NCBI GenBank assembly: GCA_034520885.1
Contig: JAXHNE010000009.1
Span: 130,431 to 194,430, forward strand
Source of the DNA: Candidatus Saccharimonadota bacterium
Lineage (GTDB): Bacteria; Patescibacteriota; Saccharimonadia; Saccharimonadales; JAXHNE01
Reading direction: 5' to 3'
DNA: 64,000 nucleotides
Shown: piece after piece, positions 1 to 64,000 of the stretch
How the letters are laid out: each line of letters starts with the position of its first letter
How positions within the stretch are numbered: the stretch's first letter is position 1
Translations under genes and position numbers: made by a program
Notes under the pieces: model-generated
Databases searched by the model: none
The model's input: only the letters and a program-made list of their open reading frames with translations
Told to the model about the DNA's origin: nothing

Positions 1-551
1 ATCAGGTTTACGGTTTGGGCGATCGGCGAATCCTCGGCGACGTCTTCTTCGCTGATGTTTTCGTCCTCATCTTCTTCGTCGTCGGATTCGGAGGCGACTT
101 TGCTGATTTCGCTGCCGATATTTCCGCGGTATTGATCCAGGGCGTTCAAAATATTGGTGCGCGTGGCCACGGTGATCTTCAGCTCCGAGCCGAGCAGTTT
201 TTGTAAAAAGTTAATGGCCTGGACGTCGTCGGGATCGGCCATGGCGACCTCTTTGGTGCCGTCGTCGGCCACGCCGGTGACTACCGCGGCGTATTGCCGG
301 GCGGTGCGCTCCGGAACCAACCCCAACACCTCTTTGTTCAAATTTTTGGCGTCGACTTCCACGAACGGAACGTCAATTTCCTTGGCGTAAGCTTCGGTCA
401 GCTTTTTTTCGGAAATCAAGTTGGAAGACAGCACCACGTCTTGCAAGGGGCGCTTTTCCTCCTTGACGCGCTGGTGCAGATCATCAAGCTGATCTTTCTT
501 GATGTCCATTTTTTTGAGTAGTTGTTCAACGAATTCGTCAGAAATTCTCAT
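1..551 (-). CDS. pilB: Type IV pilus / type II secretion assembly ATPase (PilB/GspE family), N-terminal part; gene continues beyond window start
   Basis: Absent from the ORF track because it runs off the edge. My minus-strand translation from ATG 551-549 is open to position 1: MRISDEFVEQLLKKMDIKKDQLDDLHQRVKEEKRPLQDVV...AKEIDVPFVEVDAKNLNKEVLGLVPERTARQYAAVV...EDSPIAQTVNLI. This matches the GspE/MshE N-terminal domain followed by the conserved PI..VN linker. Confidence 0.7.
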   Translation of the reverse strand, partial: MRISDEFVEQLLKKMDIKKDQLDDLHQRVKEEKRPLQDVVLSSNLISEKKLTEAYAKEIDVPFVEVDAKNLNKEVLGLVPERTARQYAAVVTGVADDGTKEVAMADPDDVQAINFLQKLLGSELKITVATRTNILNALDQYRGNIGSEISKVASESDDEEDEDENISEEDVAEDSPIAQTVNL

Positions 552-610
552 AGGTGCCCATCATGATTATGCTTGATTATATAGTTTAAACAATCTTCGG
601 TCTACCTAAA

Positions 611-619
611 TGGTATAAT
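611..619 (+). promoter_or_regulatory. Extended -10 element TGGTATAAT upstream of recA
   Basis: TGGTATAAT at 611-619, GGAGGG Shine-Dalgarno at 637-642, ATG at 649. The same TGnTATAAT-type element recurs at 8916-8924 (tRNA-Pro), 46079-46087 (yggT) and 57492-57500 (ssrA). Confidence 0.5.
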
Positions 620-648
620 CAAGGTATTAATCGATTGGAGGGTTTCCT

Positions 649-1677
649 ATGGCGGCAAAGGCCGACAAAAAAGACAGTGGCGGTGAAAAAGACGGCAAAA
701 GCAAGGCGTTGGGGCTGGCGGTAGAACAGATCGAAAAACAGTTCGGCAAAGGCTCCATTATGAAACTTGGCGAGTCACATAAAGTCAATGTGGAAACCAC
801 CTCTACCGGCAGCGTCAGCCTGGACTTGGCACTGGGCGGCGGCATCCCCAGGGGACGAATCGTGGAAGTCTACGGCCCGGAAAGCTCCGGAAAAACCACG
901 CTTACGTTACACGCCATTGCCGAAGTTCAAAAATCCGGCGGTACCGCGGCTTTCGTGGACGCCGAGCATGCTCTTGATCCGGCCTACGCCAAGCGTATCG
1001 GCGTGGATGTGGATAATTTACTGCTTTCGCAACCGGATAATGGCGAACAAGCCCTGGAAATTACCGAAACGCTGGTGCGTTCCAGCGCCGTGGACTTGAT
1101 CGTGTTGGATTCCGTGGCGGCGCTTACGCCCCGGGCGGAGATCGAAGGCGAAATGGGCGATTCGCACATGGGCTTGCAAGCCCGGCTGATGAGCCAGGCC
1201 TTGCGCAAACTGACCGGCGCCGTTTCGCGCAGTAAGACCACGGTGATTTTCATTAACCAGATTCGTATGAAAATCGGCGTGATGTTCGGCAATCCGGAAA
1301 CCACCACCGGTGGAAACGCGCTGAAGTTTTACTCCAGCGTGCGCATGGACATTCGCCGTACCTCACAAATTAAATCCGGCGATGACGTAGTCGGCAATCA
1401 CTGTAAAGTCAAGGTGGTTAAAAACAAGATCGCGCCGCCGTTTAGAATTGCGGAATTCGACATTATGTACAACAAAGGCATTTCCGCCAGCGGCGACGTG
1501 CTGGACTTGGCGGTTAAGCACGAGATCGTGGAAAAAGCCGGTGCCTGGTACTCCTATAAAGACGAAAAAATCGGCCAAGGACGCGAAGCCACCAAAGGCT
1601 ACCTGGAAGAAAACCCCAAAGTCCTAAAAGAACTGGATAAAAAAGTGCGCGAAGCCGCCGCCAAAGCCGAGGAGTAG
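649..1677 (+). CDS. recA: Recombinase RecA
   Basis: 342 aa. [23 protein letters not shown], Walker [14 protein letters not shown], and [37 protein letters not shown] are canonical RecA blocks. Confidence 0.97.
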
Positions 1678-1679
1678 AG

Positions 1680-2102
1680 ATGTCAGGAGAAAACAACCCC
1701 TCTCCCGAAGGCCGAGAGTTATCCATTTCGGGAACCGATTGGGAGTCAGAACCCGGGCGCCCCGCGCCAACCGGAGAACCCTCCGAAAAAGTAATAGCAA
1801 AACGTGAAGAAATGCATGATTCGATTGATCAAGTAAGAAAGACAGGGGAGGTCGCTACTTCCTCGCAAGTTGAAGCTCCGCCTGACGACACCACTCTTGG
1901 CATGCCAGATTTACCTGAGCCAGAGTGGCTCAAGAAAGACCCGGTGATTCAGGCCGCAAAGAAAAAACGTATATCTTCGTCGCATACTTTGTCGCGTGTC
2001 ATAGGAAAAGAGGGCGTTGAAGAACTAAAGCAAAGAAAAGGAACAGCCGAAGAGAGAAGGTTAAATGCTCTTCGACGTTTAGCAGGTAGAGACGAAAGGT
2101 GA
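1680..2102 (+). CDS. Hypothetical protein (acidic, no recognisable domain)
   Basis: 140-aa ORF starting 3 nt after the recA stop, with backbone-like composition. It overlaps the next gene by 4 nt. Confidence 0.45.
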   Translation: MSGENNPSPEGRELSISGTDWESEPGRPAPTGEPSEKVIAKREEMHDSIDQVRKTGEVATSSQVEAPPDDTTLGMPDLPEPEWLKKDPVIQAAKKKRISSSHTLSRVIGKEGVEELKQRKGTAEERRLNALRRLAGRDER

Positions 2103-2563
2103 CCGGGACGAATCATTTTTTAACGGGTGCGGGAATCGGGTTGTATGTTTCCAATCCGGTCGTTGCCATACCGGCGGCTTTCGTGAGTCATTTCGTGCTG
2201 GATTCGCTTCCGCATTTTGGCTCCCCGTGGGACGAAGAGCTCGGCCGCCGCGTCAAGCATAAATTATTCGCCAATGTTATCCGGGTCGATACCGTCATAT
2301 CCTTGGGATTAATTACCTATTTTGCCTACCATAACTCTTGGGTCGTTTTGGCCAGTATGTTCGCGGCCATGTTGCCGGATTTTATTTGGGTGTACAAGTT
2401 TATTTTTAAGGAACAATTCGGCAAGTTGCCGCCGGCGCCCAAAAGCAAATTATCGCAATTCCATAAGGACATTCAACGTTATGAACGCCACTGGGGGCTG
2501 ACCATTGAAATTTGTGTGGCGGTTGTACTCGGCGTGATCGTCTGGGGGCTTCACGCGACGTGA
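2099..2563 (+). CDS. Membrane-bound metal-dependent hydrolase-like protein (YdjM/DUF457-like)
   Basis: 154 aa with several hydrophobic helices. The N-terminal NHFLTGAGIGLY...SHFVLDSLPHFG pattern resembles the SOS-regulated YdjM family. It sits between recA and recX. Confidence 0.5.
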   Translation: MTGTNHFLTGAGIGLYVSNPVVAIPAAFVSHFVLDSLPHFGSPWDEELGRRVKHKLFANVIRVDTVISLGLITYFAYHNSWVVLASMFAAMLPDFIWVYKFIFKEQFGKLPPAPKSKLSQFHKDIQRYERHWGLTIEICVAVVLGVIVWGLHAT

Positions 2564-2630
2564 GTTCCGTTAGAAACATTGCCATTAGTTCGGTAACAGT
2601 TAACTTTTTGCGAAAGGAGCTTCTAGCGGG

Positions 2631-3251
2631 ATGAAGGTGACTGCCATCACCCAACAAGCCAAAAACAAAAATCGATACTCCGTGTTCGTTGACGAAAAAT
2701 ATAGTTTTTCGCTAAGCATGGACGGCCTTTTGGAGGCCAAGCTAAAAACCGGGGACGAACTGAGCGAAGCGGAAGTCAGGCAATTCAAAAAACAGTCGGA
2801 AGACGGTAAGTTGTATGATCGGCTCATCGGTCTCTTGGCAAAAAGGCCGCGGAGCCGCTGGGAGTTGGAGGAATACTTAAAACGAAAAAAAGTGGAACCC
2901 GAAACTCAGGCGCAACTTTTGGGAAAACTGGAAGATAAAAAATTGATTGACGACCAAGACTTCGCTCGCCGCTGGGTAGAAAACCGCCGGCTATTAAAGC
3001 CGATGAGCCGGCGCAAACTGCGCCAAGAACTCATGCAAAAACGAATCGATCACGATATTATTGAGCGGGTACTCGAGGAAGATGAAAGCAGTGAGCGTGG
3101 CGTACTGCGTGAACTGATCGAAAAGAAACGGCACATCTCCAAGTATAAAAATGACCGCCAAAAGTTCATGCAATACCTGGCGCGGCAAGGATTCAATTAC
3201 GGCGACATCAAAGACGTACTCCACGAAACCGACACCTCCCCGGGCGATTAA
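2631..3251 (+). CDS. recX: RecA regulator RecX
   Basis: 206 aa. A repeated three-helix pattern (RPRSRWELEEYLKRKKV...; DDQDFARRWVENRRLLKPMSRRKLRQELMQKRI...; FMQYLARQGFNYGDI) is typical of RecX. It lies close to recA. Confidence 0.85.
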   Translation: MKVTAITQQAKNKNRYSVFVDEKYSFSLSMDGLLEAKLKTGDELSEAEVRQFKKQSEDGKLYDRLIGLLAKRPRSRWELEEYLKRKKVEPETQAQLLGKLEDKKLIDDQDFARRWVENRRLLKPMSRRKLRQELMQKRIDHDIIERVLEEDESSERGVLRELIEKKRHISKYKNDRQKFMQYLARQGFNYGDIKDVLHETDTSPGD

Positions 3252-3278
3252 CCCGGCCTAAAACACCTCAAGAATTAT

Positions 3279-3314
3279 TACCACGAATATGTCCGATCGG
3301 ACACTTTTGTGGTA
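3279..3314. repeat. 36-bp palindromic element, copy 1 (probable bidirectional terminator between convergent recX and the PRC-barrel gene)
   Basis: TACCACGAATATGTCCGATCGGACACTTTTGTGGTA is a near-perfect palindrome. A second, perfect copy lies at 56118-56153. Confidence 0.8.
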
Positions 3315-3348
3315 CATATGGAAAACGTAATGCGCGTATTTTATCGGG

Positions 3349-3933
3349 CTAGCGAGCTATCGCGGGCGCCGTGGCCGAGTTGGTAACTTTTTCGGCGTGT
3401 TTGATGGGTTCTTTGGGGTCCTTGATTTTTATGTGTTTGGGAGTAATTTCAATAATCCGATCGCGCGTGACACTTAGCTGTCCTTTGGTCAGGCTTTTTA
3501 GTAAGTGCTGGCCTACGTAGAGTTTTTGAATATACATGGTCTCCGCCTCCACGGCGTAATCCACCACTTTGCCCAGTTTTTTTCGTTTGCCGGCGATAAC
3601 CGGCTTACCCGGCAGCCGGTAACGGATTTCCAAAATTTCCCGGTGACGTACCAAATCCACCGGTTCCGCCAATACGGAGTGGTCGTCCACCGCGAACCCT
3701 TGCGGAAGCCTGTCGCGGATATCCTGTGTAAGTAGTATTAGTTCCTTCTTTTCGAACTTATCCTGGCAAAAGAACCCCTCGATTTTTAAATTTTTGGGGT
3801 TAATCAGCGGCTCGGTGGCAAAGGCGATCTGGCCGCCGGTACGCAGACTCATGATCGCTTGATCGTAGTAGGTCTTACTAAGCTGAAGCATTGCGCGTTT
3901 TATTGTAACGCTTTTGGTGAGTTGTTGCGACAC
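3349..3933 (-). CDS. PRC-barrel domain-like protein
   Basis: 194 aa. Two repeats of a LINPKNLKIEGFFCQD / VDYAVEAETMYIQKLYV type motif resemble tandem PRC barrels. The family call is tentative. Confidence 0.45.
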   Translation of the reverse strand: MSQQLTKSVTIKRAMLQLSKTYYDQAIMSLRTGGQIAFATEPLINPKNLKIEGFFCQDKFEKKELILLTQDIRDRLPQGFAVDDHSVLAEPVDLVRHREILEIRYRLPGKPVIAGKRKKLGKVVDYAVEAETMYIQKLYVGQHLLKSLTKGQLSVTRDRIIEITPKHIKIKDPKEPIKHAEKVTNSATAPAIAR

Positions 3934-3958
3934 GCGTCTTCGGGGTATTATTTAGGGT

Positions 3959-4414
3959 ATGAAATTATCGCTTTATTCCCCCGGAAGTGAGGGCACCGAA
4001 ACGCTGGCCGAAAAAATAGGTGTGCGTTTGCGAGGCGGTGAGGTCGTGGAACTCATTTCCGATCTTGGCGGTGGTAAAACTACGTTTATGCGCGGCCTGG
4101 TACGCGGTGCCAAAAGCAAGGACGTGGTGGCCAGCCCGACGTTTACGGTAAGCAAAGTTTACGCTACTCCGGACTTTGAAATTCATCATTTTGATTTTTA
4201 TCGGCTCCCGGAACCCGGGCTTATCGAGCACGAGCTGGAAGATTTGGTCGGCGATCCGTCCATAGTGGTAGCCGTGGAGTGGGGGCAAGACGTTCGGCAC
4301 GTACTCCCGGAGAACCGCCTGACGCTTCGTTTGCTTCCACGAGGAGAGGCGGAGCGTGCTTTGGAGCTGGAATGCGCGGCAACGCTTGATTATTTGCTAG
4401 AGGGGCTGCAGTGA
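3959..4414 (+). CDS. tsaE: tRNA t6A37 biosynthesis ATPase TsaE
   Basis: 151 aa with P-loop LISDLGGGKTTFMRGL, then SPTFT...YHFDFYRL, characteristic of the YjeE/TsaE family. Confidence 0.85.
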   Translation: MKLSLYSPGSEGTETLAEKIGVRLRGGEVVELISDLGGGKTTFMRGLVRGAKSKDVVASPTFTVSKVYATPDFEIHHFDFYRLPEPGLIEHELEDLVGDPSIVVAVEWGQDVRHVLPENRLTLRLLPRGEAERALELECAATLDYLLEGLQ

Positions 4415-4800
4415 TTTTGTGTCTGCGTACCGACAAACCGGAGGCCGAAATTGCCCTGGTGTGGGACGGGGAAGTGGTGCAAAAAGAAACTTGGCAGGCT
4501 CACCGCCAACTGGCGGCTACGTTGCACCAAAAAGTCAAAGAATCGCTTCAAAAAGTCGACAGTGACATTTCACGGATAACAGGGGTGGTGGTGTATCGTG
4601 GCCCGGGGAGTTTTACCGGGCTTCGTATCGGTATTGCCGTAGCGAACGCGCTTTCCGATAGTTTGGCTATTCCGGTGGTCGGTTCCAGTGGTGACGACTG
4701 GATGCGTGACGGCCTGTCGGAAGTTAAAAAAGCGGACTCTTCCCAAAAAGTCGTACCGGTGTACGGCCGCGGCGCGCATATTACCCGGCCGCGTAAGTAG
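4411..4800 (+). CDS. tsaB: tRNA t6A37 biosynthesis protein TsaB (short form)
   Basis: 129 aa with the TsaB/YeaZ N-terminal signature GPGSFTGLRIGIAVANAL. It overlaps tsaE by 4 nt. Only the N-terminal half of the usual ~230-aa protein is present. Confidence 0.7.
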   Translation: MILCLRTDKPEAEIALVWDGEVVQKETWQAHRQLAATLHQKVKESLQKVDSDISRITGVVVYRGPGSFTGLRIGIAVANALSDSLAIPVVGSSGDDWMRDGLSEVKKADSSQKVVPVYGRGAHITRPRK

Positions 4801-4859
4801 GCTCAGTTGACAGTAGTCAAAAGGCTACCTATAGTAATAAGGGTAAACGAAAAATAAAA

Positions 4860-5777
4860 ATGCAACACACTCGTCCACATCAACGCGAAGATTTCGCTCG
4901 CCGCACCGCGCGTCCGAGCACTGACGGGTTCGTACGCCGCGGAGAAACCGGTTCTTACCAACGGCGCTCCAGCGGTATGATCCCCGGTAACGACGAAGAA
5001 TATATGATTTCTCTTGGCGCGCAAGCTTCCCGTAGGGCTTCCACGCCTCTGCCCAAACAAAGCGTCACGGAAAAAATTGTTTCCGCGCTGGATACGGTGC
5101 GGCGGCGAATTGCCCGGCAAAAGCAAACCCTGAACCAGGCTTCGCTGGCCATAGTCGGTATCGTGGTGCTGGTGGGACTCGTTGGCTTGCAGCTTTCCGG
5201 GCAGCACGATCCGGTTACTGCGAATGACGACGACCGCCAGCTTTCGCAAAACAACGGCGACACCCCGCATGGCCGAGCTCCGCATAATCAAGGCGCTTAT
5301 GCCGCGGCTTCGGATATGCCCGAGCGGCTCGTCATAAACAAACTGGGGATAGATACCCGCGTCACGCGCCTTGGCGTGCGGGAAAATAGCGAACCTAAAT
5401 ACCCGCAAAATATTTACGACGCCGGCTGGTACGAAAACAGCGCCAAACCCGGCGATAAAGGAGCGGCATTGCTTATCGGGCATATCCAGGGTGCGGAAAA
5501 ACAAGGGGTATTCCACGATTTGGCCAATTTGGTACCGGGCGATGAATTCCAGGTGGAAACCGGTGACGGTACCATACGGAATTACTATATCGTTAAAATG
5601 GAAGTCTACGATCGCGGACAGGTAAATTATGACGAAGTGTTGCGAACCGGCTTGGACGGCAAACCGGGCTTGAACTTATTAACCGCCGTGGGAGCGTTCG
5701 CGGCTAATTCCGATGTCACCCAGCAACTCGGCGTATTCGCCATAGAAAAAAGCAGCTTTCTGGACGAAAACGAGTAA
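4860..5777 (+). CDS. Sortase-fold protein (class E/F-like) lacking the catalytic Cys
   Basis: 305 aa with a basic N-terminus and TM helix (LAIVGIVVLVGLVGL). Sortase blocks LVINKLGIDTRV, GWYENSAKPGDKGAALLIGHI and VPGDEF are present. The TLxTC position reads LNLLTAVG (Ala in place of Cys). Confidence 0.6.
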   Translation: MQHTRPHQREDFARRTARPSTDGFVRRGETGSYQRRSSGMIPGNDEEYMISLGAQASRRASTPLPKQSVTEKIVSALDTVRRRIARQKQTLNQASLAIVGIVVLVGLVGLQLSGQHDPVTANDDDRQLSQNNGDTPHGRAPHNQGAYAAASDMPERLVINKLGIDTRVTRLGVRENSEPKYPQNIYDAGWYENSAKPGDKGAALLIGHIQGAEKQGVFHDLANLVPGDEFQVETGDGTIRNYYIVKMEVYDRGQVNYDEVLRTGLDGKPGLNLLTAVGAFAANSDVTQQLGVFAIEKSSFLDENE

Positions 5778-5948
5778 GCCCATAAAAAGGTTTTACATTG
5801 CGAAACGTTTCACAAATCCGTATATTAGATAGTAGGATTTGCATTTTGAGAGTCCGACTGGAAAATTTTGATTATCTCTTTGAAAAAGCTGGCTAAAGAA
5901 GTGAAAGTGATTGTCGCTTAGCAAAGAGGCTTATAGAAAGGAAACACT

Positions 5949-7463
5949 ATGGATCCATTGACTTTAGTGCTCGCAGTGGGCGGGCTTGGTATTGGGTTTG
6001 CGGGAAGCAACGCCGTCAACAATAAAAAACTCGGAGCGGCCAAGGCCAAGGCCGACAAGGAACTAAAAAATGCCCAAAAAGAGGCCGAAAAAGCGCTGGA
6101 AGACGCCAAAAAAGAGGCGGCCAAAGTCGAGGAAAAAGCCCGGAAAGACGAAGAAGAGCGCCGTAAAGAAATAAAAGACACCGAAAAACGTTTGGCCAAG
6201 CGCGAAGAAACGCTGGATAACAAGCTGGACGATCTGGACAAGCGCGCCGAAAATTTGCGAAAAGGCGAAGACGAAGTCGAGGAGCTAAAAAACGAAATTC
6301 GTAAGATCCGCGAAAAGCAGCAAGAAAAGCTGGAAAAAATCGCCAAGCTTAAAAAAGAAGACGCCGCGGAAAAGCTCATGAAGATGACCGAGCGGGATAT
6401 CAAGGACGACCTAAAAGGCCTGATAACCAAGATACAAAATGACACCAAGGAAGACGCCGAAGACCGTGCCGCGAGCATTCTGGTCGGCGCTATGGAGCGC
6501 ATGGCCAGTGAAGTGACCGCGGAACGCACCGTGAGCGCGGTGAAGCTAACGGACGATGAAATGAAAGGCCGGATTATCGGCAAGGAAGGCCGCAACATTC
6601 AGGCCTTGCAGCGAGCTACCGGCGTGGACATTATGGTCGACGACACCCCGGGCATGATTATTTTAAGCAGTTTTGATCCGGTTCGCCGGGAAGTCGCCCG
6701 CCAAACCATGGAAATGCTGATGAAGGACGGACGTATCCATCCGGGACGAATCGAAGAAGTCGTGGAAAAGGCCAGGAAGCAAGTGCAAAAAGAGGTGACA
6801 CGTGCCGGCGAAGACGCCGCGCGGGAAGTCGGTATTATCGGTATTCCAAAGGAAGTTTTGCAGCTACTCGGTGAGCTGAAGTTCCGTACCTCCTACGGGC
6901 AGAACGTCCTCAAACACAGCACCGAAATGGCGCACATTGCCGGAATTATCGCCGAAGAACTCGGCGCAGACGTCAAGACTGCCAAATATGCCGCTTTGGT
7001 GCATGACCTGGGCAAAGCCCTGACCCATAAAATGGAAGGCAAGCATCACCACATTAGCGGCGAGATGCTGCGTAAATACGGTGCGCCGGAAGAGGTCGCC
7101 CACGCCGCGGAAGCCCACCACGATGACATGGAGGCCACGACTACCGAGGCTTTGATCGTGCGGGTCGTCGATGCCATTAGTGCCGCTCGGCCGGGAGCAC
7201 GCAACATTAGCGCGGAAAACTTCGCGGAACGCATGAAAGATCTGGAAAACATCGCCAACGGCTTTACCGGTATTGAAAAATCCTACGCCATTAGCGCCGG
7301 CCGTGAAGTCCGCGTGTTCGTAAAACCGGGCGACGTGGATGACCTTTCCGCTATCCGCTTGGCGCGCGACATCGCCAACAAGATCGAATCCACCATGCAA
7401 TACCCCGGAACGGTAAAAGTAAACGTCATCCGCGAAACCCGCGCAATAGAATTCGCCAAGTAG
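5949..7463 (+). CDS. rny: Ribonuclease Y
   Basis: 504 aa. N-terminal TM helix, K/E-rich coiled coil, KH domain (GRIIGKEGRNIQALQRATGVDIMVDD) and HD domain (HSTEMAHIAG...LVHDLGK). Confidence 0.92.
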   Translation: MDPLTLVLAVGGLGIGFAGSNAVNNKKLGAAKAKADKELKNAQKEAEKALEDAKKEAAKVEEKARKDEEERRKEIKDTEKRLAKREETLDNKLDDLDKRAENLRKGEDEVEELKNEIRKIREKQQEKLEKIAKLKKEDAAEKLMKMTERDIKDDLKGLITKIQNDTKEDAEDRAASILVGAMERMASEVTAERTVSAVKLTDDEMKGRIIGKEGRNIQALQRATGVDIMVDDTPGMIILSSFDPVRREVARQTMEMLMKDGRIHPGRIEEVVEKARKQVQKEVTRAGEDAAREVGIIGIPKEVLQLLGELKFRTSYGQNVLKHSTEMAHIAGIIAEELGADVKTAKYAALVHDLGKALTHKMEGKHHHISGEMLRKYGAPEEVAHAAEAHHDDMEATTTEALIVRVVDAISAARPGARNISAENFAERMKDLENIANGFTGIEKSYAISAGREVRVFVKPGDVDDLSAIRLARDIANKIESTMQYPGTVKVNVIRETRAIEFAK

Positions 7464-7559
7464 TAATTTTTAATCTCGGGGGCCAGTGTCTCAGGTATAC
7501 TGTTGGTATGTCCTGGGAGGTTTTGCCCGAACTCATCGGCCGGAAGAATAAGTTATGCG

Positions 7560-7592
7560 AAATTAAATTTAAATTAAATTTAAATTTAATTT
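7560..7592. repeat. 33-bp pure A/T tract with 11-bp periodicity
   Basis: AAATTAAATTT AAATTAAATTT AAATTTAATTT lies 20 nt upstream of the ATG at 7612. Helical phasing suggests intrinsically bent DNA or an UP-like element. Confidence 0.6.
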
Positions 7593-7611
7593 CGGACGGA
7601 AGGGATTCTTT

Positions 7612-8190
7612 ATGAAAGGAAAAGTGGCCAAATTACCAGGGGTGAATGATAACACCAGGTTTCTTTGCTTTGACCTGGAAAGCAATGGACTGCACGGGAG
7701 GGCGTTCGCGGCCGGGGCGCTGATCATTGATAAAAACGGGGAAGTTCACGATGAGTTTACCGCCCGGGTGGAGATTGAAGGCGAAGTCGATGAATGGGTG
7801 AAAGACAACGTTTTGCCGCAAATAACCGACATGCAAATTACGCACGGATCGTATAAGGCCATGTGTGATTCGTTTTGGCGCTGGTTCGTTCCCGCCCAGG
7901 AAAAAAGTGATTACGTACTGGTGAGCAACGGTTACCCGGTGGAGTACCGGTTTTTGATGGATTGCCAGCAAGCTGATCCAAAGCAGCGGTACTGGGAACA
8001 CCCGTTTCCGGTTATTGACCTCTCGTCACTGCTATTGCCGCTGGGCGAACTCAAGGAGCTGAGCAAGAGTAATTTATTAAAGAAAATAGAACGCAGGATT
8101 GACGTCAAACAACATCACCCGCTCAACGACGCCGAAGTTACGGGATTAATGGCTTTCGAAGCATTACGATTTGCTGGACGCATTACCTAG
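7612..8190 (+). CDS. DEDD-family 3'-5' exonuclease (DnaQ-like)
   Basis: 192 aa. Exo I motif FDLESNG and exo III motif HHPLNDAE. Confidence 0.6.
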   Translation: MKGKVAKLPGVNDNTRFLCFDLESNGLHGRAFAAGALIIDKNGEVHDEFTARVEIEGEVDEWVKDNVLPQITDMQITHGSYKAMCDSFWRWFVPAQEKSDYVLVSNGYPVEYRFLMDCQQADPKQRYWEHPFPVIDLSSLLLPLGELKELSKSNLLKKIERRIDVKQHHPLNDAEVTGLMAFEALRFAGRIT

Positions 8191-8226
8191 AATTCTGGTA
8201 TAGTAACAACCACAAGCAAAAATAAG

Positions 8227-8889
8227 GTGGTGGGCAAGGAGATTAAAGTGAGGGAAAAACTAAAATCACTTGACCGCAACATCATTATTCTCGTGGTATT
8301 CGCGGTCATTGTCATAGTAGGGTTGGCGTTTTCGGACGGCGGAAACCAAGCGGAGGAAACGGTAAACCAGGAAACGACCGCCCAAGCTCAAGAGGAAGAA
8401 GCGGGCGAGGAAAGTGCCGATGAAAACGCCGAACAACAAGCACCGGCGGACGAACCCGAGGAGCAAGAGGGTGCGGCTGAAGGGGAGAAACCCGCCGCGG
8501 AAGCAGAAGGCGAGCAAAATGAAGACGCCCAAGCCCAACAGCAACCCGCGGCTAACCAAGAAGAGGGCGAACAGTCGGACGGCCAATATTCGTACGTAGC
8601 CCAAAACGGCGATTCGTACACGGAAATTGCCCGTAAAGCAGTTCAAACGTACGGTATCAACAACAATGTTGAACTCAGCGAAGCCCAAATCGTTTACGCC
8701 GAGACGACCTTGACCCAAGAAGCGAACGCCCCGCTGTTGAATCTGGGTGAACAAGTAAGCTTTAACGAAGATACGCTGCAGTCAACGGTGGAAAGCGCCA
8801 CCGAACTGAGTGAGGATGCAGAACAAAACTGGCAATATTACGTCCAGTTCGTGGACTTCAACACTGACGCCGTCGGCGAAGCCCGCTAA
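8227..8889 (+). CDS. Membrane-anchored acidic protein with a LysM-like segment
   Basis: 220 aa with a GTG start. One TM helix (IIILVVFAVIVIVGLAF), a long E/Q/A-rich linker, then YSYVAQNGDSYTEIARKAV, which resembles a LysM core. Confidence 0.45.
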   Translation: MVGKEIKVREKLKSLDRNIIILVVFAVIVIVGLAFSDGGNQAEETVNQETTAQAQEEEAGEESADENAEQQAPADEPEEQEGAAEGEKPAAEAEGEQNEDAQAQQQPAANQEEGEQSDGQYSYVAQNGDSYTEIARKAVQTYGINNNVELSEAQIVYAETTLTQEANAPLLNLGEQVSFNEDTLQSTVESATELSEDAEQNWQYYVQFVDFNTDAVGEAR

Positions 8890-8953
8890 TACATACTGGT
8901 TACCACTGATAAATCTGCTATAATACCTCCGTTATTTTCCATTAGTGAAGTAA

Positions 8954-9030
8954 CGGGGTGTGGCGCAGTTGGCTAGCGCGGGCGGTTTGGGACCGTCAGG
9001 TCGTAGGTTCGAGTCCTATCACCCCGACCA
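8954..9030 (+). tRNA. tRNA-Pro (anticodon TGG), CCA encoded
   Basis: Manual cloverleaf: acceptor CGGGGTG/CACCCCG, D arm GCGC/GCGC, anticodon arm GGCGG-TTTGGGA-CCGTC, T arm GTAGG-TTCGAGT-CCTAT, discriminator A, CCA. Confidence 0.9.
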
Positions 9031-9209
9031 AATAAAGAGTCCATCGAAAGATGGGCTTTTTATTTGGTTAGATTGGGCGTGAAGGGCTCGGACCGTTAGG
9101 CGAAAACAGCCGGGGGCTGTTTGAGGAGTCCTTTGGAGTCCGCTTACTAAAGCGGACGGCGACTGAGGCATTTGTTGGCTAACAAATGTTGCCCGAAGGA
9201 GAAAACTAG

Positions 9210-9231
9210 TCGAGTCCTATCACCCCGACCA
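9210..9231 (+). repeat. Exact 22-nt duplicate of the tRNA-Pro 3' end (att-like)
   Basis: TCGAGTCCTATCACCCCGACCA at 9210-9231 is identical to 9009-9030 (T loop to CCA). The two copies are separated by a 179-bp hairpin-rich insert. Confidence 0.9.
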
Positions 9232-9520
9232 TCCTCCGTCGCTCCGCTTTTTGCGGAGCTAGGGAGGATTTTTATATCAAGAGCTTGAATTGATAACGAG
9301 ACAACGGAACGCCATTTTTTGAGCGGCTTTTTGGTTTTTATGAAAGCTATGTTATATCCGGTTGAACCGAGTAGAAACAACCGATTACCTCCGATTTACA
9401 CCCTGGATATAACGAATTGAGTAATGCCAAGCATTGCCAAGTAAAACCTTTATGGCTATAATTATCAACGTTAGAAAACTAAACAGATTAGAAAACTAAA
9501 CAGAAAAGTAGGAAACAAAA

Positions 9521-9721
9521 ATGCTCGACTTTTCCAAGTTTCAAGAGCTGCTTGAACGGGACATGACGCGTAAGGAATTCTTGCAGTATTTGGGTATGGG
9601 CCTGCTGGGAATCGTTGGCGTTAGCAGTATCGCTAACAATTTGCAAAAATCTGGCTTTGTCCACCGACAGACGAGCGAGAAGCCGGCTGCAGGATACGGC
9701 ATGAGCGCGTACGGCAGATAG
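9521..9721 (+). CDS. Small protein consisting mainly of a Tat-type signal peptide
   Basis: 66 aa. TRKEFLQYLGMGLLGIVGVSSIA resembles a twin-arginine (RK variant) signal. tatA and tatC lie 0.8 kb downstream. Confidence 0.4.
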   Translation: MLDFSKFQELLERDMTRKEFLQYLGMGLLGIVGVSSIANNLQKSGFVHRQTSEKPAAGYGMSAYGR

Positions 9722-9735
9722 AGAATTCTGATAAC

Positions 9736-10425
9736 GTGCGATACTATAAGGTCATGAAAAAGTTAATTCGCATTGCATTGGCAGTTTCTATTGGGCTTCT
9801 GTTCGCATTGCCCCCGACGGTTTTAGCGCAGTACGGTGGAGGTGAATTCGGGTCTTGTGAGTACGGGCAAAATTGTCCTTCGGGCACCTCGGGAGACGGT
9901 GGCACTTCTGGCCCGGAGAAGGTTTCGGGATCTCCGCCAGTATCGGTTGAAGAGGGCGAGCAAGTGCCCGATAAAGACCCGGACGAATCGGTAGTGGTTT
10001 CGGAGGAAAACGTATCTGACGGCAGACGCTTTACCGCCCCGACATTTGGCGGAGCTTTATATGAAAGCATAGGGTCAACTTTGAATAGTATGCCAAGAGC
10101 GATCGCCTTGTTGTTGCCGTATTTTGTTTTGCTTGGCTTATTCGTGTACGTAGTTTTGGCTAAAATCTTGGGTCGGCAACAAAATGTGCGAGAGCAGAAT
10201 AGTGAATATGTCGTACAGACCGGTCCAGGTAAGTCCCTCGGCGCCGTGCTTATTCATCCCGGATTTTTGTTACCCTTCATTTTGACGCTACCAACACTCG
10301 TTTTTATTAACTTCGTGATGAGGGATTTTTACGTCATCGGTATAGACGTCATAGGAATCGTAGTGCAGCTTTTGCTGCTAATCGTCGCGTTCGTAATGCT
10401 TTTTAAAGCACTGGCCAGGTCTTAG
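9736..10425 (+). CDS. Secreted/membrane protein, hypothetical
   Basis: 229 aa. Signal-like N-terminus (alternative start MKKLIRIALAV at 9751), a Gly/Ser/Glu-rich region and three C-terminal TM helices. Confidence 0.5.
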   Translation: MRYYKVMKKLIRIALAVSIGLLFALPPTVLAQYGGGEFGSCEYGQNCPSGTSGDGGTSGPEKVSGSPPVSVEEGEQVPDKDPDESVVVSEENVSDGRRFTAPTFGGALYESIGSTLNSMPRAIALLLPYFVLLGLFVYVVLAKILGRQQNVREQNSEYVVQTGPGKSLGAVLIHPGFLLPFILTLPTLVFINFVMRDFYVIGIDVIGIVVQLLLLIVAFVMLFKALARS

Positions 10426-10520
10426 CGGTCGGGGCCCGTCGATTGACCGTTAAACTAAGACATTGTAATACTGCTAAAGCTCAAGTAAAATGTAGGCATT
10501 AACCTTGAAATGGAGGGTAT

Positions 10521-10712
10521 ATGTTCGGACTTGGACTACCAGAACTAATTATTATTCTAGTTATTTTGCTTTTGCTTTTCGGGGCAACAAGACTACCAAA
10601 GCTATCTCGAAGCATTGGCCAATCAGCTGGTGAGCTGCAAAAGGGTTTCAAAGACGGCGTCGACAATAAAGACGACGATAAAAAGCAAGACAAAAAAGAA
10701 AACCAGGAATAG
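10521..10712 (+). CDS. tatA: Twin-arginine translocase subunit TatA/E
   Basis: 63 aa. MFGLGLPELIIILVILLLLFGATRLPKLSRSIGQSAGELQKGFKDG is the canonical TatA helix and hinge. Confidence 0.88.
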   Translation: MFGLGLPELIIILVILLLLFGATRLPKLSRSIGQSAGELQKGFKDGVDNKDDDKKQDKKENQE

Positions 10713-10725
10713 AGGGGAGGGCGAA

Positions 10726-11775
10726 GTGAATAGTGCACACCCAAGCACTATTCGAAAACCATTCATAGAACACGTCTACGAATTTCGTCGACGGCTTTTG
10801 TGGTGTGCTCTGTTTTTCGCCATGGGTGGCGTTGTAGGCTACGCGCTGTATGACAGTTTGCTTTTGTTGATTCAGGAGCCGCTAGGGCAGACGCTGTATT
10901 TTACCTCTCCAACGGGCGGGTTTAACTTCGTGTTTAAAGTTTGTGCCGCATTCGGCTTTGTCGTAGCACTTCCAATGATCGTGTATCAGTTACTGAAATT
11001 CGTGGCGCCGGTGGCAAAGCGGGATTATCGACGAGCCGTATTTACCTACCTGGTATGGTCGGCGAATCTGGCCTATATCGGTGTGCTTTTTGGTTATTTG
11101 GTTAGTTTGCCGGCGGCACTACACTTCCTGACCCGATTTGGCGGCGAAAGCATCCAAGCGCTAATTACGGCGGACGAATACTTTAATTTTGCCTTGGCTT
11201 ATATCGTAGGGTTTGCTTTATTGTTTCAGTTGCCGCTTATTATTTTGTTCATCAATAAAATTAAACCCCTAAAACCCAGTGGCATGATGAAAGCCCAGCG
11301 CTGGGTGATTTTGGTTAGTTTTATTGTGGCGGCAATTTTGACTCCCACTCCGGACCCCATGAACCAGTTCATCATGGCCGTGCCCGTCATTTTGCTATAC
11401 CAAATTAGCATTTTAATGGTTTGGTTTTTGAATCGTAAAAAGTTCACGAAAGCGACCGGTAAGGCTACCGAAGAAAATGTTAAAAATACCCCTGAGCCGG
11501 TTGCAGAGTACCGGGCGCAAATACGGCAAACCGGTGATGTATACAGTATCCCCGTACGCGTGGCAGCCACGAGTATTATTGAAAAACCTCGATCCCCCGG
11601 TAGCGTCAGTAGCCGCACCAAGAAAAGTAACGTCAACGGTATCCTCGATAGTAAATTGCTGGCTAGAAGCCAACGAAATAAGCCCTTAAAGCAGCCGGTT
11701 TTTGGGACGTTCAATAGGCCGGTGGTTGCTGAACCGCAAGGTCGACTCGTGGATATTACGATGCCGTCGGAATAG
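10726..11775 (+). CDS. tatC: Twin-arginine translocase subunit TatC with a ~100-aa C-terminal extension
   Basis: TatC N-terminal block FIEHVYEFRRRLLWCALFF and six TM helices. I place the start at GTG 10726, preceded by GGGGAGGG. The track start at 10615 overlaps tatA in another frame. Confidence 0.8.
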   Translation: MNSAHPSTIRKPFIEHVYEFRRRLLWCALFFAMGGVVGYALYDSLLLLIQEPLGQTLYFTSPTGGFNFVFKVCAAFGFVVALPMIVYQLLKFVAPVAKRDYRRAVFTYLVWSANLAYIGVLFGYLVSLPAALHFLTRFGGESIQALITADEYFNFALAYIVGFALLFQLPLIILFINKIKPLKPSGMMKAQRWVILVSFIVAAILTPTPDPMNQFIMAVPVILLYQISILMVWFLNRKKFTKATGKATEENVKNTPEPVAEYRAQIRQTGDVYSIPVRVAATSIIEKPRSPGSVSSRTKKSNVNGILDSKLLARSQRNKPLKQPVFGTFNRPVVAEPQGRLVDITMPSE

Positions 11776-11829
11776 TTCCACGGTAATTAAGCGCAAGCAG
11801 TAATTTGCAATAATTGTTATACTGCGGGT

Positions 11830-12480
11830 ATGATTCTCGTTCTCGGCACCCTCGCATTCGTCTTTGCCGTGCTTCTTTTGAACGAATATCTCTGGAAGAA
11901 AAAAATCTTAAAAGGCGAAGGGTCGCGTAAGTTTATCCATATGCTGATTGGTACCTACGGTGCCGCCTGGCCGTTTTTTATGAGCTGGGAGCAAATTAAG
12001 TTCGTCGCTTTCTTGGCCGTGGGGTTCATTATTTTTATGCGTCTGAGCGGTATATTTCACAGCGTGTATTCGGTCCGGCGTAAAAGTTGGGGTGATTTGG
12101 TCGCGCCGGGCACTATTGGCATTTTGGCCATTTTGGAGCCGTCCAAGTTGGTGTTCGCCGCCGCGGTACTGCATATTGCGCTGGCTGACGGACTGGCCGC
12201 CGTTATCGGTACCCGTTACGGAAAAGGCAACACGTACCGTGTCTTGTGGAACAAAAAATCAGTAGTCGGAACGCTTACTTTCGTGATCATGTCGTTTAAT
12301 ATTTTGGTCTGGCTTTATGTGCGCGGGGAAGTGGGGTTTACGCCGATTACGTTACCGGCGTTATTGGTCATTCCGTTCGCTACGGCTTACATTGAAAATA
12401 TTTCACCGTGGGGGACGGACAATTTATTCGTTCCGTTGACCGTGGTGGCTCTCTTGGGTTCATTACAAGTCGTCATCTGA
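11830..12480 (+). CDS. CTP-dependent polyprenol/dolichol kinase family membrane protein (CdsA-related)
   Basis: 216 aa and polytopic. SRKFIHMLIGTYG and LADGLAAVIGTRYGK motifs match this family. Confidence 0.55.
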   Translation: MILVLGTLAFVFAVLLLNEYLWKKKILKGEGSRKFIHMLIGTYGAAWPFFMSWEQIKFVAFLAVGFIIFMRLSGIFHSVYSVRRKSWGDLVAPGTIGILAILEPSKLVFAAAVLHIALADGLAAVIGTRYGKGNTYRVLWNKKSVVGTLTFVIMSFNILVWLYVRGEVGFTPITLPALLVIPFATAYIENISPWGTDNLFVPLTVVALLGSLQVVI

Positions 12481-12493
12481 TATACTGAGTGTC

Positions 12494-13051
12494 ATGAGCA
12501 AAAAAATCGGGGTCGTTGCGAGCATAAAGCAACACTTTGAAGATTATTTGAGTGAGTTCGTCTACGGCGGTATCGACGGCGTGGTGACGACGTTCGCGGT
12601 GGTAGCCGGCGCTACCGGTGCGCGTTTTGACGTTACGGTTATTTTGGTGCTCGGATTCTCCAACTTAATTGCCGATGGGTTTTCCATGGGCGTGGGATCG
12701 TATCTTTCTACCAAATCGGAACGGGAACTCATGGAGAAACGCGGCGAATCCACCAAAGACGAGCCATCACCGGTTATTAATGGCGCCACGACGTACGTCT
12801 CGTTCGTATTTATCGGCTTGGTTCCCCTGTTAATTTACGCCATCGACGCGATTTTTGAGCTGAATATCCAGAATTTGTTCGCTTGGTCGGCCGGATTGAC
12901 GGTGCTGGCGTTCGGCTTCATCGGCTACCTAAAAAGTAAAGTTGCCAAAAGCCCGATCATTAAGGCTACGGCGGAAACGCTTATCTTGGGAATCATCGCC
13001 GCCGTCTTTGCCTACGTACTGGGTGATGTCATAGAACAATTGATTGCCTAG
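12494..13051 (+). CDS. VIT1/CCC1-family iron/manganese transporter
   Basis: 185 aa. The signature YLSEFVYGGIDGVVTTFAVVAGATGA is followed by TM helices. Confidence 0.75.
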   Translation: MSKKIGVVASIKQHFEDYLSEFVYGGIDGVVTTFAVVAGATGARFDVTVILVLGFSNLIADGFSMGVGSYLSTKSERELMEKRGESTKDEPSPVINGATTYVSFVFIGLVPLLIYAIDAIFELNIQNLFAWSAGLTVLAFGFIGYLKSKVAKSPIIKATAETLILGIIAAVFAYVLGDVIEQLIA

Positions 13052-13177
13052 ACTTTTCACGGAGTAAATTGCTATAATACTGGAGTTTTAGACTGCGGGT
13101 CCGGTAGTAAGCTTTTGCTCGTTTTATAAAATAAAGCACAATATTGTTTTGCAATAGTAGCAAAAGCCTACCACCGG

Positions 13178-13252
13178 GCGGGTGTCGTATAGTGGCTAAT
13201 ATATCTGGCTTCCAACCAGAAGACGCGAGTTCGATTCTCGCCACCCGCACCA
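13178..13252 (+). tRNA. tRNA-Gly (anticodon TCC), CCA encoded
   Basis: Acceptor GCGGGTG/CACCCGC, anticodon arm TCTGG-CTTCCAA-CCAGA, T arm GCGAG-TTCGATT-CTCGC, ACCA. Confidence 0.9.
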
Positions 13253-13307
13253 GAAAGCAGTCAAGCTAGCTTGAGTATTTTCTGTAAGGGAACGAGAATA
13301 CCTTAGT

Positions 13308-13326
13308 ATTCTCTCCGCCCGCACCA
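13308..13326 (+). repeat. Degenerate (17/19) copy of the tRNA-Gly 3' end
   Basis: ATTCTCTCCGCCCGCACCA compared with ATTCTCGCCACCCGCACCA at 13234-13252. It is preceded by an 8-bp hairpin, GAGAATAC-CTTA-GTATTCTC, and ends 8 nt from the HNH gene stop. Confidence 0.7.
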
Positions 13327-13333
13327 ATAATTA

Positions 13334-13663
13334 TTATTCAGTCAACCTTTTGTATGTTCTGATACGATGACAGTTAGCACAAACTAATTCACAGTTTGCA
13401 AGTTCTTTCTCGAGACCACTTTTATTATTGTTGTTTACGAATTGATTAATAAGACCTTCTTTATTTTGTAAATGGTCAAAATCCATCACGTAATAAGGAT
13501 ACGTGACCTTACAGTCCAAGCACGGCTTATCAGATTTCAGTCTTCTTACGTACTCTCTAAGTTTCTCCCTGTGATTATATTTATTCTGTAAATATGTTGT
13601 CTTGTATTTTAAGTAGTGCTCACGTTGATAGTCTCTTTGCTTGGATTTATCTTTATAGGGCAT
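13334..13663 (-). CDS. Free-standing HNH endonuclease
   Basis: 109 aa. CLDCKV...DFDHL...N...CANCHRIRT is the Cys-box/HNH motif. The gene is AT-rich relative to the backbone and sits between two tRNA genes. Confidence 0.75.
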   Translation of the reverse strand: MPYKDKSKQRDYQREHYLKYKTTYLQNKYNHREKLREYVRRLKSDKPCLDCKVTYPYYVMDFDHLQNKEGLINQFVNNNNKSGLEKELANCELVCANCHRIRTYKRLTE

Positions 13664-13727
13664 GGTAATATTATAACCAACCCTAAAGGTTTAAACCAAC
13701 TTAATATGCTACAATTACGTCTGTTAT

Positions 13728-13804
13728 GCCCCGGTAGCTCAGTTGGATAGAGCAAGACGGTTCTAACGTCAAGGTCGTGGGTTCGAATCCTACCCGGGGT
13801 ACCA
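13728..13804 (+). tRNA. tRNA-Arg (anticodon TCT), CCA encoded
   Basis: Acceptor GCCCCGG/CCGGGGT (G1-U72 wobble), D arm GCTC/GAGC, anticodon loop GTTCTAA, T arm GTGGG-TTCGAAT-CCTAC, ACCA. Confidence 0.85.
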
Positions 13805-13962
13805 TTTCTGAGTTTTCTGCATTGTCTTGTAAGTACTCCTGTAGAGCGGGGTTAATATGTTACGCCAGTGTATGAAAATATTGACAGATAATAGTATTTT
13901 TGCTAGTATTTTTAGTAAGACCTTCGGCCGTGGTTTCTAAGCCACACTGCGGAAGGCCTTTT

Positions 13963-14383
13963 TTATTTTGCGTTTTTAACTGGGAATACGGATATAAATT
14001 CTTTACGGTTAGTACGCTTGTTTTCTTTTATTTGTACACAAAAGCGTACCCCAGTTGCAGTTTGACCATAGAACCTATGAAGTAATATGTCTTTCTCTAG
14101 GTTGCTAAAAATAGTGCCGGGTGTTTCGGTAGTGTTGCGTACTGCATCAATAGCACATACATATAGCTTTAGGCGTCTGATACGTTCTTTTGGCGATTTT
14201 TGATTTAGGTGCTCCCAAATTGTTAATAAATATCTTATCTTTTGTAAAATACTTTGAGCGGACATAGGGTGCCCTGCGCGGTGACCGCTTTTGAATGGCG
14301 TGATATTTTGCCCGTGCTAATTTAGTTAGCTCTTTTAAATCAGTGCCAGGCAATTGCCCGTATTTTGATTTATATACGCCCAT
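13963..14383 (-). pseudogene. Frameshifted gene of unknown function (two overlapping frames)
   Basis: Track ORFs 14147-14383 and 13963-14265 overlap by 119 nt in different frames and read as one protein if joined near 14225 (..SKYFTKDKIFINN | WEHLNQKSPKERIRRLKLYVCAIDAV..). The region is AT-rich. Confidence 0.4.
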
Positions 14384-14603
14384 CGGTTTATTCTAGCATC
14401 GCGTTCTTATTGTAAACAAAGATCTCTTTTACTACGCACAACTCATTATAAATTTGTATAATAGCTTGGTAGTAATCTGTACGTAATACGTCAGGTAGCT
14501 GGTACCATTTTTTATAAGAGTGGCTTTTACTTCCGCGACTTTTCAATTTCATTAATATCGAACCAAAATTTTTTAAGTCGTTGCATCTGCTACAATTGCA
14601 AGT

Positions 14604-14981
14604 ATGATTTTATTGCTGAGCTTGCAATGGTGGTACGGTGGCGGCTTTGTTTGGATTTTCAAGAAGTCCGTTACTAGCAGGCTGGAAGCCTGGAAAACGT
14701 ATTTCTCCGTAGGTTCACTTATAAAAACGCTGTTCGCTCCATACAAGCAAACATTCGCGGGAAGCGGCGGAAGCGGTATTGGTGTCCAGTTCAGGGCATG
14801 GGTAGACCGATCGATCTCCAGATTCGTGGGCTTTCTTATAAGATCGGTTTTAATTTTTTCCTGGATAGCGTGCAGTATCGGGGTGCTGATTACCGGTTCA
14901 TTTTTGGTACTTATGTGGCCGTTAATACCGATATTTCCGGTAGCGAGTGTCGTGTTCTTTTTGTTAAGGGGGCTATTTTGA
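14604..14981 (+). CDS. Small polytopic membrane protein
   Basis: 125 aa with three or four hydrophobic helices. Its stop, TGA 14979-14981, overlaps the TTG start I propose for the next gene. Confidence 0.5.
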   Translation: MILLLSLQWWYGGGFVWIFKKSVTSRLEAWKTYFSVGSLIKTLFAPYKQTFAGSGGSGIGVQFRAWVDRSISRFVGFLIRSVLIFSWIACSIGVLITGSFLVLMWPLIPIFPVASVVFFLLRGLF

Positions 14982-17398
14982 GTCAAATAACGTGTCGAAC
15001 TGACAGCATTCGTGCCAAAAAAGCCCGCGTCGGCGCGTTGCTTGATAAAAAATCCGTACGGCTTCCGCTCGTGATTGCCTTTGGGGTTTTGGTTCTTTTA
15101 TGGATTTTGCACGCATTGGTTTATCCGCACTATATCGCCCACGTATGGGCCGCGGGGATCGTTGTGCCCGGCTTGCTGCTCGGTTGGTACTATGGCGAAT
15201 TAGTTGATTTGCCAACCAGTACCCGTGCGAATACCAACGACGTATCAAACAGGCTGGATCGTCACATTCTCGGACAGTTAAAAAACGACCATTCTTTGGA
15301 TGATCTTTTGCGGATTACATTCGGTTCAACGGGAGGCAGGTTTTTTATCAATAGATACCTACTGTTTCCCGAACATATTAAACCGCTATTGGAGGCTAGT
15401 TCCGTTTCGCTGGAAAATGTGTGGGCTTTAGCGGCTCAGCTGGCGGATGAAAGAAATGCCGAAGAAATATCCGACGCAATCGTGGCGGCCGCGTTGGTGT
15501 TAGCGATACCCGACCATAATGCATTCTTGGCTCACATAGAACTGGACGCTGATGATATACAAGACGGGATTAACTGGCATGCTCACTTAAGAGGAGCCAT
15601 AGAGCATCATTTGAGCAAAAGGGAAGTGGGCGGTATCGGGCGAGATCTCAGTTTTGGGTGGGCTCCTTTGCTAAATAAGGTGGGACATAATATCAGCGAC
15701 ACTTTGCAGCGAACCGGTTTTAGCCGACGAACTCCAAAGGCCCGCGACATGACCATTAGTCAAATTATGCACGTATTGGCCCGAGCCGGTAGTCGCAACG
15801 TTGCCATGATTGGTGACGTAGGAGTCGGAAAAACCACGCTCGTGCATGCTTTGGCGGATAAATTGCTAGAAAACCCAAAAACCGCCCCCGAGGCTCTTAG
15901 GTACCGGCAGGTCATAGAATTGGATGCCTCCCACATTATTTCCAATGCCCAGGGTCGAGGACAAACAGAGCGGTTAATGACCGCCATTTTTAACGAAGCG
16001 ATAAAAGTAAAAAACGTCATATTGTTTTTTGATAACGCGGAACTATTTTTCAAAGAAGGCACCGGTTCGGTTGATCTTTCGAGCGTGCTGTTGCCGGTGC
16101 TCCAGGGTGGCTCCCTGCAAGTAGTTTTTTCGCTGAATGACCAGCAGTGGCAAAGGATAAGCCAAGAATACCCCGAGTTATCCCAGCTTCTAAACAAGGT
16201 AATCGTTAAGTCGTTGAACAAGGAAGACACGCTTCGCGTCATGCAGGACGAAGTGCTACTGCTCGAAGCCAAATACGGAGTAACCTACACGTATCGGGCT
16301 TTGCGGGAGGCGTACAAATTATCCCAGCGGTATATTCGTGACCAAGCGTTTCCCGGCAAGGCGATAAAATTACTGGACTCAGCGACCGGCTTTACCGAGC
16401 AAAAGCATTTCGTGACCGCGCGATCCGTGTCGGCGGCCATAGAAAAAACGTACGACGTGAAAGTCCAGACCGCAAGTTCCGCCGAGGAAAAAGACAAACT
16501 GCTAAACATTGAACAAAAAATACACGAACGCATGGTTAATCAATCACGGGCGGTCAAGCTGGTAAGCGATTCGTTAAGGCGGGCCAGAACCGGAGTTCGC
16601 AGCCAAGAAAAACCAATAGGCACGTTTTTGTTTTTGGGTCCTACGGGCGTTGGAAAAACCGAACTTTCCAAATCGTTAGCGGCCGTTTATTTTGGCGGTG
16701 AAGACAGGCTGCTAAGAATTGACATGAATGAGTTCTCGCAACCGACCGATACGAGCCGTCTTTTAGCGAACGCGGCTTCTGACCCTCACGGCTTGGTCGC
16801 GCAAATCACCAAACAACCTTTCAGCGTGTTACTTATAGACGAAATAGAAAAAGCCCACCCAAACGTATTAAACATGCTTTTGCAAATGCTCGATGAAGGA
16901 GTTTTGAGGGACAACGACAATAAACCCGTTAGTTTTAAGGACGCGATCATAATCGCAACGAGTAACGCCGGCGCCGATAAAATCCGGGATCATATTGATG
17001 CCGGTAAATCTCTTACTGAGCTTGAAGAGCCGTTCGTGAACGAGCTAATAGACTCCAAATTATTTAAACCGGAGTTATTAAACCGCTTTGACGAGATAAT
17101 ACTATTTAGGCCCTTGACGCCCGAAGAACTGCTACAAGTAGTAGACTTACTGCTGGACGGCTTGAATAAACGCCTGGAAAGCCAAAAAGTGAGCGTTACG
17201 CTTACGGCCGAAGCCAAGCAGCTATTGGTAAATACCGGGTATGACCCTAGACTCGGAGCCCGACCACTACGAAGAACCGTACAACGAGCAGTCGAAAACC
17301 TGGTTTCTCAAAGAATGCTCGGCAGTGAAGTCGCGCCCGGGTCGGTTATGGAAATTGACGCCACTGAATTGTCGGGTGTGCTCGAAGATAGATCATAG
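14978..17398 (+). CDS. Membrane-anchored Clp/Hsp100-type double AAA+ ATPase (ClpB/ClpC-like, no M domain or IGF loop seen)
   Basis: D1 Walker A GDVGVGKTTLVHAL, with Walker B degenerated to ILFFDNAE. D2 Walker A GPTGVGKTELSKSL and Walker B LLIDEIEKAHP. Sensor-2 GARPLRR is present and two N-terminal TM helices are predicted. The track start at 14798 overlaps the upstream gene, so TTG 14978 is preferred. Confidence 0.8.
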   Translation: MSQITCRTDSIRAKKARVGALLDKKSVRLPLVIAFGVLVLLWILHALVYPHYIAHVWAAGIVVPGLLLGWYYGELVDLPTSTRANTNDVSNRLDRHILGQLKNDHSLDDLLRITFGSTGGRFFINRYLLFPEHIKPLLEASSVSLENVWALAAQLADERNAEEISDAIVAAALVLAIPDHNAFLAHIELDADDIQDGINWHAHLRGAIEHHLSKREVGGIGRDLSFGWAPLLNKVGHNISDTLQRTGFSRRTPKARDMTISQIMHVLARAGSRNVAMIGDVGVGKTTLVHALADKLLENPKTAPEALRYRQVIELDASHIISNAQGRGQTERLMTAIFNEAIKVKNVILFFDNAELFFKEGTGSVDLSSVLLPVLQGGSLQVVFSLNDQQWQRISQEYPELSQLLNKVIVKSLNKEDTLRVMQDEVLLLEAKYGVTYTYRALREAYKLSQRYIRDQAFPGKAIKLLDSATGFTEQKHFVTARSVSAAIEKTYDVKVQTASSAEEKDKLLNIEQKIHERMVNQSRAVKLVSDSLRRARTGVRSQEKPIGTFLFLGPTGVGKTELSKSLAAVYFGGEDRLLRIDMNEFSQPTDTSRLLANAASDPHGLVAQITKQPFSVLLIDEIEKAHPNVLNMLLQMLDEGVLRDNDNKPVSFKDAIIIATSNAGADKIRDHIDAGKSLTELEEPFVNELIDSKLFKPELLNRFDEIILFRPLTPEELLQVVDLLLDGLNKRLESQKVSVTLTAEAKQLLVNTGYDPRLGARPLRRTVQRAVENLVSQRMLGSEVAPGSVMEIDATELSGVLEDRS

Positions 17399-17532
17399 AC
17401 CAAGGTCGTACCGCCAGTTTTACCACAGGTACCTCAAAAGCAACAAAATAACTCACTTTCTAATCTCATCTGGTTGTGCCATAATTGCCACTATCTGGTA
17501 CATCACTACAGTGATGAGTCAAAAGGATTCGT

Positions 17533-17610
17533 GGTGCCTGTAGCTTAGTAGGTTAAAGCGTCGGGTTGTGGCTCCGAAGATCGAGGGTTCAAGTCCCTTC
17601 AGGCACCCCA
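17533..17610 (+). tRNA. tRNA-His (anticodon GTG) with encoded G-1, CCA encoded
   Basis: G-1 followed by acceptor GTGCCTG/CAGGCAC, anticodon arm TCGGG-TTGTGGC-TCCGA, T loop TTCAAGT, C73, CCA. Confidence 0.9.
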
Positions 17611-17728
17611 GAGCTAGAATATATTCCGAGTATATATTAGCGTGCGTCGCAACTATGGCCGTGACAGTTATCTTAACCTCGTCATTTGCCACAAGTTGTT
17701 ATTTAGTAGATTTCCAAGAAGTATCAAA

Positions 17729-19249
17729 CTAGATTTCGTTAAGAACTTCCACTTTAGCGCCCAAACTATTCAGGCGTTCGGCAATGTTTTCGTATCCCCG
17801 GTTAATGGAATATATATTCCGTAATTTACTGGTACCTTCGGCCGCCAGCATGCCAATGAGTAAGATCGCGGCGGGGCGAAGCGCCGGGGGACACGTAATG
17901 TCGGCCGCGGAAAACTTGGTTATTCCGCGAACATAGACTCTATGAGCGTCAATAAGTTCCACGTTGGCTCCGAGCCGGGAAAGTTCGGTAAAGTAAATTG
18001 CCCGGTTCTCATACATCCAATCGTGCAGCAAGGTACGGCCTTTGGCGACCGCGGCAATCGGCACAAAAAACGGTAAGTTATCCGGCAGTAGGCCCGGATA
18101 GGGCAGTGGGTGGAGTTTTTCAACGGGTGCTTTCAGGCTGCCATTGTGCTTATGTATGGTTATATCGGTTAAATTCGTCCAACCATTCTTGCTTTTGTAG
18201 ATGGCCGACGACGTCATTTTTAGACCCATTTTTTCCAGCTTCATGAGCTCGACTTCCAAAAAATCAAAGGGAACATGCTTTATGGTGATTTGCGAATTAG
18301 TCGTCACCGCCGTAGATACGAAAAACATGGCATCCAGCGGATCTTCGCACACCCTGTACGAAATATTCTTTTTGATATGCGGAACGCCTTCTATTTTCAA
18401 GCTGGACGTACCGATACCGGAAATCTTAACGCCGAGTTTTTTTAGAAAATGGCAAAGATCTTGAATATTGTAATTAGAGGAAGCCATCTTTATGCTGCTC
18501 GTACCTTTGGCCCGCGCGGCGGCCATCAATATATTTTCGGTCGGCGTTTCTCCCATTTCATAAAGCACGACGTCGGCCGCGGTCGGATCCTTCACCTTCA
18601 TGTTGTAAAACCCGGTGACGACTTGCGTTTTCACGCCGAAATCTTCCAGGGCGTACAAGTGCGCCTGCACGGAGCGTTTGCCTAATTTGCACCCACCGGC
18701 ATACGGAATACGAAATTGTTTGGAGTCGTGAAGCAGCGGCCCGGCCAGCATAATGACGCTGCGGGTGCGGCGTGCGGCGGAAGAGTCAATGGCGTCAAGG
18801 TCGAGCTTTTCGGGAGGCTTTATTTCCAAAGAATTGCCATTGAACCAACGAATGCTTACGCCGATACTTTGTAACACCTCAACGATCCGGTTAACTTCCT
18901 CGATTTTGGGAACGTCAATCAACTTGGTGGTGCCTTTGTTGAGGAGGCTGGCGCACAAAAGCGCTACCGCGCTGTTTTTGGCGGTTTTGGTATGGATGGT
19001 TCCGGAAAGTTCTTGCCCGCCTTCCACGCGAAAGTTAATGGACTGGCCGGAGATGGAAATAATCGGTTTTTGTAAAACGTCACTAATACGGCCAAGCATC
19101 TCCAGGCTGAGATTTTGCCTGCCTTTTTCTATGCGATTTACCGCGCTTTGGCTGGTATTCATGCGCCGGGCGAACTCGGCTTGGGTCAAACCACGTTCTT
19201 GCCTTAGCTGGTAAATTAGTTGGCCTACTTTTTCGTTTGTCGTGGACAC
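17729..19249 (-). CDS. murA: UDP-N-acetylglucosamine 1-carboxyvinyltransferase (MurA) with an N-terminal XRE-type HTH domain
   Basis: HTH: VGQLIYQLRQERGLTQAEFARRMNTSQSAVNRIEKGRQNLSLEMLGRI. MurA body: GTIHTKTAKNSAVALLCASLL, with the active-site loop AGGCKLGKRSVQAH. The ORF is open up to 19393, but that overlaps glyA, so GTG 19249 is the likely start. Confidence 0.85.
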   Translation of the reverse strand: MSTTNEKVGQLIYQLRQERGLTQAEFARRMNTSQSAVNRIEKGRQNLSLEMLGRISDVLQKPIISISGQSINFRVEGGQELSGTIHTKTAKNSAVALLCASLLNKGTTKLIDVPKIEEVNRIVEVLQSIGVSIRWFNGNSLEIKPPEKLDLDAIDSSAARRTRSVIMLAGPLLHDSKQFRIPYAGGCKLGKRSVQAHLYALEDFGVKTQVVTGFYNMKVKDPTAADVVLYEMGETPTENILMAAARAKGTSSIKMASSNYNIQDLCHFLKKLGVKISGIGTSSLKIEGVPHIKKNISYRVCEDPLDAMFFVSTAVTTNSQITIKHVPFDFLEVELMKLEKMGLKMTSSAIYKSKNGWTNLTDITIHKHNGSLKAPVEKLHPLPYPGLLPDNLPFFVPIAAVAKGRTLLHDWMYENRAIYFTELSRLGANVELIDAHRVYVRGITKFSAADITCPPALRPAAILLIGMLAAEGTSKLRNIYSINRGYENIAERLNSLGAKVEVLNEI

Positions 19250-19373
19250 AGTGCCAACAATTATATCGCTTGTGATATGAAAATCAAGAGAGATTTTATA
19301 TCGATGAAGTGCTAAAATACGAAATATGTTATAGCCAAAGCGACTACTTCGTGAGAATGAATAAATCGAAAGG

Positions 19374-20642
19374 GTGTCAGTTATGGACGACAAAGAAATT
19401 GCAGCGTTAATCGATAAAGAAACCGATCGCCAAGCCGAAGGCCTGGAAATGATTCCCAGCGAGAATCATACGTCCGGTGACGTATTAAAAGCACTCGGAT
19501 CACGGTTAACCGACAAATATTCCGAAGGCTACCCGGGCAAAAGGTATTACGGTGGTTGTGAATTCGTTGACCAAGTGGAGGACATTGCCCGCGAACGCGC
19601 TAAAAAACTATTCGGCGTTAATCACGCTAACGTGCAGGCATATTCCGGCTCCCCCGCGAATTTGGCAGTGTATTACGCGCTGCTTGACCCGGGCGACACG
19701 GTATTGGGGCTTGGAATGGCCTTCGGCGGCCACTTAACGCACGGACTGAAAGTAAACTTTTCCGGCACGCTGTATAATTCCGTAAGTTATCAAACCGGCA
19801 AGGACGGGTATCTTGACTACGATGAAATCGCCGCTTTGGCAAGGGAGCATCGGCCAAAAATGCTAATAGCCGGTGCTACGGCTTATCCCCGGGTATTTGA
19901 TTGGGAAAAATTGCGAGCCATTGCCGATGAAGTTGGCGCCTGGTTCTTAGCGGACATTTCACACATTGCCGGGTTGGTGGTCGCGGGCGTACATCCGTCG
20001 CCCGCCGGTATCGCGGACGTTATTACGACTACGACGCATAAAACACTCCGCGGTCCGCGAGGGGCTTTGATTTTATGTAACGGCAATGCTTCGAATCCCT
20101 TGAAACGGGTAGAGCGTTCCAAGGAAAACCTGCCGTCACTGATTGACCGGGCGATTATTCCCGGCTTGCAAGGCGGGCCGCATAATCACCAAACCGCCGC
20201 GATTGCCGTGGCGCTACGGGAAGCGGCTACCGACGATTTCAAGGTTTACGGGAAGCAAGTCGTGAAAAATGCCCAAAAACTGGCCGAATGTTTGAGCGAA
20301 AAAGGCTATGACTTGGTGACGGGCGGCACGGATAATCACTTACTCTTAATTGACCTTTCGAGTAAAGGCGTGACTGGCAAAGAAGCGGAAGACGCTCTCG
20401 GGAAAGTCGGCATCACGGTAAATAAAAACACCGTACCGTTCGATACGCGAAAACCCTTTGATCCGAGCGGCATACGGATGGGTACGCCAGCCCTGACGAC
20501 GCGGGGCATGAAGGAAGGCGAGATGGAGCAAATCGCTGAATGGATTGACCGAGCGATTACAGTGCGAAACGACCAAGCAGCCTTGGCAAAAATCCAGCAC
20601 GAGGTTCGTACTTTGGCTGATCAGTTTCCACTTCCTGACTAG
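19374..20642 (+). CDS. glyA: Serine hydroxymethyltransferase
   Basis: 422 aa. LEMIPSENHTS, YPGKRYYGGCEFVD and the PLP-lysine block TTTTHKTLRGPRG. Confidence 0.96.
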   Translation: MSVMDDKEIAALIDKETDRQAEGLEMIPSENHTSGDVLKALGSRLTDKYSEGYPGKRYYGGCEFVDQVEDIARERAKKLFGVNHANVQAYSGSPANLAVYYALLDPGDTVLGLGMAFGGHLTHGLKVNFSGTLYNSVSYQTGKDGYLDYDEIAALAREHRPKMLIAGATAYPRVFDWEKLRAIADEVGAWFLADISHIAGLVVAGVHPSPAGIADVITTTTHKTLRGPRGALILCNGNASNPLKRVERSKENLPSLIDRAIIPGLQGGPHNHQTAAIAVALREAATDDFKVYGKQVVKNAQKLAECLSEKGYDLVTGGTDNHLLLIDLSSKGVTGKEAEDALGKVGITVNKNTVPFDTRKPFDPSGIRMGTPALTTRGMKEGEMEQIAEWIDRAITVRNDQAALAKIQHEVRTLADQFPLPD

Positions 20643-21246
20643 ACGCGTTTTGACTTTTCGCTTCTTCTTGGGCCATCGTAATGGCTTCCGGTATGTCTCG
20701 CCACATCGACAACACGCCGTATTCCGCCGCCTCGTGTATGAATAATTTTACGCACGAATCGGGTATAGTAATACTCCCAACCTCGTTGCCTTCTCGCAAC
20801 TCTTTGGGTCTTCCAAAATGAACCTGGGTATCGTAGGCTTCTTTAAGTTGATTTGATGCCGAACGTAACTGGTCGTCGGGGTTTTCAACGTCGGCGTAAC
20901 TTTTTACGACACTGGCGGCAACGGGTTTCGTCATGTCGTCTATGAATCTCCCGGCCCCTTTTACCGCTTCGGTTTGTGACGCGCCAAAACTCGTGAAATG
21001 TTCGTATAACTCACAAGCATATAAACTCAGGTTATATTGAAACTCGGCAATGGTTTGATCTTTATTTTCAAGATCGGTATGGGCTTCCGGGCCGCGCCTC
21101 TTAAGAAGTTCCCGAAAGTTTAACTGCGCACTCTCCAAGGAAGCGTATGGGCTGACATCCCTGGGTGTATGTTCAAGCGTCTCCCCACTGATGCCGTAAT
21201 CCGGCATTTCCATAAGTGGCTGTTTTTCCGCTTCGAGCAGTGACAT
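20557..21246 (-). CDS. Hypothetical protein
   Basis: 229-aa ORF convergent with glyA, overlapping its 3' end by 86 nt. No recognisable motif. Confidence 0.4.
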   Translation of the reverse strand: MSLLEAEKQPLMEMPDYGISGETLEHTPRDVSPYASLESAQLNFRELLKRRGPEAHTDLENKDQTIAEFQYNLSLYACELYEHFTSFGASQTEAVKGAGRFIDDMTKPVAASVVKSYADVENPDDQLRSASNQLKEAYDTQVHFGRPKELREGNEVGSITIPDSCVKLFIHEAAEYGVLSMWRDIPEAITMAQEEAKSQNASSQEVETDQPKYEPRAGFLPRLLGRFAL

Positions 21247-21309
21247 TTTTAATGTTAACCTTTGTTTTTAAAGTTTAATGCTTATGTACAATATAACAAC
21301 GTTTTGTGC

Positions 21310-22365
21310 TTATGGCAAGAGCTCGGGTTCTTGCCGGAGTTCTATGCCAAACTTTTCATGAACCGCGTTTACGATTTTTTGCTTGAAATTCAGAAGGTCT
21401 TGCGTGCTTTTAGCGTGTTCGTTTACCAGCACCAGCGGCTGTTTTTCCCAGGTTCTCATGCCCGTTTCGTTATCGTGCACATTTTTGAATCCGGCACGTT
21501 CCACGAGCCAGGCTGCGGATAGTTTTACTTGCCCGGAGTCCAGCCTCCAATACGTCATGTCCGGGTACATATCGGTAAGGTTATTCACGAAGTCTTGCGA
21601 AACGATCGGATTTTGAAAAAAAGAGCCATTATTGGCGTGTAGCTTGGGGTCTGGTAGCTTTTCGGAGCGGATGGCGATTACCGCTTGTCGTATGGATTGT
21701 GGCGAGTAGTCGGTGACGTTGTTTTCACTTAAGTATTTTTGTAGTGACGCGTAAAAAGGCGGACGCATGGGGCTTTTGGTGAGCCGCAGCGTGATGGCCG
21801 TAATGATATAACGATTTTTTTCGGTCGTCTTAAACTTGCTGGTGCGGTAGGCGAATTCGCACTCGCTGCCCCGGATCGTTACCAGTTGCCCTTGAGTTAC
21901 GTCGTAGGCTTCAATGGCCATAAGGACGTCGGATATTTCGCTGCCGTAGGCGCCGACGTTCTGCACTGGGGTCGCTCCGGCGGTTCCGGGAATTAACGAC
22001 AACGTTTCAATACCGCTAAGACCATTGTTTACGGTACGCTCTACTACTTCGTCCCAGTTTTCTCCTCCGCCGGCGGTTACGTAGGTGGTTTCGGCGTCGT
22101 GTTCATAAAGTTCGAAATGCTTAATTTTGTTGACGACAACCAAGCCGGGGAAGCCTTCGTCCCGCCAGATAATATTGCTGCCTTCGCCAATAACAATGAA
22201 CGGTAGGGAGCGGGACTGCGCCCATTCCACCGCCTCTTGAGCTTGCGACCTATCGGTAACTTCTACTAAGTGTGCCGCCACACCGCCAAGTCGCATGGTG
22301 GAAAAAGCGTTAAGCGGGACGTTATTACGTACGAACATTATGATTAGTTTTGCATGTATTGGCAC
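21310..22365 (-). CDS. murB: UDP-N-acetylenolpyruvoylglucosamine reductase
   Basis: 351 aa. NVPLNAFSTMRLGGVAAHLVEV...PFIVIGEGSNIIW (FAD-binding) and the C-terminal MurB blocks GSFFQNP and SAAWLVERAGFK. The start may be the Met at 22338. Confidence 0.9.
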   Translation of the reverse strand: MPIHAKLIIMFVRNNVPLNAFSTMRLGGVAAHLVEVTDRSQAQEAVEWAQSRSLPFIVIGEGSNIIWRDEGFPGLVVVNKIKHFELYEHDAETTYVTAGGGENWDEVVERTVNNGLSGIETLSLIPGTAGATPVQNVGAYGSEISDVLMAIEAYDVTQGQLVTIRGSECEFAYRTSKFKTTEKNRYIITAITLRLTKSPMRPPFYASLQKYLSENNVTDYSPQSIRQAVIAIRSEKLPDPKLHANNGSFFQNPIVSQDFVNNLTDMYPDMTYWRLDSGQVKLSAAWLVERAGFKNVHDNETGMRTWEKQPLVLVNEHAKSTQDLLNFKQKIVNAVHEKFGIELRQEPELLP

Positions 22366-22431
22366 AATTTTCTAGCTCCGGGGCGTTTATTTGCTTGCAT
22401 CGTTTCGTGGCGGCGAGTACCATGGAACCGA

Positions 22432-22980
22432 ATGGAGCGACAACAAGAGCACCAACCCTACAAACGGCTTGGTAAATATCTCAAGCAACTTCGGCTTAAT
22501 TTACACGAGTCGTTAGCCGAGGTGTCCGGGGCGGTAGAGCTGGACACCCACCATCTTTCGGAAATCGAAACCGGTAAAAAACGCCCCTCGGAGGACATCC
22601 TCCTTCTACTTATCAGCCATTTTAACGTTAAAGAGGACGAAGCGGTAAGGCTTTGGGAGCTCGCGGACTTTGATAAAAGCCAGATTCCCGGTAACGAACA
22701 AGCGACCAACTCGCCAAAAGCCAAGGAAACCGCTTTCGTGGCACCGGAAGAGTTGCGCATCTCCTATACCGATATGGTGCACGTTTCCGTGAATAACTAC
22801 GGAGTGGTCATGAATTTTATGCAGGGTAACGGTGTCGAAGGGCAGCCGATGATCGTCTCCCGCGTGGGCATGAGCAAGGAACACGCCAAAAGCATGATTG
22901 AGCTTTTGCGAAAAACCATTGATCTTAACGAACAAAAACAGTTGCCGTCACCCGACTCCAAACAAGACAAGCAACAGTAA
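22432..22980 (+). CDS. XRE-family HTH protein with a DUF3467-like C-terminal domain
   Basis: The start is taken at MERQQEHQ. HTH: LGKYLKQLRLNLHESLAEVSGAVELDTHHLSEIETGKKRPS. The C-terminal VNNYGVVMNFMQ...VSRVGMSKEHAKSMIELLRKTI is DUF3467-like. Confidence 0.6.
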   Translation: MERQQEHQPYKRLGKYLKQLRLNLHESLAEVSGAVELDTHHLSEIETGKKRPSEDILLLLISHFNVKEDEAVRLWELADFDKSQIPGNEQATNSPKAKETAFVAPEELRISYTDMVHVSVNNYGVVMNFMQGNGVEGQPMIVSRVGMSKEHAKSMIELLRKTIDLNEQKQLPSPDSKQDKQQ

Positions 22981-23014
22981 ATCTGGTATACTTTGCCTCT
23001 GTCGCGCCCAGTGC

Positions 23015-23090
23015 GCCCGAGTAGCTCAGTGGATAGAGCGTCTGGCTTCGGACCAGAAAGTCGGGGGTTCGAATCCCTCCTCGGGTACCA
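23015..23090 (+). tRNA. tRNA-Arg (anticodon TCG), CCA encoded
   Basis: Acceptor GCCCGAG/CTCGGGT (G1-U72), D arm GCTC/GAGC, anticodon arm TCTGG-CTTCGGA-CCAGA, T arm GGGGG-TTCGAAT-CCCTC, ACCA. Confidence 0.9.
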
Positions 23091-23250
23091 TATAAAATTA
23101 TCCGGTTTATCGGATGGTTTTATATGGTAAAGGAAGCGAATGAACTGCTTCATTCGCGTGGGATTCGAACAGGCGCAGCTTTGCCGAGCCATTCAGTGAG
23201 GCAGCGAGCCGGGGTCGACAGCGAAAAGCGAAAGCTTTTCGACTGGTGAC

Positions 23251-23274
23251 TCGAAAATCCCTCCTCGGGTACCA
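23251..23274 (+). repeat. Duplicate of the tRNA-Arg(TCG) 3' end (att-like)
   Basis: TCGAAAATCCCTCCTCGGGTACCA. The last 19 nt (23256-23274) are identical to 23072-23090. The copies are separated by about 160 bp of hairpin-rich sequence. Confidence 0.9.
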
Positions 23275-23322
23275 AAAATGAAATGTCGGCTCGAGCTGAC
23301 TTTTTATTGATAAAATTAATAC

Positions 23323-23829
23323 ATGCCAACGATAGTTGTCGATGAGGCCTACCAAAGCGGATATACCTATGTGCTTACCGAGCCGGAAGGTAAAAACTTT
23401 GACCCGGTATTTACTCCGGACTTAACGCCCGCACAAATGCTCCATTTGGGGGTTTTTGGTGGGGATTATTTTCAGGAAATACCCAGTGAATTTCCCAGGA
23501 GTTGGTTTGCGGGGGTGGAGCTTTCCAAAACGGGATCGGCGGACAAAAGCTTAAATTATTTCAAAGTGAATGCCAGTCAACCGCTAAACGTCTGGCAGAA
23601 GAAGGGGTGGATATATTTCGAGGACCCGAAAGGATGGTTTTTATGGTACTGTCGATATTACCTCGGTCGCAGGATACTCAAAGAAGACAAACGACAAATC
23701 AAACGCTGGAAAGCGATAAAGCGACACGTCACACAAATTCAAAAAAACTGCCAAGTAGGGGATGAGTCGTGTCGGCCTCGTCAACGCCAAGCGGTGCTCC
23801 ACTGGGCATACGATTCCAGGAAACTCTAG
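23323..23829 (+). CDS. Conserved hypothetical protein
   Basis: 168 aa. Distinctive blocks LTPAQMLHLGVFGGDYF and GWFLWYCRYYLGRR. I cannot name the family. Confidence 0.5.
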   Translation: MPTIVVDEAYQSGYTYVLTEPEGKNFDPVFTPDLTPAQMLHLGVFGGDYFQEIPSEFPRSWFAGVELSKTGSADKSLNYFKVNASQPLNVWQKKGWIYFEDPKGWFLWYCRYYLGRRILKEDKRQIKRWKAIKRHVTQIQKNCQVGDESCRPRQRQAVLHWAYDSRKL

Positions 23830-24276
23830 TCAGTTAATTCGCTGCGGAGAGTCGGGGAAGCCACTCTCCAGGCCGTCAATAATAGCTTGATGCAGCTGTG
23901 GCGTACGAAAAGGGAGCCTTTTAAAAGCACTCGTGGATACCCAAAGTGGTTTGTGCACATTCATACCGAGTTTATTCATAAGCGCTTCTTCCGAATAGCT
24001 CTGGATATTTACTTCACTATCTGAACTTGCTTCGCACAAATAAATATGCTGTTCGTCGTACGGCGGACGGTGTTTTTCATAAAATACTTCACTAGCTGAA
24101 GTAATGGTCAAACCGGTTTCTTCCATGACTTCACGTTTAAGGGCGTCCAACAAGTCCTCACCTTCGTTAACCTGTCCACCGACTAACGTGTAGTACTGGT
24201 GGCCATGTTTATTACGAAACATTACCAGTAGTTCGTCATCTTTAAGAATAATGGCCCGGGTCGCTACTTTGCTCAT
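23830..24276 (-). CDS. NUDIX hydrolase
   Basis: 148 aa. Nudix box GGQVNEGEDLLDALKREVMEETGL. Confidence 0.82.
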   Translation of the reverse strand: MSKVATRAIILKDDELLVMFRNKHGHQYYTLVGGQVNEGEDLLDALKREVMEETGLTITSASEVFYEKHRPPYDEQHIYLCEASSDSEVNIQSYSEEALMNKLGMNVHKPLWVSTSAFKRLPFRTPQLHQAIIDGLESGFPDSPQRIN

Positions 24277-24487
24277 CCCTGGCAGTATAGCGTTTTTGGC
24301 GTAAAAATATAGTATATCTTTTTTTGTGAACTACTGTTATACTGGCGGCACTAGAAATAGCTGCGACGAATTCAAAGTGAAAGAGTGTTCTAGTGTTAAT
24401 AAGTAATGTTCGGTGTAAGGAGCAGCTATCTGCTAACTCCCAAATAAATGAGAGTTGCCAGAATCCTTAGGAACAAAAGGAGAAATA

Positions 24488-24754
24488 ATGGCAACTAATT
24501 TATTTGTTGGTGGTCTACCGTACGCGGTTGACGACAGTCAACTCGAGGAAACATTCGCGGCAATCGGCGCGGTGAAATCCGCAAAGGTTATCGTTGACCG
24601 TGACACGAACCGTTCCAAAGGTTTCGGTTTCGTGGAAATGGAAAACGAAGATGACGCCAAAAAAGCCATCGATGAGTTGAACAACTCTGACATGGGCGGC
24701 CGCAATATCGTGGTCAACGAAGCCCGCCCACGCGAAGAACGACCTCGCCGATAA
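24488..24754 (+). CDS. RRM-type RNA-binding protein
   Basis: 88 aa from the ATG after AAAGGAG. RNP2 is LFVGGL and RNP1 is KGFGFVEM. The C-terminal tail is basic. Confidence 0.88.
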   Translation: MATNLFVGGLPYAVDDSQLEETFAAIGAVKSAKVIVDRDTNRSKGFGFVEMENEDDAKKAIDELNNSDMGGRNIVVNEARPREERPRR

Positions 24755-24840
24755 CGGCCAGAACGTTTTACAATAAAGACTCCCGGATAATCGGGAGTCT
24801 TTTTGTTTGGTCGTTTCGTAGGGGTAGCCCGAGGCCGCGC

Positions 24841-25818
24841 CTACCCGCGAACAACTAAAAAGATAATGTAAATTATATATCCCGAAAGTAACGAGGCGCC
24901 ACCGAACCGGGTAAGCCGGTGCTTTTTGCCGACGAACACGAACAAAAAGAGCAGCACCATGGCCACGATGGCGAAAATTAAGTCGGCATTGAGTTCCCGG
25001 GAAAACGGCAACGGCAAGATGGTGCTGGTGGTGCCCAGTACAAAGAAGGCGTTAAAAATGTTGGAGCCCACGGCGTTACCCACGGCGATATCCGGTTGGC
25101 CTTTAAGGGCGGCAATAACCGAGGTGGCGAGTTCGGGCAGGGACGTACCGATTGCCAGTATGGTCAATCCTATGAGCGCTTCTGATAATCCGGCAATGGC
25201 GGCGATCTCCACGGCACCGTTAACGAGTAAACGGCCGCCTATAACGAGCCCCGCGAGCCCGCCAATGCTGAATAATAATGATATGGGAACACTGTATTTG
25301 GACGTCGAGCCCCCGGCTTCGGACATCATTTTCTGATCGTCTTTTTGGCTTTTGGCCAGTCCGTAAATGTAATACATGAATACCCCGAGCAGGGAAATAA
25401 GCACGATTCCTTCGCTCCTGGACAGGACATTCGGGCCAAGGCCATCTATCAAAACGTCATTGGCCATAACGAATACCAATCCGGCGCCAAGTAAGGCGAA
25501 AGGAATTTCCTTATAAACGGTAGAAGCTTTGACCGTGAGCGGTACGATCAGTGCGCTAACACCAAGAATCAAAAATATGTTGGCGATACTACTACCAACG
25601 ACGTTCCCGATGGCCAAGTCCGAAGATCCGCCTACGGCGGCGATGAGGTTAATAGTCAGCTCCGGTGCCGATGTTCCAAAAGACACGACCGTCAGGCCGA
25701 TTATAAGCGGGGAAACGCGAAACTTCTTGGCCAGCGAGGCCGCGCCGCGTACCAATCCTTCGGCGCCGCCAATAAGTACGCAGAGCCCAACCAATACGGA
25801 AATAATCGCGATAAACAT
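24841..25818 (-). CDS. CaCA-family Na+/Ca2+ exchanger (YrbG-like)
   Basis: 325 aa with two alpha-repeat signatures: [14 protein letters not shown] and [13 protein letters not shown]. Confidence 0.85.
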
Positions 25819-25987
25819 TCCTTAAAGTATAGCAATAAAATCTCCGCCACACATAGATGCATACGAAAATATGTCGAACTCAAAGCATTAAAATAAAACT
25901 CAGCTTTAAAGCCGAGTTAAAGCTGAGTTTTACTATAAAACGAAACAGTTTTTTTGAGTGCAGAGTTTTTGCGGGCCGTTTTTACTT

Positions 25988-26132
25988 CACTTCACTAAAA
26001 TTCCGAGCGGCACACTTCAAGTTAATAAAATTGTGGCAAGCCTGGCGGCCTGCCACACGTAGCCTTGGCGAAGTGTGGAGGGCCTCTCCTTCGCTGAAGC
26101 TTCGGTGAGCAGGCCGGTGGGACTTGGTCACA
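25988..26132. repeat. ~145-bp direct repeat, copy 1, flanking the GIY-YIG gene
   Basis: It aligns along its whole length with 26422-26567. The core GCCTGCCACACGTAGCCTTGGCGAAGTGTGGAGGGCCTCTCCTTCGCTGAAGCTTCGGTGA is identical in both copies. Confidence 0.85.
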
Positions 26133-26169
26133 AGTTCCGCCTTTGGCGGATCGTATAACTCACTGTAGT

Positions 26170-26406
26170 TTATATAAGATGTTTGTTGCGGAACGCTTGC
26201 CCCGAGCCCGTTTTAAGGTATTCTTCGAATTCTAAAGCTCTCCTCTTGGAATTAAACGCACAGTAATAAATAAGCTTTATTGGTCTGTAGCCTTTTGTTG
26301 CCAGAACATTACCCTTCTGATGTTTCTCCAGTCGCGCTTTGACATCCTTTGTTGAGCCAGTATAGGTTTCGCCGGTAGATAATCTTAACAGGTAAACATA
26401 GTACAT
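26170..26406 (-). CDS. Small GIY-YIG nuclease-domain protein
   Basis: 78 aa. MYYVYLLRLSTGETYTGSTKDVKARLEKHQKG...E..LK is the GIY-YIG/URI core. Confidence 0.75.
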   Translation of the reverse strand: MYYVYLLRLSTGETYTGSTKDVKARLEKHQKGNVLATKGYRPIKLIYYCAFNSKRRALEFEEYLKTGSGQAFRNKHLI

Positions 26407-26421
26407 GGACTTATTTTAGCC

Positions 26422-26567
26422 CCACTTCACTAAAGTTTCGAGGGGCACACTTCACGTTAATAAAAAGTGTGGCCGGCCTGATGGCCTGCCACACGTAGCC
26501 TTGGCGAAGTGTGGAGGGCCTCTCCTTCGCTGAAGCTTCGGTGAACAGGCCGGTGGAACTTGGTCAC
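26422..26567. repeat. ~145-bp direct repeat, copy 2
   Basis: See copy 1. Divergence is concentrated in the first ~50 nt. Confidence 0.85.
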
Positions 26568-26666
26568 AGTCTCTCGCGACACCATTTTTATGTGCCGTTA
26601 ATTCAAAAATCTAACTAAAAACTAAAATCCTCCATAGCTGACCCTGAAAGGGTCTGCGACGGAGGA

Positions 26667-26683
26667 TGGAGGGCCCAGTGGGA
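26667..26683 (-). repeat. Exact 17-nt duplicate of the tRNA-Lys 3' end (att-like)
   Basis: TGGAGGGCCCAGTGGGA (plus-strand reading) at 26667-26683 is identical to 26836-26852. It lies downstream of the tRNA in tRNA orientation. Confidence 0.9.
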
Positions 26684-26835
26684 ATACGGGGTATATTCCG
26701 CCCGAGCTGCGAGTAAGGCCTTCGGCTTTCCTCGGTCTCGCTTGAATATCGAACCCCGCTCGCAAGCTCGCTTATGTGGGTTCGAGACACAAACACAACC
26801 AATTAAAACACCCCGGCTATGCGGGGTGTTTTAAT

Positions 26836-26912
26836 TGGAGGGCCCAGTGGGACTCGAACCCACGACACCCTGCTTAAGAGGCAGGTGCTCTAACCGGCTG
26901 AGCTATGGGCCC
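26836..26912 (-). tRNA. tRNA-Lys (anticodon CTT), CCA encoded
   Basis: Reverse complement: GGGCCCA TA GCTC AGCCGGTTA GAGC A CCTGC CTCTTAA GCAGG GTGTC GTGGG TTCGAGT CCCAC TGGGCCC T CCA. Confidence 0.9.
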
Positions 26913-27115
26913 GGAAGTAGACTTTCTCATTCGCTTCAGTAAAACTGAAGCCCGTGCGCCCAGCGCACTAACGAAAGCTCACTTCCGGGCGGGCCCCTTC
27001 GCTAGTTTTGGCGCAATAGAAACGCAACAAAGAGAAACTTTAGCAGGTTACCCCTGTTTTTGCAATGCCGGACAATATTTACGGCAAGTGGGTTAATTAC
27101 TGATAAGATACTTGC

Positions 27116-27397
27116 ATGAGTCCCGTTAGAGCCAAAATACACTATGTATACGTGTTAAAAGGTACGAGTAGTGGTAAATTCTATACGGGCTGCACGTCAG
27201 ATTTACGAAAACGCTATAATGAACACCAGAGCGGTCTTAATAAATCCACAAAGAACCGCGGACCATATGAGCTGATATACTATGAAGCCTGCATGGATGC
27301 CAAGGATGCGTTTACGCGAGAGAAATATTTAAAGACAGGGATGGGAAAGCGCTACCTAAAAAATAGACTAAAGCGTTTTCTGGCTCTAACGGGATGA
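27116..27397 (+). CDS. Small GIY-YIG nuclease-domain protein
   Basis: 93 aa. IHYVYVLKGTSSGKFYTGCTSDLRKRYNEHQSG...REKYLK. Its stop overlaps the folD ATG (ATGA at 27394). Confidence 0.75.
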   Translation: MSPVRAKIHYVYVLKGTSSGKFYTGCTSDLRKRYNEHQSGLNKSTKNRGPYELIYYEACMDAKDAFTREKYLKTGMGKRYLKNRLKRFLALTG

Positions 27398-28206
27398 AAA
27401 TGCTGAACGGAAGAGAACTGGCCGGATATATCAAGGAGCGCCAAGCCAAACAAGTGCGTGGTTTACGCCAAGCTCACGGGATAATTCCCAAGCTGGCCAT
27501 ATTACAAACCAAAGACGATCCGGTGATTAACACGTACGTACGCCTTAAACGCCAATACGGTTCGGACATCTTAATCGAAGTCGATAGTTACGTATTAGAT
27601 CAAGGAGAAATTGCAAATAAATTGCAAAATCTAAACGAAGATAAATCCGTGCACGGAATCATCGTACAGCTCCCACTGAGCGACACCGCAAAAACTGATG
27701 AAATCGTGAACCTTGTCGTGCCCGAAAAAGACGTGGACGCGCTTGGCAAAAACGCGGTGCTTGACCCGGCAACACCAACGGCAATTCTATGGTTGTTAAA
27801 TGGCTATAATATCGCGCTCGAAGGAAAGAAGATCTTGATAATCGGTAGAGGCAAGTTAGTCGGGTCGCCCCTTGAAAAAATACTAAAAAGTTCCGGTCAT
27901 GACGTGGAAGTCGTAGGGAGGGAAGTGAAAAACCTAAAAGAAAAAACCCTGCAGGCGGACGTAATCATCACCGCTACGGGAAGCCCCGCCATTTTGTTCC
28001 CGGACATGATCAAGCAAAACGCCGTCGTGGTGGATGCGGGCGTGGCGAGCGAATCGGGCAAAACGGTGGGCGACTTGCACGAAACGGTTTACGAACGACA
28101 AGATTTAACGCTCACGCCCCAAAAGGGCGGCGTCGGCCCGCTTACTGTCTGCGCGTTGTTCGAAAACGTCATTATCGCCGCCAGAAATAGTCTGGAGGAC
28201 GCTTAA
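27394..28206 (+). CDS. folD: Bifunctional methylenetetrahydrofolate dehydrogenase/cyclohydrolase
   Basis: 270 aa. GRELAGYIKERQ, PKLAILQTKDDPVINTYVRLK, HGIIVQLPL and GGVGPLTV blocks. Confidence 0.9.
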   Translation: MKMLNGRELAGYIKERQAKQVRGLRQAHGIIPKLAILQTKDDPVINTYVRLKRQYGSDILIEVDSYVLDQGEIANKLQNLNEDKSVHGIIVQLPLSDTAKTDEIVNLVVPEKDVDALGKNAVLDPATPTAILWLLNGYNIALEGKKILIIGRGKLVGSPLEKILKSSGHDVEVVGREVKNLKEKTLQADVIITATGSPAILFPDMIKQNAVVVDAGVASESGKTVGDLHETVYERQDLTLTPQKGGVGPLTVCALFENVIIAARNSLEDA

Positions 28207-28207
28207 G

Positions 28208-28777
28208 ATGTCGGTTCGCTCAGGGTATGTTGAACGTGCCATACCGCTCCTGGGGTGCATTACGAAACTTGATGAGCCGGAGAAATCCGCTTCCGGACAA
28301 ATGATGAACAAAAAAATCGAACTAGATAAACTTAAAAACGAAGGACTCCCTTATAGATTTTGCCGCAAGGTCGCACACGATGAACTTGCCACGCGTATAG
28401 AAAGTTACGACATTGACCTATTGCTGTCAGTTGCCAGAGGAGGTGACGACCCAACGGGCGGTTTAAGCCGGCGTTTACGAACAATGCACAACGCGGCATT
28501 TACTCGTGCGATTAATATCTCCCCCGAAGAAAAGCAATTCTACCCAAAGACCGAAGAAGATGAAAAAATGATTCGATCCGCCGGACGGATTGCTTTGATT
28601 GACGACGTTTTTACGACGGGCAGCTCATTGTTAAAAGTCGCCAATATGCCGTGTATGGAGGGGGAGATCGCGGTGGCGGGTGTTATATGGAACCGCGATG
28701 ACGGTACGCACACTTCCAACATGCCGTTTCCCGTTGAATCGGTCGTGCAAAAACACATTCCACTCCTGGAAACGTAA
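28208..28777 (+). CDS. Phosphoribosyltransferase-domain protein
   Basis: PRPP-binding motif IALIDDVFTTGSSL. The true start may be the MMNKK Met at 28301. Confidence 0.55.
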   Translation: MSVRSGYVERAIPLLGCITKLDEPEKSASGQMMNKKIELDKLKNEGLPYRFCRKVAHDELATRIESYDIDLLLSVARGGDDPTGGLSRRLRTMHNAAFTRAINISPEEKQFYPKTEEDEKMIRSAGRIALIDDVFTTGSSLLKVANMPCMEGEIAVAGVIWNRDDGTHTSNMPFPVESVVQKHIPLLET

Positions 28778-29458
28778 ATGAAAATAGGCGTTTTTGATTC
28801 CGGGATCGGTGGAAAATCAATTGCCGCTGCCATTCAAAAAGCAATGCCCGAAGCACAAGTTATTTATAAACAAGACGAAAAAAACCTCCCTTACGGAACG
28901 AAAAGTAAAGCCGAGCTTTTGCATTTCGTGCTGCCATTCATCCAAGAATTTAACGGGGAAAATTGCGACGCAGTCGTAATCGCGTGCAACACGGTCACCA
29001 CCAATACCATAAATCACGTTCGCCTTGCGTGTAACGCGCCGGTAATCGGTATTGAACCCATGGTCAAACCGGCGGCGCGGGTTACAAAATCCAAAAAAAT
29101 CGCAGTTTGCGCTACCCCGACAACACTTAACAGTAAACGCTACCAAGAGCTAAAACATACTTACGCGGCGGGTATAGAAGTTTTCGAGCCGGATTGTAGT
29201 GACTGGTCTACTATGATCGAAGCCAAAAAGATCAATCAGGATAAAATTGACCGCCAAATCAAGGAAGTTTGCAAGCGCGGAGCGGACGTTATCGTCCTGG
29301 GGTGTACGCACTATCACTGGATTGAAAAGGAAATACAAAAAGTCGCGGATGAATTTCACGCAAAAGTCATACAACCGGAGGAAGCCATCGTTCGCCGCCT
29401 CAAACAAGTAATAAACAACGAAAACAACCGCCTTCATAACCATAAGCTCCAGAATTGA
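28778..29458 (+). CDS. murI: Glutamate racemase
   Basis: 226 aa. MKIGVFDSGIGG, LPYGTKS, and the catalytic Cys blocks VIACNTVT and LGCTHY. Confidence 0.87.
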   Translation: MKIGVFDSGIGGKSIAAAIQKAMPEAQVIYKQDEKNLPYGTKSKAELLHFVLPFIQEFNGENCDAVVIACNTVTTNTINHVRLACNAPVIGIEPMVKPAARVTKSKKIAVCATPTTLNSKRYQELKHTYAAGIEVFEPDCSDWSTMIEAKKINQDKIDRQIKEVCKRGADVIVLGCTHYHWIEKEIQKVADEFHAKVIQPEEAIVRRLKQVINNENNRLHNHKLQN

Positions 29459-29579
29459 GCTAGTTTGTGTTTTCTTTGCGAGGCTCACAGTATGTTGTAC
29501 TTACGGGTACTACTTACGAGAAACGCAGCTAAAAAATGCAAAATAGCCAATAACAAATCGAAAAAGTTACTTGTTCACT

Positions 29580-30899
29580 TTAGTCTTTTGTGATCTGTAG
29601 TTCATGGACGGCAGATTTAAATTGGTTGCCCCTGTCTTTGTAATTCTCAAACAACCCGAAACTCGCACACCCCGTCGAAAGTAACACCACATCGCCCTCT
29701 CGGGCGTATTCTTGAGCTTGCTGAACGATCTGTTCCATATCTTCTTTACCTTTTACGGTTGCCGAAAACCCCTCGGCTTTAAGGGCTTTCTGGATTTCCG
29801 GAGCAGTGTCGCCAATTAAAATGGCTTTGCGGACGTTATGATTTTTAACGGTGCGGGCTAATTTGTCGTAGCGGCCTTTTTTGTCCGATCCGCCAAGAAT
29901 AACGATCTTTGGTTCTTTAAAAGCCTCAATGGCAACTACGGCCGTTTCCGGGGTGGTGCCGAACGAGTCATCATAGTATTTTACACCGCTAATCTCTTTT
30001 ACTAATTCCAGCCGGTGCTCCAGCCCGGAAAAGGTGCTTACCGTCCAGCGGACGGCTTGTTTGTCGTGGGAGATTTGCCAAAATGCGGTTACCGCCGCGC
30101 AAATGTTTTGCAAATTATGCTTGCCCAAAAGCTTGATATCCGCCGCTTCCACGATCTCTTTGCCGTCAATGAAAATAGCGCCGTCTTCGCTGTAAGCGCC
30201 CGGTTCGGAAAAATACGGGATCTTTTTCCCGCGCGAGACATTCGCAATTTTCTTTGAATTTTCGTTTTCAGCGAAGTATACGGCCGTGTCGTACCTGCTT
30301 TGGTGCGCGAACAGCTGTTGTTTGGCGGTAATGTATTCGTCCATATCATCGTGCCAGTCCATGTGTTCCGGTTCTACCATCAAGCAAATGCCGATTTTGG
30401 GCGAACGTTTTAAATCGATCAGTTGAAAGTTGGCCAGTTCGAGCACCACCCAGTCGTCCCGGCTAATGTCGTTATTGAGCATTTCCAGTGGCGGAGTCCC
30501 TATGTTGCCACCAAGGTGGGTGCGCTTACCGGCGGCTTCCAGCATCTTGGCAAGCAGCGTGCTGGTAGTGCCTTTGCCTTTGGTGCCCGTGACACCAACG
30601 ATGTTACGGGAAGGGCAGATCTTTATGAACTCTTTGGTGTTGGTGGTGACCTTTTCCAGAATTTTAGGAGTTCCAGGGTTGGCTTTTTTGATGTCTTCGG
30701 GGTGTAAAGCCGGGGTGCGCACCAAAAGGTCGAACTTTTCCAGGTCTTTTAGGTAGTTCGCGCCAAGTTTCGTTTCGGCATCTTCAGGAGCTTTCAGGTT
30801 TTTATCGGCGTCACATATGGTAATGGCGTTTTTACCTTCGTTCCAATAGGTATAAGCGGATTTTCCCTGACTGCCAAAACCAAGTATCGCAATTTTCAT
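29580..30899 (-). CDS. murD: UDP-N-acetylmuramoylalanine--D-glutamate ligase
   Basis: 439 aa. N-terminal Rossmann MKIAILGFGSQGKS, Mur ligase P-loop GVTGTKGKGTTS, and LEHRLE. Confidence 0.9.
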   Translation of the reverse strand: MKIAILGFGSQGKSAYTYWNEGKNAITICDADKNLKAPEDAETKLGANYLKDLEKFDLLVRTPALHPEDIKKANPGTPKILEKVTTNTKEFIKICPSRNIVGVTGTKGKGTTSTLLAKMLEAAGKRTHLGGNIGTPPLEMLNNDISRDDWVVLELANFQLIDLKRSPKIGICLMVEPEHMDWHDDMDEYITAKQQLFAHQSRYDTAVYFAENENSKKIANVSRGKKIPYFSEPGAYSEDGAIFIDGKEIVEAADIKLLGKHNLQNICAAVTAFWQISHDKQAVRWTVSTFSGLEHRLELVKEISGVKYYDDSFGTTPETAVVAIEAFKEPKIVILGGSDKKGRYDKLARTVKNHNVRKAILIGDTAPEIQKALKAEGFSATVKGKEDMEQIVQQAQEYAREGDVVLLSTGCASFGLFENYKDRGNQFKSAVHELQITKD

Positions 30900-30906
30900 T
30901 TATGTC

Positions 30907-31272
30907 CTATAACTTGCTTTTGACGAGTTCGGCGACTTGGCGGGGCGTCATGTCGGCTTTTAGGATAACGTCGTTCACGCCCATGTCTTTTACTTTTTGC
31001 GGGACTTCTTGTTCGCCCATGTTGGTCAAAATAACCACTTTTACGTCTTTTCCGTAATCGGTCGCCCGGAGTTTTTCGAGCATTTCATCGCCGGTCATTT
31101 CCGGCATCATAAGGTCAAGAAGTATGATATCCGGCCGCATTTTTTCACATAGTTGTAAGCCCAGTTTACCGTTTTCGGCGGTTTCGACTTCGTAGCCTTC
31201 GGCCTCGAATTTTATACGATACATCTGGGAGATAGCTTGATCGTCTTCGATAATTGCTATCTTTGTAGTCAT
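30907..31272 (-). CDS. Single-domain (CheY-like) response regulator
   Basis: 121 aa. Acidic pocket EDD, phospho-acceptor ILLDLMMP, LTN and LKAD signature residues. Confidence 0.85.
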   Translation of the reverse strand: MTTKIAIIEDDQAISQMYRIKFEAEGYEVETAENGKLGLQLCEKMRPDIILLDLMMPEMTGDEMLEKLRATDYGKDVKVVILTNMGEQEVPQKVKDMGVNDVILKADMTPRQVAELVKSKL

Positions 31273-31303
31273 ACTACAATTCTATGCCACGTAGTGGATA
31301 AAC

Positions 31304-31690
31304 TCAAGCTCCCGCCGGTTCGGGTGCTTCACCCAGCACTTGTTTAACGGCGTCTATAAGCTGATTGTGTACCAGATTGGCCTTCACGATGTAGCGTTCA
31401 ATGCCAAAATCTCTTATGTTCGCCGGCGCCTCTGCCTCGCTGATATTCGTTAAAACAATAACTTTTATGGCTTTACCCCAGTCACTTTCGCGCATGGCTT
31501 TTAGTACGTCATCGCCGGACATTATCGGCATCATTAAATCCAGTAGCACCAAATCCGGCAACTCATTTTGAATAAGTTCCAGCCCGGTCATACCGTTACC
31601 GGCCCGTTTACACTCAAACCCGGCTAACTCCAGCCGTGTCTGATAAATCTCCGCTAACATTTCATCATCTTCAACCAGAACGATTTTCAT
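31304..31690 (-). CDS. Single-domain (CheY-like) response regulator
   Basis: 128 aa. VEDD, LLDLMMP, LTN and VKAN. It overlaps the upstream paralogue by 4 nt. Confidence 0.85.
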   Translation of the reverse strand: MKIVLVEDDEMLAEIYQTRLELAGFECKRAGNGMTGLELIQNELPDLVLLDLMMPIMSGDDVLKAMRESDWGKAIKVIVLTNISEAEAPANIRDFGIERYIVKANLVHNQLIDAVKQVLGEAPEPAGA

Positions 31691-32058
31691 GCCTTTACTC
31701 CTAGTACTTCGTTTACCACGGCAAGAACTTGGCTTGGGGTGTGGTGAGCTTTCACTATATAACGATCAATATTTAAAAACCGCAGTTTGCTTGGTGCTTC
31801 GTCGCGGCTGATGTTGGTTAGAATGATCACTCGCAAATCCGCGCCCCAGTCGCAACTTCGTACCTCCTCAAGCATTTCGTCGCCTTTTAGCTTGGGCATT
31901 TTTATATCTACGAGTGCCAGGTCGGGCTGAAACGTTTTTAGGAGTTCAAGCCCTTCCTCGCCATTATAGGCAACTTTCACTTCATGTTTTGCCGCTCTCA
32001 GCTTGTGCTTATACATGTCGGCAATCGGGAAATCGTCTTCTATGACGGCAATTTTCAT
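31687..32058 (-). CDS. Single-domain (CheY-like) response regulator
   Basis: 123 aa. IEDD, LVDIKMP, LTN and VKAH. Confidence 0.85.
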   Translation of the reverse strand: MKIAVIEDDFPIADMYKHKLRAAKHEVKVAYNGEEGLELLKTFQPDLALVDIKMPKLKGDEMLEEVRSCDWGADLRVIILTNISRDEAPSKLRFLNIDRYIVKAHHTPSQVLAVVNEVLGVKA

Positions 32059-32143
32059 AATTTGTAAATCTCTATTTTGATTATATAGTTGATATTATAC
32101 ACCCTTTATGCTAATCTTTGAATAGTACGTTTGTAAACCAACC

Positions 32144-32190
32144 AGCACCGGGAACCTCTTTGAAGGGTGCCGGTGCTATTTTTATTTTTG
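32144..32190 (+). terminator. Orphan rho-independent terminator-like hairpin at the left edge of the AT-rich island
   Basis: AGCACCGG...CCGGTGCT stem (32144-32177) followed by ATTTTTATTTTT. There is no upstream plus-strand gene. The ATG of the next ORF follows 5 nt later, without a Shine-Dalgarno. Confidence 0.5.
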
Positions 32191-32194
32191 CCAA

Positions 32195-33463
32195 ATGAAC
32201 CTAGTAAACCATCCAAGACAACTGCTTTCTGAAGCCATTAGAACATCAATTAAAGAGTTGTTTGATGTTTCATGGACGCCTCGTGTAATTCGACAACACA
32301 AAAATAAAAGCTATGGCAAACTGACATTTGTTGACTATGCTGTGCCATGCTTTGAAATTGCAAGGTCGCTCGGGATAAGTCCAGAAGACTTAACTAAAAA
32401 AATTTGTAATAATCTTGTAATAAAACATCCCTGCATAACTAGTCGATTTACTGTAGATTCAGTCGATGGGTATATTAATTTCGAGCTGTGTGATCAATTC
32501 ATTTACAGTGCTTTGAAAGATAGTGCCCAGTGGTATAAAAAGCCTCAGACCTTGAGTTCTGAAGCAGGTTTCAACTTCCTTGTATTGGGAGACGAGACTT
32601 TTGGCGATGCAACTAATATCCAAAGGAAAGCCTGTTTTCTTATTCAAGACATATACCGAAAACTAGGTGCCGAAACACGGATTAAATGCATTTTTAGTAA
32701 TTACTCGAAAGAGGCCATTGAGCAGATCGCTAATTTTTTTATAAAAAATAATAAAGACAAAAAAAAGAAATTAACAGTTAGATCGACAGTTAAGAGATCC
32801 TTACGACACAACGTTAGTTCGGATTTTATTAACGAATATAAAACCAGGTACAGCTTGCAAGTAAGACAAAAATTGCAAAATATAGAATACGGTAATTTTA
32901 TTTACGAGTCGGACCTCGCCGAAGAAACCCATACTTTTATTTCTCAATTCGTGACCTCACACCCAAAACAATTTATAAAGGATGAAACGAGTTTTGCTGT
33001 TTTCTTGGCTTGTGATGACGAATATGTTTCATTAAGAACCTCTAGCGGCATACTCTACAGAGCAGCATTTATCCTATTCCTCCTAAATTCTATTCTTAAA
33101 GAAACAAACTCACACAGTGAAAGCCCGGTAGTTATCGCACCTCAGTATATGCACAACTTTATAAATGAAGCTGCGAAGTTGTTTTCTTCGTCAGGAGTAG
33201 TTTGTTTTGATCCAAAAGTATCTAGTGCAGACATCAGAGATCTCTCAAGTATCAAGTCACTCTCAAACCATTTTTCGCAGATAATAACGGTAATTTCTGA
33301 GTTATCGGAAGTCAAGATCCATAATCGAGAAACAAGACAGAACTTACTGATCTTAGTTGACCTACCAATTGAACTCAACGAGTACGTTGCAGACAAGCGC
33401 TTGCCAGCACTATTTGATCTGCTTAATAACTCAAAAGACAAGCTTGAGTTATTAAGGACTTAA
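32195..33463 (+). CDS. Arginyl-tRNA synthetase paralogue, truncated and lacking the HIGH motif
   Basis: 422 aa, ~36% GC. The ArgRS N-terminal domain pattern is LLSEAIRTSIKELF...YGKLTFVDYAVPCFEIARSLGISPEDL...VDGYINFEL. The Rossmann-fold block reads FNFLVLGDETFGDATNIQRKACFLIQDIYRKLG where ArgRS has S.NP.(K/G).HVGH.R. The ArgRS-like block AVFLACDDEYVSLRTSSGILYRAAFI aligns with VVFL...KDGG.LYTTTDIA. The anticodon-binding region is much reduced. Confidence 0.55.
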   Translation: MNLVNHPRQLLSEAIRTSIKELFDVSWTPRVIRQHKNKSYGKLTFVDYAVPCFEIARSLGISPEDLTKKICNNLVIKHPCITSRFTVDSVDGYINFELCDQFIYSALKDSAQWYKKPQTLSSEAGFNFLVLGDETFGDATNIQRKACFLIQDIYRKLGAETRIKCIFSNYSKEAIEQIANFFIKNNKDKKKKLTVRSTVKRSLRHNVSSDFINEYKTRYSLQVRQKLQNIEYGNFIYESDLAEETHTFISQFVTSHPKQFIKDETSFAVFLACDDEYVSLRTSSGILYRAAFILFLLNSILKETNSHSESPVVIAPQYMHNFINEAAKLFSSSGVVCFDPKVSSADIRDLSSIKSLSNHFSQIITVISELSEVKIHNRETRQNLLILVDLPIELNEYVADKRLPALFDLLNNSKDKLELLRT

Positions 33464-34648
33464 AATCTTGTGTACATCGCGGCTGATCAAAATAGGTTGT
33501 ACGGTAAATGTGTCGCCGAAAAGTAAGAAGTTTGCCTCTTTACCATAACCCCCATACTCTTCATTACCTTTTTCGACGTCATTAACAATCTTGTTATGCA
33601 ACAGCTTTACTGTGTCGAGGTTACTAGTAATGTTTTCGTTTTTCCCAAAGTAACTTACATACATAGCTCGTCTATTGAAATTATATTTATTAACTACTTC
33701 TTGAAGTTCGGCCTCGTTTTCAAACACAACAACATAAAAAAATGGTGCAAAAAATTCGTGAAAGTCTTTATTTCCATTCTCTCTCACTGTAGCTTTTATT
33801 ATTGTAGGATAGATGTATTTGTTTTTGTGATCTATTTTGCCACCAAAAAGGATGTTAGGTTTCTCATCAGCTATCCACCGCTCCAATTCCTGGATATAAG
33901 AGTTTTTCATAATTGGCCCAACATTAGTTTTTGGATCTTCAGTACTTCCTACGTTGATATTTTCTAGATTCTTTTGGAGCTCATTAATAAATATAGTGGA
34001 AACATCACGATGTACAAAAAACGCGTCTGGGCCGGCACAGTCTTGTCCGCTGTTAAAGCAACGCATTTCAACCGCTTTTTGAGCTGCAAGTACTACGTTG
34101 GCATTTTCGAAAACAATAAATGGGTTCACGCCACTTCCGTTATAAACAAGCAAGGAGTCAGGGCACTTTTCGTGAATATCAAGAGCATTCTTGTACTTAC
34201 CTGTGAAGATAACTACATCTGAATCTGAAGCGTACAATTCTATAAAAAGGTGTCTTGGGCTTGGTTTCATTGAAAGTGCTGGAAAAAAATCAGAGACTTC
34301 AAGTAAGTCCCAGAGCTGTTTCAGAGTATCATTCATTATTTCTGGTGGGCGAATAAACACCTTTTGCGCAAATGCGCTTGGCATAATTCCAAATAGCACT
34401 AGTGAGTAAAGAGGTAAATTTAGAGGGAAGAAGGTAGATACTCTGAGATTACTCAAAGGTTTTTTTAAGAGAGAGAGTTCACGTTCTGCACCTTTAAGTG
34501 TTTCGATCGACCGCTTTATTTCGTCATCTGCAGCATCGCGGGTTTCATACCTTTGAAGCAGTTTTTGAAGTTCGGTTTCGCGAGCTTTAATCAATTCAGC
34601 AAGTTTCTCGGCTTTTGAATAAAAATGAAGAAGATTGTTTGTAGACAT
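33452..34648 (-). CDS. Aldehyde dehydrogenase-superfamily protein (LuxC/acyl-CoA reductase-like?)
   Basis: 398 aa. The catalytic-Cys block FNSGQDCAGPDAFFVH matches the ALDH pattern F.N.GQ.C. There is an N-terminal coiled coil. Its 3' end overlaps the ArgRS-like gene by 12 nt (convergent). Confidence 0.55.
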   Translation of the reverse strand: MSTNNLLHFYSKAEKLAELIKARETELQKLLQRYETRDAADDEIKRSIETLKGAERELSLLKKPLSNLRVSTFFPLNLPLYSLVLFGIMPSAFAQKVFIRPPEIMNDTLKQLWDLLEVSDFFPALSMKPSPRHLFIELYASDSDVVIFTGKYKNALDIHEKCPDSLLVYNGSGVNPFIVFENANVVLAAQKAVEMRCFNSGQDCAGPDAFFVHRDVSTIFINELQKNLENINVGSTEDPKTNVGPIMKNSYIQELERWIADEKPNILFGGKIDHKNKYIYPTIIKATVRENGNKDFHEFFAPFFYVVVFENEAELQEVVNKYNFNRRAMYVSYFGKNENITSNLDTVKLLHNKIVNDVEKGNEEYGGYGKEANFLLFGDTFTVQPILISRDVHKILSP

Positions 34649-34778
34649 CGTGTGCAGAACTATTGAACAAATTACTATTATATGTTATAATACGGTGTAT
34701 AGTGGTGTCTGCAGGAACTGCAAGTTAACTAGCCACAAATAACAGTATACATATAGTATACATAGAGAGTTACAAAAT

Positions 34779-35540
34779 ATGCCAGAATTCCAAGAAGATA
34801 AATTTGAGTTTGAAAATAGAGGCACCGAAGTAGAGGGTGCAGAAATTGATGATCAACCAGAGTCTCTTCGTGAACTAGGCAGGTTTGCAAGCATTAGAGA
34901 TAAGGCTAAGTACATAATAGAGACGGGGGTTGTAGGGCTTATAGTTTCTCCGGCGAATGAAATTTTTACTTACGCTCCAGCTGCAGCCGTTCAAGCCTCT
35001 ACGGGGAACACTCTTACGGCTGCGTGTACTCTAGGAGGGTTGAATGCTTTATTCCAAGGTGCGGGTACAGTAGCTTCAGCTGACTTGCTAGACACTAATA
35101 CCAGCAACAAGGCTGTTTCCTGGTTAAATGAAAGATTAACAAAAGTAACCAAGGGTAAACGTTACATATCCAACCCGGTAGTTGAAGCAAATCTAGCATA
35201 TTGGGGTGGTTCATCTGTGGTTTTGGCGGCACGTCAAGTTGAAAACCCATCTATAAATAAACGTGAGAGGCTAAAATACGGACTATTTACTACTGCCTGG
35301 ACTTCCCCTGTATTAACTACACAGTGGCTGACGGTGGGTAATTCAATTGAAGACCCTTCGATGACGAATATAGGAGTAGCAGGAGCGGCCACCGTTGGAT
35401 TTTTTGGTGCGTTAAAATATATAAAAGATAAATATTACTCCGCCGAAAATTGTGAAAATGAAAGTAATGATGACAACGAAGCTAAAATTAATATTTTTAA
35501 AGCAGTAGCGAATGCTCGAAATAGAAAGAAAGGGATATAG
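34779..35540 (+). CDS. Hypothetical protein with Gly/Ala-rich hydrophobic segments
   Basis: 253 aa, AT-rich. The N-terminus is acidic. Hydrophobic stretches include VVGLIVSPANEIF and IGVAGAATVGFFGAL. No family recognised. Confidence 0.4.
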   Translation: MPEFQEDKFEFENRGTEVEGAEIDDQPESLRELGRFASIRDKAKYIIETGVVGLIVSPANEIFTYAPAAAVQASTGNTLTAACTLGGLNALFQGAGTVASADLLDTNTSNKAVSWLNERLTKVTKGKRYISNPVVEANLAYWGGSSVVLAARQVENPSINKRERLKYGLFTTAWTSPVLTTQWLTVGNSIEDPSMTNIGVAGAATVGFFGALKYIKDKYYSAENCENESNDDNEAKINIFKAVANARNRKKGI

Positions 35541-35544
35541 CATT

Positions 35545-36666
35545 ATGGCTGATAACACTATCGATAGAAGTTTAGAGTTTTATCAAGATCAAATGGGTAA
35601 GCTCAATGAAGGACACCCTCAATTTCAGGGCTTTACCGAGGAAGAATTTCGTGTTGCTTGTGAGGCAGAAAGGACTGTTTGCAGTGAAGTAGAAGCAGAC
35701 ATCGGCAACATAGTCTTGCCTAGTATTGTTGAAGTAAAACAATTTGGATGGCTCAAAACAAGTTATTATGAAGAGACATTTTCGGAAGCTGCTGCAAATG
35801 AGTCCCTAATGCACTACCACGAAACTCCCGGGGTCGACCCTGGCGACTCAGTTCGACAAGCTATCTCTAGTATTGCAGAAAAGAACGGCGTTCTCACATA
35901 TGATTTTCCGTCCACAGACGGGACTTACCCTCAACGCGTTCACGACCTAATTACTTCATCTGGTGCTGAAACTGCAAAGGAATTTGAATTGGCAAATCAG
36001 ACGTATTTCATTGGTCATGTAGCCCTGAAAGACCAAGCAAAAAAACGTGAAGTACCTGTACAGTTTTCTGAAGCTTTCGAGCTTGCCGTGTCTGATGGAA
36101 CTTATGGCGATGAACGCTTCAAAAATGGCGCATCGTTACACACCGTTATCGATCCGAAAAAAGCGGCCGAAATGTATAACTTTTATAAAGATGCATACAG
36201 AAAACTTGAACAAGAACCATGTGAACAGGGTTTAAGCCCTGAAGAGTTTTATAAAATGATGACCCAAAATGAGAACGTAATCAAGGTTGTTAATAGCGTA
36301 GACGGTGAGATTGTTTCTTTATGCTTGCTCGAAAATGACCTAAGCGAACTGTCGTGGGTTAACGAGATATATTACGCAAAGAATTATCCTGAAAAATATA
36401 AAAAAGGGCAATTGTATTGGTTTCCCGGTCTTGCCGCAAATCCGAATAAAAAAGGTGGGTTTAATACTCAGATTATGGTTGATCTCATAGCCGAGTTAGT
36501 TGAAAAAGGTGGAAATGAAATATCTGTCGCCTTTGACTGCGGAAAAACGAATACTGGTTTTCTTGATGTATTTCTTAACAAAATGATTAACGATACACCT
36601 CAAGCAAGTATAGATATACAGCCAATTGCTCAGCAGGCATACCGTGCCGTTCAGCTTAATAAGTAG
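35545..36666 (+). CDS. Hypothetical protein; the C-terminal half is possibly a GNAT-like acyltransferase fold
   Basis: 374 aa from MADNTIDRS (the track start at 35512 overlaps the upstream gene). The C-terminal pattern IVSLCLLENDL...WFPGLAANPNKKGGFNTQIMVDLIAELVEKGGNEISVAFD resembles a GNAT beta4-alphaA region. This is weak. Confidence 0.35.
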   Translation: MADNTIDRSLEFYQDQMGKLNEGHPQFQGFTEEEFRVACEAERTVCSEVEADIGNIVLPSIVEVKQFGWLKTSYYEETFSEAAANESLMHYHETPGVDPGDSVRQAISSIAEKNGVLTYDFPSTDGTYPQRVHDLITSSGAETAKEFELANQTYFIGHVALKDQAKKREVPVQFSEAFELAVSDGTYGDERFKNGASLHTVIDPKKAAEMYNFYKDAYRKLEQEPCEQGLSPEEFYKMMTQNENVIKVVNSVDGEIVSLCLLENDLSELSWVNEIYYAKNYPEKYKKGQLYWFPGLAANPNKKGGFNTQIMVDLIAELVEKGGNEISVAFDCGKTNTGFLDVFLNKMINDTPQASIDIQPIAQQAYRAVQLNK

Positions 36667-36713
36667 ATTATTTTCTTATTCTTTACTAAACTAAACATAA
36701 GGTTTACTTCCTC

Positions 36714-38915
36714 ATGTTTTTTATTAACTTATTGCTTTCATTTAGTACCGCGACAGCCTTAGTACTTTGTTTGTTGGTTATTTTAAGTAACACCAAAAAA
36801 AGTTTAAATCGCTGGCTGTTTGCTTTTCTGTTCGGAGTGTTTGCGTGGCTTCTAGCCAATTTACTTACTAATTTTTCTTCAGATCAACGTACTGCTCTAT
36901 TCTTTGCGAAGACCACAATGTTCGGACCAATAATAATGCCCTATTGTTTCTTGGTATTCTCGAGGCTTTTTACCGGTAAAGACATAAGTCTAAAAAAAGC
37001 ATTAGCACTCTTCGTGCCGCTATTACCACTGATCGCAGCCCTGCCAACTTCGCTTAACATAGAATCCATCGACGCATATGGTCAAAATACACAAACAGGG
37101 TTAATTTACCTTTATCTCGGTCCCGTTCTTGTTTGCTACTTTACTTTGGGGTCGTTAACTTTATATAAGTACTTTAAGACTTTTGCGACTACTAAAGAGA
37201 AAAAACAGATCGCATACATGTTCGCTGGGATGATTCTTACTCTCATTCCGGCAATTATTGCCAACATTTTATTGCCTGCACTGGGTAACACTGAAGCAAT
37301 ATTATATGGACCCAACGCAGTTATTTTCCTGGCTATTTTTCTTTCGTTGGCGATTATAAGACACGGGTTTCTTGATATCAAATTACTGGTGGCGCGGTCG
37401 TTAGCATATCTGCTTTCTTTAGTGGGCATAGTGATGATATACGGATTTATAATATACGCTGCATCACTTACTTTCTTTGCTGGAGAGCCGGTAACTCTCG
37501 TGCGACAGATTTTTTACGTTGCAATGTCTGTATTTGCTGGTCTTATTGCTGTACCCCTGAAGCACTTTTTTGACAGATTGACAAATCAAATATTTTATAG
37601 AGATGCGTATGATCCTCAAGTGTTCTTGGATGAATTCAATAAAGAACTTGTTGCCAATATTGATCTTGAATCTCTTTTGAATAAATGTTCTGAAATTGTC
37701 GAGCATAGAATAAAACCCGAATTTTGCCTATTTGGGTTAAAAGAAACCGCTTATTCGCCCAAGCGTATTATTGGGCAATCAAAAAGAAAGTTTGACCAAG
37801 AAGATATCAGCTTTGTTCGTTCCTTGACTCCCGGCACAAAACAACTGGTGATTGTGAGTGACGAGCTTGAGGAGAGTTCACAATTAAAGACAAAGTTGCG
37901 TAAATACGACATTGCGGTGTTGGCTCGATTGACTAATGACATTAGTTCGGAGATCGAAGGCCTGGGATACTTGATATTGGGCGTAAAAAAGAGCGGTAAC
38001 CCCTATAATAAACAAGACCTTAAGATGATTGAAATCATCACCAATGAGCTGGTGATTGCCGTACAAAACGCATTACGGTTTGAGGAGATCGAGAAGTTTA
38101 ACGTGACTTTGCAGGAAAAGGTTGATTCCGCGACCAGCGAACTACAGCGTACCAACGAAAAACTAAAACAAATGGACGAAACCAAGGACGAATTTATTAG
38201 CATGGCCTCCCACCAGCTGCGCACGCCACTTACCAGCGTAAAAGGCTACCTGAGCATGATTTTGGAAGGCGACGTCGGCAAAGTGAACAAACAACAAAAC
38301 AAAATGCTGGAACAGGCTTTCCTGAGCTCTCAGCGCATGGTGTATTTGATTGCCGATCTTCTGAACGTTTCCCGCCTGAAAACCGGAAAGTTCGTGATTG
38401 ACCCCAAGGAGGCCAACCTGGCCGACATCGTGGAAACGGAGGTAGAGCAGCTTAAACCGAGCGCCAAGGCACGTGATCTGACGCTTACCTATAAAAAGCC
38501 AAAAGACTTCCCAATGCTCATGATAGATGAAACCAAAATACGCCAAGTGATTATGAACTTTATCGATAACGCCATTTACTACACCCCGTCCGGCGGCAAC
38601 ATTGACGTTTCGCTGGAAGATAAGGGCAAAACCATAGAATACCGCGTAAAAGATACCGGTATTGGCGTACCAAAAGCAGAGCGGCACAACCTGTTCGGCA
38701 AGTTCTACCGGGCGGAAAACGCCCGTAAAGCCCGCCCTGACGGCACCGGACTGGGGCTTTTCATGGCCAAAAAGGTGGTAGTAGCCCAAGGTGGAGCGAT
38801 AATCTTTGAAAGCGAAGAAGGCAAAGGCAGCACCTTCGGCTTTAGCTTCGCCAAAGAAAAACTCGCCGAACTAAAACCCGAGCAAAAAACAACGGGGGAA
38901 ACACCAGAAAAATAA
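36714..38915 (+). CDS. Sensor histidine kinase (multi-TM sensor, GAF-like linker, HisKA, HATPase_c)
   Basis: 733 aa with about 7 N-terminal TM helices. H-box EFISMASHQLRTPLTSV, N-box NFIDNAIYYTP, G1 VKDTGIGV and G2 GTGLGLFMAK. Confidence 0.88.
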   Translation: MFFINLLLSFSTATALVLCLLVILSNTKKSLNRWLFAFLFGVFAWLLANLLTNFSSDQRTALFFAKTTMFGPIIMPYCFLVFSRLFTGKDISLKKALALFVPLLPLIAALPTSLNIESIDAYGQNTQTGLIYLYLGPVLVCYFTLGSLTLYKYFKTFATTKEKKQIAYMFAGMILTLIPAIIANILLPALGNTEAILYGPNAVIFLAIFLSLAIIRHGFLDIKLLVARSLAYLLSLVGIVMIYGFIIYAASLTFFAGEPVTLVRQIFYVAMSVFAGLIAVPLKHFFDRLTNQIFYRDAYDPQVFLDEFNKELVANIDLESLLNKCSEIVEHRIKPEFCLFGLKETAYSPKRIIGQSKRKFDQEDISFVRSLTPGTKQLVIVSDELEESSQLKTKLRKYDIAVLARLTNDISSEIEGLGYLILGVKKSGNPYNKQDLKMIEIITNELVIAVQNALRFEEIEKFNVTLQEKVDSATSELQRTNEKLKQMDETKDEFISMASHQLRTPLTSVKGYLSMILEGDVGKVNKQQNKMLEQAFLSSQRMVYLIADLLNVSRLKTGKFVIDPKEANLADIVETEVEQLKPSAKARDLTLTYKKPKDFPMLMIDETKIRQVIMNFIDNAIYYTPSGGNIDVSLEDKGKTIEYRVKDTGIGVPKAERHNLFGKFYRAENARKARPDGTGLGLFMAKKVVVAQGGAIIFESEEGKGSTFGFSFAKEKLAELKPEQKTTGETPEK

Positions 38916-38951
38916 TCATGCTTGTGTTTATTCGAAAGCATGGTAAAAGTA

Positions 38952-38980
38952 TTGACATAAGCAATAAATTGTAGTAGAAT
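38952..38980 (+). promoter_or_regulatory. Near-consensus sigma70-type promoter
   Basis: TTGACA (38952-38957), a 17-nt spacer, then TAGAAT (38975-38980). It points into a 0.4-kb non-coding leader upstream of the high-GC genes. Confidence 0.55.
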
Positions 38981-39450
38981 TAAATCATCCTAGCTTATGG
39001 GTGTGAGGTTAATCCCGTAACCGGGTTATCAACAGAGGTGGAAGAAGGTTCAAGCCGACAGACACGATCTGTGATCATCTGGGAGCCCACTAGCTACGGG
39101 GGACGTTAAAAATCAGATCATTATAGTTCATATCTGTTAGCTAGCACCTAAGTACAGATTGACTAGTATTAGATGGCTCCTTCTAGAGCGCTAGTACTAG
39201 GCAGTCTGTGCTTAGTTTTGCGTTGAGCGTGATTTACTCCGGTAAATAGTAGCTCCGCTTAGCTAGTTACAGAGAGTAACTATCAATTTACACAAAGACT
39301 ACAAATTCTTCTTTCTACTGAGGAGTAGCTTGTGAGCGCTTAAGTTTTTCTGAGCGCATGCATGCTACTCCTACATGGGGAGTTTAGCTAGTGTCGTGGA
39401 ACCTCCACTGCACGAAACCGACTTCCCTCGCGGGAAAGGAGAATCGATCG

Positions 39451-39867
39451 ATGAAGAAGATCCATTTCAACTGGTTCAACGTCTTGCCCGTCGTGTTGGC
39501 CTTCCTGGCTGGCATGCGGCTCGAAAACTTCCGCGTTTGGAAGGATATCGAGCTGACCTGGTGGGTCGGAGCCGGCTATGCAGCCATCGTGCTGTTGGGC
39601 GGCGCGTTCCTGCTGTTGATCTTCATGGCCCTCAAGGCCAAGAAGAACAACGCGAACGCCGACAAGATGGTCATTGCCGCCGCAGTCATCGGCTTGGTGG
39701 AGGGTGTCCTCGTGACGCTCTTCTTTACCACCGTCGATATCGACTGGGGTGACATGTTGCTCGGACTCGGCCTCGGCTTGGTCTTGGCGATCATCTTGGC
39801 GCTCTCCGTGCTCACGCTCTGGGTTCACCCCAAGAGCCCGGACAAGCGCCACGGACTCGTTCCGTAG
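39451..39867 (+). CDS. Four-helix membrane protein, hypothetical (high-GC block)
   Basis: 138 aa from MKKIHFNWFN, preceded by GGAAAGGAG. Third codon positions are GC-rich, unlike the backbone. Several other ORFs in the track overlap here in other frames and are discounted. Confidence 0.6.
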   Translation: MKKIHFNWFNVLPVVLAFLAGMRLENFRVWKDIELTWWVGAGYAAIVLLGGAFLLLIFMALKAKKNNANADKMVIAAAVIGLVEGVLVTLFFTTVDIDWGDMLLGLGLGLVLAIILALSVLTLWVHPKSPDKRHGLVP

Positions 39868-40013
39868 GAGTACTTCATCCACTTGTGAAAGTGGCGGTAA
39901 TCAGTCCGTTTCAATAATTTCACTAGTGTTTGCGCACTACGTCTCTGCAAGAGGTATTCGTGCTACCTCGGAAGTCCCGAATCGTACGATTGTCGCCAAC
40001 AAGGAGGAATCCT

Positions 40014-41273
40014 ATGCGACGTTACATGCTGGTTGCCACCTTGGTGGCGATCACGGTCTTCTTCGCCGCTTGCGGTGAAGAAGACGAAGGGGTGAGCACT
40101 GCTGCTTCTGACGTTTCGTGTGACGATGTGTCCACGGAGCTGGATGAGGCCCAAGCAGAGCTTGCGTCGTCCGAGTCCGAACTCGAAGAGGTGGATACAC
40201 CCGCCGCTTCCGAGGTTGAAGACGACGTCGACAGCCTCAAGGCAGATGTCGCTGCGCTCAACGCTCGTTCCGACGAGTGCGACAGCGCGACGACAACAAC
40301 GACCACCCCGGTGGAGGAAGATCTCGGACTGACCGAAGAGCAGACGGCGGAACTCGCCAACGCTCTGAGCGATGTCTACGTGGACTTCCGACCTGGCGAG
40401 GTCGACATGGGTACGGGGAACATCCCGGACAGTCCTGAAGAGCGCGGCGACGCCTCGTTCACCAAGGACACCATCGAGACCCGCGAGGATCTCCCGGCAT
40501 TCTTTGCCTCCGACAACCCCAAGGCACAACGTGCTCGCTCCCGTGTGGAGAGTTCATTGCGTGCTGCCGGGTATGGGGACGAAGAAGTGGAGCTGGCTCT
40601 CACCTCTGGTGAGCGGTGGATCTGGGTCTCTCCCAATGTGGAGCACCAGGTTCTCGGTACGACGTACGATCTCAATGGCGAGATCTACAAGGCCGACAGC
40701 TGGAGGCAAGTGGCCCCCAAGGACGCGATCTGGTGGTATATCACCACTGATGCCAAGATCGTGAATGGCGCAGCGGTGCGAGCCGATTGTGGTAACCCAG
40801 AGGTTGACAAGGTTCGTCCTGTCCGCCCTGGCACGCCGCCGGCCGCACCCATCGAGTGCCCCAAGTGTCCGCCGCCTCCGCCTCCGTCTACTACGCCGGA
40901 GACACCGAGGTGCCCGCCAGACATGCCGCATGGCACCCCTCCGTTGTGCAAGGACGGACCGGAGAATGACGGCAATGTCAACCCGGACGTGCCTCCGCAG
41001 CCGCGAGGGCCTGGTGCAACGCCTGTCGGAGGAGATCCGGGCCCCCCGAGGGAACCGGTGGACTCACCGACTGGCTGTACGGATAGGTGTGACGAGGACG
41101 ACGGATTTCCGTCGACCACAACCACAACCCGTCCCAACCAGGGCCAGGGAGACTCGGGCAACGGTGGCACCAACACCACCACACCGCCCACCACGGAGGC
41201 ACCTGCGCCGGCTCCGCCGACGACCGCCTCCCCGTCTCCCTCAACGACGAACCCCCCTCCGCCCCCGGGCTGA
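40014..41273 (+). CDS. Lipoprotein with an acidic N-terminal region and a Pro/Thr-rich C-terminus (high-GC block)
   Basis: 419 aa from MRRYMLVATLVAITVFFAACGEED (lipobox FAAC), preceded by AAGGAGG. The C-terminal region has PPPPPPSTTPETPRCPP and a TTTTTRP...PPPPPG low-complexity tail. Confidence 0.6.
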   Translation: MRRYMLVATLVAITVFFAACGEEDEGVSTAASDVSCDDVSTELDEAQAELASSESELEEVDTPAASEVEDDVDSLKADVAALNARSDECDSATTTTTTPVEEDLGLTEEQTAELANALSDVYVDFRPGEVDMGTGNIPDSPEERGDASFTKDTIETREDLPAFFASDNPKAQRARSRVESSLRAAGYGDEEVELALTSGERWIWVSPNVEHQVLGTTYDLNGEIYKADSWRQVAPKDAIWWYITTDAKIVNGAAVRADCGNPEVDKVRPVRPGTPPAAPIECPKCPPPPPPSTTPETPRCPPDMPHGTPPLCKDGPENDGNVNPDVPPQPRGPGATPVGGDPGPPREPVDSPTGCTDRCDEDDGFPSTTTTTRPNQGQGDSGNGGTNTTTPPTTEAPAPAPPTTASPSPSTTNPPPPPG

Positions 41274-41338
41274 GGCATTCGTCGTTGCTGACGGTTGAGA
41301 AAGTGTATTTCTCGTGAACTGCACATCCCTGGCAGATG

Positions 41339-41366
41339 TCAACACCCCGGTGTTGATGTTTGTTTG
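41339..41366 (+). terminator. Rho-independent terminator after the lipoprotein gene
   Basis: TCAACAC-CCCG-GTGTTGA followed by TGTTTGTTTG. Confidence 0.5.
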
Positions 41367-41844
41367 TCTCTTAAGGGATAAAACGAGAAAGGCTGCAGCT
41401 GGATACGCCTTGTTTGGACGGCAACGTCTTAACAAAACCAGCACGGGACTTTGTGTTTAGAGAAGCTTGTAGGCCTTATTTCGCCTCGCTTTTCGTTGAT
41501 AGTGACACCGCGCGTGTAGATTTTAATTGTTTGATTTGATCGCTTGCGATCACCTCACGAGCTCTTCAGAGCACATTAAAATCTACACCGCAAACCCCAT
41601 TTATATGAATTGTAATGATCTGAGTTTGCGACTCTCCAACAAGATCGTTCTTTAACAACTGAATAAGCACAACCATAATATTGACAAATAGTAATGCTTG
41701 TGATAAAGTAATTTTGAACTGAGGTGGCTCCATGCTGAGCATACGGTTTATGTACTTTAACAACCAAGTTTCAATCTGTAGCCATCATGTAACTATAACA
41801 ATGTTTTTAATTATAATGAGGTGGGAGCGAGAAGGAGGTGATTT

Positions 41845-43389
41845 ATGAAATCACTATTTTCACGTATGTCGCTAAAAGTATCTACTGCTATTTTTGCACT
41901 TTTTGCCGTAGTTGGCATCGGTGCTGTAGCGGGCGCATGGTACCCAGAACGACCTACGTACACAATTGATAACCCTGCGCCACACGTAACGTTTAACTCA
42001 GTCACGGATAATCCAAATTACGGTGATGAGCGAACGTTCTTTGACGCGAAGGACGCATCTAACACAAACAGCGGTGGTTTTGTCGATCGACAGAACGTCC
42101 AAAATGGCCAAGAATTGCTACTACGCGTATATGTTCACAACAATGCAGCGAGTAGCTTAAACGGTGAAAATTTTGATGGTAAGGGTGTAGCAAAGAACAC
42201 GCAAGTTCGGGTACATCTTCCGTCAGCTACAGATAATGCTTTGCGAGCAAATGCCTACATTAGTGCTGATAACGCAACACCAAAGGTTGTTTCAGACACT
42301 GTAGACTTTGCAAGTGAAGGTAAGTTTAACCTTGAATACGTACCCGGATCAGCGACTGCTTACACGAACGCCGTTCCTTCGGGGATGAAGCTTAGTGATA
42401 ACATCGTTACTTCGGGCGCAAAAATTGGACACAAGTCTGCTAATGGCGTTTTCCCTGGTTGTTTTGAGTACACGGCTATCGTTACTATCAAGGTAAAAGT
42501 TAAACAACCTCGATACACAGTCGATAAACAAGTAACCACACCAGGCTCAACTGACTGGAGAGAAACTCTAGAAGCTAATCCTGGCGATACAGTTTCCTGG
42601 CTCGTAACCTTTAAGAACGAAGGCGCTACTGAGCTTAAGAACGTAAAGGTTGTCGACGAAGTTCCCGAAGGGTTGACCGTAGTTCCTGGAACAGTAAAGC
42701 TTGTAAACGGCAACTATCCGGACGGGTATGTCTATCCCGATAGTGCTATCCAAGCGAATGGGCGTCAAGTTAACGTTGATATCGGAAACTACAAACCAGG
42801 AGTGCTTGGATATGTAACTTTCCGCACGAAAATTGCCGACAAGCAAGATCTTGAATGTGGTCGCAACGAGATTGTGAACAAAGCGTTTGCCACACCGGCC
42901 GACCACGGAGCAATCTGGGATACAGCCGAAACGCGCGTAAATAAAGAGTGTGACGAGCCAGAAGAACCAGTGTATGCGTGTGATGCGCTTAGCGTTAAGC
43001 GAATCTCTAAGTTCAAGTACGAGTTTTCCGCAAACGCAACCGCTGAAAACGGAGCAAGTATCAAGCAGTACCGATACGACTTTGGCGATGGTACGGAAGA
43101 GCTTGTTACTGACAAGTCTACCGTAACTTACACGTACGCAGAAGACGGTACGTACAATGCTCGGTTAACTGTTGACTTTACGGTTGACGGTGAGATGGTG
43201 AGTGATTCTGGTCAAACATGTGAAGCGACTATCACGATTGACAAAGAAACACCTGACGCGCCCGAAGAGCCGGAGCAACCAAATGTGCTTCCAAGCACTG
43301 GTCCGGCCGATATGATCGGTATCTTCGCGGCGGTTTCCGTTGCCGGTGGGTTGGCCCACAAGATCGTTTACTCACGACGCTACATGTAA
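41845..43389 (+). CDS. LPXTG-anchored surface protein with DUF11/CARDB-like and PKD domains
   Basis: 514 aa. Signal peptide, DUF11-like NPGDTVSWLVTFKNEGATELKNVKVVDEVPEGLTVVPGTV, PKD block YRYDFGDGTE...YTYAEDGTYNARLTV, and a C-terminal LPSTG followed by a hydrophobic helix and RRYM. Confidence 0.82.
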   Translation: MKSLFSRMSLKVSTAIFALFAVVGIGAVAGAWYPERPTYTIDNPAPHVTFNSVTDNPNYGDERTFFDAKDASNTNSGGFVDRQNVQNGQELLLRVYVHNNAASSLNGENFDGKGVAKNTQVRVHLPSATDNALRANAYISADNATPKVVSDTVDFASEGKFNLEYVPGSATAYTNAVPSGMKLSDNIVTSGAKIGHKSANGVFPGCFEYTAIVTIKVKVKQPRYTVDKQVTTPGSTDWRETLEANPGDTVSWLVTFKNEGATELKNVKVVDEVPEGLTVVPGTVKLVNGNYPDGYVYPDSAIQANGRQVNVDIGNYKPGVLGYVTFRTKIADKQDLECGRNEIVNKAFATPADHGAIWDTAETRVNKECDEPEEPVYACDALSVKRISKFKYEFSANATAENGASIKQYRYDFGDGTEELVTDKSTVTYTYAEDGTYNARLTVDFTVDGEMVSDSGQTCEATITIDKETPDAPEEPEQPNVLPSTGPADMIGIFAAVSVAGGLAHKIVYSRRYM

Positions 43390-43757
43390 ACAGTAGCCTT
43401 AGAGAGACGCGCCGGCCCGCCTGCTTCGGCAGAAGTCGAACACGACTGTGCCAACAACAGGGTAGTAGCTTCAAGAAGCTTACTGCCCTGCCTGCGCAAC
43501 ATCGTAAATCCTGATAATGAGTAGTCTGTAATCAGATTATGAGTTATCAAGATTTACGATTGTTGTGGATAAACTCTGGCGCTTACGCGAAAAATCTGGT
43601 ACAGTGAGCGCTAACGAGTCTTAAGCATTGACTGACCGCTTAGGAAACGAAAACATCGTAGAAATACCCTGCAACGTGCGGGGTATTTCTTTTTCGCCTC
43701 TGTTATGCTATGATAATTTGCGAGCTAAATGCTATAAGCTTTAAGCTAAAAGCTAAA

Positions 43758-43918
43758 CGTGGTCCCATCGTCCCGGTAGTAACATCAAAGATGTACTACG
43801 GGATACATCTAACGGTCAGGCCTGTCCGCCAAAGCTTTAGCGACGGCGGGACGTCAGGTTCTCTCCGCTGAAGAGCGGACTGAAAATAAGGCGGGTCGAT
43901 TCCGAATCGAACCCCACG
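43758..43918 (+). ncRNA. tRNA-Glu-derived structured element (tRNA-like relic with hairpin insertions; no anticodon)
   Basis: Three colinear blocks are shared with tRNA-Glu at 43946. These are GGTCCCATCGTC (43761-43772, 12/12), GGACGTCAGGTT (43849-43860, 11/12) and CTGAAAATAAGG (43880-43891). They are separated by a 76-nt insert and a TCCGCT-GAAG-AGCGGA hairpin. The ends, CGTGG and CCACG, can pair. Confidence 0.45.
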
Positions 43919-43945
43919 TACGTACGTTACAATAAACCAAGTCGC

Positions 43946-44020
43946 GGTCCCATCGTCTAATGGTTAGGACATCAGGTTTTCATCCTGAAAATAGGGGTTC
44001 GATTCCCCTTGGGATCACCA
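43946..44020 (+). tRNA. tRNA-Glu (anticodon TTC), CCA encoded
   Basis: Acceptor GGTCCCA/TGGGATC, anticodon arm TCAGG-TTTTCAT-CCTGA, T arm AGGGG-TTCGATT-CCCCT, ACCA. Confidence 0.9.
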
Positions 44021-44027
44021 CGTTAAG

Positions 44028-44050
44028 CACCCACGTTATGTGGGTGTTTT
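44028..44050 (+). terminator. Terminator after tRNA-Glu
   Basis: CACCCAC-GTTAT-GTGGGTG followed by TTTT. Confidence 0.6.
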
Positions 44051-44146
44051 GCGTGGTGACGGACCCCAAGAGCAAGCCAAATGTTTGACCCCCACCCCCA
44101 CCCTAGACTAAAATCATAAGCAGTAAATAGGGATCAAAAACGAAAA

Positions 44147-45256
44147 ATGCCCAGACTACCAGTACCTGGAGGCGACACCGGCAATTGGGGAGATATCCTC
44201 AATGACTATCTTTCGGTTTCCCTGGCTTCTAACGGCTCCCTAAAACCCGGCATCCCCCAATCCAAAATAACCAACCTAACGGACGACATTGCCGACAAAT
44301 ACACCAAGCCAAGTTCCGGCATACCCAAGTCCGATCTAACCAGTGATGTACAAACCAGCCTGGACAGCGCTGATTCGGCTTTGCAGCCTGGAGGCGGCTC
44401 TCCCGCAGCGAATGAGTACGCCCGGTTCACCGGCGCCGACACGGTCGAAGGCCGTTCGGCCGCGCAGGTACGGTCCGACCTAAATATCGAGGACGGCGCG
44501 ACCGCCGATCAAACCAACGCCGAGATCGAAACCGCCTACAACGCCCAGGTGTCGGCAGCGTCACAGGCCGAAGCCGAAGCCGGAACGGAGACAGCAGACC
44601 GCCGCTGGTCACCGCTGCGAGTTCGGGAGGCGGCTGCATCGTACACCGATGACGAGGTCGCCGCTCTGCCCGCGCTCGAAAACAGCGACGACATCAATGT
44701 CGACGACTCGGTCCCGACAACCCTGACCCTGGCCACCAAGCGAGCGCCCCGGGTGTTCGCTGGCACGTCCGCCTACCTGCTGTCGACGTTCAACGACGAC
44801 GCCACCGAGACGACGCTGCTCAACTCCACCGCCGACATTCCGGCCAACACACTGTCGCTGGGGGATCTGGTGCGGATCACCGCCATCGGCACCGTTACTA
44901 ACAACACCGGCTCGAACCGGGACGTCACCCTGCGGATCAAGCTGGAGGGCACGACCCTGCTCACCTTCGCTTTCACCAGCCTGGCGACGAGCGCCAACGG
45001 CCGGACGTGGACGATCGACGCCATAGGCACCATCTACACGTTATTTGGCGACGGCTATTCGGTCGGCGCGAAAGGCTTGCTCGGTGCGGCGGGCGGCGGT
45101 GTTGTCGACACGAACCTTCTGGTTGCGGGCAACCAGACTATCGACCGCGGGAACGAACTTAACTTCGACATTACCGCCCAGCATTCGTTCGCCTCGACCG
45201 ACCTAACGACGACGCTGCGTGGCTTCACCGTCGAGCAGCTCCCCACGCCGGCATGA
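44147..45256 (+). CDS. Phage tail-fibre-like protein (high-GC block)
   Basis: 369 aa. The N-terminus MPRLPVPGGDTGNWGDILNDYL and repeats of the type SKITNLTDDIADKY / IPKSDLTSDVQTSL / TNAEIETAYNAQV / RRWSPLRV resemble phage tail-fibre and minor-tail proteins. GC rises from ~54% in the first 250 nt to the mid-60s afterwards. Confidence 0.5.
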   Translation: MPRLPVPGGDTGNWGDILNDYLSVSLASNGSLKPGIPQSKITNLTDDIADKYTKPSSGIPKSDLTSDVQTSLDSADSALQPGGGSPAANEYARFTGADTVEGRSAAQVRSDLNIEDGATADQTNAEIETAYNAQVSAASQAEAEAGTETADRRWSPLRVREAAASYTDDEVAALPALENSDDINVDDSVPTTLTLATKRAPRVFAGTSAYLLSTFNDDATETTLLNSTADIPANTLSLGDLVRITAIGTVTNNTGSNRDVTLRIKLEGTTLLTFAFTSLATSANGRTWTIDAIGTIYTLFGDGYSVGAKGLLGAAGGGVVDTNLLVAGNQTIDRGNELNFDITAQHSFASTDLTTTLRGFTVEQLPTPA

Positions 45257-45882
45257 GTGCGGTAGCGGCTCGTGCGCCCGGCTCGCTGACCGTCGTCGTA
45301 TTCGAGGGCCAGAGCCTCAACCTGCGGTCGTCGATGCTGTTCGGGGTCGACCCGTGGCCGTACCGGCTCATGGCCGGTCGGGGCCTGCCGTGGGCGACCG
45401 TCGCCCTGGACAACGCGTCGTGGACCGACCTGCTCACCGGCACCGACGCCGCAGCCGGCCAGCCGTCCAGCACCCGGCTCCACCCGATCGCCCAGGTGTC
45501 CTCCGCTGCCAAGAAAATCCTCGTCCTGTGCGGCGGCCAGACCGACCTCAACGGCGAAGGGGACAGTGGAACCCAGGTCTTCGCCGACCTCGTCGCCAAT
45601 GCCCAGGCGGCCCGCACCGCCGGCTTCACTCACGTGATCGCCACCACCATCCCCGGCTCATCGACCTACGATAGCGGGGAGGAAATCGCCCGGAATGACC
45701 ACAACACGCTCCTTCTCGCCGACGCGGGTGGCGACTTCGACGGGGTTGTCGACCTCACCGTCACGAGCCTCGATACCCACAACGACACCGACTTCTGGGA
45801 CGTGATTCACCTCAGCGCGATCGGTGCCGACAAGCTCGCTGACGCCGCTGACCCTGTTCTCGACACCGTCCTCGCCGCATGA
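45253..45882 (+). CDS. SGNH/GDSL-type esterase (sialate-O-acetylesterase-like)
   Basis: 209 aa. The block I variant VVFEGQSLNL (GQS in place of GDS), a GG block LVLCGGQTDL, and the C-terminal D..H block DVIHLS. ATGA overlap with the upstream gene. Confidence 0.5.
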   Translation: MSAVAARAPGSLTVVVFEGQSLNLRSSMLFGVDPWPYRLMAGRGLPWATVALDNASWTDLLTGTDAAAGQPSSTRLHPIAQVSSAAKKILVLCGGQTDLNGEGDSGTQVFADLVANAQAARTAGFTHVIATTIPGSSTYDSGEEIARNDHNTLLLADAGGDFDGVVDLTVTSLDTHNDTDFWDVIHLSAIGADKLADAADPVLDTVLAA

Positions 45883-46111
45883 TCGCCCGCCTCGTCTGTC
45901 CACTCGACCTTCACGACCGCTACCACTACTACGTTGAGAACCCCTAAGACGCGGCGGGCACGCGAAGCTTTTTCGTCAGAAAAACATTCGTGAGTCGAAT
46001 TCCTCCCAGGGAAGTCTTTCGGTTTGCGGGTTGAATTTCCCCGTATCGCCGACTCTCCGTCTTGACACTTCCCCTAACTGGTATAATGGAGTCAGTAACG
46101 AAGGAGGATGT

Positions 46112-46420
46112 ATGTTTAAAGTACGAGACGCGCTTATCGGGCTGATTAATTTGGTTGTGGTGGCCAGTTGGTCGCTTTTGGGGCTCAGGTTCATTTTACG
46201 ACTGTTTTCGGCCAACGAGGCCAACGGGTTCGTAGAATGGGTGTATCGAACTTCCGGAGAAGTACTGGCACCATTTCGGGGGATTTTCCCGGATTCACAG
46301 CTAGAGGGCTTTACGTTCGACTTCACGGCGCTATTCGCCATGATGGTGTACGGCTTAATCGCGCTGCTTGCCATCTACTTGGTAAACCTTCTCTCGCCGG
46401 TATCCCCAAAGAAGAGATAA
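46112..46420 (+). CDS. yggT: YggT-family membrane protein
   Basis: 102 aa from MFKVRD, preceded by AAGGAGG and TGGTATAAT (46079-46087). The pattern LRFILRLFSAN...FV.WVY..S..LL.PFRGIFP is YggT-like. Confidence 0.7.
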   Translation: MFKVRDALIGLINLVVVASWSLLGLRFILRLFSANEANGFVEWVYRTSGEVLAPFRGIFPDSQLEGFTFDFTALFAMMVYGLIALLAIYLVNLLSPVSPKKR

Positions 46421-46645
46421 TCTTCCACGATTTTCGCAAGGAAATGCTTGCGCTTATCTGATATACCGCTACACTAAAACGGTAATGGCTAGAACTCATT
46501 TCAAAGCCCACTTTCTATTACAAAGCGCGGCTGGAGCGCTGGATTGTCGCTTTGTTTCGCGGCGCATGTTTAAATGCGCCTTGTCGCAAGAACAACAATC
46601 CCCCGTCACCAGGACGCACTTTTCACGAACGAAAAGGACTTTAAT

Positions 46646-48082
46646 ATGAGTTCTGTGACACGTAAAGCGCCCGACGTGGCGATCGAAGATTTCAAACGTA
46701 CCAAGATTATCGCCACCACCGGACCGGCGAGCGATTCGTACGAGCTTATAAAAGAACTGATCGTTGCCGGAGCGAACGGACTGCGCCTTAACTTTAGCCA
46801 TGGCGATCACGAGGAGCATCTACAGCGAATTACCCGGATACGCCGGGCCTCCAAAGAACTGAGTAAGCCGGTGGCTATCATCCAGGATTTACAGGGGCCG
46901 AAGATTCGCTTGGGCGACTTTGAGGGCATTATTAACGTAAAGGCCGGGCAAAGCTTGCAATTGGCCTATAACGTAGCTTACGAGGAAAACGGGCCGGTGC
47001 CCGTGCAGTACGATATTTCCAAAAAAGTAAAGCGCGGCGAGCGCCTATTTATATTCGACGGCAAAGTGCGCACCACGGTCACCAGCGTAAAAAACGGCGT
47101 GGTGCATGCCCGCGTGGAAAATGACGGAATATTAATCAAACGCAAAGGCATTAATTTGCCCGATACGGATTTTGAGGGCGATATTCTGACCAAAAAAGAC
47201 AAACAAGACGTGGTTTTCGGCGTAAAACACGAAGTCGACTTTATGGCGCTCAGCTTCGTGCAAACGCCCGACGACATTAGAAAGCTGCGGCATATCTTGC
47301 GCAACCAAGGAGCCAAAACCAAAATCATTGCCAAAATTGAGACCAACGCGGCCATTGAAAACCTGGAACCCATAATTCAGGAGGCGGACGCGGTGATGGT
47401 CGCTCGCGGCGACTTGGCAATTGAAACTTCGCCGGAATCCGTGCCCGTGGTACAGCGTAAGATCATCGGCCTGGGCTTGCGTTATGGAAAACCGTCCATC
47501 GTGGCCACGCAAATGCTCGCGAGTATGTCGGAATTTCCCGAGCCGACACGTGCCGAGGTGTCCGACGTAGCTACCGCGGCAATCGTCGGGGCGGACGCTA
47601 CTATGCTCTCCGAAGAAACCGCCGCCGGAAAGTATCCGGTGGAAGCGGTACGCACCATGAAAAAGGTGATTTTGTACGCCCAATCCAACGCGCCCTTACA
47701 GGTATTATTCCCGCAGTTCAACGACAATACCCGCCAAAACGCCATCTCCCAGGCGATTATTACGCTCGCGGATAACGTGGCGGCCAAAGCCATCGTCGCC
47801 GAAACCAAGTCCGGAGCAACCGCCATTAACATCAGCTCACGCCGTGTCGGTCTTCCGATTATCGCGGTCACCCCGGATAATCGTGTGGCCCAAGCGTTGG
47901 CCATCGTGTACGGCGTAAAAAGCTACATCCGGCCGGATGATCCCCGCGCGGCGACAAAACTCACGAACTGGTTGCACAAGAACAAACTTTTTAAAAAGGG
48001 CGATATGGTGATCACGGCCTCCGGGCAGTATCCCGGAGTGGTGGGAACGACTGATACAATAAAAGTACGCGTAATACGGTAG
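46646..48082 (+). CDS. pyk: Pyruvate kinase
   Basis: Start at MSSVTRK. TKIIATTGPAS, LRLNFSHGDHEEH, MVARGDLAIE and LSEETAAGKYP. Confidence 0.92.
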   Translation: MSSVTRKAPDVAIEDFKRTKIIATTGPASDSYELIKELIVAGANGLRLNFSHGDHEEHLQRITRIRRASKELSKPVAIIQDLQGPKIRLGDFEGIINVKAGQSLQLAYNVAYEENGPVPVQYDISKKVKRGERLFIFDGKVRTTVTSVKNGVVHARVENDGILIKRKGINLPDTDFEGDILTKKDKQDVVFGVKHEVDFMALSFVQTPDDIRKLRHILRNQGAKTKIIAKIETNAAIENLEPIIQEADAVMVARGDLAIETSPESVPVVQRKIIGLGLRYGKPSIVATQMLASMSEFPEPTRAEVSDVATAAIVGADATMLSEETAAGKYPVEAVRTMKKVILYAQSNAPLQVLFPQFNDNTRQNAISQAIITLADNVAAKAIVAETKSGATAINISSRRVGLPIIAVTPDNRVAQALAIVYGVKSYIRPDDPRAATKLTNWLHKNKLFKKGDMVITASGQYPGVVGTTDTIKVRVIR

Positions 48083-48096
48083 GAGCGTAAAAAGCG

Positions 48097-49389
48097 GTGG
48101 GATTTCACAAAAAAACAATCAAAGACATCGATCTTTCGGGCAAAACCGTTTTGCTGCGTGCCGATTACAACGTTCCGCTGGAGGGCGGAAAAATTACCAG
48201 CGATTATCGTATTGAGCAATCACTTGCTACGGTAAAATACTTGATAGAACAAAACTGCAAGGTGGTGATTTGCTCCCACTTGGGGCGGCCGAAAGATGCC
48301 AATGATTCGCAGTACTCCCTGAAACCCGTTGCCAAGCGCCTGGGGGAATTACTCGGGCAAGATGTGCAATTTTTGGAAGCGTGTGTCGGCGACACGGTAA
48401 AACGCGCGGTAAAAGAGCTGGAGCACGGAAGCGTATTGCTACTGGAAAATCTTCGTTTTCACCCGGAAGAAGAAGCCAACGATGAAGCGTTCGGCAAGCA
48501 ATTGGTGGAATGGGCGGACGTGTTCGTACAAGACGCGTTCGGGGTAGTGCACCGCGCCCACGCTTCAACTGACGTTGCCGCACAAAACTCCTTTGGCGTG
48601 GCGGGGTTATTATTGGAAAACGAGATCAAAACGATTACGTCGGCCATTGAAACGCCCCAAAGGCCACTAGTGACAATTATCGGCGGGGCGAAAATTAGTG
48701 ACAAAATTGGAATTTTGAAGCGTTTCGTGGAAATAGCCGACGTCGTGGCGGTAGGCGGAGCCATGGCCAATACCTTTTTATTGGCCAAAGGCATTGATGT
48801 TGGAGAAAGCATGGTGGAAGAGGACGACGTGGACATCGCCAAAGAAATTATGGAACGCGCCAAAGAGCGTTCCGCGAAGGAGGACTTCGTATTTTACGTG
48901 CCGCAAGACGGGGTGGTCGCCCGCGAAATTGACGCCAAAACTAAAACCCGCATCGTGGATTGGGACGCGCACGTGATTGCCGATATTGAAAGTTACCCCA
49001 AGCGGGTAAGTAAAAGCTCCACGACCATCGAAAACGGCGAAATGATTTTGGATATCGGTCCGTTTTCCGGGGCGTTCATTGCCGGCTGTTTGCAATTGGC
49101 GGAAACGGTCATTTGGAACGGTGGCATGGGGATTACCGAACAAAAAGGCTTACAGGGGCCGATCGGGCCGTTCGCTCACGGAACGGACTTAATCATGGAC
49201 GCCATGCTCGGCGTGCACGGCAATAAACCTTACACCTTGGTAGGCGGCGGCGATACGGTCGGGTTCGTGGAATCCGAAGGCCTGTTAAAAAGCTTCGGCC
49301 ACGTGTCTACCGGCGGCGGAGCGAGTTTGGAGCTAATGAGCGGAAAATTGCTGCCGGGCGTGGAAGCTCTCGAAGATAAAGACGGATAA
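48097..49389 (+). CDS. pgk: Phosphoglycerate kinase
   Basis: 430 aa with a GTG start. VLLRADYNVPL, SHLGRPK, IIGGAKISDKI and STGGGASLE. Confidence 0.95.
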   Translation: MGFHKKTIKDIDLSGKTVLLRADYNVPLEGGKITSDYRIEQSLATVKYLIEQNCKVVICSHLGRPKDANDSQYSLKPVAKRLGELLGQDVQFLEACVGDTVKRAVKELEHGSVLLLENLRFHPEEEANDEAFGKQLVEWADVFVQDAFGVVHRAHASTDVAAQNSFGVAGLLLENEIKTITSAIETPQRPLVTIIGGAKISDKIGILKRFVEIADVVAVGGAMANTFLLAKGIDVGESMVEEDDVDIAKEIMERAKERSAKEDFVFYVPQDGVVAREIDAKTKTRIVDWDAHVIADIESYPKRVSKSSTTIENGEMILDIGPFSGAFIAGCLQLAETVIWNGGMGITEQKGLQGPIGPFAHGTDLIMDAMLGVHGNKPYTLVGGGDTVGFVESEGLLKSFGHVSTGGGASLELMSGKLLPGVEALEDKDG

Positions 49390-49494
49390 ATGGTATACTA
49401 AACGTAAGCATTATGAGTACCGTTAGAAATTACATAAAACAGAGATCAGCGCAGCTTCGAAATACTCACTTTATAGCAGAGGATTTTTAGCTAT

Positions 49495-50286
49495 ATGCGT
49501 AAAAAAATAATTGTCGGTAACTGGAAAATGCATCTGAATACGTCACAGGCGAGTTTACTTTTGCATCGCCTGCACGAACGTATCAAAATTCACCGTGACG
49601 TCGAAGTAGTGTTGGCGCCCAATACGTTAGTTTTACAACCGCTGTCCATGCAACTTGATCGCCGTAAATTCCGGCTGGCGGCTCAAAACGCCCACTATAA
49701 AGACGAAGGCGCCTACACCGGTGAGGTCAGTTTTACCATGTTACGTGACTTGGTGCATTACGTCATAATCGGCCATTCCGAACGCCGGCATATCTTCGGC
49801 GAATCCTTGGATACGGTACGTGATAAAGTAGCGGCTTGCGTGCGCAACGACATATCACCGATCGTTTGTGTCGGCGAAACCAAAACCGAACGCCTGGACG
49901 GTGAAACCAAGCAGGTCATTCACGACCAAGTAACTACCGCGTTGAGCGGTCTTACCTCAGAGGACATCAAACGCACCGTGATCGCCTACGAACCGGTATG
50001 GGCGATAAGTAGCGGCGGAGATTACAAAAACCATGAGGTCGCCAAACCGGATGACGTACAAAAAATTACCGGGCAAATTCGGGATATCGTAGCTGATCTG
50101 TACGGGAAAAAGGCTTCCGAAACCGTGCGCTTACTGTACGGAGGAAGCTCGAATGCCGAAAATGCACGGTCGTATCTGGAAGTCGAAGGAATCGACGGAT
50201 TGCTTCCGGGAGGAGCCAGCTTGGATTACCACGCTTTTTCCAGTATGGTAGCCACGGCATTCAGCATGACTCACGAAAGAGAGTAG
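49495..50286 (+). CDS. tpiA: Triosephosphate isomerase
   Basis: 263 aa. VGNWKMH, IIGHSERR, AYEPVWAI and YGGS. Confidence 0.92.
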   Translation: MRKKIIVGNWKMHLNTSQASLLLHRLHERIKIHRDVEVVLAPNTLVLQPLSMQLDRRKFRLAAQNAHYKDEGAYTGEVSFTMLRDLVHYVIIGHSERRHIFGESLDTVRDKVAACVRNDISPIVCVGETKTERLDGETKQVIHDQVTTALSGLTSEDIKRTVIAYEPVWAISSGGDYKNHEVAKPDDVQKITGQIRDIVADLYGKKASETVRLLYGGSSNAENARSYLEVEGIDGLLPGGASLDYHAFSSMVATAFSMTHERE

Positions 50287-50287
50287 T

Positions 50288-50983
50288 ATGGCGGACGAGA
50301 GTAAAAACACCGAAAAGAAAAAAATCGTTGATGACGTCACCAAACCCGGGGAAACACCGGCGAACGCTACTTCCCGTCCGGTTATCGTGAAGCATCGTTC
50401 GGTTATGAAAGATCCGATGATGGCCGAGCCGAACCCTTCACAAATGGACGAAAAAGAGGGGTCTTCGGCCGACAAAACCGACAAAACCGAGGAAGACAAA
50501 GACGACCCCGTGAGCCGAAAAGCACCCAAGCTGCAGCCGAGTCCCGATGTAAGTGCCACCGAGAAATCCGATACTCCCGAGGAAAACGAAAACGAAAACG
50601 AAAACGAAAAAGAAAAAGAAAACGAAAACGAAAAAGCCTCCTCCCCACAAGAAAAACCGCCGGAAGACAAAGAAGCGCCGACGGAAGACAATGGTCGGGA
50701 AACCGGAGAAAATAATAGTGGAACCGGTGCGGTGGACGTATTGGCCAGTGAAGCCGTAAAAGGCAAAAAAGATAGTAAAGAGCAGCGTGAAAAACGGGAA
50801 GCGATTGAAAAACACATCGAGGAAAAAACCTATTTCGCCCCGATCGGGCGGATCAGCAAACGCCGCGCAAAAATCCGCATTATTTTGTTCATTCTGTTTT
50901 TAATAGCGTTAGCCGGAGGCTATTTGGCAATTGACGCCGAAGTAATAGATCTCGGTATAGAGTTGCCGCTAGATATACTGTAG
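50288..50983 (+). CDS. Acidic low-complexity protein with a C-terminal TM anchor
   Basis: 231 aa. It contains the ENENENENEKEKENENEK run, encoded by nine GAAAA(C/A) hexamers at 50582-50635, and a TM helix IILFILFLIALAGGYLAI. Confidence 0.5.
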   Translation: MADESKNTEKKKIVDDVTKPGETPANATSRPVIVKHRSVMKDPMMAEPNPSQMDEKEGSSADKTDKTEEDKDDPVSRKAPKLQPSPDVSATEKSDTPEENENENENEKEKENENEKASSPQEKPPEDKEAPTEDNGRETGENNSGTGAVDVLASEAVKGKKDSKEQREKREAIEKHIEEKTYFAPIGRISKRRAKIRIILFILFLIALAGGYLAIDAEVIDLGIELPLDIL

Positions 50984-51057
50984 ATATTTGATAGTTCATA
51001 AAAAAGATAAATTTTACGTCAGGCCTTAAGCGCATAAGCCTGCTAAAATAGTCCAAA

Positions 51058-54000
51058 GTGCTAAGCGGTTTATACGAAGATTTAAACGATGAACAGCGGA
51101 GGGCGGTTGAAACAACCGAAGGTCCTTTGCTGATTCAAGCCGGTGCCGGATCCGGTAAAACCAAAACATTGACCCACCGGATCGCCCACATTATCGCCAG
51201 TAAAAAGGCCACTCCGCATAATATTTTAGCGGTTACTTTTACCAACAAAGCGGCCGGTGAAATGCGTGAGCGAGTGGCGCTACTGCTTGGCGAAAACCCC
51301 AATAATCGTTCGTTCATGCCCTACATGGGCACCTTTCACGGCATCTGCGTTCGTTTGCTCCGCCAGGACGGTGAATACGTCGGCGTCCCCAAAAATTTCG
51401 TTATATTTGACGAGACTGACCGCCGTTCGGCAATAAAACAGGTAAGTAAACAATTGCATATCGACGAAAAAGCCTTTCCGCCGCGGAGTTTGTCGCACGT
51501 GATTAGCGGCGCCAAAAACGAGATGCTCGGCCCGCGGGAATTTAGCGGTTCGGCGAACTCCCCGACCCAGAAAACCGCGGCTCAGGTGTACCCGGCCTAC
51601 GAGAAGCTGTTGAAAGATAACGGCGCCCTGGATTTTGACGATTTGATCGCCAAGACGGTCGGCCTTTTGCAAAATAATCAGACCATTAGGGAAAAATGGC
51701 AGCGGCAGTTCGCTTACGTCATGATCGACGAATACCAAGACACCAACGCCGCGCAGTATAACCTGGCAAGACTATTGACAAACCAAAATAATAATATTGC
51801 TGTAGTAGGAGACGACTGGCAATGCTTACCCGCGGGCAGTTTAGTAGAGACCGGGGATGGCGGTAAAAAAATAGAGAACGTAAAAGCCGGGGACGTAGTG
51901 AAGTCCGCCAGTGGCTACGGAAAGTCGTCAAAGTTTAAGGTGAACAAGCTTCGGTCTTTCGACTTTAAGGGTGATTTGGTAAGAATTAAAACCGAATCTG
52001 GAAAAGTGCTTACCGCTACACCGAACCACATTATGTTTTCGAGGTGGGGGGTGACAGAAAAATACTACGTTTACCTGATGTATAAAAAAGATAAAGGTTA
52101 TCGTATAGGGCTAGTAAAAGGTAGTAGGTTTGATGGCAAAAAACACGACGTTGGACTTAGGGTCAGAGCCAACCAAGAGCGAGCCGAACGAATGTGGGTG
52201 CTGAAAGTATGCGATTCTCAAGAGGAAGGGGCTTATCACGAAGCACTCCTTGCTTATAAATACGGCATACCGATGCTGGTCTTTCACGCGTATCCGAATC
52301 GGGCGATGAAACTGGGCCAACAATATATTGATAAGCTATTTAAGCGGATAGATACTGAAGATAGAGCCAAAGCGCTTTTTAATGATCAGGGACTATCGTT
52401 TGAATATCCGCACTTTGCGCCTCAGGCCACTTCAAGAGGCGACATTCAAAGAATTAATCTTAATGTTGTCTTGTTCGGCGATAAGCGGGTTACCGTACGA
52501 AGCCCGTGGTCAGCCAGCAGACTGTCCGCTAACACCACGAACCCGGAAGACCTAACGGTATTAAAAGAAGCGGGTGTAACGGTGCGAAGCGCTAAGGCCG
52601 GCACATTCCGCGCGGAAGTCCATAATTTAGATTACGGTAAAATTGAAAATATTTCGCAGTCCATAGCGGCAAACGGTCAAAATGAGCTACAAGTTGTTAA
52701 ATCGGCATTCATGACCAACAGTAAGTTTATGTTTTTGCCGGCCGGGCAGTTGCATCCTGACATGTTGTTGCCAGTCGTCTCCAAAGATAAAGTCGTTGAA
52801 GACAAAATAGTGAGCGTTGAAAAGGTTAAACACAACGGTAAGGTATATGATCTGGATATCGACAAAGTCCACAACTATTCAGCGAATGGGGTAATAGTTC
52901 ATAACTCCATTTATTCGTGGAGGGGGGCTGATTTTCGTAACATTTTAAATTTCGAGCGTGACTACCCGCGGGTTACTACTATAAAACTGGAGCAAAATTA
53001 TCGCAGTACTAAGGCCATCCTGGACGCCGCGCACTCGTTGATTCGCAAAAACCAACAACGTTCCCAGAAAAAATTGTGGACGGACGGGCATTCCGGGCAG
53101 CCGGTCAAAGTAATCGAGGCCTACAACGAACGGGCCGAAGCCGAGCTAATAACGACACGCATCTATCAAGCGCAACAACTCGGCGCCTCTCAGTACGGAG
53201 ATTATGCGGTGTTGTATCGCACCAATGCGCAAAGCCGCTCCATAGAGGAAATGTTCGTTCGCTATGGCATACCGTACCGTGTGGTCGGCGGGGTAAAATT
53301 TTATGACCGTAAAGAAATCAAGGACATTTTGGCTTACCTGAGAGTGATTTATCAGCCGGAAGACCGGGTAAGTTTCGAGCGTATCGTCAATACGCCCACG
53401 CGCGGTATCGGCGCCAAATCGGTGAGCGTTTTCATGGATTACATCAACGTTAGCGGAGTGACATTACGGCAGGCCTTGCAGGACGTTGGCTCACTGGAAC
53501 TTCCCACCAAGGCCAAAAAATCCTTTACCGAACTGGCGGATATTATTCTGAGTTTTCGTGAGGCTATGGACGATATGCCTTTGCCGGAATTACTGGAGTC
53601 TTTACTGCGGCGAATCAACTACCTGGACTTTATCGATGATGGCAGCGCGCAAGGTGAATCGCGCAAAGAAAACGTGCAAGAGTTGCTCAGTGTGGCTCAG
53701 CAGTATCAAGACGTCGGGCTGGCCGGATTTTTGGAAGAAGTTTCTTTGATTAGCGATCTTGATAGTTTGGATCAAAACGGCAATGCGGTGACCCTCATGA
53801 CGCTCCATGCCGCTAAAGGCCTGGAGTTCCCGGTAGTTTTTATGGCCGGGATGGAAGAGTCGTTGTTTCCGCACTCCCGAGCCCTGTACGATCAGTCCGA
53901 AATGGAAGAAGAACGGCGTTTATGCTACGTCGGCATGACCCGCGCCAAACGAGAACTATACTTATTACACACCGCCAGCCGTATGCTGTACGGCGGCGTG

Positions 54001-54327
54001 CAGCATAATCCGCCAAGCCGGTTTATCAGCGAAATAGACGGCTCCTTGCTGGAAACGGAATCAACTTTTGCCGGCCGGCCGCAGTTTAGCGCGGCCAGTG
54101 CCAAGCCTGCCACTCCGCCACGCCCGCCTCAGTTCGTCGACGACATGCCGGACTACGACGAAAGCCAGGAAGCAATTGAATTGCAGCCCGGAGATACCGT
54201 TAAACATCGAATTTTCGGCGAAGGTAAGATTGAGTCACTGGAAGGCGCCACGGCCACTATTCACTTCACGTCAAAAGGTAGAAAAACACTTAATATACAA
54301 TTCGCCCCGCTGGAACGAATACAATAA
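51058..54327 (+). CDS. pcrA: ATP-dependent DNA helicase PcrA/UvrD interrupted by an intein
   Basis: 1089 aa with a GTG start. Motif I AGAGSGKT, motif II DEYQDTN. Motif III is split as VGDDWQ | intein | SIYSWRGA. Motifs V and VI are TLHAAKGLEFP and YVGMTRAK. The extein total is 728 aa. Confidence 0.92.
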   Translation: MLSGLYEDLNDEQRRAVETTEGPLLIQAGAGSGKTKTLTHRIAHIIASKKATPHNILAVTFTNKAAGEMRERVALLLGENPNNRSFMPYMGTFHGICVRLLRQDGEYVGVPKNFVIFDETDRRSAIKQVSKQLHIDEKAFPPRSLSHVISGAKNEMLGPREFSGSANSPTQKTAAQVYPAYEKLLKDNGALDFDDLIAKTVGLLQNNQTIREKWQRQFAYVMIDEYQDTNAAQYNLARLLTNQNNNIAVVGDDWQCLPAGSLVETGDGGKKIENVKAGDVVKSASGYGKSSKFKVNKLRSFDFKGDLVRIKTESGKVLTATPNHIMFSRWGVTEKYYVYLMYKKDKGYRIGLVKGSRFDGKKHDVGLRVRANQERAERMWVLKVCDSQEEGAYHEALLAYKYGIPMLVFHAYPNRAMKLGQQYIDKLFKRIDTEDRAKALFNDQGLSFEYPHFAPQATSRGDIQRINLNVVLFGDKRVTVRSPWSASRLSANTTNPEDLTVLKEAGVTVRSAKAGTFRAEVHNLDYGKIENISQSIAANGQNELQVVKSAFMTNSKFMFLPAGQLHPDMLLPVVSKDKVVEDKIVSVEKVKHNGKVYDLDIDKVHNYSANGVIVHNSIYSWRGADFRNILNFERDYPRVTTIKLEQNYRSTKAILDAAHSLIRKNQQRSQKKLWTDGHSGQPVKVIEAYNERAEAELITTRIYQAQQLGASQYGDYAVLYRTNAQSRSIEEMFVRYGIPYRVVGGVKFYDRKEIKDILAYLRVIYQPEDRVSFERIVNTPTRGIGAKSVSVFMDYINVSGVTLRQALQDVGSLELPTKAKKSFTELADIILSFREAMDDMPLPELLESLLRRINYLDFIDDGSAQGESRKENVQELLSVAQQYQDVGLAGFLEEVSLISDLDSLDQNGNAVTLMTLHAAKGLEFPVVFMAGMEESLFPHSRALYDQSEMEEERRLCYVGMTRAKRELYLLHTASRMLYGGVQHNPPSRFISEIDGSLLETESTFAGRPQFSAASAKPATPPRPPQFVDDMPDYDESQEAIELQPGDTVKHRIFGEGKIESLEGATATIHFTSKGRKTLNIQFAPLERIQ
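51823..52905 (+). mobile_element. Intein (361 aa) in helicase motif III of pcrA
   Basis: It starts with Cys (CLPAGSLVETGDG, block A). Block B is LTATPNHIMF and blocks F/G are VYDLDIDKVHNYSANGVIVHN. The next extein residue is Ser. The central ~200 aa show no clear LAGLIDADG motif. Confidence 0.82.
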
Positions 54328-54411
54328 TCAGTACCACCAAAGCTCCCCGTTTGATATACTCCCATCCGGTTCATGTTTCTGTCATACTTATGAGTGCGTA
54401 TTAATTTTGCC

Positions 54412-55644
54412 ATGAAGAAGACACTGAAAAAGCTGCGGTCCAAGAAGACCCAAAAGCGAGTAAAATATCTCAGCCGCCATCCGTTCGTGGTGCCGGTCAC
54501 TACTTTCGTGGTGATGTTTTTCTTTACCTTGGTGCTCGTAGTGATTATGGGCGGACGAACCATCGGTGCTTCGGATACCAGGGTGGTGCAGCTTTACGTT
54601 GACGGCCGTTCGCAAGTAGTTCCCACCAGGGCGTCTACCGTGGAAGAGCTATTACAACGTCTGGATATTGAGGTCGGCCAACGGGATATCGTGGAGCCCG
54701 GACTGGACGCCGAAATCACCGATGATAATTTTCAGGTGAATGTATACAAAGCCCGTTCGGTACTCATCGAGGACGAAGGGAAAAGATCGGTCATAGTGAC
54801 GGCGGCACCTTCCCCGCGAGCGGTCGTCAAAGCCGCGGACTTGGAGGTTCACCCCGAAGACCGCGTGGAAAAACAGCCACTTCCCGAACAAGATCCAGCT
54901 GACATTATCAAAGAAGGCGGCGTGCAAGAACGAATCGTTATTGAGCGGGCAACACCGGTGGCGCTGAACATATTCGGCACCCAAGTGGATGTCCGAACGC
55001 ACGCCGAAACGGTAGGAGATTTGCTTGCCGAACGCGACCTTCACAACGTGAGTGTGCTCCCCGAAGAACGAACGCCAATTACCAGTGACCTTTCAATCTT
55101 CGTGACCGAACCCGGCAAAAAGTTGCGAGTCGTACAGGAAGAAATTCCATTCGAGGAAGAAACGCGCGAGAATCCCTCCCTTGAATTTGGCGAAGAACGG
55201 GTCGAGCAAGAGGGGAGCCCGGGACGCCGAGCCGTTGTCTATGAAATTGCCAAAGACGGCACTGAAGAAGTGTTTAACAAGGTTGTCGTCAGGAAGCCGG
55301 TTAAGCGGATCGTGGTACGTGGTAAGAGACTTGCCGATATATTTGTGAGCGCAGAAAGCCGGGAGTTAATGGCAGCTGCCGGCATAGCAGAAACGGATTT
55401 TGAACACGTTAAATATATAGTCAACCATGAGTCAGGACCTAATTGGAACGTAACAGCGAGAAATGTCAGCTCTGGCGCATACGGTTTATGTCAGTCGCTA
55501 CCTGGCTCAAAAATGGCAAGCGCGGGAGCCGACTGGAGAACAAATCCAGTGACTCAACTTCGTTGGTGTAACAGTTATGCGCTATCAAACTACGGCAGTT
55601 GGAGTGAGGCTCGTTTCTTTCATCAGGGAGCAGGTTGGTGGTAA
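54412..55644 (+). CDS. RpfB-like cell-wall protein: TM, 3x DUF348, G5, C-terminal transglycosylase-like domain
   Basis: Start taken at MKKTLKKL. DUF348-like repeats (VDGRSQVVPTRASTVEELL; VIVTAAPSPRAVV; VDVRTHAETVGDLL), G5 block EEIPFEEETRENPSLEFGEERVEQEGSPGRR, and C-terminal NHESGPNWNVTARNVSSGAYGLCQ. Confidence 0.72.
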   Translation: MKKTLKKLRSKKTQKRVKYLSRHPFVVPVTTFVVMFFFTLVLVVIMGGRTIGASDTRVVQLYVDGRSQVVPTRASTVEELLQRLDIEVGQRDIVEPGLDAEITDDNFQVNVYKARSVLIEDEGKRSVIVTAAPSPRAVVKAADLEVHPEDRVEKQPLPEQDPADIIKEGGVQERIVIERATPVALNIFGTQVDVRTHAETVGDLLAERDLHNVSVLPEERTPITSDLSIFVTEPGKKLRVVQEEIPFEEETRENPSLEFGEERVEQEGSPGRRAVVYEIAKDGTEEVFNKVVVRKPVKRIVVRGKRLADIFVSAESRELMAAAGIAETDFEHVKYIVNHESGPNWNVTARNVSSGAYGLCQSLPGSKMASAGADWRTNPVTQLRWCNSYALSNYGSWSEARFFHQGAGWW

Positions 55645-55662
55645 TGCTGATAGAATGAACGT

Positions 55663-56085
55663 ATGAAATATCAACACGATGGCTATAACTGGTTAGTACG
55701 TCTGGAAAAGGGCGAAAAGCTCGTCGCCTCACTTACTGAGCTTGTCGCGAAAGAAAACATCCAGGCCGCCTGGATTTCCGGCTTGGGTGCGGCGCTTCAA
55801 TCCGAGCTAGGCTTTTACGATCTAAAAAGCCGGGAATATAACTTTAAAACCATTGATAAAACGCTGGAAATTACCAGCTTGCAAGGCAATGTTTCCCGCT
55901 CGGGCAGTGAGCCAAAATTGCACATTCATGGCAGTTTTTCCGACGAAAACATGCGGGTCTTTGGCGGACACGTAAAAGAGTTAACCGTTGGCGGAACGTG
56001 TGAAATCTTCTTGCATCGCTGGTTCAAAGACGAACTTACGCGCTCACACGACGATACCGTCGGCCTCCCGCTCCTCGATCTATAG
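55663..56085 (+). CDS. PPC (DUF296) domain protein
   Basis: 140 aa. LVRLEKGEKLVASLTELVAKENIQAAWISGLGA...HIHGSFSDENMRVFGGHV fits the PPC/PCC fold pattern. Confidence 0.6.
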   Translation: MKYQHDGYNWLVRLEKGEKLVASLTELVAKENIQAAWISGLGAALQSELGFYDLKSREYNFKTIDKTLEITSLQGNVSRSGSEPKLHIHGSFSDENMRVFGGHVKELTVGGTCEIFLHRWFKDELTRSHDDTVGLPLLDL

Positions 56086-56117
56086 CAACTTCTCTAAGAA
56101 GTAAACCGTACCAGGTG

Positions 56118-56153
56118 TACCACAAACATGTCCGATCGGACATGTTTGTGGTA
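56118..56153. repeat. 36-bp perfect palindrome, copy 2 of the element at 3279-3314
   Basis: TACCACAAACATGTCCGATCGGACATGTTTGTGGTA, located 33 nt after the stop of the PPC gene. Confidence 0.85.
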
Positions 56154-56215
56154 ATCTTGGATTTTTTGTAGGTTTTTTCGTGTTTGTCGGGGCGTTGTTT
56201 TGCTACACTTGCTAA

Positions 56216-56719
56216 ATGAGCACCACAAAACGACAAACTTTCACGCAAAAATGGGCTGTCGCCTCCTTTTTTGGTGATTTGCCGGCAGGGTTTGAATTCC
56301 ATAAAACGAATACGCCCCTTCACGCCACTTTGGCGGGGGTTTTCTCAATTAATCTTAACGGCCAATCAATAGCTGACATACTGAGTAAACACCTAAAAGA
56401 TGCGAACCCGTTCAGTATCAAAGGCGAACAAATCGAACAATGGGGAGAAATAAGCGTGACTACCATTAAAGATTCCGCAGCGTTTAATTCATTGTACAAA
56501 GGCGTGCAAAATGTCTTGCTTAAAAACGGGGCAGCGTTTAACGAGCCACAGTACCTAGCCGACGGTTTTTGCCCTCATGTTACGGTTCAAAAAAGTGAAA
56601 AACTGCAACCGGGAGAAAAGGCGATAATAGACAGGGTAAGTTTGGTCGATATGTTCCCAAATAACGATGGAACTCGCAGGCGAATCACCACGACCTTTAA
56701 ACTAAAAAACTATGATTGA
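56216..56719 (+). CDS. 2H phosphoesterase-superfamily protein (LigT-like)
   Basis: 167 aa with two H-x-T-x motifs (LHATLAG and PHVTVQK) at the expected spacing. Confidence 0.55.
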   Translation: MSTTKRQTFTQKWAVASFFGDLPAGFEFHKTNTPLHATLAGVFSINLNGQSIADILSKHLKDANPFSIKGEQIEQWGEISVTTIKDSAAFNSLYKGVQNVLLKNGAAFNEPQYLADGFCPHVTVQKSEKLQPGEKAIIDRVSLVDMFPNNDGTRRRITTTFKLKNYD

Positions 56720-57479
56720 ACCAAATAAATCGCTTGGTCAACATTGGTTGGCTGACAAAAATGTACTACAGCAAATCGTTGACGCGGCTAATATTACGCC
56801 AGAAGACGAAGTGGTGGAAATCGGCCCGGGTACGGGCACGCTTACCAGGGCGCTTATTGACAATGGTGCGCACGTTACCGCCGTAGAGTTTGACCGAAAT
56901 TTAGTAGATCGCCTACAAGCTGAGTTTCCCGAAGCGCGGGTCGTACGATCGGATATACTGTCGTTCGATCTTTCGCGCATGAAGACTCCTTACAAAATAG
57001 TCGCCAATATACCGTACTACCTTACGAGCAAGTTAATACGCCTACTAAGTGAATCGGCTAATCCGCCTGAGCGAGCCGTATTATTAATCCAAAAAGAGGT
57101 CGCTCAGCGCGTGGCGGCCGCCCCGGGCGATATGTCGCTTTTAGGTGTGAGTGCGCAGTATTATTGGGAGGTATCGCTTGGAATTGAAGTACCCGCCAAA
57201 TTATTTACGCCGCCGCCAAAAGTCGACTCCCAAGTGGTGATTTTAAATAAACGACAGCAGCCACCATTCGGAAAGATCGACGAAAAAAAGTTTTTCCGTA
57301 TCGTCAAAGCGGGGTTTAGTAATCGCCGTAAAACCCTGCTTAATTCATTAAGTGCCGGGTTGCACTTAAGTAAAGAAAACACCCGGCAACCGCTGGAAAA
57401 CGCGGGAATAAAACCGAGCTCTCGCGCGCAAGAGTTATCACTGGAGCAGTGGCACACCCTTTATAAAAACTTTGCTTAA
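56712..57479 (+). CDS. rsmA: 16S rRNA (adenine1518/1519-N6)-dimethyltransferase
   Basis: 255 aa. LGQHWL, the SAM motif VVEIGPGTGTLT, and NIPYYLTS. Confidence 0.9.
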   Translation: MIEPNKSLGQHWLADKNVLQQIVDAANITPEDEVVEIGPGTGTLTRALIDNGAHVTAVEFDRNLVDRLQAEFPEARVVRSDILSFDLSRMKTPYKIVANIPYYLTSKLIRLLSESANPPERAVLLIQKEVAQRVAAAPGDMSLLGVSAQYYWEVSLGIEVPAKLFTPPPKVDSQVVILNKRQQPPFGKIDEKKFFRIVKAGFSNRRKTLLNSLSAGLHLSKENTRQPLENAGIKPSSRAQELSLEQWHTLYKNFA

Positions 57480-57537
57480 AATATCCATAAGTGGTATAAT
57501 TCAGCCAAGCCACGAATGAGTGGTGAGTGATACATAT

Positions 57538-57942
57538 GGGGCTGACTTTAAGCTCGACGTTGGACGTTAACAAGTTAGATCAGCAGGCCGCTTACTCAGC
57601 GTTATAGGGTAACTCAAACTAGATGCAAATTTCGTATCTAAAGCAAAAGCCGGCTTCCAGAATGCTGCTTACGCACTTTTTGGTCAACCAGCTGAAGCTA
57701 CAGCAGTAGCTTAACAGCATACTGCCGCTACGATTTTGACTCCTGATAGAAATCCGTAGTGCCATATTTTTCAGGGTGCCGATTCGTGAGCGGTTCATAA
57801 CGAATCATAAGACTAATGAACCACCTCGTTCGCTATTTTGATTGTTTTAACGCGAAACGAGTACACCCAAACAATCTAAGCCTGTAGGACAGACTAACTT
57901 ATAACCCTTCGGACGCGGGTGCGATTCCCGCCAGCTCCACCA
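57538..57942 (+). ncRNA. ssrA: tmRNA (SsrA)
   Basis: The 5' end is GGGGCTGACTTTAAGCTCGACG and the 3' end is GGACGCGGGTGCGATTCCCGCCAGCTCCACCA (tRNA-Ala-like, G3-U70). A candidate tag frame from GCA 57643 reads AKAGFQNAAYALFGQPAEATAVA, ending at the TAA stop at 57712-57714. Confidence 0.9.
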
Positions 57943-58346
57943 GACTTCGCGCAAGGCTTCGTCTGGCAAGCCATTTCGTAAAACGTTACTTAGAAAACGG
58001 CTTATTTTATAGTATTAGGGACTCGTGCCTGCCAGCTCCACCAGACTTCGCGCAAGGCTTCGTCTGGCAAGCCATTTCGTAAAACGTTACTTAGAAAACG
58101 GCTTATTTTATAGTATTAGGGACTCGTGCCTGCCAGCTCCACCAGACTTCGCGCAAGGCTTCGTCTGGCAAGCCATTTCGTAAAACGTTCCTTAGAAAAC
58201 GGCTTATTTTATAGTATTAGGGACTCGTGCCCGCCAGCTCCACCAGACTTCGCGCAAGGCTTCGTCTGGCAAGCCATTTCGTAAAACGTTACTTAGAAAA
58301 CGGCTTATTTTATAGTATTAGGGACTCGTGCCTGCCAGCTCCACCA
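57943..58346 (+). repeat. Four tandem 101-bp units, each ending in the ssrA 3' terminus
   Basis: Unit ends fall at 58043, 58144, 58245 and 58346. Each unit ends in (C/T)GCCAGCTCCACCA. The units are nearly identical, with single substitutions in unit 3. Confidence 0.92.
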
Positions 58347-58411
58347 AAAATACATCAATCCGCGTTGGTGTTTTTTGTTCGCTTAATAACTATCATTGTA
58401 TAATTTTGGCA

Positions 58412-59443
58412 ATGGCGCTAAAAAACTGGTTTATTGCCAACAAGCATAACAAATTTCACCCGATGGCCTTGCGCCCTGTAGGGTTGGCTATATTCTTTTC
58501 GCTGATTTTAGCAATTAACCCGCTGTATAATTATGTCTCTGCAGGCAAAGTCCAAGTACTTGGCTATGCGACCAATATAAGTGTTAGCGGTCTGCACAAT
58601 CTGACGAACCAGGAAAGAGCTCAGCGCGGACTGCAACCACTGTCGCTTAATTCCACGCTTAACAGTGCCGCGAGCTCTAAGGCAAACCACATGTTCGCTA
58701 ATAACTACTGGGCGCATACCGCGCCTGATGGCACGCAGTTTTCATATTTTGTAACTTCCGCTGGGTATAATTATGCCTCCGCCGGCGAGAATCTGGCCAA
58801 GAATTTTTCGACCTCTGCCGGTGTGATGTCCGGTTGGATGGGCAGCAGCGGTCACAAACAAAACGTTTTGGGGAATTATAAAGACGTTGGTTTTGCTGTC
58901 GTAAACGGTAACTTATTGGGTGAAGACACGACGCTGGTCGTTGCTATGTATGGGTCTAAACAAGTATCGCCAGCCGCCCCACAACCCCAGCCAAAACCGA
59001 AACCCTCATCACAACCTTCTTCACCAACGCCGCAACCCCAGAACACACAATCAGAACCGGAACCTGAACCAGAAGAGCCAGCGCCGGAGGAAGAAAACGA
59101 AGAAAATGCCCAGCAAGAAACAAACAATCAGAATAATGAAGACGAAGAGGAAGCGGTCGAAGCTATTCAGCCAACCAACGGCGATGAAGACGGCGAGGTG
59201 CTGGCATCCTACAACATTAATCCAGTAGATATGTACAACACCTTTAACTGGGGGCAAAAGGCTACCATGTTCTTGCTTTGTGCAATGATACTTCTAAATG
59301 TGATGAAACACACGCTTATATGGCGGGAACAACGGCGCGGGTTGAGGCATATATGGTTGCGCTCGCATCCGCTGGCGCAAGCCTTCGTACTGATATTCGC
59401 CAGTATCATAACCATAACCAGCAGTATCGGTGTTATTAAATGA
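58412..59443 (+). CDS. CAP/SCP (YkwD-like) domain protein with a Pro/Glu-rich linker and C-terminal TM helices
   Basis: Start at MALKNWF; the track start at 58328 lies inside the last ssrA repeat unit. CAP blocks LTNQERAQRGLQPLSLNSTL, NYWAHT, GENLA and GHKQNVL. TGTATAAT at 58396-58403 lies only ~8 nt from the ATG, so the mRNA may be leaderless. Confidence 0.72.
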   Translation: MALKNWFIANKHNKFHPMALRPVGLAIFFSLILAINPLYNYVSAGKVQVLGYATNISVSGLHNLTNQERAQRGLQPLSLNSTLNSAASSKANHMFANNYWAHTAPDGTQFSYFVTSAGYNYASAGENLAKNFSTSAGVMSGWMGSSGHKQNVLGNYKDVGFAVVNGNLLGEDTTLVVAMYGSKQVSPAAPQPQPKPKPSSQPSSPTPQPQNTQSEPEPEPEEPAPEEENEENAQQETNNQNNEDEEEAVEAIQPTNGDEDGEVLASYNINPVDMYNTFNWGQKATMFLLCAMILLNVMKHTLIWREQRRGLRHIWLRSHPLAQAFVLIFASIITITSSIGVIK

Positions 59444-59688
59444 GACGACATCATTACAAAAATCAAAAATTACATACACTTTACAACCTAGTGCTTCTTG
59501 GCGCGTTAATTGCCGTTTTCTCTGTCGAGACAACCATCGACGCTTGGCTTTTAGTGGGTCTCGCAATCTTTTACGTCGGAGGAAATGGATTTATACATTG
59601 GCATAAAAGCGAACTAAAGCGCGACACAATCATTGAATACCTACTAGTCGCGCTAATCGTATTAGTGGTCGCATACGGAGCAATCTAG
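59440..59688 (+). CDS. Small membrane protein
   Basis: 82 aa with three hydrophobic helices. It overlaps the upstream gene by 4 nt. Confidence 0.45.
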   Translation: MRRHHYKNQKLHTLYNLVLLGALIAVFSVETTIDAWLLVGLAIFYVGGNGFIHWHKSELKRDTIIEYLLVALIVLVVAYGAI

Positions 59689-59803
59689 AGTAAACGAATA
59701 AGCATAAGTACAATACAATAAATTTGACACACTGTATAAGTAGTACTAGTGTATTAGTTAGTAGTGGGGATTTTATAAATAATCACCTATAAAGGAGATA
59801 TTA

Positions 59804-60808
59804 ATGATAAATATTAAAAGATTGTCGGCGATAGCGTTGGTGGTACCGCTAGTTATTGCTAGTTTTGCAACAATAATGAGTGTTGGTGGTGGTTCTCAGG
59901 CATTAGCCGATCAGCCTACAAATTTGCATTGCCCAAACCACGAAACAGAAATCAAAGTAGAAACTTCAGGAAGCCCTCAAACAGCAGATGAAACCGTTAC
60001 TATAGACGGACAAAGTGTTCGTGTAAACGTAACAGGTGAAGAAGTAAAATTTTTCGACAGCAGTAACGAATTAATTAAGGTAAAGTTTTGCGTGAAAGGT
60101 GGCAATGAGCTTCCAAATTCTGGTGAAAAACAAGCAAAACAATATACGCACCCTCAAGAAATAAGTTATGTTGTTGTGTATAGGGTCGTTGAAGAGCAAG
60201 AGGACGACAAGCCCGAAGCTGAAGTAACAATCATAAAAGATGTTGTAGACGGTGAAGACGAGGAAAAGTTCGAGTTTTATGCCGGTGCAAAAAACCTAGA
60301 AACTGGTGAGATTGATTACTCTGCCTGGGGTCCATTTATGCTAGATGATTATTCAAGAACAGACACACCGAACCAAGTGCATGTGCCGAATGTAGGTTTA
60401 CATACATCAAATGTATTTACTGTTACTGAGAAATTTGTTGATGGATGGAATGTAGATATTAAATGCATGAACCTAGAAGATGCTGTATCAGAATGGGAAG
60501 CAGGCCTTATCGGTAATGACCACGTAGTTACGCTAACCCTAGTAGAAGATTCACACATTCAGTGTACTTTCGAAAACGAAAAAGTTACTGAAGATGAGGA
60601 AGAAAAGCCAACAGAGAATGGTGATGTACTTGGTGACAAAACCAATAAAGATACAGGCGAAACACTCGGTACGCAAGTAGACGCACCAGTCGGAGCTGTT
60701 GATGCCGGTGTAGGCGCAACGGGATTTGCTGTGAGCTCAATCCTGGGACTTGCTGGATCTATCTCTGCTCTTGGATACGGAGCCTTACGTTTTGGTAAAA
60801 GCGAGTAA
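59804..60808 (+). CDS. Secreted surface protein with a C-terminal hydrophobic anchor (non-LPXTG sorting-signal-like tail)
   Basis: 334 aa. Signal peptide, acidic linker, and a C-terminus VDAGVGATGFAVSSILGLAGSISALGYGALRFGKSE (hydrophobic helix plus basic tail). It lies immediately upstream of a sortase gene. Confidence 0.55.
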   Translation: MINIKRLSAIALVVPLVIASFATIMSVGGGSQALADQPTNLHCPNHETEIKVETSGSPQTADETVTIDGQSVRVNVTGEEVKFFDSSNELIKVKFCVKGGNELPNSGEKQAKQYTHPQEISYVVVYRVVEEQEDDKPEAEVTIIKDVVDGEDEEKFEFYAGAKNLETGEIDYSAWGPFMLDDYSRTDTPNQVHVPNVGLHTSNVFTVTEKFVDGWNVDIKCMNLEDAVSEWEAGLIGNDHVVTLTLVEDSHIQCTFENEKVTEDEEEKPTENGDVLGDKTNKDTGETLGTQVDAPVGAVDAGVGATGFAVSSILGLAGSISALGYGALRFGKSE

Positions 60809-60833
60809 AGCCTAGGTAATAGGGCAAAATAAG

Positions 60834-61352
60834 GTGAGTAAGACAACACCAAAAAAACAAGCAAAAAAGCGGCAGCAAAATAAGCTGCCGCTTTCGGGTT
60901 CCGCAGGTAAAAAGGGCAAAGCCAAAAGTGCTACAAGCAAAACCAATAAATCTGGCAATCATAAAAGGCGAAGCCCGAGAACAAAAACGTACAACTTGTG
61001 GCTGGGCTCACGCCGCAGTCTTGAGCTAAAGTTTAAGCTCAAAACCAAAAAGAAAAAGCGGTTGACCAAAAAACAGCAACTGGCTCGAAAGAAGCTAAGG
61101 CAAAAAATGCTTGCTTCGGCAATGATAGTGATTGGGCTCGTTGGGCTTTTCTATTTTTCCGCCAATTTAACCGGCCAACGAAATCCACCGGAAATTTACT
61201 CGCCGCCAACTCCGGAAGTTGTTGAGTCTGAGCCGGTTGAAGAAGAGCCCGCAGGGGGCATGACTGCTTCAGCCCCAACAACTTTAAGTATTCCTGACGT
61301 AGATATTAATACTTCTCTCATTACGCTTGGGCGCAATCAGGATGGAACTATG
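60834..61352 (+). pseudogene. Sortase gene, N-terminal third only (basic tail, TM helix, first beta strands), truncated at a compositional breakpoint
   Basis: GTG start, K/R-rich N-terminus, TM helix MIVIGLVGLFYF, then TTLSIPDVDINTSLITLGRNQDGTM. This parallels LVINKLGIDTRVTRLG of the 4860 paralogue. The His and Cys catalytic regions are absent. Confidence 0.6.
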
Positions 61353-63692
61353 AGGATCTTCCTCCCGTTCAACAAAGGCCACGAGAAGGGCGGCGGCAAC
61401 CCCCCGCGGGAGGACGACCACCGGACCGCCTACCTCTGGAAGGAGGTCTGGGCGAAGGACAGCTGGATGGACATCATCCAGCGGTTCATCCACATCGACA
61501 CCGAGGAGATCAAGAAGGACGGCGTCACCGTCGAGGAAGACGAGACGCTGATCTTCCCGCGATATCACCAACTCGAATGCGTCCGAAAGCTGGTCGACAG
61601 CGCGAAACGCGAGGGCTCCGGCGAGGACTACCTCATCCAGCACTCCACCGGGAGCGGGAAGAGCAAGTCCATCGCGTGGCTCGTCCACCGACTCGTCTCG
61701 CTCCACGACGCCAACGACGAGGCGGTCTTCGACGGCGTCGTCGTCGTCACCGACCGCACGATACTGGACGAACAGCTCCGGAACACGATCTACGAACTCG
61801 ACCACAAGACGGGCGTCGTCCACCCGATCACCGGCGAGCACGGTCCGAAGTCGGAGGAACTCGCCGAGGCGCTCGAAGCCGGCAAGCCGGTCATCATCAC
61901 GACGCTCCAGACGTTCCCGTACGTCATCGAACACACGCAGTCGCTCCCGGAACGGGACTACGCCGTCGTCGTCGACGAGGCACACAGCAGCCAGACCGGG
62001 GAGATGTCCGCCGAGATGAAGGGGATCCTCTCCGGGATCGACGAAGACGAGATCGACGACGCCGAGGACGCCATCGTCGCCAACGCGGAAGCCCGGAGCA
62101 AACAGCCGAACCTCAGCTTCTTCGCGTTCACGGCGACGCCGAAGGCGAAGACGCTCCAGATGTTCGGCGAGCCCGACGGCGAGGGCGGCTACGAGCCCTT
62201 CCACCTCTACTCGATGCAGCAGGCCATCGACGAGGGATTCATCCTCGACGTGCTCCAGAACTACACGACCTACGAGACGTTCTACAACGTCGCGAAGGTC
62301 GTCGAGGAGGACCCGCAGGTCCCCGAAAAGAAGGCCGTGAAGGCCATCTCTCGGTTCCTGAAACTCCACCCGCACAACGTCTCACAGAAGGTCGAGATCA
62401 TCGTCGAGCACTTCCGGAACAACACGCAGCACAAGATCGGCGGCAAGGCGAAGGCCATGATCGTCACCTCGTCGCGCGCTCACGCCGTCCGATACAAGAA
62501 GGCCATCGACGAGTACATCGAGGAGAACGGATACGACCTGAGCGCGCTCGTGGCGTTCTCGGGAACCGTCGAAGACGACGGACAGAGCTACACCGAGGAG
62601 GGGATGAACGACGGGATCAAGGAGTCCGAACTCCCGAACGCCTTCGACAGCCAAGCGTACCAGGTCCTCGTCGTCGCCGACAAGTACCAGACCGGCTTCG
62701 ATCAGCCGCTCCTCCACACGATGTACGTGGACAAGAAGCTCTCCGGGATTCAGGCGGTCCAGACGCTTTCCCGTCTGAACCGCACACATCCCGGAAAGGA
62801 GGACACGTTCGTCCTCGACTTCGAGAACGAGCAGTCGGAGATCAAGGAGGCGTTCGAGCCGTTCTACGGGAAGACGACCGTCACGGAGGAGACCGACCCG
62901 CAACACCTCCAGCAGCTCGCGAGCGAACTGAAAGCGTTCCGTATCTACGACCAGAGCGACGTGGACCGATTCGCGGAGGTCTTCTTCGATCCCGAAAACA
63001 CCGGGACAGAGGGCTCACACGCGAAACTGAGTAGTTTGGTACAGCCAGCTCGTGACGAGTTCATGGTCTCGAACGAGGAGACGCAGGAGGAGTTCCGGTC
63101 GACGCTCCGCTCGTTCCTCCGGCTCTACAAGTTCCAGTCGCAGATCGTCAGCTACGCCGATACGCACCTCGAAAAGCTGTACACGTTCGGTCGGTTCCTC
63201 TACAAGGAGCTCCCGAAGGGCTCGGGCCAGCCCAGCGTCGAGTTCGACGACGAACTCGCGCTTCAGTACTACCGGCTCGAAAAGTCGGAGGAGGGAGACA
63301 TCGAACTCGACACGACCGACGGAGAGGTCGAGGGACCGACAGAGACCGGAACTGGTGGCGGAAGTGACGACGATGAAGTCGAACTCTCCACCATCGTCGA
63401 GAAAATCAACGAGAAGCTCGGGACCGATTTCACCGAGGCCGACCAGCTGTTCCTCGAACAGCTGAAGGAGGACGCGCTGGAAGACGATCACCTACGCAGG
63501 TCCGCGAAGGTCAATAGTCGCGAGAACTTCGCTCTGGAGTTCGACAGTGCGCTCACCGAGATGTTCATCGACCGAATGGACCAGAACGAAGAGTTGTTCG
63601 CCGAGTTCATGGACAACGACGAAGTTCAGGAAGTGATCACGGAGCATCTCCGCCAGCAGGTGTATCAAGAAAGCCAGCAAGCCGAAAGCTGA
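61353..63692 (+). CDS. hsdR: Type I restriction enzyme R subunit, lacking its N-terminal nuclease domain; in frame with the sortase fragment (track ORF 60834-63692)
   Basis: RIFLPFNKGHEKGGGNPP...HRTAYLWKEVW, helicase motif I HSTGSGKSKS, motif II VVVDEAHSSQ, TATP, and motif VI QTLSRLNRTHPGK. The protein is very Asp/Glu-rich with GC3-rich codons (GAC, GAG, CTC, GTC, ACG), and is haloarchaeal-looking. Confidence 0.8.
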   Translation, partial: RIFLPFNKGHEKGGGNPPREDDHRTAYLWKEVWAKDSWMDIIQRFIHIDTEEIKKDGVTVEEDETLIFPRYHQLECVRKLVDSAKREGSGEDYLIQHSTGSGKSKSIAWLVHRLVSLHDANDEAVFDGVVVVTDRTILDEQLRNTIYELDHKTGVVHPITGEHGPKSEELAEALEAGKPVIITTLQTFPYVIEHTQSLPERDYAVVVDEAHSSQTGEMSAEMKGILSGIDEDEIDDAEDAIVANAEARSKQPNLSFFAFTATPKAKTLQMFGEPDGEGGYEPFHLYSMQQAIDEGFILDVLQNYTTYETFYNVAKVVEEDPQVPEKKAVKAISRFLKLHPHNVSQKVEIIVEHFRNNTQHKIGGKAKAMIVTSSRAHAVRYKKAIDEYIEENGYDLSALVAFSGTVEDDGQSYTEEGMNDGIKESELPNAFDSQAYQVLVVADKYQTGFDQPLLHTMYVDKKLSGIQAVQTLSRLNRTHPGKEDTFVLDFENEQSEIKEAFEPFYGKTTVTEETDPQHLQQLASELKAFRIYDQSDVDRFAEVFFDPENTGTEGSHAKLSSLVQPARDEFMVSNEETQEEFRSTLRSFLRLYKFQSQIVSYADTHLEKLYTFGRFLYKELPKGSGQPSVEFDDELALQYYRLEKSEEGDIELDTTDGEVEGPTETGTGGGSDDDEVELSTIVEKINEKLGTDFTEADQLFLEQLKEDALEDDHLRRSAKVNSRENFALEFDSALTEMFIDRMDQNEELFAEFMDNDEVQEVITEHLRQQVYQESQQAES

Positions 63693-63727
63693 AGCTGACC
63701 GGACTATCGCCAGAGCTTTCCGAACGT

Positions 63728-63760
63728 TTTCCTAATAGGAATCGTATGCCTATTAGGAAA
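63728..63760. promoter_or_regulatory. Perfect 12-bp inverted repeat (terminator or operator)
   Basis: TTTCCTAATAGG, a 9-nt spacer, then CCTATTAGGAAA. It lies between the hsdR stop and the next gene. Confidence 0.5.
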
Positions 63761-63821
63761 CAGTCGATCTGATAGGGTTGCCATATCCGTTTCCGGAGAT
63801 TGGTATTCCCGATACCAGGCG

Positions 63822-64000
63822 ATGCAGGATGTTCTCGATGTTCTCATCGACCAGCCGTATGCGACGTACTCGATGAGCGAACTCGCAAGCCTCACGGGAG
63901 CGAATAAGGGAACGATCTCAAAGGCGGTCAAACTGCTTTCCGAGCTCGATATCGTCGAGACCGCACCGGACGGGCGGACCCAGCAGGTCCAGATCAACCG
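63822..64000 (+). CDS. Winged-helix transcription regulator, N-terminal part (runs off window end)
   Basis: My translation from ATG 63822: MQDVLDVLIDQPYATYSMSELASLTGANKGTISKAVKLLSELDIVETAPDGRTQQVQIN... This is an HTH plus wing pattern common in haloarchaeal small regulators. The antisense track ORF 63704-63997 is discounted. Confidence 0.55.
   Translation, partial: MQDVLDVLIDQPYATYSMSELASLTGANKGTISKAVKLLSELDIVETAPDGRTQQVQIN

Follow-up and report, generated by a model that had tools for sequence, protein, structure and literature searches.

In a Saccharibacteria genome, a 78-amino acid GIY-YIG gene situated 3′ of tRNA-Lys(CTT) belongs to a conserved cassette, made up of a structured trailer and this one gene, which always starts at the nucleotide after the CCA of a tRNA, a tmRNA or a remnant. 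In the stretch of DNA analysed (hereafter the window, 64 kb in length) the gene lies between two direct repeats, and these 145–150-nt repeats are junction sequence, consisting of a decayed tRNA-Lys 3′ half joined to the left end of the cassette. The cassette is probably mobile; there is as yet no observation of cleavage, excision or transfer, and the mode of movement and the role of the nuclease are inferred rather than demonstrated. The reading towards which we lean, without great confidence, is that of an integrase-less cassette that targets tRNA/tmRNA 3′ ends and was expanded at this locus by serial or tandem insertion.

The two ~150-nt direct repeats (25979/25988–26132 and 26414/26423–26568) share ~92% identity across 146 nt, with a single indel, and lie 435–436 nt apart; a 47-nt core is the same in both copies (0 expected in 100 shuffles). 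Between them, on the minus strand, is the stand-alone GIY-YIG ORF (26170–26406). Coordinates, identity and spacing bear out the original prediction that the gene is bracketed by repeats as a cassette-like unit. Four tRNA-Lys 3′ ends in series had also been proposed, and these could be placed, on the tRNA strand, at 26836, 26667, 26512 and 26076. The first is that of the functional tRNA-Lys(CTT) gene with its encoded CCA (26836–26912, minus strand; ARAGORN, and Rfam tRNA at 72.5 bits), which is the attachment point for the whole series. Continuing on the same strand, an ORF-less insert, E1 (26684–26835), starts with a terminator hairpin (26799–26838) whose stem incorporates the tRNA CCA (CCA...TGG). 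This is followed by the second 3′ end, an exact 17-nt copy of that of tRNA-Lys (TCCCACTGGGCCCTCCA, 26667–26683), and by a terminator-like module, TCCTCCGTCGC-hairpin-GCTATGGAGGATTTT (26624–26666). The upstream copy of the decayed tRNA-Lys 3′ half, half A (26512–26590), provides the third 3′ end and leads into the complete trailer, half B (26407–26511), and the GIY-YIG gene. Beyond the gene, still on the minus strand, lie the downstream copy, half A′ (26076–26132), a pseudo-tRNA-Lys 3′ end that is the fourth of the series, and a truncated second trailer, half B′ (25979–26075).

A search for further copies of the repeat, which had been suggested for the whole genome, covered the 64-kb window: the full repeat was found only in its two known positions, and the hairpin core occurred four more times, directly 3′ of the tmRNA gene (57538–57942, plus strand), which is the second attachment point of the trailer module in the window. 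Here, 4.1 tandem copies of a 101-nt unit without an ORF (57930–58346, plus strand) were found; each unit combines the M1 hairpin (described below), which starts immediately 3′ of CCA, with a portion of the trailer and a pseudo-tmRNA 3′ end that has lost its T-loop.

When read on the tRNA strand, each repeat consists of half A, which ends in CCA, and half B, which starts at the first base past it; only the former is tRNA-derived, and the latter forms the cassette's conserved left end. Half A is composed of a variable-loop remnant (26577–26590), the arm GTGACCAAGT (26558–26567) and GGCC[mini-hairpin]GGCCCTCCA, ending at 26512, where the nested 27-nt mini-hairpin is CTGTTCACCGAAGCTTCAGCGAAGGAGAGG with GGCC at both sides (26519–26548, minus strand). 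Half A′ is preceded by the arm GGCGGAACTTGTGACC and has its own mini-hairpin at 26083–26112. That the TGGAGGGCC...CCGGTGGRACTTGGTCAC half represents the 3′ end of tRNA-Lys with a hairpin lodged in it, as first suggested from the sequence, was upheld by shuffle alignments and by the shared arm. With the GGCC-flanked mini-hairpin removed, alignment to the 3′ part of tRNA-Lys gave a local score of 15.6 for the upstream copy, reaching the variable loop and equalled in 0 of 2000 shuffles; the downstream copy scored 13.0 (equalled in 9 of 2000). With the mini-hairpin retained the evidence was weaker, the score being reached by 24 and 284 of 2000 shuffles, respectively. The similarity of this half to the tRNA is above chance. 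This interrupting hairpin is a member of a recurrent mini-hairpin family, with kin at L017 (CTCTCCGAAGCTTTAGCGAAGGAGAG) and downstream of the GIY-YIG gene of a viral contig, L149. The arm GGAAC(G/T)TGACC is common to L126, L002 and half A′ of the window, the core instead fitting each local tRNA; judged from sequence, the right arm would be element-borne. Because the tRNA-like halves have derived features in common, namely the GTGACC arm and the mini-hairpin, A and A′ are copies of one another, or of a sequence carried by the element, rather than footprints left independently.

The trailer is 100–170 nt in length and has a constant set of modules. M1 is a local hairpin, CCA-x-AC...GT-x′-TGG (CCACAC/GTGTGG in the window); P1 is a long-range helix, CACACTTC/GAAGTGTG, in which M3 pairs with CA-x-ACTTCGC; a central hairpin is formed by GTGTGGCAGGCC.../...GGCCACAC; and M4 is a hairpin with conserved GUA/GAA internal loops. 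Half B contains M1 with the CCA (26487–26514), the central terminator-like hairpin and its T-run (26467–26494), M3 (GAAGTGTG, 26446–26453) and M4 (26419–26446), with a promoter-like site running from 26441 to 26413 just 5′ of the ATG. Half B′ contains M1, the central terminator-like hairpin (26032–26057), M3 (26011–26018) and only the 5′ part of M4 (25988–26011); the second trailer, in the downstream repeat, breaks off within its last hairpin. The mutually exclusive hairpins anticipated for the repeats are real, and compensatory changes accompany their conservation across phyla; examples are the stem variants CAACCTTC/GAAGGTTG and CACCCTTC/GAAGGGTG. Across the trailer alignment 88–89% of cells are paired and 7 pairs have double changes, with a covariation score that 0 of 500 shuffles reached; G-U pairs are on the sense strand. 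The predicted RNA fold of the window trailer has z = −4.3, within a range of −2.8 to −5.5 across copies. M4 ends in a T-run at L002, L005 and L010, or hides a GGAGG just 5′ of the ATG at L133 and L134.

A covariance model, R1, was defined to start after CCA and to include M1, P1 (CA-x-ACTTCGC with GCGAAGT-x′-TG) and M4; its E-values are rough, and both tRNA-Lys copies from the window were in the training alignment. These training sequences scored 90.7 bits (26408–26514, all modules) and 70.6 bits (25973–26078, without the M4 closing strand). Held-out members scored 24–81 bits, including 72.7 for L141, 56.9 for L133 and 81 for L075, and the tmRNA array units 30–32 bits (E about 1e-6). R1 had no match at empty tRNA-Lys loci, nor any across the window beyond the tRNA-Lys and tmRNA loci. 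Searches against Rfam 15, with E-value limits of 10 for the window and 1 for eight related loci, assigned no family to the trailer; the significant matches were to tRNA only in the window region and to tRNA, tmRNA and group II intron in the related loci. Group I intron, T-box and ribozyme were rejected as identities for the trailer, with no Rfam model match at permissive thresholds. Group I introns in the T-loop of tRNA/tmRNA genes have been reported for Patescibacteria (PMC13011429); for the present locus this candidate was set aside, as the first tRNA copy is complete and then followed by a terminator, and no intron model matched. No published paper containing the trailer core sequence was found, nor any description in the literature of the trailer or of small GIY-YIG genes tied to tRNA 3′ ends, and the unit of trailer and gene is apparently undescribed.

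For the wider distribution of the trailer, a motif-first scan was carried out with one genome per species (185,579 species' genomes). The loci are ascertained by motif, and stem positions other than x were preset by the search pattern. Among the matches listed, CCA was at the exact offset in 96 of 123 (chance rate 1 in 64), and at least 61 adjoin a called tRNA or tmRNA, representing at least 28 kinds or isoacceptors and at least 6 phyla. Also among the matches listed, x and x′ were Watson–Crick paired in 91 of 96, GAAGT-x′-TG followed within 300 nt at 24 loci (compared with 2 for three control variants combined), and a GIY-YIG gene of the subfamily lay behind 12 of 96. Sampling by protein, which is independent of the motif, gave the same context: in 7 of 7 homologue clusters, and in the window, the gene was just 3′ of a tRNA, tmRNA or remnant and had the same trailer (P0002, P0007, P0015, P0024, P0054, P0071, P0091, P0112 and the window gene), the partners being tRNA-Lys, -Trp, -Ser-gga and -Ser-gct, and tmRNA. 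In one alphaproteobacterial clade, 8 genomes carry a gene-less trailer at one and the same tRNA-Gly(tcc); the trailer is therefore capable of stable inheritance, and a host function for it is possible.

Few uncharacterised small proteins are as common in bacteria, and in CPR genomes especially, as the stand-alone GIY-YIG proteins. The window protein (UPF0213/Slx1-like) meets the profile for Pfam PF01541 over residues 1–69, with 57.6 bits against a cut-off of 22.6, and matches PDB 1zg2 (BH0048) over residues 2–65 (E 7e-9) as a single UPF0213-type domain. Residues Y5, Y15, G17, R25, H29, E61 and N74 are invariant in 26 homologues, leaving the catalytic residues intact, and no other Pfam or NCBIfam domain was detected in the 78 residues, i.e. 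there is a catalytic domain only and no DNA-binding domain. There are 157 homologues of this protein, the cassette proteins are 78–81 amino acids long, and no database record has the exact sequence of the window protein. In the viral collection searched, a relative is encoded on a single viral contig (L149), so phages are not the principal carriers there. In minimal domain, size and motifs the protein agrees with UPF0213 and bacterial Slx1-like proteins such as BH0048 (Dunin-Horkawicz 2006, PMC1564403), but the cassette subfamily is linked to the 3′ ends of tRNA/tmRNA genes and to the trailer, a rule that we did not find reported for UPF0213 at large. An uncharacterised family thereby gains a testable context, in which a GIY-YIG subfamily sits right after tRNA/tmRNA genes and behind a folded trailer that pairs with CCA.

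Comparison with related genomes supports the inference, also part of the original prediction, that serial insertions occurred at this tRNA and that one of them brought the GIY-YIG gene. The simple state of tRNA-Lys-CCA, trailer and orthologous GIY-YIG gene is found in L002/L003 and L005/L006, and in L002 a segment homologous to A′ comes right after the GIY-YIG stop codon; the ancestral state, tRNA-Lys-CCA, trailer, GIY-YIG and pseudo-3′-end, is kept in relatives. In L127, L128 and L130–L132 the tRNA-Lys site is empty, and the only occupant in L126 and L129 is an insert without an ORF that carries 20 nt copied from the tRNA end. The order in L125 is that of the window, with tRNA, ORF-less insert, 3′-end copy and trailer. 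The lengths of the duplicated tRNA segments range between 13 and about 35 nt, and tandem arrays occur at the window tmRNA and at L008, L067 and L080. A distal tRNA 3′-end repeat is seen in the window, L002, L125, L126 and L080, the last being a clean case; an automatic search for such copies within 3 kb, allowing up to 2 mismatches, returned 1 of 61 loci, and at most loci outside the Saccharibacteria no tRNA 3′-end copy was found behind the cassette. Decayed, scrambled and trailer-only copies also occur, with hairpins within hairpins. One WWE3 lineage has paralogous copies at two tRNA-Ser genes that are similar from the T-arm to the stop codon, and in the protein tree a tmRNA-linked copy from Saccharibacteria falls among those of TM6 and Proteobacteria. 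Co-conversion of the tRNA-Asp 3′ half between Victivallis and Babeliales copies was considered and found no support, the sequences being different.

Empty orthologous sites, the paralogous tRNA-Ser copies and the incongruent protein tree are only indirect signs of homing. On the integrase-less reading, the cassette would be a selfish, horizontally moving unit aimed at the 3′ ends of tRNA/tmRNA genes, and it may ride on tRNA transcription. CCA pairing is a feature of the native tRNA trailers of these genomes as well; the cassette trailer is inferred to keep the CCA paired in the same way, and tRNA maturation would thereby be spared. Alternative pairings, of M1 versus the central terminator-like hairpin or P1, could gate read-through into the nuclease or its translation. 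Two layers may be supposed for the locus, the first a tandem or serial duplication of the junction to give A, B-GIY-A′, B′, and the second a later arrival of ORF-less elements next to the functional tRNA, displacing the older 3′ ends downstream. Most speculatively, the GIY-YIG nuclease would cut unoccupied tRNA 3′ regions and so drive spread, with repair copying the cassette through homology to the tRNA 3′ end on one side and to the element-borne pseudo-3′-end on the other; such copying would account also for direct repeats and tandem arrays. Some observations sit uneasily with mobility: a 78-amino acid protein without a DNA-binding domain is unlike the proven GIY-YIG homing enzymes, most non-Saccharibacteria loci show no distal tRNA-end copy, and the trailer is also found without the gene.

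A more ambitious proposal, which we offer only tentatively, is that of a new class of minimal mobile element, in which a structured module of 0.1–0.17 kb and a bare 78-amino acid Slx1-like GIY-YIG nuclease insert exactly after CCA. The trailer UGG pairing with CCA would have a dual role, insulating or processing the tRNA transcript and specifying what the nuclease targets or acts on, and gene-less trailers and nested mini-hairpins would be non-autonomous derivatives, comparable to REP sequences and RAYT except that the enzyme is a different one. The phyla named in connection with this proposal are the CPR bacteria, Dependentiae, Proteobacteria and others. Short conserved hairpins with covarying stems, one small gene, common gene-less copies, nesting, tandem arrays and strand-specific structure are all shared with REP/BIME and RAYT, with IS200/IS605 ends and with integron attC sites; however, the cassette has neither an HUH transposase nor an integron integrase, and its target is the CCA end of tRNA-type genes, always in the orientation of the tRNA. 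Unlike insertion sequences and MITEs, it has no terminal inverted repeats at the unit ends and no target duplication of fixed length. Among free-standing homing genes, SegB lies in the tRNA gene cluster of phage T4 and its product cuts there (PMC2330249). The cassette resembles the T4 Seg genes in having a GIY-YIG gene beside tRNA genes, a patchy distribution, signs of horizontal spread and decay after fixation. It differs in that Seg and I-TevI proteins are about 200–250 amino acids long with a separate DNA-binding domain, against a bare catalytic domain of the Slx1/UPF0213 branch, and in its conserved structured trailer and, in some lineages, duplicated target half. If mobile, the cassette would be among the smallest self-contained elements known, and would explain strings of tRNA-end fragments, and breaks in metagenome assemblies near tRNA genes, in reduced genomes.

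Alternatively, these could be miniature integrative elements mobilised in trans by a site-specific (tyrosine-type) recombinase encoded elsewhere, with the A/B junction as attP and the GIY-YIG gene as mere cargo. Integration at a tRNA 3′ end would yield direct repeats and tandem arrays, and the cassette does lie at tRNA/tmRNA 3′ ends with the gene left intact, as tRNA/tmRNA-targeting integrative elements do. Where the 3′ part of the tRNA is repeated, the copies run from the T-loop or variable loop as far as CCA and join an arm borne by the element to a core that matches the local tRNA; the cassette also stacks in serial and tandem arrays, and ORF-less versions occur. Copies of tRNA 3′ ends together with arrays are said to be the classic signature of islands that target tRNA/tmRNA genes. 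Several features nevertheless make this explanation unlikely. No integrase is present in the cassette, nor among the top Pfam families listed for 59 window ORFs; the only ORF in the 436-nt unit is GIY-YIG, and the 101-nt units have none. Integrative elements are kilobases in size, and units of 101–436 nt (0.1–0.45 kb for the cassette generally) offer very little length for a recombinase to form a synapse. At the left end there is invariably one particular conserved hairpin from the base after CCA, the strict linkage of GIY-YIG subfamily and trailer in every sampled context is unexpected of passive cargo, and the distal repeat is missing or undetectable at most loci and in most cassette lineages.

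We regard as equally improbable a non-mobile origin, in which the trailer acts in cis as an RNA signal of the host (for tRNA 3′ processing, termination or attenuation), the GIY-YIG protein serves the host in a role connected with tRNA or tmRNA, and the repeats arose where they stand, through slippage or unequal crossing-over that duplicated hairpin-rich DNA in tandem. Covariation and sense-strand G-U pairs would suit an RNA, as would the M4 T-run or hidden GGAGG and the CCA pairing of native trailers. Vertical inheritance of M1 at tRNA-Gly(tcc) in one clade and the strong conservation of protein length and catalytic residues point the same way, and a fusion of GIY-YIG to TrmH is on record (PMC1564403). 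As in attenuators and T-box leaders, the trailer has mutually exclusive helices, including a terminator-like hairpin, and a UGG that pairs with the tRNA CCA end; in contrast to the T-box, it pairs in cis with the tRNA transcribed just upstream, through CCA and the following bases rather than the discriminator, and has no specifier loop, T-box sequence or Rfam match. A host signal is difficult to reconcile with tRNA partners that differ between lineages, empty orthologous sites in relatives, a protein tree in conflict with taxonomy, pseudogenised and scrambled copies with hairpins nested in hairpins, and tRNA 3′-end copies that flank the unit in four lineages. Were the trailer a host RNA signal, it would bear on tRNA 3′-end maturation in lineages without the usual exonucleases, and in either case it is a widespread structured element missing from Rfam 15. 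An assembly artefact or chance repeat merits almost no credence, for while the source is a metagenome-assembled genome and a second, independent assembly (L001) ends about 75 nt away from tRNA-Lys, the copies are ~8% divergent with an indel and different flanks, and like architecture is present in independent assemblies of other organisms (L002/L003, L005/L006, L080, L125).

The ORF-less inserts behind tRNA-Pro, tRNA-Arg, tRNA-Gly and tRNA-Lys are not the same element as the trailer, and comparison of these inserts gave a match of only 14 nt. Inserts resembling E1 are found 3′ of tRNA-Pro and tRNA-Arg(tcg) in the window, and also in L125 and L126. The TCCTCCGTCGC-hairpin-GCTATGGAGGATTTT module is likewise present 3′ of a distal tRNA-Pro 3′-end copy.

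The GIY-YIG gene was found to be flanked by direct repeats, as the original prediction had claimed. The two copies (25979/25988-26132 and 26414/26423-26568) are ~92% identical with one indel, lie 435-436 nt apart and have in common an identical 47-nt core, which is unexpected by chance. The 78-aa ORF between them (26170-26406, minus strand) matches the GIY-YIG catalytic domain and has the same orientation as tRNA-Lys(CTT) (26836-26912, minus). The window comes from a Candidatus Saccharibacteria metagenome-assembled genome (MAG), and NCBI gives that name to the identical protein (P0001). On the minus strand both repeats divide into two halves. The upstream pseudo-tRNA 3' half (A) comprises GTGACCAAGTYCCACCGGCC, a 27-nt hairpin and GGCCCTCCA; directly after its CCA the complete trailer (B) begins with CACTTCGCCAAGGCTACGTGTGGCAGGCC and continues with GAAGTGTG and the hairpin GCCCCTCGAAAC-TTTA-GTGAAGTGGGGC, followed by ATG. 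The suggested likeness of these halves to the tRNA-Lys 3' part withstood alignment with the GGCC-flanked hairpin removed: half A beat chance with a score of 15.6 (0/2000 shuffles equal), and its downstream counterpart A' scored 13.0 (9/2000). The upstream alignment extends back into the variable loop (TAAAAATGGTGTCG versus TAAGCAGGGTGTCG). Because a GTGACC arm and the mini-hairpin are common to both, A and A' are copies of one another.

On the tRNA strand, tRNA-Lys is followed by an ORF-less insert (E1) headed by a terminator hairpin, an exact 17-nt copy of the tRNA 3' end (26667-26683, 169 nt downstream of tRNA-Lys), a terminator module, ~30 nt of AT-rich DNA, the decayed half A, the complete trailer, the GIY-YIG gene, A', a truncated trailer and the upstream region of a Na+/Ca2+ exchanger gene. 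Across Patescibacteria and beyond, 157 same-length homologues of the GIY-YIG protein were found. At the closest of these, a real tRNA-Lys(CTT) is followed directly by half B and then the gene, all on one strand; GIY-YIG identity is 77% in L002/L003, which are syntenic with FolD, and 74% in L005/L006. In L002, CTCGTGGAACGTGACCGTGCCCCCCTGGCCTTCCA, a half A homologue lacking the mini-hairpin, stands directly after the GIY-YIG stop codon, which gives tRNA-CCA, trailer, GIY-YIG and pseudo-3'-end as the order of the simple state. Among related tRNA-Lys(CTT) loci in scanned metagenome contigs, 4-5 have no more than a plain terminator or ordinary DNA behind the CCA (L127, L128, L130-L132), and two (L126, L129) were found with a 198-nt ORF-less insert ending GGAACGTGACCAAGTCTCAC-TGGGCCCTCCA. 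The arm GGAAC(G/T)TGACC is common to L126, L002 and the window downstream copy despite differing local tRNA T-arms, and the core after it matches each local tRNA. A different genome (L125) has the order of the window: tRNA-Lys(TTT), ORF-less insert, 20-nt 3'-end copy, trailer. The simple state in L002, the empty sites in relatives and the window-like order in L125 favor the serial insertions at this tRNA that had been proposed. We read the window locus as an old arrangement of tRNA-Lys and cassette (trailer plus gene), as in L002, whose junction would then have been duplicated, either by tandem or serial insertion with truncation or by unequal recombination; newer insertions may later have displaced this arrangement from the functional tRNA.

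Further features were noted around tRNA-Lys. The distal 3'-end copies of tRNA-Lys and tRNA-Pro are both followed by a module of the form TCCTCCGTCGC-variable hairpin-GCTA(G/T)GGAGGATTTT (26624-26666, minus, and 9232-9275, plus, respectively), the inner hairpin differing in sequence with pairing kept. A long hairpin with 18-nt, 83% complementary arms (26909-26990, plus) adjoins the tRNA-Lys 5' end and begins inside its first bases (GCCCGGAAGT...ACTTCCGGGC). Also on the 5' side is a second, different GIY-YIG gene (27116-27397, plus; 93 aa), with weak similarity to T5orf172/group I intron endonuclease and 23-nt inverted repeats at both ends (27121-27143 and 27372-27394); at its stop codon it overlaps the start of FolD, and it is absent in the syntenic L002. 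In L125, a ~90-aa GIY-YIG gene (4385-4804) lies between a 13-nt copy of the tRNA-Lys(TTT) 5' end and the intact tRNA, a mirror image of the 3'-end arrangement.

In a self-comparison of the window, the beginning of half B proved similar to an ORF-less 101-nt unit present as 4.1 tandem copies, 98% alike, directly 3' of the tmRNA gene (57930-58346, plus). Past the tmRNA end (...GCCAGCTCCACCA) the sequence continues GACTTCGCGCAAGGCTTCGTCTGGCAAGCC...; each unit has the first trailer hairpin (M1) after CCA at its start and a pseudo-tmRNA 3' end without T-loop at its end. One hairpin module is thus found after a CCA at two unrelated RNA genes, and across them the post-CCA base (C or G) is matched by its stem partner (G or C). 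This hairpin type occurs at only six places in the 64 kb, two at the tRNA-Lys locus and four in the tmRNA array. In addition, TTATTTTATAG is common to the tmRNA units and the GIY-YIG trailer that is linked to tmRNA in another Saccharibacteria genome (L010).

Three other ORF-less inserts in the window, all on the plus strand, are bounded by copies of the 3' end of their own tRNA: tRNA-Pro (9031-9231, exact 22-nt copy), tRNA-Gly (13253-13326, ~17-nt copy with 2 mismatches) and tRNA-Arg(tcg) (23091-23274, exact 19-nt copy). No clear sequence was found in common among these three, nor with the GIY-YIG trailer.

Genomic locations of more distant GIY-YIG homologues provided a sample unbiased by any motif. 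Immediately upstream of the gene were tRNA-Trp in Levybacteria (P0024), tRNA-Ser(gga) and tRNA-Ser(gct) in WWE3 (P0054 and P0071), tmRNA in a complete Roizmanbacteria genome (P0112) and tRNA-Ser(gga) for P0091; in every case the gene was directly 3' of the RNA gene, behind a like-built trailer. A further homologue, P0015, is located behind a tRNA remnant. With P0002, P0007 and P0015, the RNA gene-trailer-gene rule was kept in all seven sampled lineages besides the window locus. Compensatory changes in variant trailers (CAACCTTC with GAAGGTTG; CACCCTTC with GAAGGGTG) support, at the level of sequence and independently of any search pattern, a putative long-range helix (P1) between M3 and the M1 5' strand.

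An alignment of 28 trailers (A1) defined M1 as CCA-x-ACTTCGC-YAAR-GCTTCGT-x'-TGGCA, a variable central hairpin starting (G/A)GCCA, M3 as GCGAAGT-x'-TG, and M4 as a covarying outer stem that encloses a short apical hairpin and two conserved internal-loop strands, CGTAGC and GCGAAGT. Versions of the M4 outer stem include GCCCT/AGGGC, GCCACCC/GGGTGGC, GCCCC/GGGGC and GTCCTCC/GGAGGGC. Overall, 88-89% of cells were paired (slid controls, ~30-45%), seven pairs had changes on both sides, and none of 500 shuffles equaled the covariation score; sense-strand G-U pairs are present. Predicted RNA folds employ P1, the central hairpin and M4 (z -2.8 to -5.5). M1 and P1 contest one 5' strand, and in the window trailer M1 also competes with the central hairpin, which is followed by a T-run and which a scanner flagged as terminator-like in copy 1. 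The sequence directly ahead of the start codon varies among lineages: M4 ends in a T-run (L002, L005, L010) or hides a GGAGG just upstream of ATG (L133, L134), and Saccharibacteria carry a -10-like TAnAAT a few bases 5' of ATG.

A1, with P1 and M4, served to build a covariance model (R1), whose E-values are rough. In the window it matched only the two tRNA-Lys-locus copies (90.7 and 70.6 bits, both training sequences) and the tmRNA units (30-32 bits, E ~1e-6). In held-out loci it scored 24-81 bits, each time where a trailer was expected; a large number of loci first classed as hairpin-only proved to be full-length trailers, and empty tRNA-Lys loci gave no match. In a Dependentiae genome (L080), tRNA-Arg(cct)-CCA is followed by a trailer, an exact 33-nt tRNA 3'-half copy with CCA and a degenerate M1; the layout seen in the window thus recurs there independently.

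Genomes of 185,579 species, one per species, were scanned with the pattern ACTTCGC-N4-6-GCT-N-CGT-N-TGGCA, giving at least 123 occurrences in at least 119 stretches. Among the matches listed, CCA stands exactly at positions -4 to -2 in 96 of 123 (chance, 1 in 64), and the 26 CCA-less matches look like chance background. A tRNA or tmRNA (ARAGORN) adjoins 61 of the matches listed, representing at least 28 isoacceptors plus tmRNA, and the taxa among them include Saccharibacteria, Levyibacteriota, Dependentiae/Babeliales, Alpha- and Gammaproteobacteria, Planctomycetota, Armatimonadota and Victivallis. In the 96 listed CCA matches, the post-CCA base pairs with its partner in 91 (T-A 56, C-G 27, G-C 8); 24 have GAAGT-x'-TG, complementary to CA-x-ACTTC, no more than 300 nt away (the other three variants combined, 2); and a GIY-YIG gene of the same subfamily starts 40-170 nt further on, on the same strand, in 12. 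This set is ascertained by its pattern, only M1 position x being free to vary, and most sequences analyzed come from MAGs.

The window protein is a bare catalytic domain of the UPF0213/Slx1-like branch (PDB 1zg2), and the catalytic residues are invariant. A 2006 superfamily survey gave the function of minimal stand-alone GIY-YIG proteins as unknown and noted a single case of fusion to a tRNA methyltransferase (PMC1564403). In a tree, 17 trailer-linked proteins fall into two clades, CPR and TM6/Proteobacteria; the tmRNA-linked copy from a Saccharibacteria genome groups with the latter, which indicates transfer between phyla. In WWE3, two tRNA-Ser genes whose 3' halves are identical each carry one of two paralogous copies; these are alike from the T-arm through the stop codon and no further, so the right boundary of the unit in this lineage is the ORF end.

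The trailer has no model in Rfam 15, and its core sequence was not found in the literature text searched. In that literature, coverage of which was incomplete so that an earlier mention is not excluded, no description of the unit was found; GIY-YIG proteins with tRNA, tmRNA or CPR appeared only as phage Seg enzymes, organelle and rRNA/tRNA intron endonucleases, and in general surveys. The data show the anatomy of the unit, the strict link of this subfamily and the trailer to CCA ends of tRNA-type genes, the conserved structure of the trailer itself, a patchy, multi-copy distribution, tandem and serial arrangements, and tRNA-end copies in several lineages. That the unit moves and targets tRNA/tmRNA 3' ends is inferred, without expression or activity data. 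Speculatively, the GIY-YIG nuclease would make the break, and the tRNA 3' end and the element-borne copy would provide the homology for repair. Two rivals remain live, a trans-acting recombinase and a purely host RNA function combined with local duplication; these readings are not fully exclusive. Whichever of them holds, the trailer most likely works at the RNA level, since CCA is also paired with the native tRNA trailers of these genomes.

Post-tRNA hairpin stems usually take in the tRNA CCA and close with TGG in the window (9028-9068, 23088-23128, 26799-26838, 44018-44056) and in relatives (L125-L128, L132), even at insertion-free sites, which suggests that CCA-trailer pairing is a lineage-wide feature of tRNA precursors. 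M4-type mini-hairpins are nested inside M1 or M4 in L017, L028, L051 and L058, and another lies behind the GIY-YIG gene of a viral contig; the 27-nt hairpin that interrupts half A also belongs to this type. Their type is YYYYYY-GAAGC-TTNA-GCGAAG-RRRRRR, in M1/M4 loops or stems of several phyla and sometimes one within another (L058:1977-2100 and 2668-2844; L028:6079-6427; L017:4519-5120; L051), and they behave like a separate small repeat family. In Enterousia and relatives (uncultured Alphaproteobacteria), an M1-type hairpin has AAAAAAGCCA instead of a tRNA in front of it (L011, L029, L031, L038, L043, L053, L077, L083, L084, L088) and in most loci is followed by a conserved CTAAAATTTCTTAAACTCACTGCGTTCGTTAACG; this hairpin would read as a terminator on the other strand.

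Follow-up and report, generated by a model that had tools for sequence, protein, structure and literature searches.

A tandem array of 101-bp units fused to ssrA in a Saccharibacterium as a candidate amplified insertion scar

In the genome of a Candidatus Saccharimonadota bacterium, the tmRNA gene ssrA runs directly into four head-to-tail 101-bp units, each of which ends in a copy of the tmRNA 3' end. We give somewhat better than an even chance to the explanation that this array goes back to a single truncated insertion scar, which unequal exchange or slippage between the direct repeats on either side has multiplied and which is probably transcribed together with tmRNA as its 3' trailer. The site, the 3' end of ssrA, would be an insertion hot-spot and the array would be leftover non-coding DNA, a module that probably has no function. 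In what follows, "the window" is the whole stretch of 64,000 nucleotides that was analysed (JAXHNE010000009.1:130431-194430), and positions are counted from its first letter.

Results

Four in-phase units abut an intact ssrA gene

The ssrA gene encodes its CCA and specifies the tag peptide ANFVSKAKAGFQNAAYALFGQPAEATAVA. ARAGORN and Rfam agree on a gene end at 57942, where the 3' terminus reads ...CCCGCCAGCTCCACCA. The features of the locus are the following.

57492-57500, plus strand: probable ssrA promoter, an extended -10-like box TGGTATAAT, as read from the sequence
57538-57942, plus strand: ssrA (tmRNA), intact, CCA encoded (ARAGORN; Rfam RF00023, 86.6 bits, E 1e-33, full length)
57943-58043, plus strand: unit 1, 101 bp, whose positions 2-74 (57944-58016) are homologous to the hairpin element of the related loci L020 and L113 (base comparison, Tandem Repeats Finder)
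58024-58043, plus strand: last 20 nt of unit 1, displaced tmRNA 3' end, CGTGCCTGCCAGCTCCACCA, of the same type as the 3' arms in the related loci L108 and L001
58044-58144, plus strand: unit 2, no difference from unit 1 (base comparison)
58145-58245, plus strand: unit 3, two substitutions, 58190 A>C and 58232 T>C
58246-58346, plus strand: unit 4, no difference from unit 1, followed by the exit flank
57940-57966, 58041-58067, 58142-58168 and 58243-58269, plus strand: predicted junction hairpin CCAGAC(15 nt)GTCTGG (fold)
58347-58377, plus strand: predicted intrinsic terminator AAAAAUACAUCAAU-CCGC-GUUGGUGUUUUUU (fold), the first terminator after ssrA
58412-59443, plus strand: gene of a CAP/SCP-domain protein (Pfam PF00188, E 1.3e-16), right flank, outside the element

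Tandem Repeats Finder delimited a repeat at 57930-58346 (period 101, 4.1 copies, 98% matches, 0 indels, score 820), and base-by-base comparison resolved 57943-58346 into four in-phase 101-bp units that follow ssrA without a gap. Both analyses bear out the initial annotation, which had described four exact units ending at 58043, 58144, 58245 and 58346 and only two substitutions, both in unit 3. Units 1, 2 and 4 are identical and unit 3 alone deviates; its change at 58232 recreates the 16-nt ssrA terminus, and the last 20 nt of this unit thereby equal the 3' arm of the unit in L108. The count of five ssrA 3' ends given earlier is also right, as the window has five copies of the 13-mer GCCAGCTCCACCA, all at the ssrA/array locus, and two of the 16-mer CCCGCCAGCTCCACCA, one closing the tmRNA gene and one closing unit 3. 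Between these repeats each unit has 81-88 nt of non-coding DNA with no ORF. The array is not a product of chance, and there is no extra copy of the unit body in the remaining window.

The CCAGAC...GTCTGG hairpin that had been pointed out is found at four junctions (ssrA to unit 1, unit 1 to unit 2, unit 2 to unit 3 and unit 3 to unit 4), with a predicted energy of -13.4 kcal/mol and a weak z of -1.36. It is absent after unit 4, where AAAA comes next; the exit flank directly 3' of this unit is AAAATACATC. No promoter or terminator-like call fell inside the array, and since no terminator precedes the one at 58347-58377, the four units probably form a 404-nt 3' trailer of the pre-tmRNA. Upstream of the gene, a simple sigma-70 scan missed the box at 57492-57500 because there is no -35 box; the motif ..AAGTGGTATAGT.. 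upstream of ssrA is also kept in the related loci L107, L108 and L109.

The window otherwise holds ordinary housekeeping genes. The RsmA protein encoded just upstream of ssrA has an identical counterpart at NCBI (MDZ7786523.1) in a Candidatus Saccharibacteria MAG, and the synteny of rsmA and ssrA is kept in relatives. Relatives identified by RsmA all belong to Saccharibacteria/Saccharimonadales, the best of them with 67-71% identity. Genome, metagenome, protein and exact-protein searches returned no relative nearer than 71% RsmA identity, except for the same strain in SRR26473340.

An independent assembly places at least three units in tandem

The same strain was located in the Logan assemblies of SRR26473340 by exact-protein look-up, and the Logan contigs, assembled independently at k=31, were compared with the window. 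Two of them, L049 and L050, match the flanks of the array with 100% identity. L049 covers 56126-57956 and ends 14 nt inside unit 1, a distance that together with the 16-nt common suffix equals k-1. This stop means that the CCC variant of unit 3 was present in the reads, as the contig would otherwise have stopped at +17. L050 begins at 58317, 30 nt before the end of the array, which implies that one CCT unit precedes both another unit and the exit sequence. Considered together, the two break points imply that a clonal population would have three or more units in tandem. The array, or at minimum a tandem of at least three units, is therefore real, and the break points speak against the concern raised earlier that reads might support only one unit.

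A different unit number, one included, in a true locus whose short tandem repeat was mis-resolved would make the present count an assembly artefact, which we consider quite unlikely. The window appears to be derived from a MAG contig, and units 1 and 2 are the same, so that their number is hard to fix by short reads. Moreover, GC content jumps from ~45% to ~62% at 61355/61356, a suspicious break that is missing in L050; this contig, on which the same CAP/SCP-domain protein is encoded, instead runs on through the rest of the sortase gene. The assembly may have joined unrelated pieces into a chimera 3 kb downstream of the array, or foreign DNA may be inserted there, and because the composition break is in the window but not in L050, the assembly is not beyond doubt. 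However, the ends of the k=31 contigs coincide with the branch points predicted for an array with CCT and CCC unit ends and at least three units. In addition, short-read assemblers collapse tandem repeats rather than expand them, and an artefactual copy would not be expected to carry both variants of unit 3.

The unit joins a truncated hairpin element to a displaced tmRNA 3' end

We looked for homologues of the unit by low-stringency blastn against the fetched loci, which gave a match in L020, 9 nt past the tmRNA end of this distant member of the Saccharibacteria. Positions 2-74 of the unit align to the sequence from CCA+1 of ssrA in L020 and in L113, also a distant member, which carries the same element at the same position after ssrA. 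The local score against L020 3410-3470 was 53, versus 16.5 +/- 2.8 in dinucleotide shuffles (z = 12.9, 0/5000 as high), and both sequences have the same order, namely ACTTCGC(G)CAAGGCTTCGTNTGGCARGCCA, a diverged middle and TTATTTTATAG. Except for these two homologues, the unit body was found nowhere else among 113 related loci. Exact-pattern scans returned 0 matches, both for three unit segments in viral contigs and for a 24-mer of the unit in JGI metagenomes, and no meaningful match to phages or plasmids came from blastn of the unit.

In L020 the element is a single-copy 87-nt hairpin (z = -3.6), closed by pairing of its first 10 nt with a 3' strand (TACTTCGCCA/TGGCGAAGTA); behind it lie a degenerate duplicate of the tmRNA terminus and a terminator. 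The window unit ends short of the strand that closes this hairpin and runs into TCGTGCCYGCCAGCTCCACCA instead. It has no terminator of its own, only unit 4 having one behind it, and it folds no better than shuffles (z = +1.25). The loss of the closing strand and this z value argue against a still-active or structured element.

The last 20-22 nt of the unit, from the end of the T-loop to CCA, are of the type of the displaced 3' arms in the units behind ssrA of the closest relatives L108 and L001. In addition, the 3' end of the unit fits the L108-type tmRNA end (..GGTGCCCGCC..) better than the window's own (..GATTCCCGCC..). With a truncated L020-type hairpin in its left part and a displaced tmRNA 3' end in its right part, the module is a chimera. 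An att-type duplication with recent amplification, which the initial annotation had proposed, is of the class that we favour, and the unit is this composite rather than an orphan or a de novo miniature element. Replacement of the ssrA 3' end of the window by an L020-like end was considered as well and rejected, as the alignment shows L108-like stems and only three T-loop substitutions versus L108.

Cargo-less units trail tRNA and tmRNA genes in Saccharibacteria

Trailing units were found behind five of the eight tRNA/tmRNA genes of the window, with the tmRNA counted. The other four are the following.

9031-9231: trailing unit of tRNA-Pro
13253-13326: trailing unit of tRNA-Gly
23091-23274: trailing unit of tRNA-Arg(tcg)
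26667-26835, minus strand: trailing unit of tRNA-Lys

Across all fetched loci, a downstream copy of the gene's own 3' end was present at 7/23 Saccharibacteria tRNAs versus 0/10 in loci from other phyla, and upstream control regions gave 0 matches to the tRNA 3' end. Altogether, about a third to a half of the sampled tRNA/tmRNA genes bear cargo-less units that duplicate their own 3' end. Behind ssrA, copies of the tmRNA 3' end lie at +185 in L023, at +163 in L011, at +269 in L015 and at +170 in L108, where a perfect 57-nt direct repeat brackets the unit; such copies are also present in L056 and L009 and, in decayed form, in L001. There is nothing behind ssrA in L107, the closest relative.

An intact single unit has a constant order, that is, a terminator hairpin, a 5' arm, an interior, a 3' arm and a second terminator. 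The 3' arm copies the end of the gene from the T-loop to CCA, and the ssrA unit of the window has such an arm. The 5' arm is the reverse complement of the T-arm of the gene, exact over 7-13 nt and with p <= 0.04 in 7/14 other units; in the same test the ssrA unit reached 5 nt at most (p = 0.57), or 4 nt when the L108-type T-arm was used. The interior varies from 4 nt, in the tRNA-Gly unit, to ~130 nt. This tRNA-Gly unit is a perfect 8-bp hairpin with a fold z of -3.2.

One interior, type B, recurs in different genomes behind tmRNA, tRNA-Pro, tRNA-Ala and tRNA-Glu, and the arms fit each gene. Over nine sequences of the B core, the 21 predicted pairs were 90% paired, versus 70% in shuffles and 32-43% when partners were slid, and compensatory changes were seen in 17 pairs, which 0/500 shuffles reached. 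The ratio of G.U to A.C is about 3:1 on the sense strand, so that the tRNA/tmRNA strand is the folded one, either as RNA or as single-stranded DNA. Rfam gave no family for related units in six loci, and we found no description of such trailing units in the literature. The family of tiny elements placed exactly at tRNA/tmRNA 3' ends is widespread in the group and apparently undescribed.

The B core itself is absent from the ssrA unit of the window, according to both the covariance model R1 and pairwise alignments. Only the last 31 nt of the units were aligned by R1, which deleted the interior; the score of 16.8-18.9 bits (E 0.01-0.03) hardly exceeds the 14.6 bits that the tmRNA end itself obtains. 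Homology of the unit body with the B core of L001, L108 and L017 was attractive by eye; it was dropped after pairwise tests (p = 0.09-0.43). An origin of the unit by fusion of a promoter and 5' arm to a 3' arm, which is a by-eye variant of the same homology, was equally non-significant.

Sequence turnover and further arrays at the CCA boundary

The position after CCA is variable even between similar loci. Through rsmA and ssrA, L020 and L110 share 95-98% identity; right after CCA they are unrelated for ~390 bp, and then similarity resumes. In L017, three different elements are stacked behind ssrA, each of them ending in a more or less decayed ssrA terminus: a 3.8-kb island with a large serine recombinase, a B unit and an A-type unit. 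A homologue of this recombinase is found at the same position in L002 and a remnant of it in L018, and L007 has a 2.7-kb island that ends in a 74-nt displaced tmRNA fragment. GIY-YIG ORFs adjoin the elements in L020, L110 and L111.

A second array was found in L111, where an element of the L110 type is followed by a 52 bp x 2.7 tandem repeat, 100% identical, with copies ending ..TGCTGGGCACCA. Together with the array of the window, it indicates that CCA-ended mini-unit arrays behind ssrA arose at least twice. Tandem Repeats Finder gave no further array in 108 related loci (L111, which was positive, was added later); this absence is weak evidence because short-read contigs tend to break there. 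The array had initially been considered out of the ordinary, which is correct as far as tandem amplification is concerned, yet such an array recurs in L111 and single cargo-less units are common in the clade.

These observations bear on another reading of the array, in which a miniature non-autonomous mobile element inserted repeatedly and site-specifically, each insertion regenerating the ssrA terminus as the next target, so that the array would grow in the manner of integron cassettes or of CTXphi/RS1 arrays. The enzyme would act in trans and might be a recombinase of the serine or tyrosine type, an HUH enzyme or one of the small GIY-YIG nucleases encoded beside such elements. We judge this reading, with its enzyme, unlikely though by no means negligible. 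It is supported by the frequency of trailing units in the window and behind Saccharibacteria tRNAs, compared with their absence from the other loci and from the upstream controls, as well as by the recurrence of the B core with gene-matched arms behind tmRNA, tRNA-Pro, tRNA-Ala and tRNA-Glu. The break of similarity at CCA between L020 and L110, the stack of different elements in L017, the tandem array in L111, the large serine recombinase islands at ssrA in L017 and L002 with the remnant in L018, and the GIY-YIG ORFs beside the elements of L020, L110 and L111 all point in the same direction. On the contrary, the window unit is truncated and lacks the closing strand, the 5' arm and the terminator. 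Its body is otherwise restricted to L020 and L113 across the window, the 113 loci and the viral, phage, plasmid and JGI metagenome scans, and a C at 58232 with the C of ssrA retained is not easily explained by repeated insertion.

The window also lacks a recombinase. A search of the window for a cognate integrase was negative: no Pfam recombinase, integrase, resolvase or transposase (Phage_integrase, Resolvase and Recombinase included) was found among the 48 window ORFs, a Y1/RAYT transposase is absent from these ORFs, and tblastn of the L017 serine recombinase against the window gave no match. A cognate recombinase could be encoded beyond the 64-kb window. The serine recombinases at ssrA in L017 and L002 were considered as partners of the units; they belong to separate elements stacked before the small units and are not an obvious partner.

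In its broadest form, which we hold to be rather unlikely, the insertion model would define a class of elements, so far undescribed, that are miniature, structured and non-coding and whose insertion point is precisely the 3' end of a tRNA or tmRNA gene, the target being set by nucleic-acid complementarity; the ssrA arrays (4 x 101 bp here and 2.7 x 52 bp in L111) would come from repeated insertion into the regenerated target. The antisense 5' arm may pair with the 3' arm that runs from T-loop to CCA, and by analogy with attC and CTXphi this may create a folded single-strand attachment site, or else a guide RNA, used by an enzyme supplied in trans.

The array as a functional RNA

We also weighed the possibility that the array is a functional RNA, with units co-transcribed with tmRNA or expressed from the TATAGT box within each unit. 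Enzymes or toxins directed at CCA might be drawn to such RNAs as decoys of the tmRNA/tRNA 3' end, or the RNAs might serve in the processing or stability of pre-tmRNA. We consider all this very unlikely. The interval from ssrA to 58347 is indeed free of terminators, each unit ends in a tRNA-like single-stranded ...GCCAGCUCCACCA, and both the ACTTCGC..GGCARGCCA block and TTATTTTATAG are kept between genomes whose RsmA proteins are ~49% identical. Besides, related B units covary strongly on the sense strand, and the junction hairpin, CCA included, is preserved by a compensatory change from G:C to T:A (CCA-GAC..GTCTGG in the window versus CCA-TAC..GTATGG in L020), although as one event this carries little weight.

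However, neither the fold of the unit nor that of the junction hairpin stands out from shuffles (z = +1.25 and -1.36). Rfam 15 returned only tmRNA in 57000-59000 at E <= 1, and in the entire window Rfam found nothing besides tRNAs and tmRNA. The closing half of the hairpin is lost in the window, and in relatives, L001 and L056 for example, displaced 3' arms are free to decay. Nothing follows ssrA in L107, the closest relative, and no promoter was called within the array. The structured repeat-RNA array that had been suggested for this locus is thus not borne out by the fold, by Rfam or by the comparison with the homologous hairpin.

Amplification of a truncated scar is the favoured origin

Amplification of a single scar would accommodate these results by the following steps. 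An element would have inserted once at the ssrA 3' end and would later have been truncated, presumably in this order, with loss of the strand that closes the hairpin. The resulting module would consist of the left ~75-81 bp of an L020-type hairpin element and a 20-22-bp displaced tmRNA 3' end. Misaligned recombination between the direct repeats that bracket the module would then have multiplied it head to tail, the recombining repeats being at first the 13-16-bp ssrA terminus and thereafter the full 101 bp. This recombination could have been RecA-mediated unequal sister-chromatid exchange or replication slippage. The 404-nt trailer would be transcribed as part of the pre-tmRNA and then trimmed away.

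An in-phase array with an ssrA terminus in each unit is expected from misaligned recombination and from successive site-specific insertion alike. We favour misaligned recombination because the unit is a truncated derivative without the features of intact units, no recombinase is in view, RecA is present and a precursor is available in L108. Indeed RecA (649-1677) and RecX are both encoded in the window, and the single unit of L108, placed within a 57-nt direct repeat, is a plausible precursor state that would be readily amplified. The identity of units 1, 2 and 4 indicates that the amplification was recent, in agreement with the conclusion previously drawn from the near-identity of the units.

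Two observations fit this origin less well. The independent array in L111 hints at a systematic and possibly enzyme-driven tendency, which counts against misaligned recombination. Moreover, both substitutions are in one internal unit; one simple amplification step is insufficient for this, and neither misaligned recombination nor repeated insertion explains it neatly. Were the ssrA end to exchange with the end of a unit and the crossover to fall left of 58232, the CCC unit would result but not the change at 58190.

Discussion

By itself, the array is a curiosity: a scar whose amplification adds ~400 nt to the tmRNA precursor. The family of trailing units is the more interesting result, and the array is the entry point to the elements of a reduced-genome lineage. 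Mobile trailing units would constitute a novel type of mini-element that is matched to its target, and might amount to an insertion system that can be programmed. Should they instead be functional RNAs, Patescibacteria would have a novel family of tRNA-linked RNAs. In practice, trailing units break short-read assemblies at tRNA/tmRNA genes, and island finders based on displaced tRNA/tmRNA fragments can be confused by them.

Comparison with known systems

Displaced 3' fragments are established marks of islands integrated at tRNA/tmRNA genes (Williams; Islander database, PMC4383910), and ssrA is a classical target. The window resembles such islands in having an intact ssrA and a downstream direct repeat of its 3' end, and the repeat found in relatives has its start in the T-loop, like that of many islands; real large-serine-recombinase islands occupy the ssrA site in L017 and L002. 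Unlike islands, the array has 81-88 bp of non-coding DNA between repeats, no integrase, no cargo and four near-identical in-phase copies.

Streptococcal ICEs and CIMEs are known for the tandem accretion of att-flanked elements. CIMEs and other products of accretion are similar to the present array in that att-flanked units lack recombination genes. Successive or tandem integrations at tRNA/tmRNA genes are established, as in the case of tycheposons (10.1101/2020.12.28.424599), and SGI1 also integrates in tandem (PMC2297512). In the CIME, SGI1 and tycheposon systems arrays build up at the regenerated target, newer copies push older ones outward and tandem junctions have been seen experimentally. 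Those elements, however, measure kilobases and carry genes, whereas the window unit is 101 bp long and truncated, and its copies are all the same.

Integron attC cassette arrays and the CTXphi/RS1 arrays at dif make use of folded single-strand attachment sites. As in those arrays, each unit behind ssrA ends in what would be the recombination site, and the single units of the clade have an inverted arm that pairs, over an interior of 4 to ~130 nt, with their terminal site, a situation analogous to the attC and CTXphi attP(+) hairpins. In contrast to integrons and CTXphi, there is no IntI/attI, no dif/XerCD context and no attC consensus, and the ssrA unit of the window lacks the paired arm. Signs of an integron cassette were likewise missing, with no tyrosine recombinase in the window and no GTTRRRY-type core seen by eye in the unit.

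REP/BIME, PATE, IS200/IS605-derived elements and MITEs are small non-autonomous hairpin repeats (PMC2229807, PMC10969869). They share with the trailing units a short, non-coding and hairpin-forming nature, a position just past genes and, sometimes, an arrangement in tandem clusters. The trailing units differ from them in lying strictly at CCA+1, in duplicating 13-22 nt of the gene end rather than making a target-site duplication of 2-10 bp, and in having no terminal inverted repeats and no Y1/RAYT transposase in the window.

Finally, the array is comparable to ordinary minisatellites or VNTRs expanded by slippage or unequal crossing-over, since its copies are near-identical, head-to-tail and non-coding and RecA is present; it differs from them in that the boundary of the unit is the exact 3' end of an RNA gene, copied in each unit.

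Trailing units behind tRNA genes in the window

We found that trailing units, the short cargo-less segments that end in a copy of the preceding gene's own 3' end, also occur behind four tRNA genes of the window:

9031-9231, trailing unit of tRNA-Pro (gene at 8954-9030), 201 bp, no cargo
13253-13326, trailing unit of tRNA-Gly, 16/18 nt match to the upstream tRNA 3' end
23091-23274, trailing unit of tRNA-Arg (tcg), 18/18 match to the upstream tRNA 3' end
26667-26835, - strand, trailing unit of tRNA-Lys, 17/18 match to the upstream tRNA 3' end

The tRNA-Pro unit runs from a terminator hairpin through a 5' arm, a structured core of type B (one interior type of these units) and a copy of the gene's 3' end to a second terminator. 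Its 5' arm, GGGCTCGGACC, is the reverse complement of the gene's T-arm except for two G.U-compatible changes, its 3' copy (9210-9231) matches the 3' end of the gene exactly over 22 nt, and the B covariance model gives the whole unit 69.7 bits. The Arg and Lys units each contain an 11-nt stretch that is a perfect reverse complement of the T-arm. The Gly unit represents a minimal version, with two arms that pair without mismatch over 8 bp around a 4-nt loop.

At 43761-43945 we also observed a 12-nt copy of the 5' end of tRNA-Glu (GGTCCCATCGTC), 185 nt upstream of that gene (43946-44020). The segment that follows this copy includes a T-arm-like palindrome, GGGTCGATTCCGAATCGAACCCC. The whole may be a mirror-image, 5'-side counterpart of the trailing units.

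Core types shared across genomes

The B core is conserved and structured among the related loci that we fetched (L001, L009, L015, L017 twice, L023, L056, L065 and L108) and in the window (9079-9231). In the various genomes it is preceded by tmRNA, tRNA-Pro, tRNA-Ala or tRNA-Glu genes, and the arms fit each gene. Of the core's 21 pairs, 17 show compensatory changes; pairing is 90%, compared to 70% in shuffles, and no Rfam family matched the core. A second core type (A) is present in L011, L015 and L017.

Repeats behind ssrA in relatives

In the related locus L111 (3497-3635), ssrA is immediately followed by 2.7 perfect tandem copies of a 52-bp unit, and every copy ends in ..TGCTGGGCACCA. This repeat seems to have arisen by shortening of the single element found in L110 and L074, and L111 provides a second, independent example of CCA-ended mini-units arrayed at ssrA. 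At 5192-5417 in L108 (GCA_041600755.1), a relative at 69% RsmA identity, an intact B unit sits between the two copies of a 57-nt direct repeat. The repeat is perfect and comprises the final 19 nt of ssrA together with the ssrA terminator. Such an arrangement is poised for duplication or deletion.

Composition break and other features of the window

The GC content shifts abruptly at 61355/61356, within a sortase gene, from about 45% to about 62% up to 64000. At the same point the independent Logan contig L050 carries sortase, GSDH and trehalase genes instead of the high-GC sequence. The apparent 952-aa ORF at 60834-63692 (SWI2/SNF2, ResIII and T1R domain) is a fusion spanning this junction. The junction reflects either a chimera or the insertion of foreign DNA.

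Elsewhere in the window we observed two copies of a long palindrome with a perfect core (TACCACAAACATGTCCGATCGGACATGTTTGTGGTA), one right behind recX and the other upstream of a 2'-5' RNA ligase-like gene; it looks like an operator of a dimeric regulator. The UvrD/PcrA-type helicase gene contains an intein (Hint/Intein_splicing matches at residues ~252-616), while its orthologues in L108 and L110 are ~740 aa long and intein-free.

3277-3321, palindrome copy
56111-56155, palindrome copy
51058-54327, UvrD/PcrA-type helicase gene with intein

Larger islands and GIY-YIG ORFs

Larger islands also occupy the ssrA site in relatives. The L017 island encodes a 512-aa large serine recombinase (Resolvase and Recombinase domains), the 3' end of which abuts ssrA, and the L007 island terminates in a displaced tmRNA fragment of 74 nt with a different T-loop.

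L017 4022-8005, reverse complement, larger island
L002 11252-12781, homologue of the L017 recombinase, 36% identical
L018 8961-9104, C-terminal remnant of an L017-type recombinase
L007 11818-14553, 2.7-kb island

Stand-alone GIY-YIG domain ORFs of 78-93 aa, with 37-44% mutual identity, adjoin the ssrA trailing elements in L020, L110 and L111, and tRNA-Lys in the window has one on either side:

26170-26406, - strand, window
27116-27397, + strand, window
L020 3547-3792
L110 4956-5225
L111 3662-3931

Direct repeats of ~155 bp (25979-26132 and 26414-26568; 85-93% identical) enclose the first of these. The GIY-YIG ORFs may be a nuclease partner of the small trailing elements.

Follow-up and report, generated by a model that had tools for sequence, protein, structure and literature searches.

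In the haloarchaeal genera Halorubrum and Halobellus, type I restriction genes form hsdM-hsdS-hsdR operons that lie on integrase-flanked islands (H. ezzemoulense GCA_028211185.1; Halobellus rufus BBJO01000024.1). At all three haloarchaeal loci examined, hsdM and hsdS are immediately upstream of hsdR, and the three genes are collinear across the point equivalent to the break described below. The break therefore does not correspond to a mobile-element boundary. Class F sortases (NF033748) of the type found here have their named relatives in Candidatus Saccharimonadales, Saccharibacteria and Microgenomates. An intact 290-aa member is encoded on Logan contig SRR26473340_80862, with a score of 177.4 bits on the NF033748 class_F_sortase model (cut-off 166) and the Pfam Sortase domain (PF04203) at residues 151–289. 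A further relative is the wHTH-nucleotidyltransferase gene of the Halorubrum plasmid pCBA1229 (WP_123115208.1), whose 195-aa product is annotated as a ‘nucleotidyltransferase domain-containing protein’. Collections of MAGs and SAGs are also well known to contain chimeric contigs and bins (PMC8201837, PMC11247762).

Within the window, the whole 64,000-nt stretch of DNA analysed here, a class F sortase gene runs directly into an hsdR gene of Halorubrum type. The break point is at 61352|61353, with approximately 61.3 kb of bacterial DNA to its left and approximately 2.6 kb of archaeal DNA (2.65 kb counted from the break to the window end) to its right. The features around it are the following.

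59804..60808, + strand: gene for a SpaA-like secreted protein, native to the CPR bacterium, 334 aa (Pfam SpaA_4 at 28.5 bits, cut-off 27.3)
60834..61352, + strand: 5’ part of a class F sortase gene, 519 nt or 173 codons, 100% identical to Logan contig SRR26473340_80862
61353..61358, + strand: six junction bases, AGGATC (codons R-I), a clean fit to neither parent
61359..63692, + strand: 3’ part of a Halorubrum-type hsdR, 2331 nt plus stop codon, residues 210–986 of a 986-aa type I R subunit
63728-63760, no strand: perfect 12-bp inverted repeat with a 9-nt spacer between hsdR and the wHTH gene, TTTCCTAATAGG at 63728-63739 and CCTATTAGGAAA at 63749-63760
63822..64000, + strand: 5’ end of a haloarchaeal, putative wHTH-nucleotidyltransferase gene, 59 codons (MarR_2 at 27.4 bits, cut-off 27)

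The bacterial and haloarchaeal parts of the locus

The first 173 residues of the sortase are identical to those of the intact 290-aa enzyme on the Logan contig, where an identical SpaA-like protein is likewise encoded directly upstream. This 334-aa protein contains a SpaA-like prealbumin-fold domain and, as read from the translation, ends in ..VGATG followed by a hydrophobic stretch and RFGKSE. Such a C-terminus resembles a cell-wall sorting signal, and the protein is likely a sortase substrate. The sortase stump retains the Lys-rich N-terminus, the membrane anchor, the linker and approximately 23 residues of the 139-residue catalytic domain. By inspection, the anchor consists of the hydrophobic segment MLASAMIVIGLVGLFYF with the conserved G..G..YF..N pattern common to its relatives. 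Alignment with intact relatives places the end of the stump before the catalytic His (GHVDS) and Cys (LITCGG) motifs, and the 173-aa stump matched no Pfam or NCBIfam model, those for sortases included. The original prediction of half a sortase therefore holds for overall length (173 of 290 residues) but not for the catalytic domain, of which little remains. On these matches, the left side is CPR (Patescibacteria) DNA from an ultra-small bacterium of Saccharimonadia type.

The right side opens within hsdR. The best matches of the fragment are to Halorubrum and Halobellus proteins at 95–97% amino acid identity, as had been expected of a protein search if this side were of haloarchaeal origin, and all named HsdR matches above 66% identity are haloarchaeal. 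Identity reaches 95% (amino acid) and 90% (nucleotide) with H. ezzemoulense and 96% (amino acid) with Halobellus rufus, and the alignment to both homologues is collinear and free of gaps from residue 210 through the stop codon. There are 236 nucleotide differences from the H. ezzemoulense gene, 190 of them at third codon positions, and the codon changes comprise 174 synonymous and 43 non-synonymous. This predominance of third-position and synonymous change indicates that the divergence accumulated under purifying selection. The archaeal part shares the acidic, GC3-rich composition of its homologues, with a D+E/K+R ratio of 2.0 versus 1.0 in bacterial core genes.

The domain content of the fragment agrees with an R subunit that has lost its N-terminal nuclease domain of some 200 aa while the rest is intact, as was originally proposed. 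Pfam analysis of the ORF that contains it identified SWI2_SNF2 (2e-24), ResIII (2e-14) and DEAD (1e-10) domains, and a T1R_D3-like domain with a score of 42.2 bits (cut-off 27). The helicase motifs GSGKS, DEAH, FTATP and QTLSRLNR are all present in the translation, so that the SF2 motor is intact, and the C-terminal domain is likewise present. In contrast to the homologues, the first 209 residues are missing: the HSDR_N nuclease domain (PF04313; PD-(D/E)xK), carried by all full-length homologues, has no Pfam match in the 952-aa ORF, and alignment to TIGR00348 starts at profile position 215, compared with position 35 for a full-length homologue. The fragment scores 167.6 bits on this model and the full-length H. 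ezzemoulense HsdR 191.9 bits, both under a cut-off of 284.55 that does not discriminate in this haloarchaeal clade. The expected absence of hsdM and hsdS was also confirmed, as neither lies upstream in the window, where bacterial genes (CAP-domain, SpaA-like, sortase) take the place that they hold in the haloarchaeal operons.

The perfect 12-bp inverted repeat that had been noted from the letters is present downstream of hsdR, where it probably serves the wHTH gene that follows as an operator or promoter element. Similarity to Halorubrum plasmids begins at or just before the repeat (window 63708 and 63728). It extends over the repeat and the first 59 codons of the gene at 87% nucleotide identity to plasmids of Halorubrum sp. 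CBA1229 and H. salinarum, and the closest match of the encoded MarR_2-like wHTH N-terminus, at 92% amino acid identity, is an HTH protein from Halorubrum sp. SP3. In pCBA1229 the gene upstream is cdc6, whereas in the window it is hsdR. The earlier description of a small, haloarchaeal wHTH gene was right as to type and origin but not as to size, the open frame being the 5’ end of a longer, putative wHTH-nucleotidyltransferase gene whose annotated homologue on the Halorubrum plasmid encodes approximately 195 aa. The gene is cut by the end of the window, and its nucleotidyltransferase part would lie past base 64000.

The closest donor relatives found overall were at 90% nucleotide and 95–97% amino acid identity, and no exact donor sequence was recovered. 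A 69-nt hsdR string had no match in genome contigs, and the inverted-repeat string had none in metagenome or viral contigs. Megablast against phages returned no match, while against plasmids the hsdR part reached at most 83% identity and the downstream part 87%. Taken on sequence likeness, the right side is ordinary haloarchaeal DNA of Halorubrum type.

Composition, reading frame and bases at the break

The sharp compositional jump predicted at about 61345-61355 was located at 61352|61353. In 200-nt windows, GC rises from 0.45–0.50 to 0.61–0.66 between 61100 and 61600. Inside the ORF that crosses the break, GC changes from 0.459 to 0.609 (46% to 61%), GC3 from 0.439 to 0.875 (0.44 to 0.875 when rounded) and the share of D+E from 6% to 20%. 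A third-order Markov likelihood change-point test, for which independent loci served to train the haloarchaeal model, gave a plateau at 61337-61360. Both partner genes are cut mid-domain at a single point, as had been claimed.

The in-frame fusion ORF of 952 aa was also found as described (60834..63692, + strand), reading ..LGRNQDGTM|RIFLPFNKGHEKGGGN.. across the break. Continuation in frame has a chance of approximately 1 in 6 by random abutment, considering strand and frame only, and by itself is no evidence of biology. The archaeal fragment would simply have chanced on the same strand and the same frame to give a 952-aa ‘sortase-HsdR’ ORF. No exact match to the fusion product is on record, and a 36-nt string across the junction had no match in genome, metagenome or viral contig collections. 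None of the 120 best HsdR matches carries a sortase domain, and no protein longer than approximately 370 aa was found among the sortase matches retrieved. The ‘sortase-HsdR’ fusion is almost certainly not a real gene. Its product would be functionless: the catalytic residues of the sortase and the nuclease domain of HsdR are gone, and HsdM and HsdS are missing as partners.

Bacterial identity ends at 61352 and recognizable archaeal sequence starts between 61355 and 61359, with no overlap between the two. At 61353..61358, where the window has AGGATC, the bacterial Logan contig reads GAGGTT and the haloarchaeal loci read ACCAAC or ACGAAC. The encoded Arg at position -2 before the motif FLPFN is Thr in all of the approximately 100 motif-carrying HsdR homologues retrieved. 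BLAST extends either parent a few bases into AGGATC, only with a gap or mismatches. Comparison of 50 nt on each side of the break showed a longest exact match between the parents of 6 nt. The sequence near the junction contains neither repeats nor an att site, a target duplication, an IS or an integrase; the far side of the archaeal segment lies beyond the window. Six bases that fit neither parent are not what a simple concatenation of two clean contigs would give. Filler bases of this kind occur in real illegitimate recombination and also in ligation or template-switch chimeras.

Several specific origins of the junction were rejected. A restriction-ligation or Hi-C chimera formed via the GATC at the junction is excluded as the bacterial parent has no GATC there. 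An adapter or linker remnant is unlikely in view of the common adapter sequences, and the string TTCCTCCCGTTC, which has a loose likeness to one, is native haloarchaeal coding sequence. The break also does not coincide with the frameshift that divides hsdR of Halobellus rufus into calls of 273 and 747 aa, since these two calls overlap at L006 10001-10103, a stretch that begins approximately 95 nt downstream of L006 9908, the equivalent point.

Independent contigs and the origin of the join

Logan contigs from the independent assembly of run SRR26473340 allowed the break to be compared directly. Contig SRR26473340_80862 is 100% identical to window 58317-61352 and diverges exactly at the break, where it reads through into the rest of the intact sortase and approximately 9.4 kb of further bacterial genes at 49–53% GC, including those for GSDH, trehalase, NUDIX, a tRNA synthetase and TatD. 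The intact sortase allele is therefore dominant in this run, although a minority variant could coexist. All other composition shifts in the window are spanned by single Logan contigs of the same run at 100% identity, and only 61352|61353 is contradicted by them. Control contigs cover window 31845-43749 (L010), 43962-50448 (L005) and 56126-57956 (L004). The foreign-looking high-GC islands at 39.4–41.3 kb and 44.1–45.9 kb, the latter adjoining a tRNA-Glu, were reproduced in these contigs, and false joins were thereby ruled out for the other GC-rich islands. No direct repeats of the tRNA-Glu 3’ end were found flanking the 44–46 kb island.

Given the read-through into an intact sortase, the structure at 61352|61353 is very probably an artefactual blunt join of Saccharimonadia-type and Halorubrum-type DNA rather than a biological structure, in agreement with the original prediction that a chimeric join, from assembly or construction, is the simplest explanation. 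The technical route is one that we infer: most likely, two separate contigs or records would have been concatenated blunt, through a contaminated bin, a scaffold without spacer or data handling. The second most likely route would be a chimeric DNA molecule or read, produced by ligation or template switch and carried into the assembly. In either case the archaeal piece begins in the middle of hsdR and runs into the next gene.

A graph-based mis-assembly, in which the assembler walks from a bacterial into a haloarchaeal contig via a shared repeat or k-mer, would accord with the chimeric contigs and bins documented for MAGs and SAGs (PMC8201837, PMC11247762). It is nevertheless extremely unlikely here. 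The longest exact match shared by the parents is far under any assembler k, and their recognizable sequences are separated (61352 versus 61355-61359) rather than overlapping. In addition, none of the 5.8 billion protein clusters from Logan, from which the matching bacterial contigs also come, exceeds 90% identity to the archaeal HsdR over its full extent, a search that short fragments could escape.

The alternative of a real and very recent acquisition of Halorubrum DNA by the CPR bacterium, perhaps by uptake of DNA from the environment and microhomology-free illegitimate end joining, and now either fixed or a minority variant, was also weighed. A fragment of a Halorubrum mobile island would be the source, and its insertion would have left the class F sortase inactive and given rise to a cross-domain fusion ORF. 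The six unassignable bases resemble filler DNA at non-homologous joins, and the verified foreign-looking islands elsewhere in the window indicate that the bacterial genome is not refractory to gene acquisition. Saccharibacteria are also reported to be naturally competent. Against such a transfer, the sortase is intact and there is no branch at the junction in the independent Logan assembly of the run that matches the window. The archaeal DNA is wholly unameliorated at its GC3 of 0.875, and its divergence from relatives is overwhelmingly synonymous. The bacterial core proteome has no salt-in acid shift (ratio 1.00), so that co-residence with an extreme halophile is unsupported, and this cell would probably not allow a halophilic protein to fold. 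Only a single boundary is seen, and no second instance was found in any collection searched. The recent archaeon-to-CPR transfer offered as the original alternative thus gained no positive support and, with the intact sortase in the independent assembly, is very unlikely. If true, it would capture raw archaeon-to-CPR transfer of DNA ahead of any amelioration.

Consequences and comparison with chimeric records

Taken at face value, the record describes a cross-domain gene fusion and a recent transfer from a haloarchaeon to a CPR bacterium, and under the artefactual join both readings would be wrong. The final 2.65 kb of the window, together with anything that follows in the parent record, should be taken out of this bacterial genome and regarded as Halorubrum-type contamination, and the region should be masked wherever the record enters analyses of HGT, defence systems or pangenomes. 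For such cases, Logan contigs of the same run provide a read-free check, separating the real islands (39–41 kb and 44–46 kb) from false joins.

The locus resembles the chimeric contigs and contaminated bins of MAG and SAG collections that are the object of GUNC-type detection. Lineage, composition and codon usage all switch at one point, both genes are truncated and an independent assembly disagrees with the record. Assembler chimeras typically run through a repeat common to both parents, whereas here there is none and six unassignable bases stand between the parents, which speaks for a blunt concatenation or for a chimeric molecule.

A reading frame spanning a composition break

Three features of the window's last few kilobases are considered here:

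60834..63692 (+), 952-aa open reading frame, reading ..TLGRNQDGTM|RIFLPFNKGHEKGGGN.. across the break at 61352|61353
63728-63739 and 63749-63760, arms of a perfect 12-bp inverted repeat
59804-60808, gene for a SpaA-like surface protein

In 200-nt windows, GC was 0.37-0.50 at 59.5-61.2 kb compared with 0.58-0.66 at 61.4-63.3 kb. Within the reading frame, the portion up to 61352 had a GC of 0.459, a GC3 of 0.439 and 6% Asp+Glu, against 0.609, 0.875 and 20% from 61353, and both the abrupt GC/GC3 jump and the in-frame 952-aa fusion of the original prediction were recovered. A likelihood change-point analysis, using 3rd-order Markov models trained on the window's first 60 kb and on independent haloarchaeal loci, gave a plateau at 61337-61360. 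Pfam found SF2 motor (SWI2_SNF2, ResIII, DEAD) and T1R_D3-like domains to the right of the break, and neither HSDR_N nor a sortase domain in the 952 residues. In-frame read-through requires only the right strand and frame, a chance of about 1 in 6.

The bacterial and haloarchaeal parents

As far as base 61352 the DNA is bacterial, with seven tRNAs and one tmRNA. All proteins given an exact look-up matched only Logan contigs of run SRR26473340, four of which align as follows.

Logan contigs of run SRR26473340 aligned to the window
L010, window 31845-43749, 100% identity
L005, window 43962-50448, 100% identity
L004, window 56126-57956, 100% identity
L001, window 58317-61352, 100% identity

On L001 the gene starting at 60834 encodes an intact 290-aa protein above the NCBIfam class F sortase cut-off (177.4 vs 166 bits), with a Pfam Sortase domain at residues 151-289 and named relatives among class F sortases of Candidatus Saccharimonadales, Saccharibacteria and Microgenomates. 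L001 extends a further 9.4 kb past its base 3036, through glucose/sorbosone dehydrogenase-like, trehalase, NUDIX, class I tRNA synthetase, TatD and other genes, at a GC of 49-53% that matches the remainder of the bacterial genome. The predicted half-sortase was thus correctly identified as a sortase, but the window holds 173 of the 290 residues (Lys-rich N-terminus, membrane anchor, linker and only ~23 domain residues), stopping ahead of the conserved GHVDS and LITCGG motifs. The SpaA-like protein encoded directly upstream of the sortase ends in VGATG, a hydrophobic stretch and RFGKSE, resembling a sorting signal whose motif is non-canonical; judged by sequence, it is a candidate class F sortase substrate in this lineage.

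From 61353, 779 residues match haloarchaeal HsdR proteins, with 95% identity to a 986-aa Halorubrum ezzemoulense protein, 94-95% to two more clusters, one including H. pallidum, and 96-97% to a Halobellus rufus protein; identity falls off steadily across other Halobacteria. These homologues bear out the haloarchaeal origin that had been proposed. Nucleotide identity over 61358-63686 was 90% to the H. ezzemoulense locus, the nearest match found, and 87% to the Halobellus locus; the exact archaeal donor sequence was not found. The window Phe at 61359 corresponds to HsdR residue 210, and 209 N-terminal residues are therefore missing, HSDR_N among them, as the predicted truncation implied; the TIGR00348 alignment starts at profile position 215 in the fragment vs 35 in the full-length protein. 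Compared with H. ezzemoulense, 190 of 236 nucleotide differences fell at third codon positions, with 174 synonymous and 43 non-synonymous codon changes; hsdR therefore diverged under purifying selection, like a working haloarchaeal gene. Each of the three haloarchaeal loci examined has hsdM and hsdS directly before hsdR, and collinearity extends through the position that matches the break, so the break is not a mobile-element end.

The hsdM-hsdS-hsdR operon is common to H. ezzemoulense and Halobellus rufus at 87-90% nucleotide identity to the window fragment, with a SeqA-like gene upstream in all three loci (L002, L003 and L006). The Halobellus operon sits between phage-integrase genes, a setting that hints at a mobile island passed between haloarchaeal genera. 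A frameshift splits the Halobellus rufus hsdR into 273 and 747 aa.

Downstream, the inverted repeat is present as predicted; together with the next gene's first 59 codons, it shows 87% identity to Halorubrum sp. CBA1229 and H. salinarum plasmids. The repeat (window 63728-63760; L009 4001-4100) falls inside the stretch conserved with Halorubrum plasmids. The gene's product and a Halorubrum sp. SP3 protein share 92% identity. The winged-helix and haloarchaeal assignments of this gene stand, but the window has only the beginning of a longer gene, which its end cuts: the homologue on the plasmid pCBA1229 is recorded as a 195-aa 'nucleotidyltransferase domain-containing protein' and has the wHTH at its N-terminus. 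On pCBA1229 an overlapping 162-aa ORF follows, an order that would match an MNT/HEPN-type toxin-antitoxin pair under an autoregulatory operator.

Other islands and repeats

Three other strong composition shifts occur in the window, each covered at 100% identity by a single independent SRR26473340 contig. The stretch at 32000-38000 (33-40% GC, confirmed by L010) encodes a 422-aa protein with only the Arg-tRNA-synthetase N-terminal domain, an aldehyde dehydrogenase, a 7TM histidine kinase and two unannotated ORFs. The island at 39400-41350 (60-68% GC), real given its full coverage by L010, holds a 447-aa ORF (39930-41273) that is acidic, Pro/Thr-rich and secreted-lipoprotein-like, with no family match except a weak PHROG of unknown function. 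The third, at 44147-45882 (66-70% GC in a ~48% GC genome), lies directly 3' of tRNA-Glu(ttc) (43946-44020) and is likewise real, L005 covering it and both flanks. Its two ORFs (369 and 209 aa) had no Pfam or NCBIfam match, and no att-like repeat or integrase was found for it. Over its first 75-110 residues, the 369-aa ORF is similar to minor tail/collagen-like proteins from phages of Streptomyces, Gordonia and Curtobacterium (E 4e-11, ~50% identity), and a Saccharimonadia-type epibiont may have acquired the island from an actinobacterium or actinophage.

A 101-bp tandem repeat (57930-58346; 4.1 copies, 98% match) starts at the 3' end of the tmRNA gene (57538-57942). The same short ORF (MPASSTRLRARLRLASHFVKR..) is opened by every copy, the last copy leading into a CAP-domain gene, and Logan contigs are interrupted there (L004 ends at 57956, L001 starts at 58317).

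Origin of the join

The decisive contrast is internal. The other shifts are spanned by independent contigs, and only the 61352 junction is contradicted, L001 being identical up to that base and then running straight into the intact sortase. This supports the chimeric join favoured originally; the sortase-HsdR fusion in itself is not genuine.

Perfect identity to the bacterial parent ends at 61352, the G of ATG, past which the parent reads GAGGTTCCAG and the window AGGATCTTCC. Archaeal sequence is recognisable from TTCCTCCCG (61359), possibly a few bases earlier. The window has AGG ATC (Arg-Ile) where homologues have Thr-Asn/His/Arg/Tyr, and since the Thr is kept in all of the ~100 retrieved HsdR homologues with the motif, the six junction bases are not plausibly native archaeal; a match to the bacterial parent requires a 1-nt deletion. 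Neither a direct nor an inverted repeat occurs at the break, nor does an att-like site, an IS or an integrase. A repeat-mediated graph mis-join is unlikely given that the parents have no k-mer in common, the longest exact string within 50 nt either side being 6 nt. Concatenation or spacer-free scaffolding of separate contigs, or a chimeric molecule or read, fits better, with two unrelated sequences, bacterial and haloarchaeal, abutted as a non-biological blunt join. Such a join is favoured by the unameliorated archaeal segment with its signature of purifying selection, by both genes being broken mid-domain, and by the lack of any match to the fusion product or junction in every collection searched. 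Such chimeras are a well-documented feature of MAGs and SAGs (PMC8201837, PMC11247762).

The six unassignable bases could stem from contig-end errors, from a ligation/template-switch chimera or from real non-homologous end joining, as in a real minority variant carrying the junction. We consider such a variant very improbable. The purifying-selection pattern of the hsdR segment would not be seen in a truncated bacterial relic. The D+E/K+R ratio, 1.00 in bacterial core proteins vs 2.0 in the archaeal fragment, indicates no salt-in adaptation in the bacterium, which would weaken the case for a habitat common to it and a haloarchaeon. The value of recognising the join at 61352 is that contamination in the source record is flagged.

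Compared with known systems, the window stump does not qualify as a class F sortase on its catalytic domain, nor the fragment as an HsdR on its nuclease domain and M/S partnership. The component genes are all of known kinds, encoding a class F sortase, an HsdR of haloarchaeal type and a wHTH-nucleotidyltransferase, likewise haloarchaeal.
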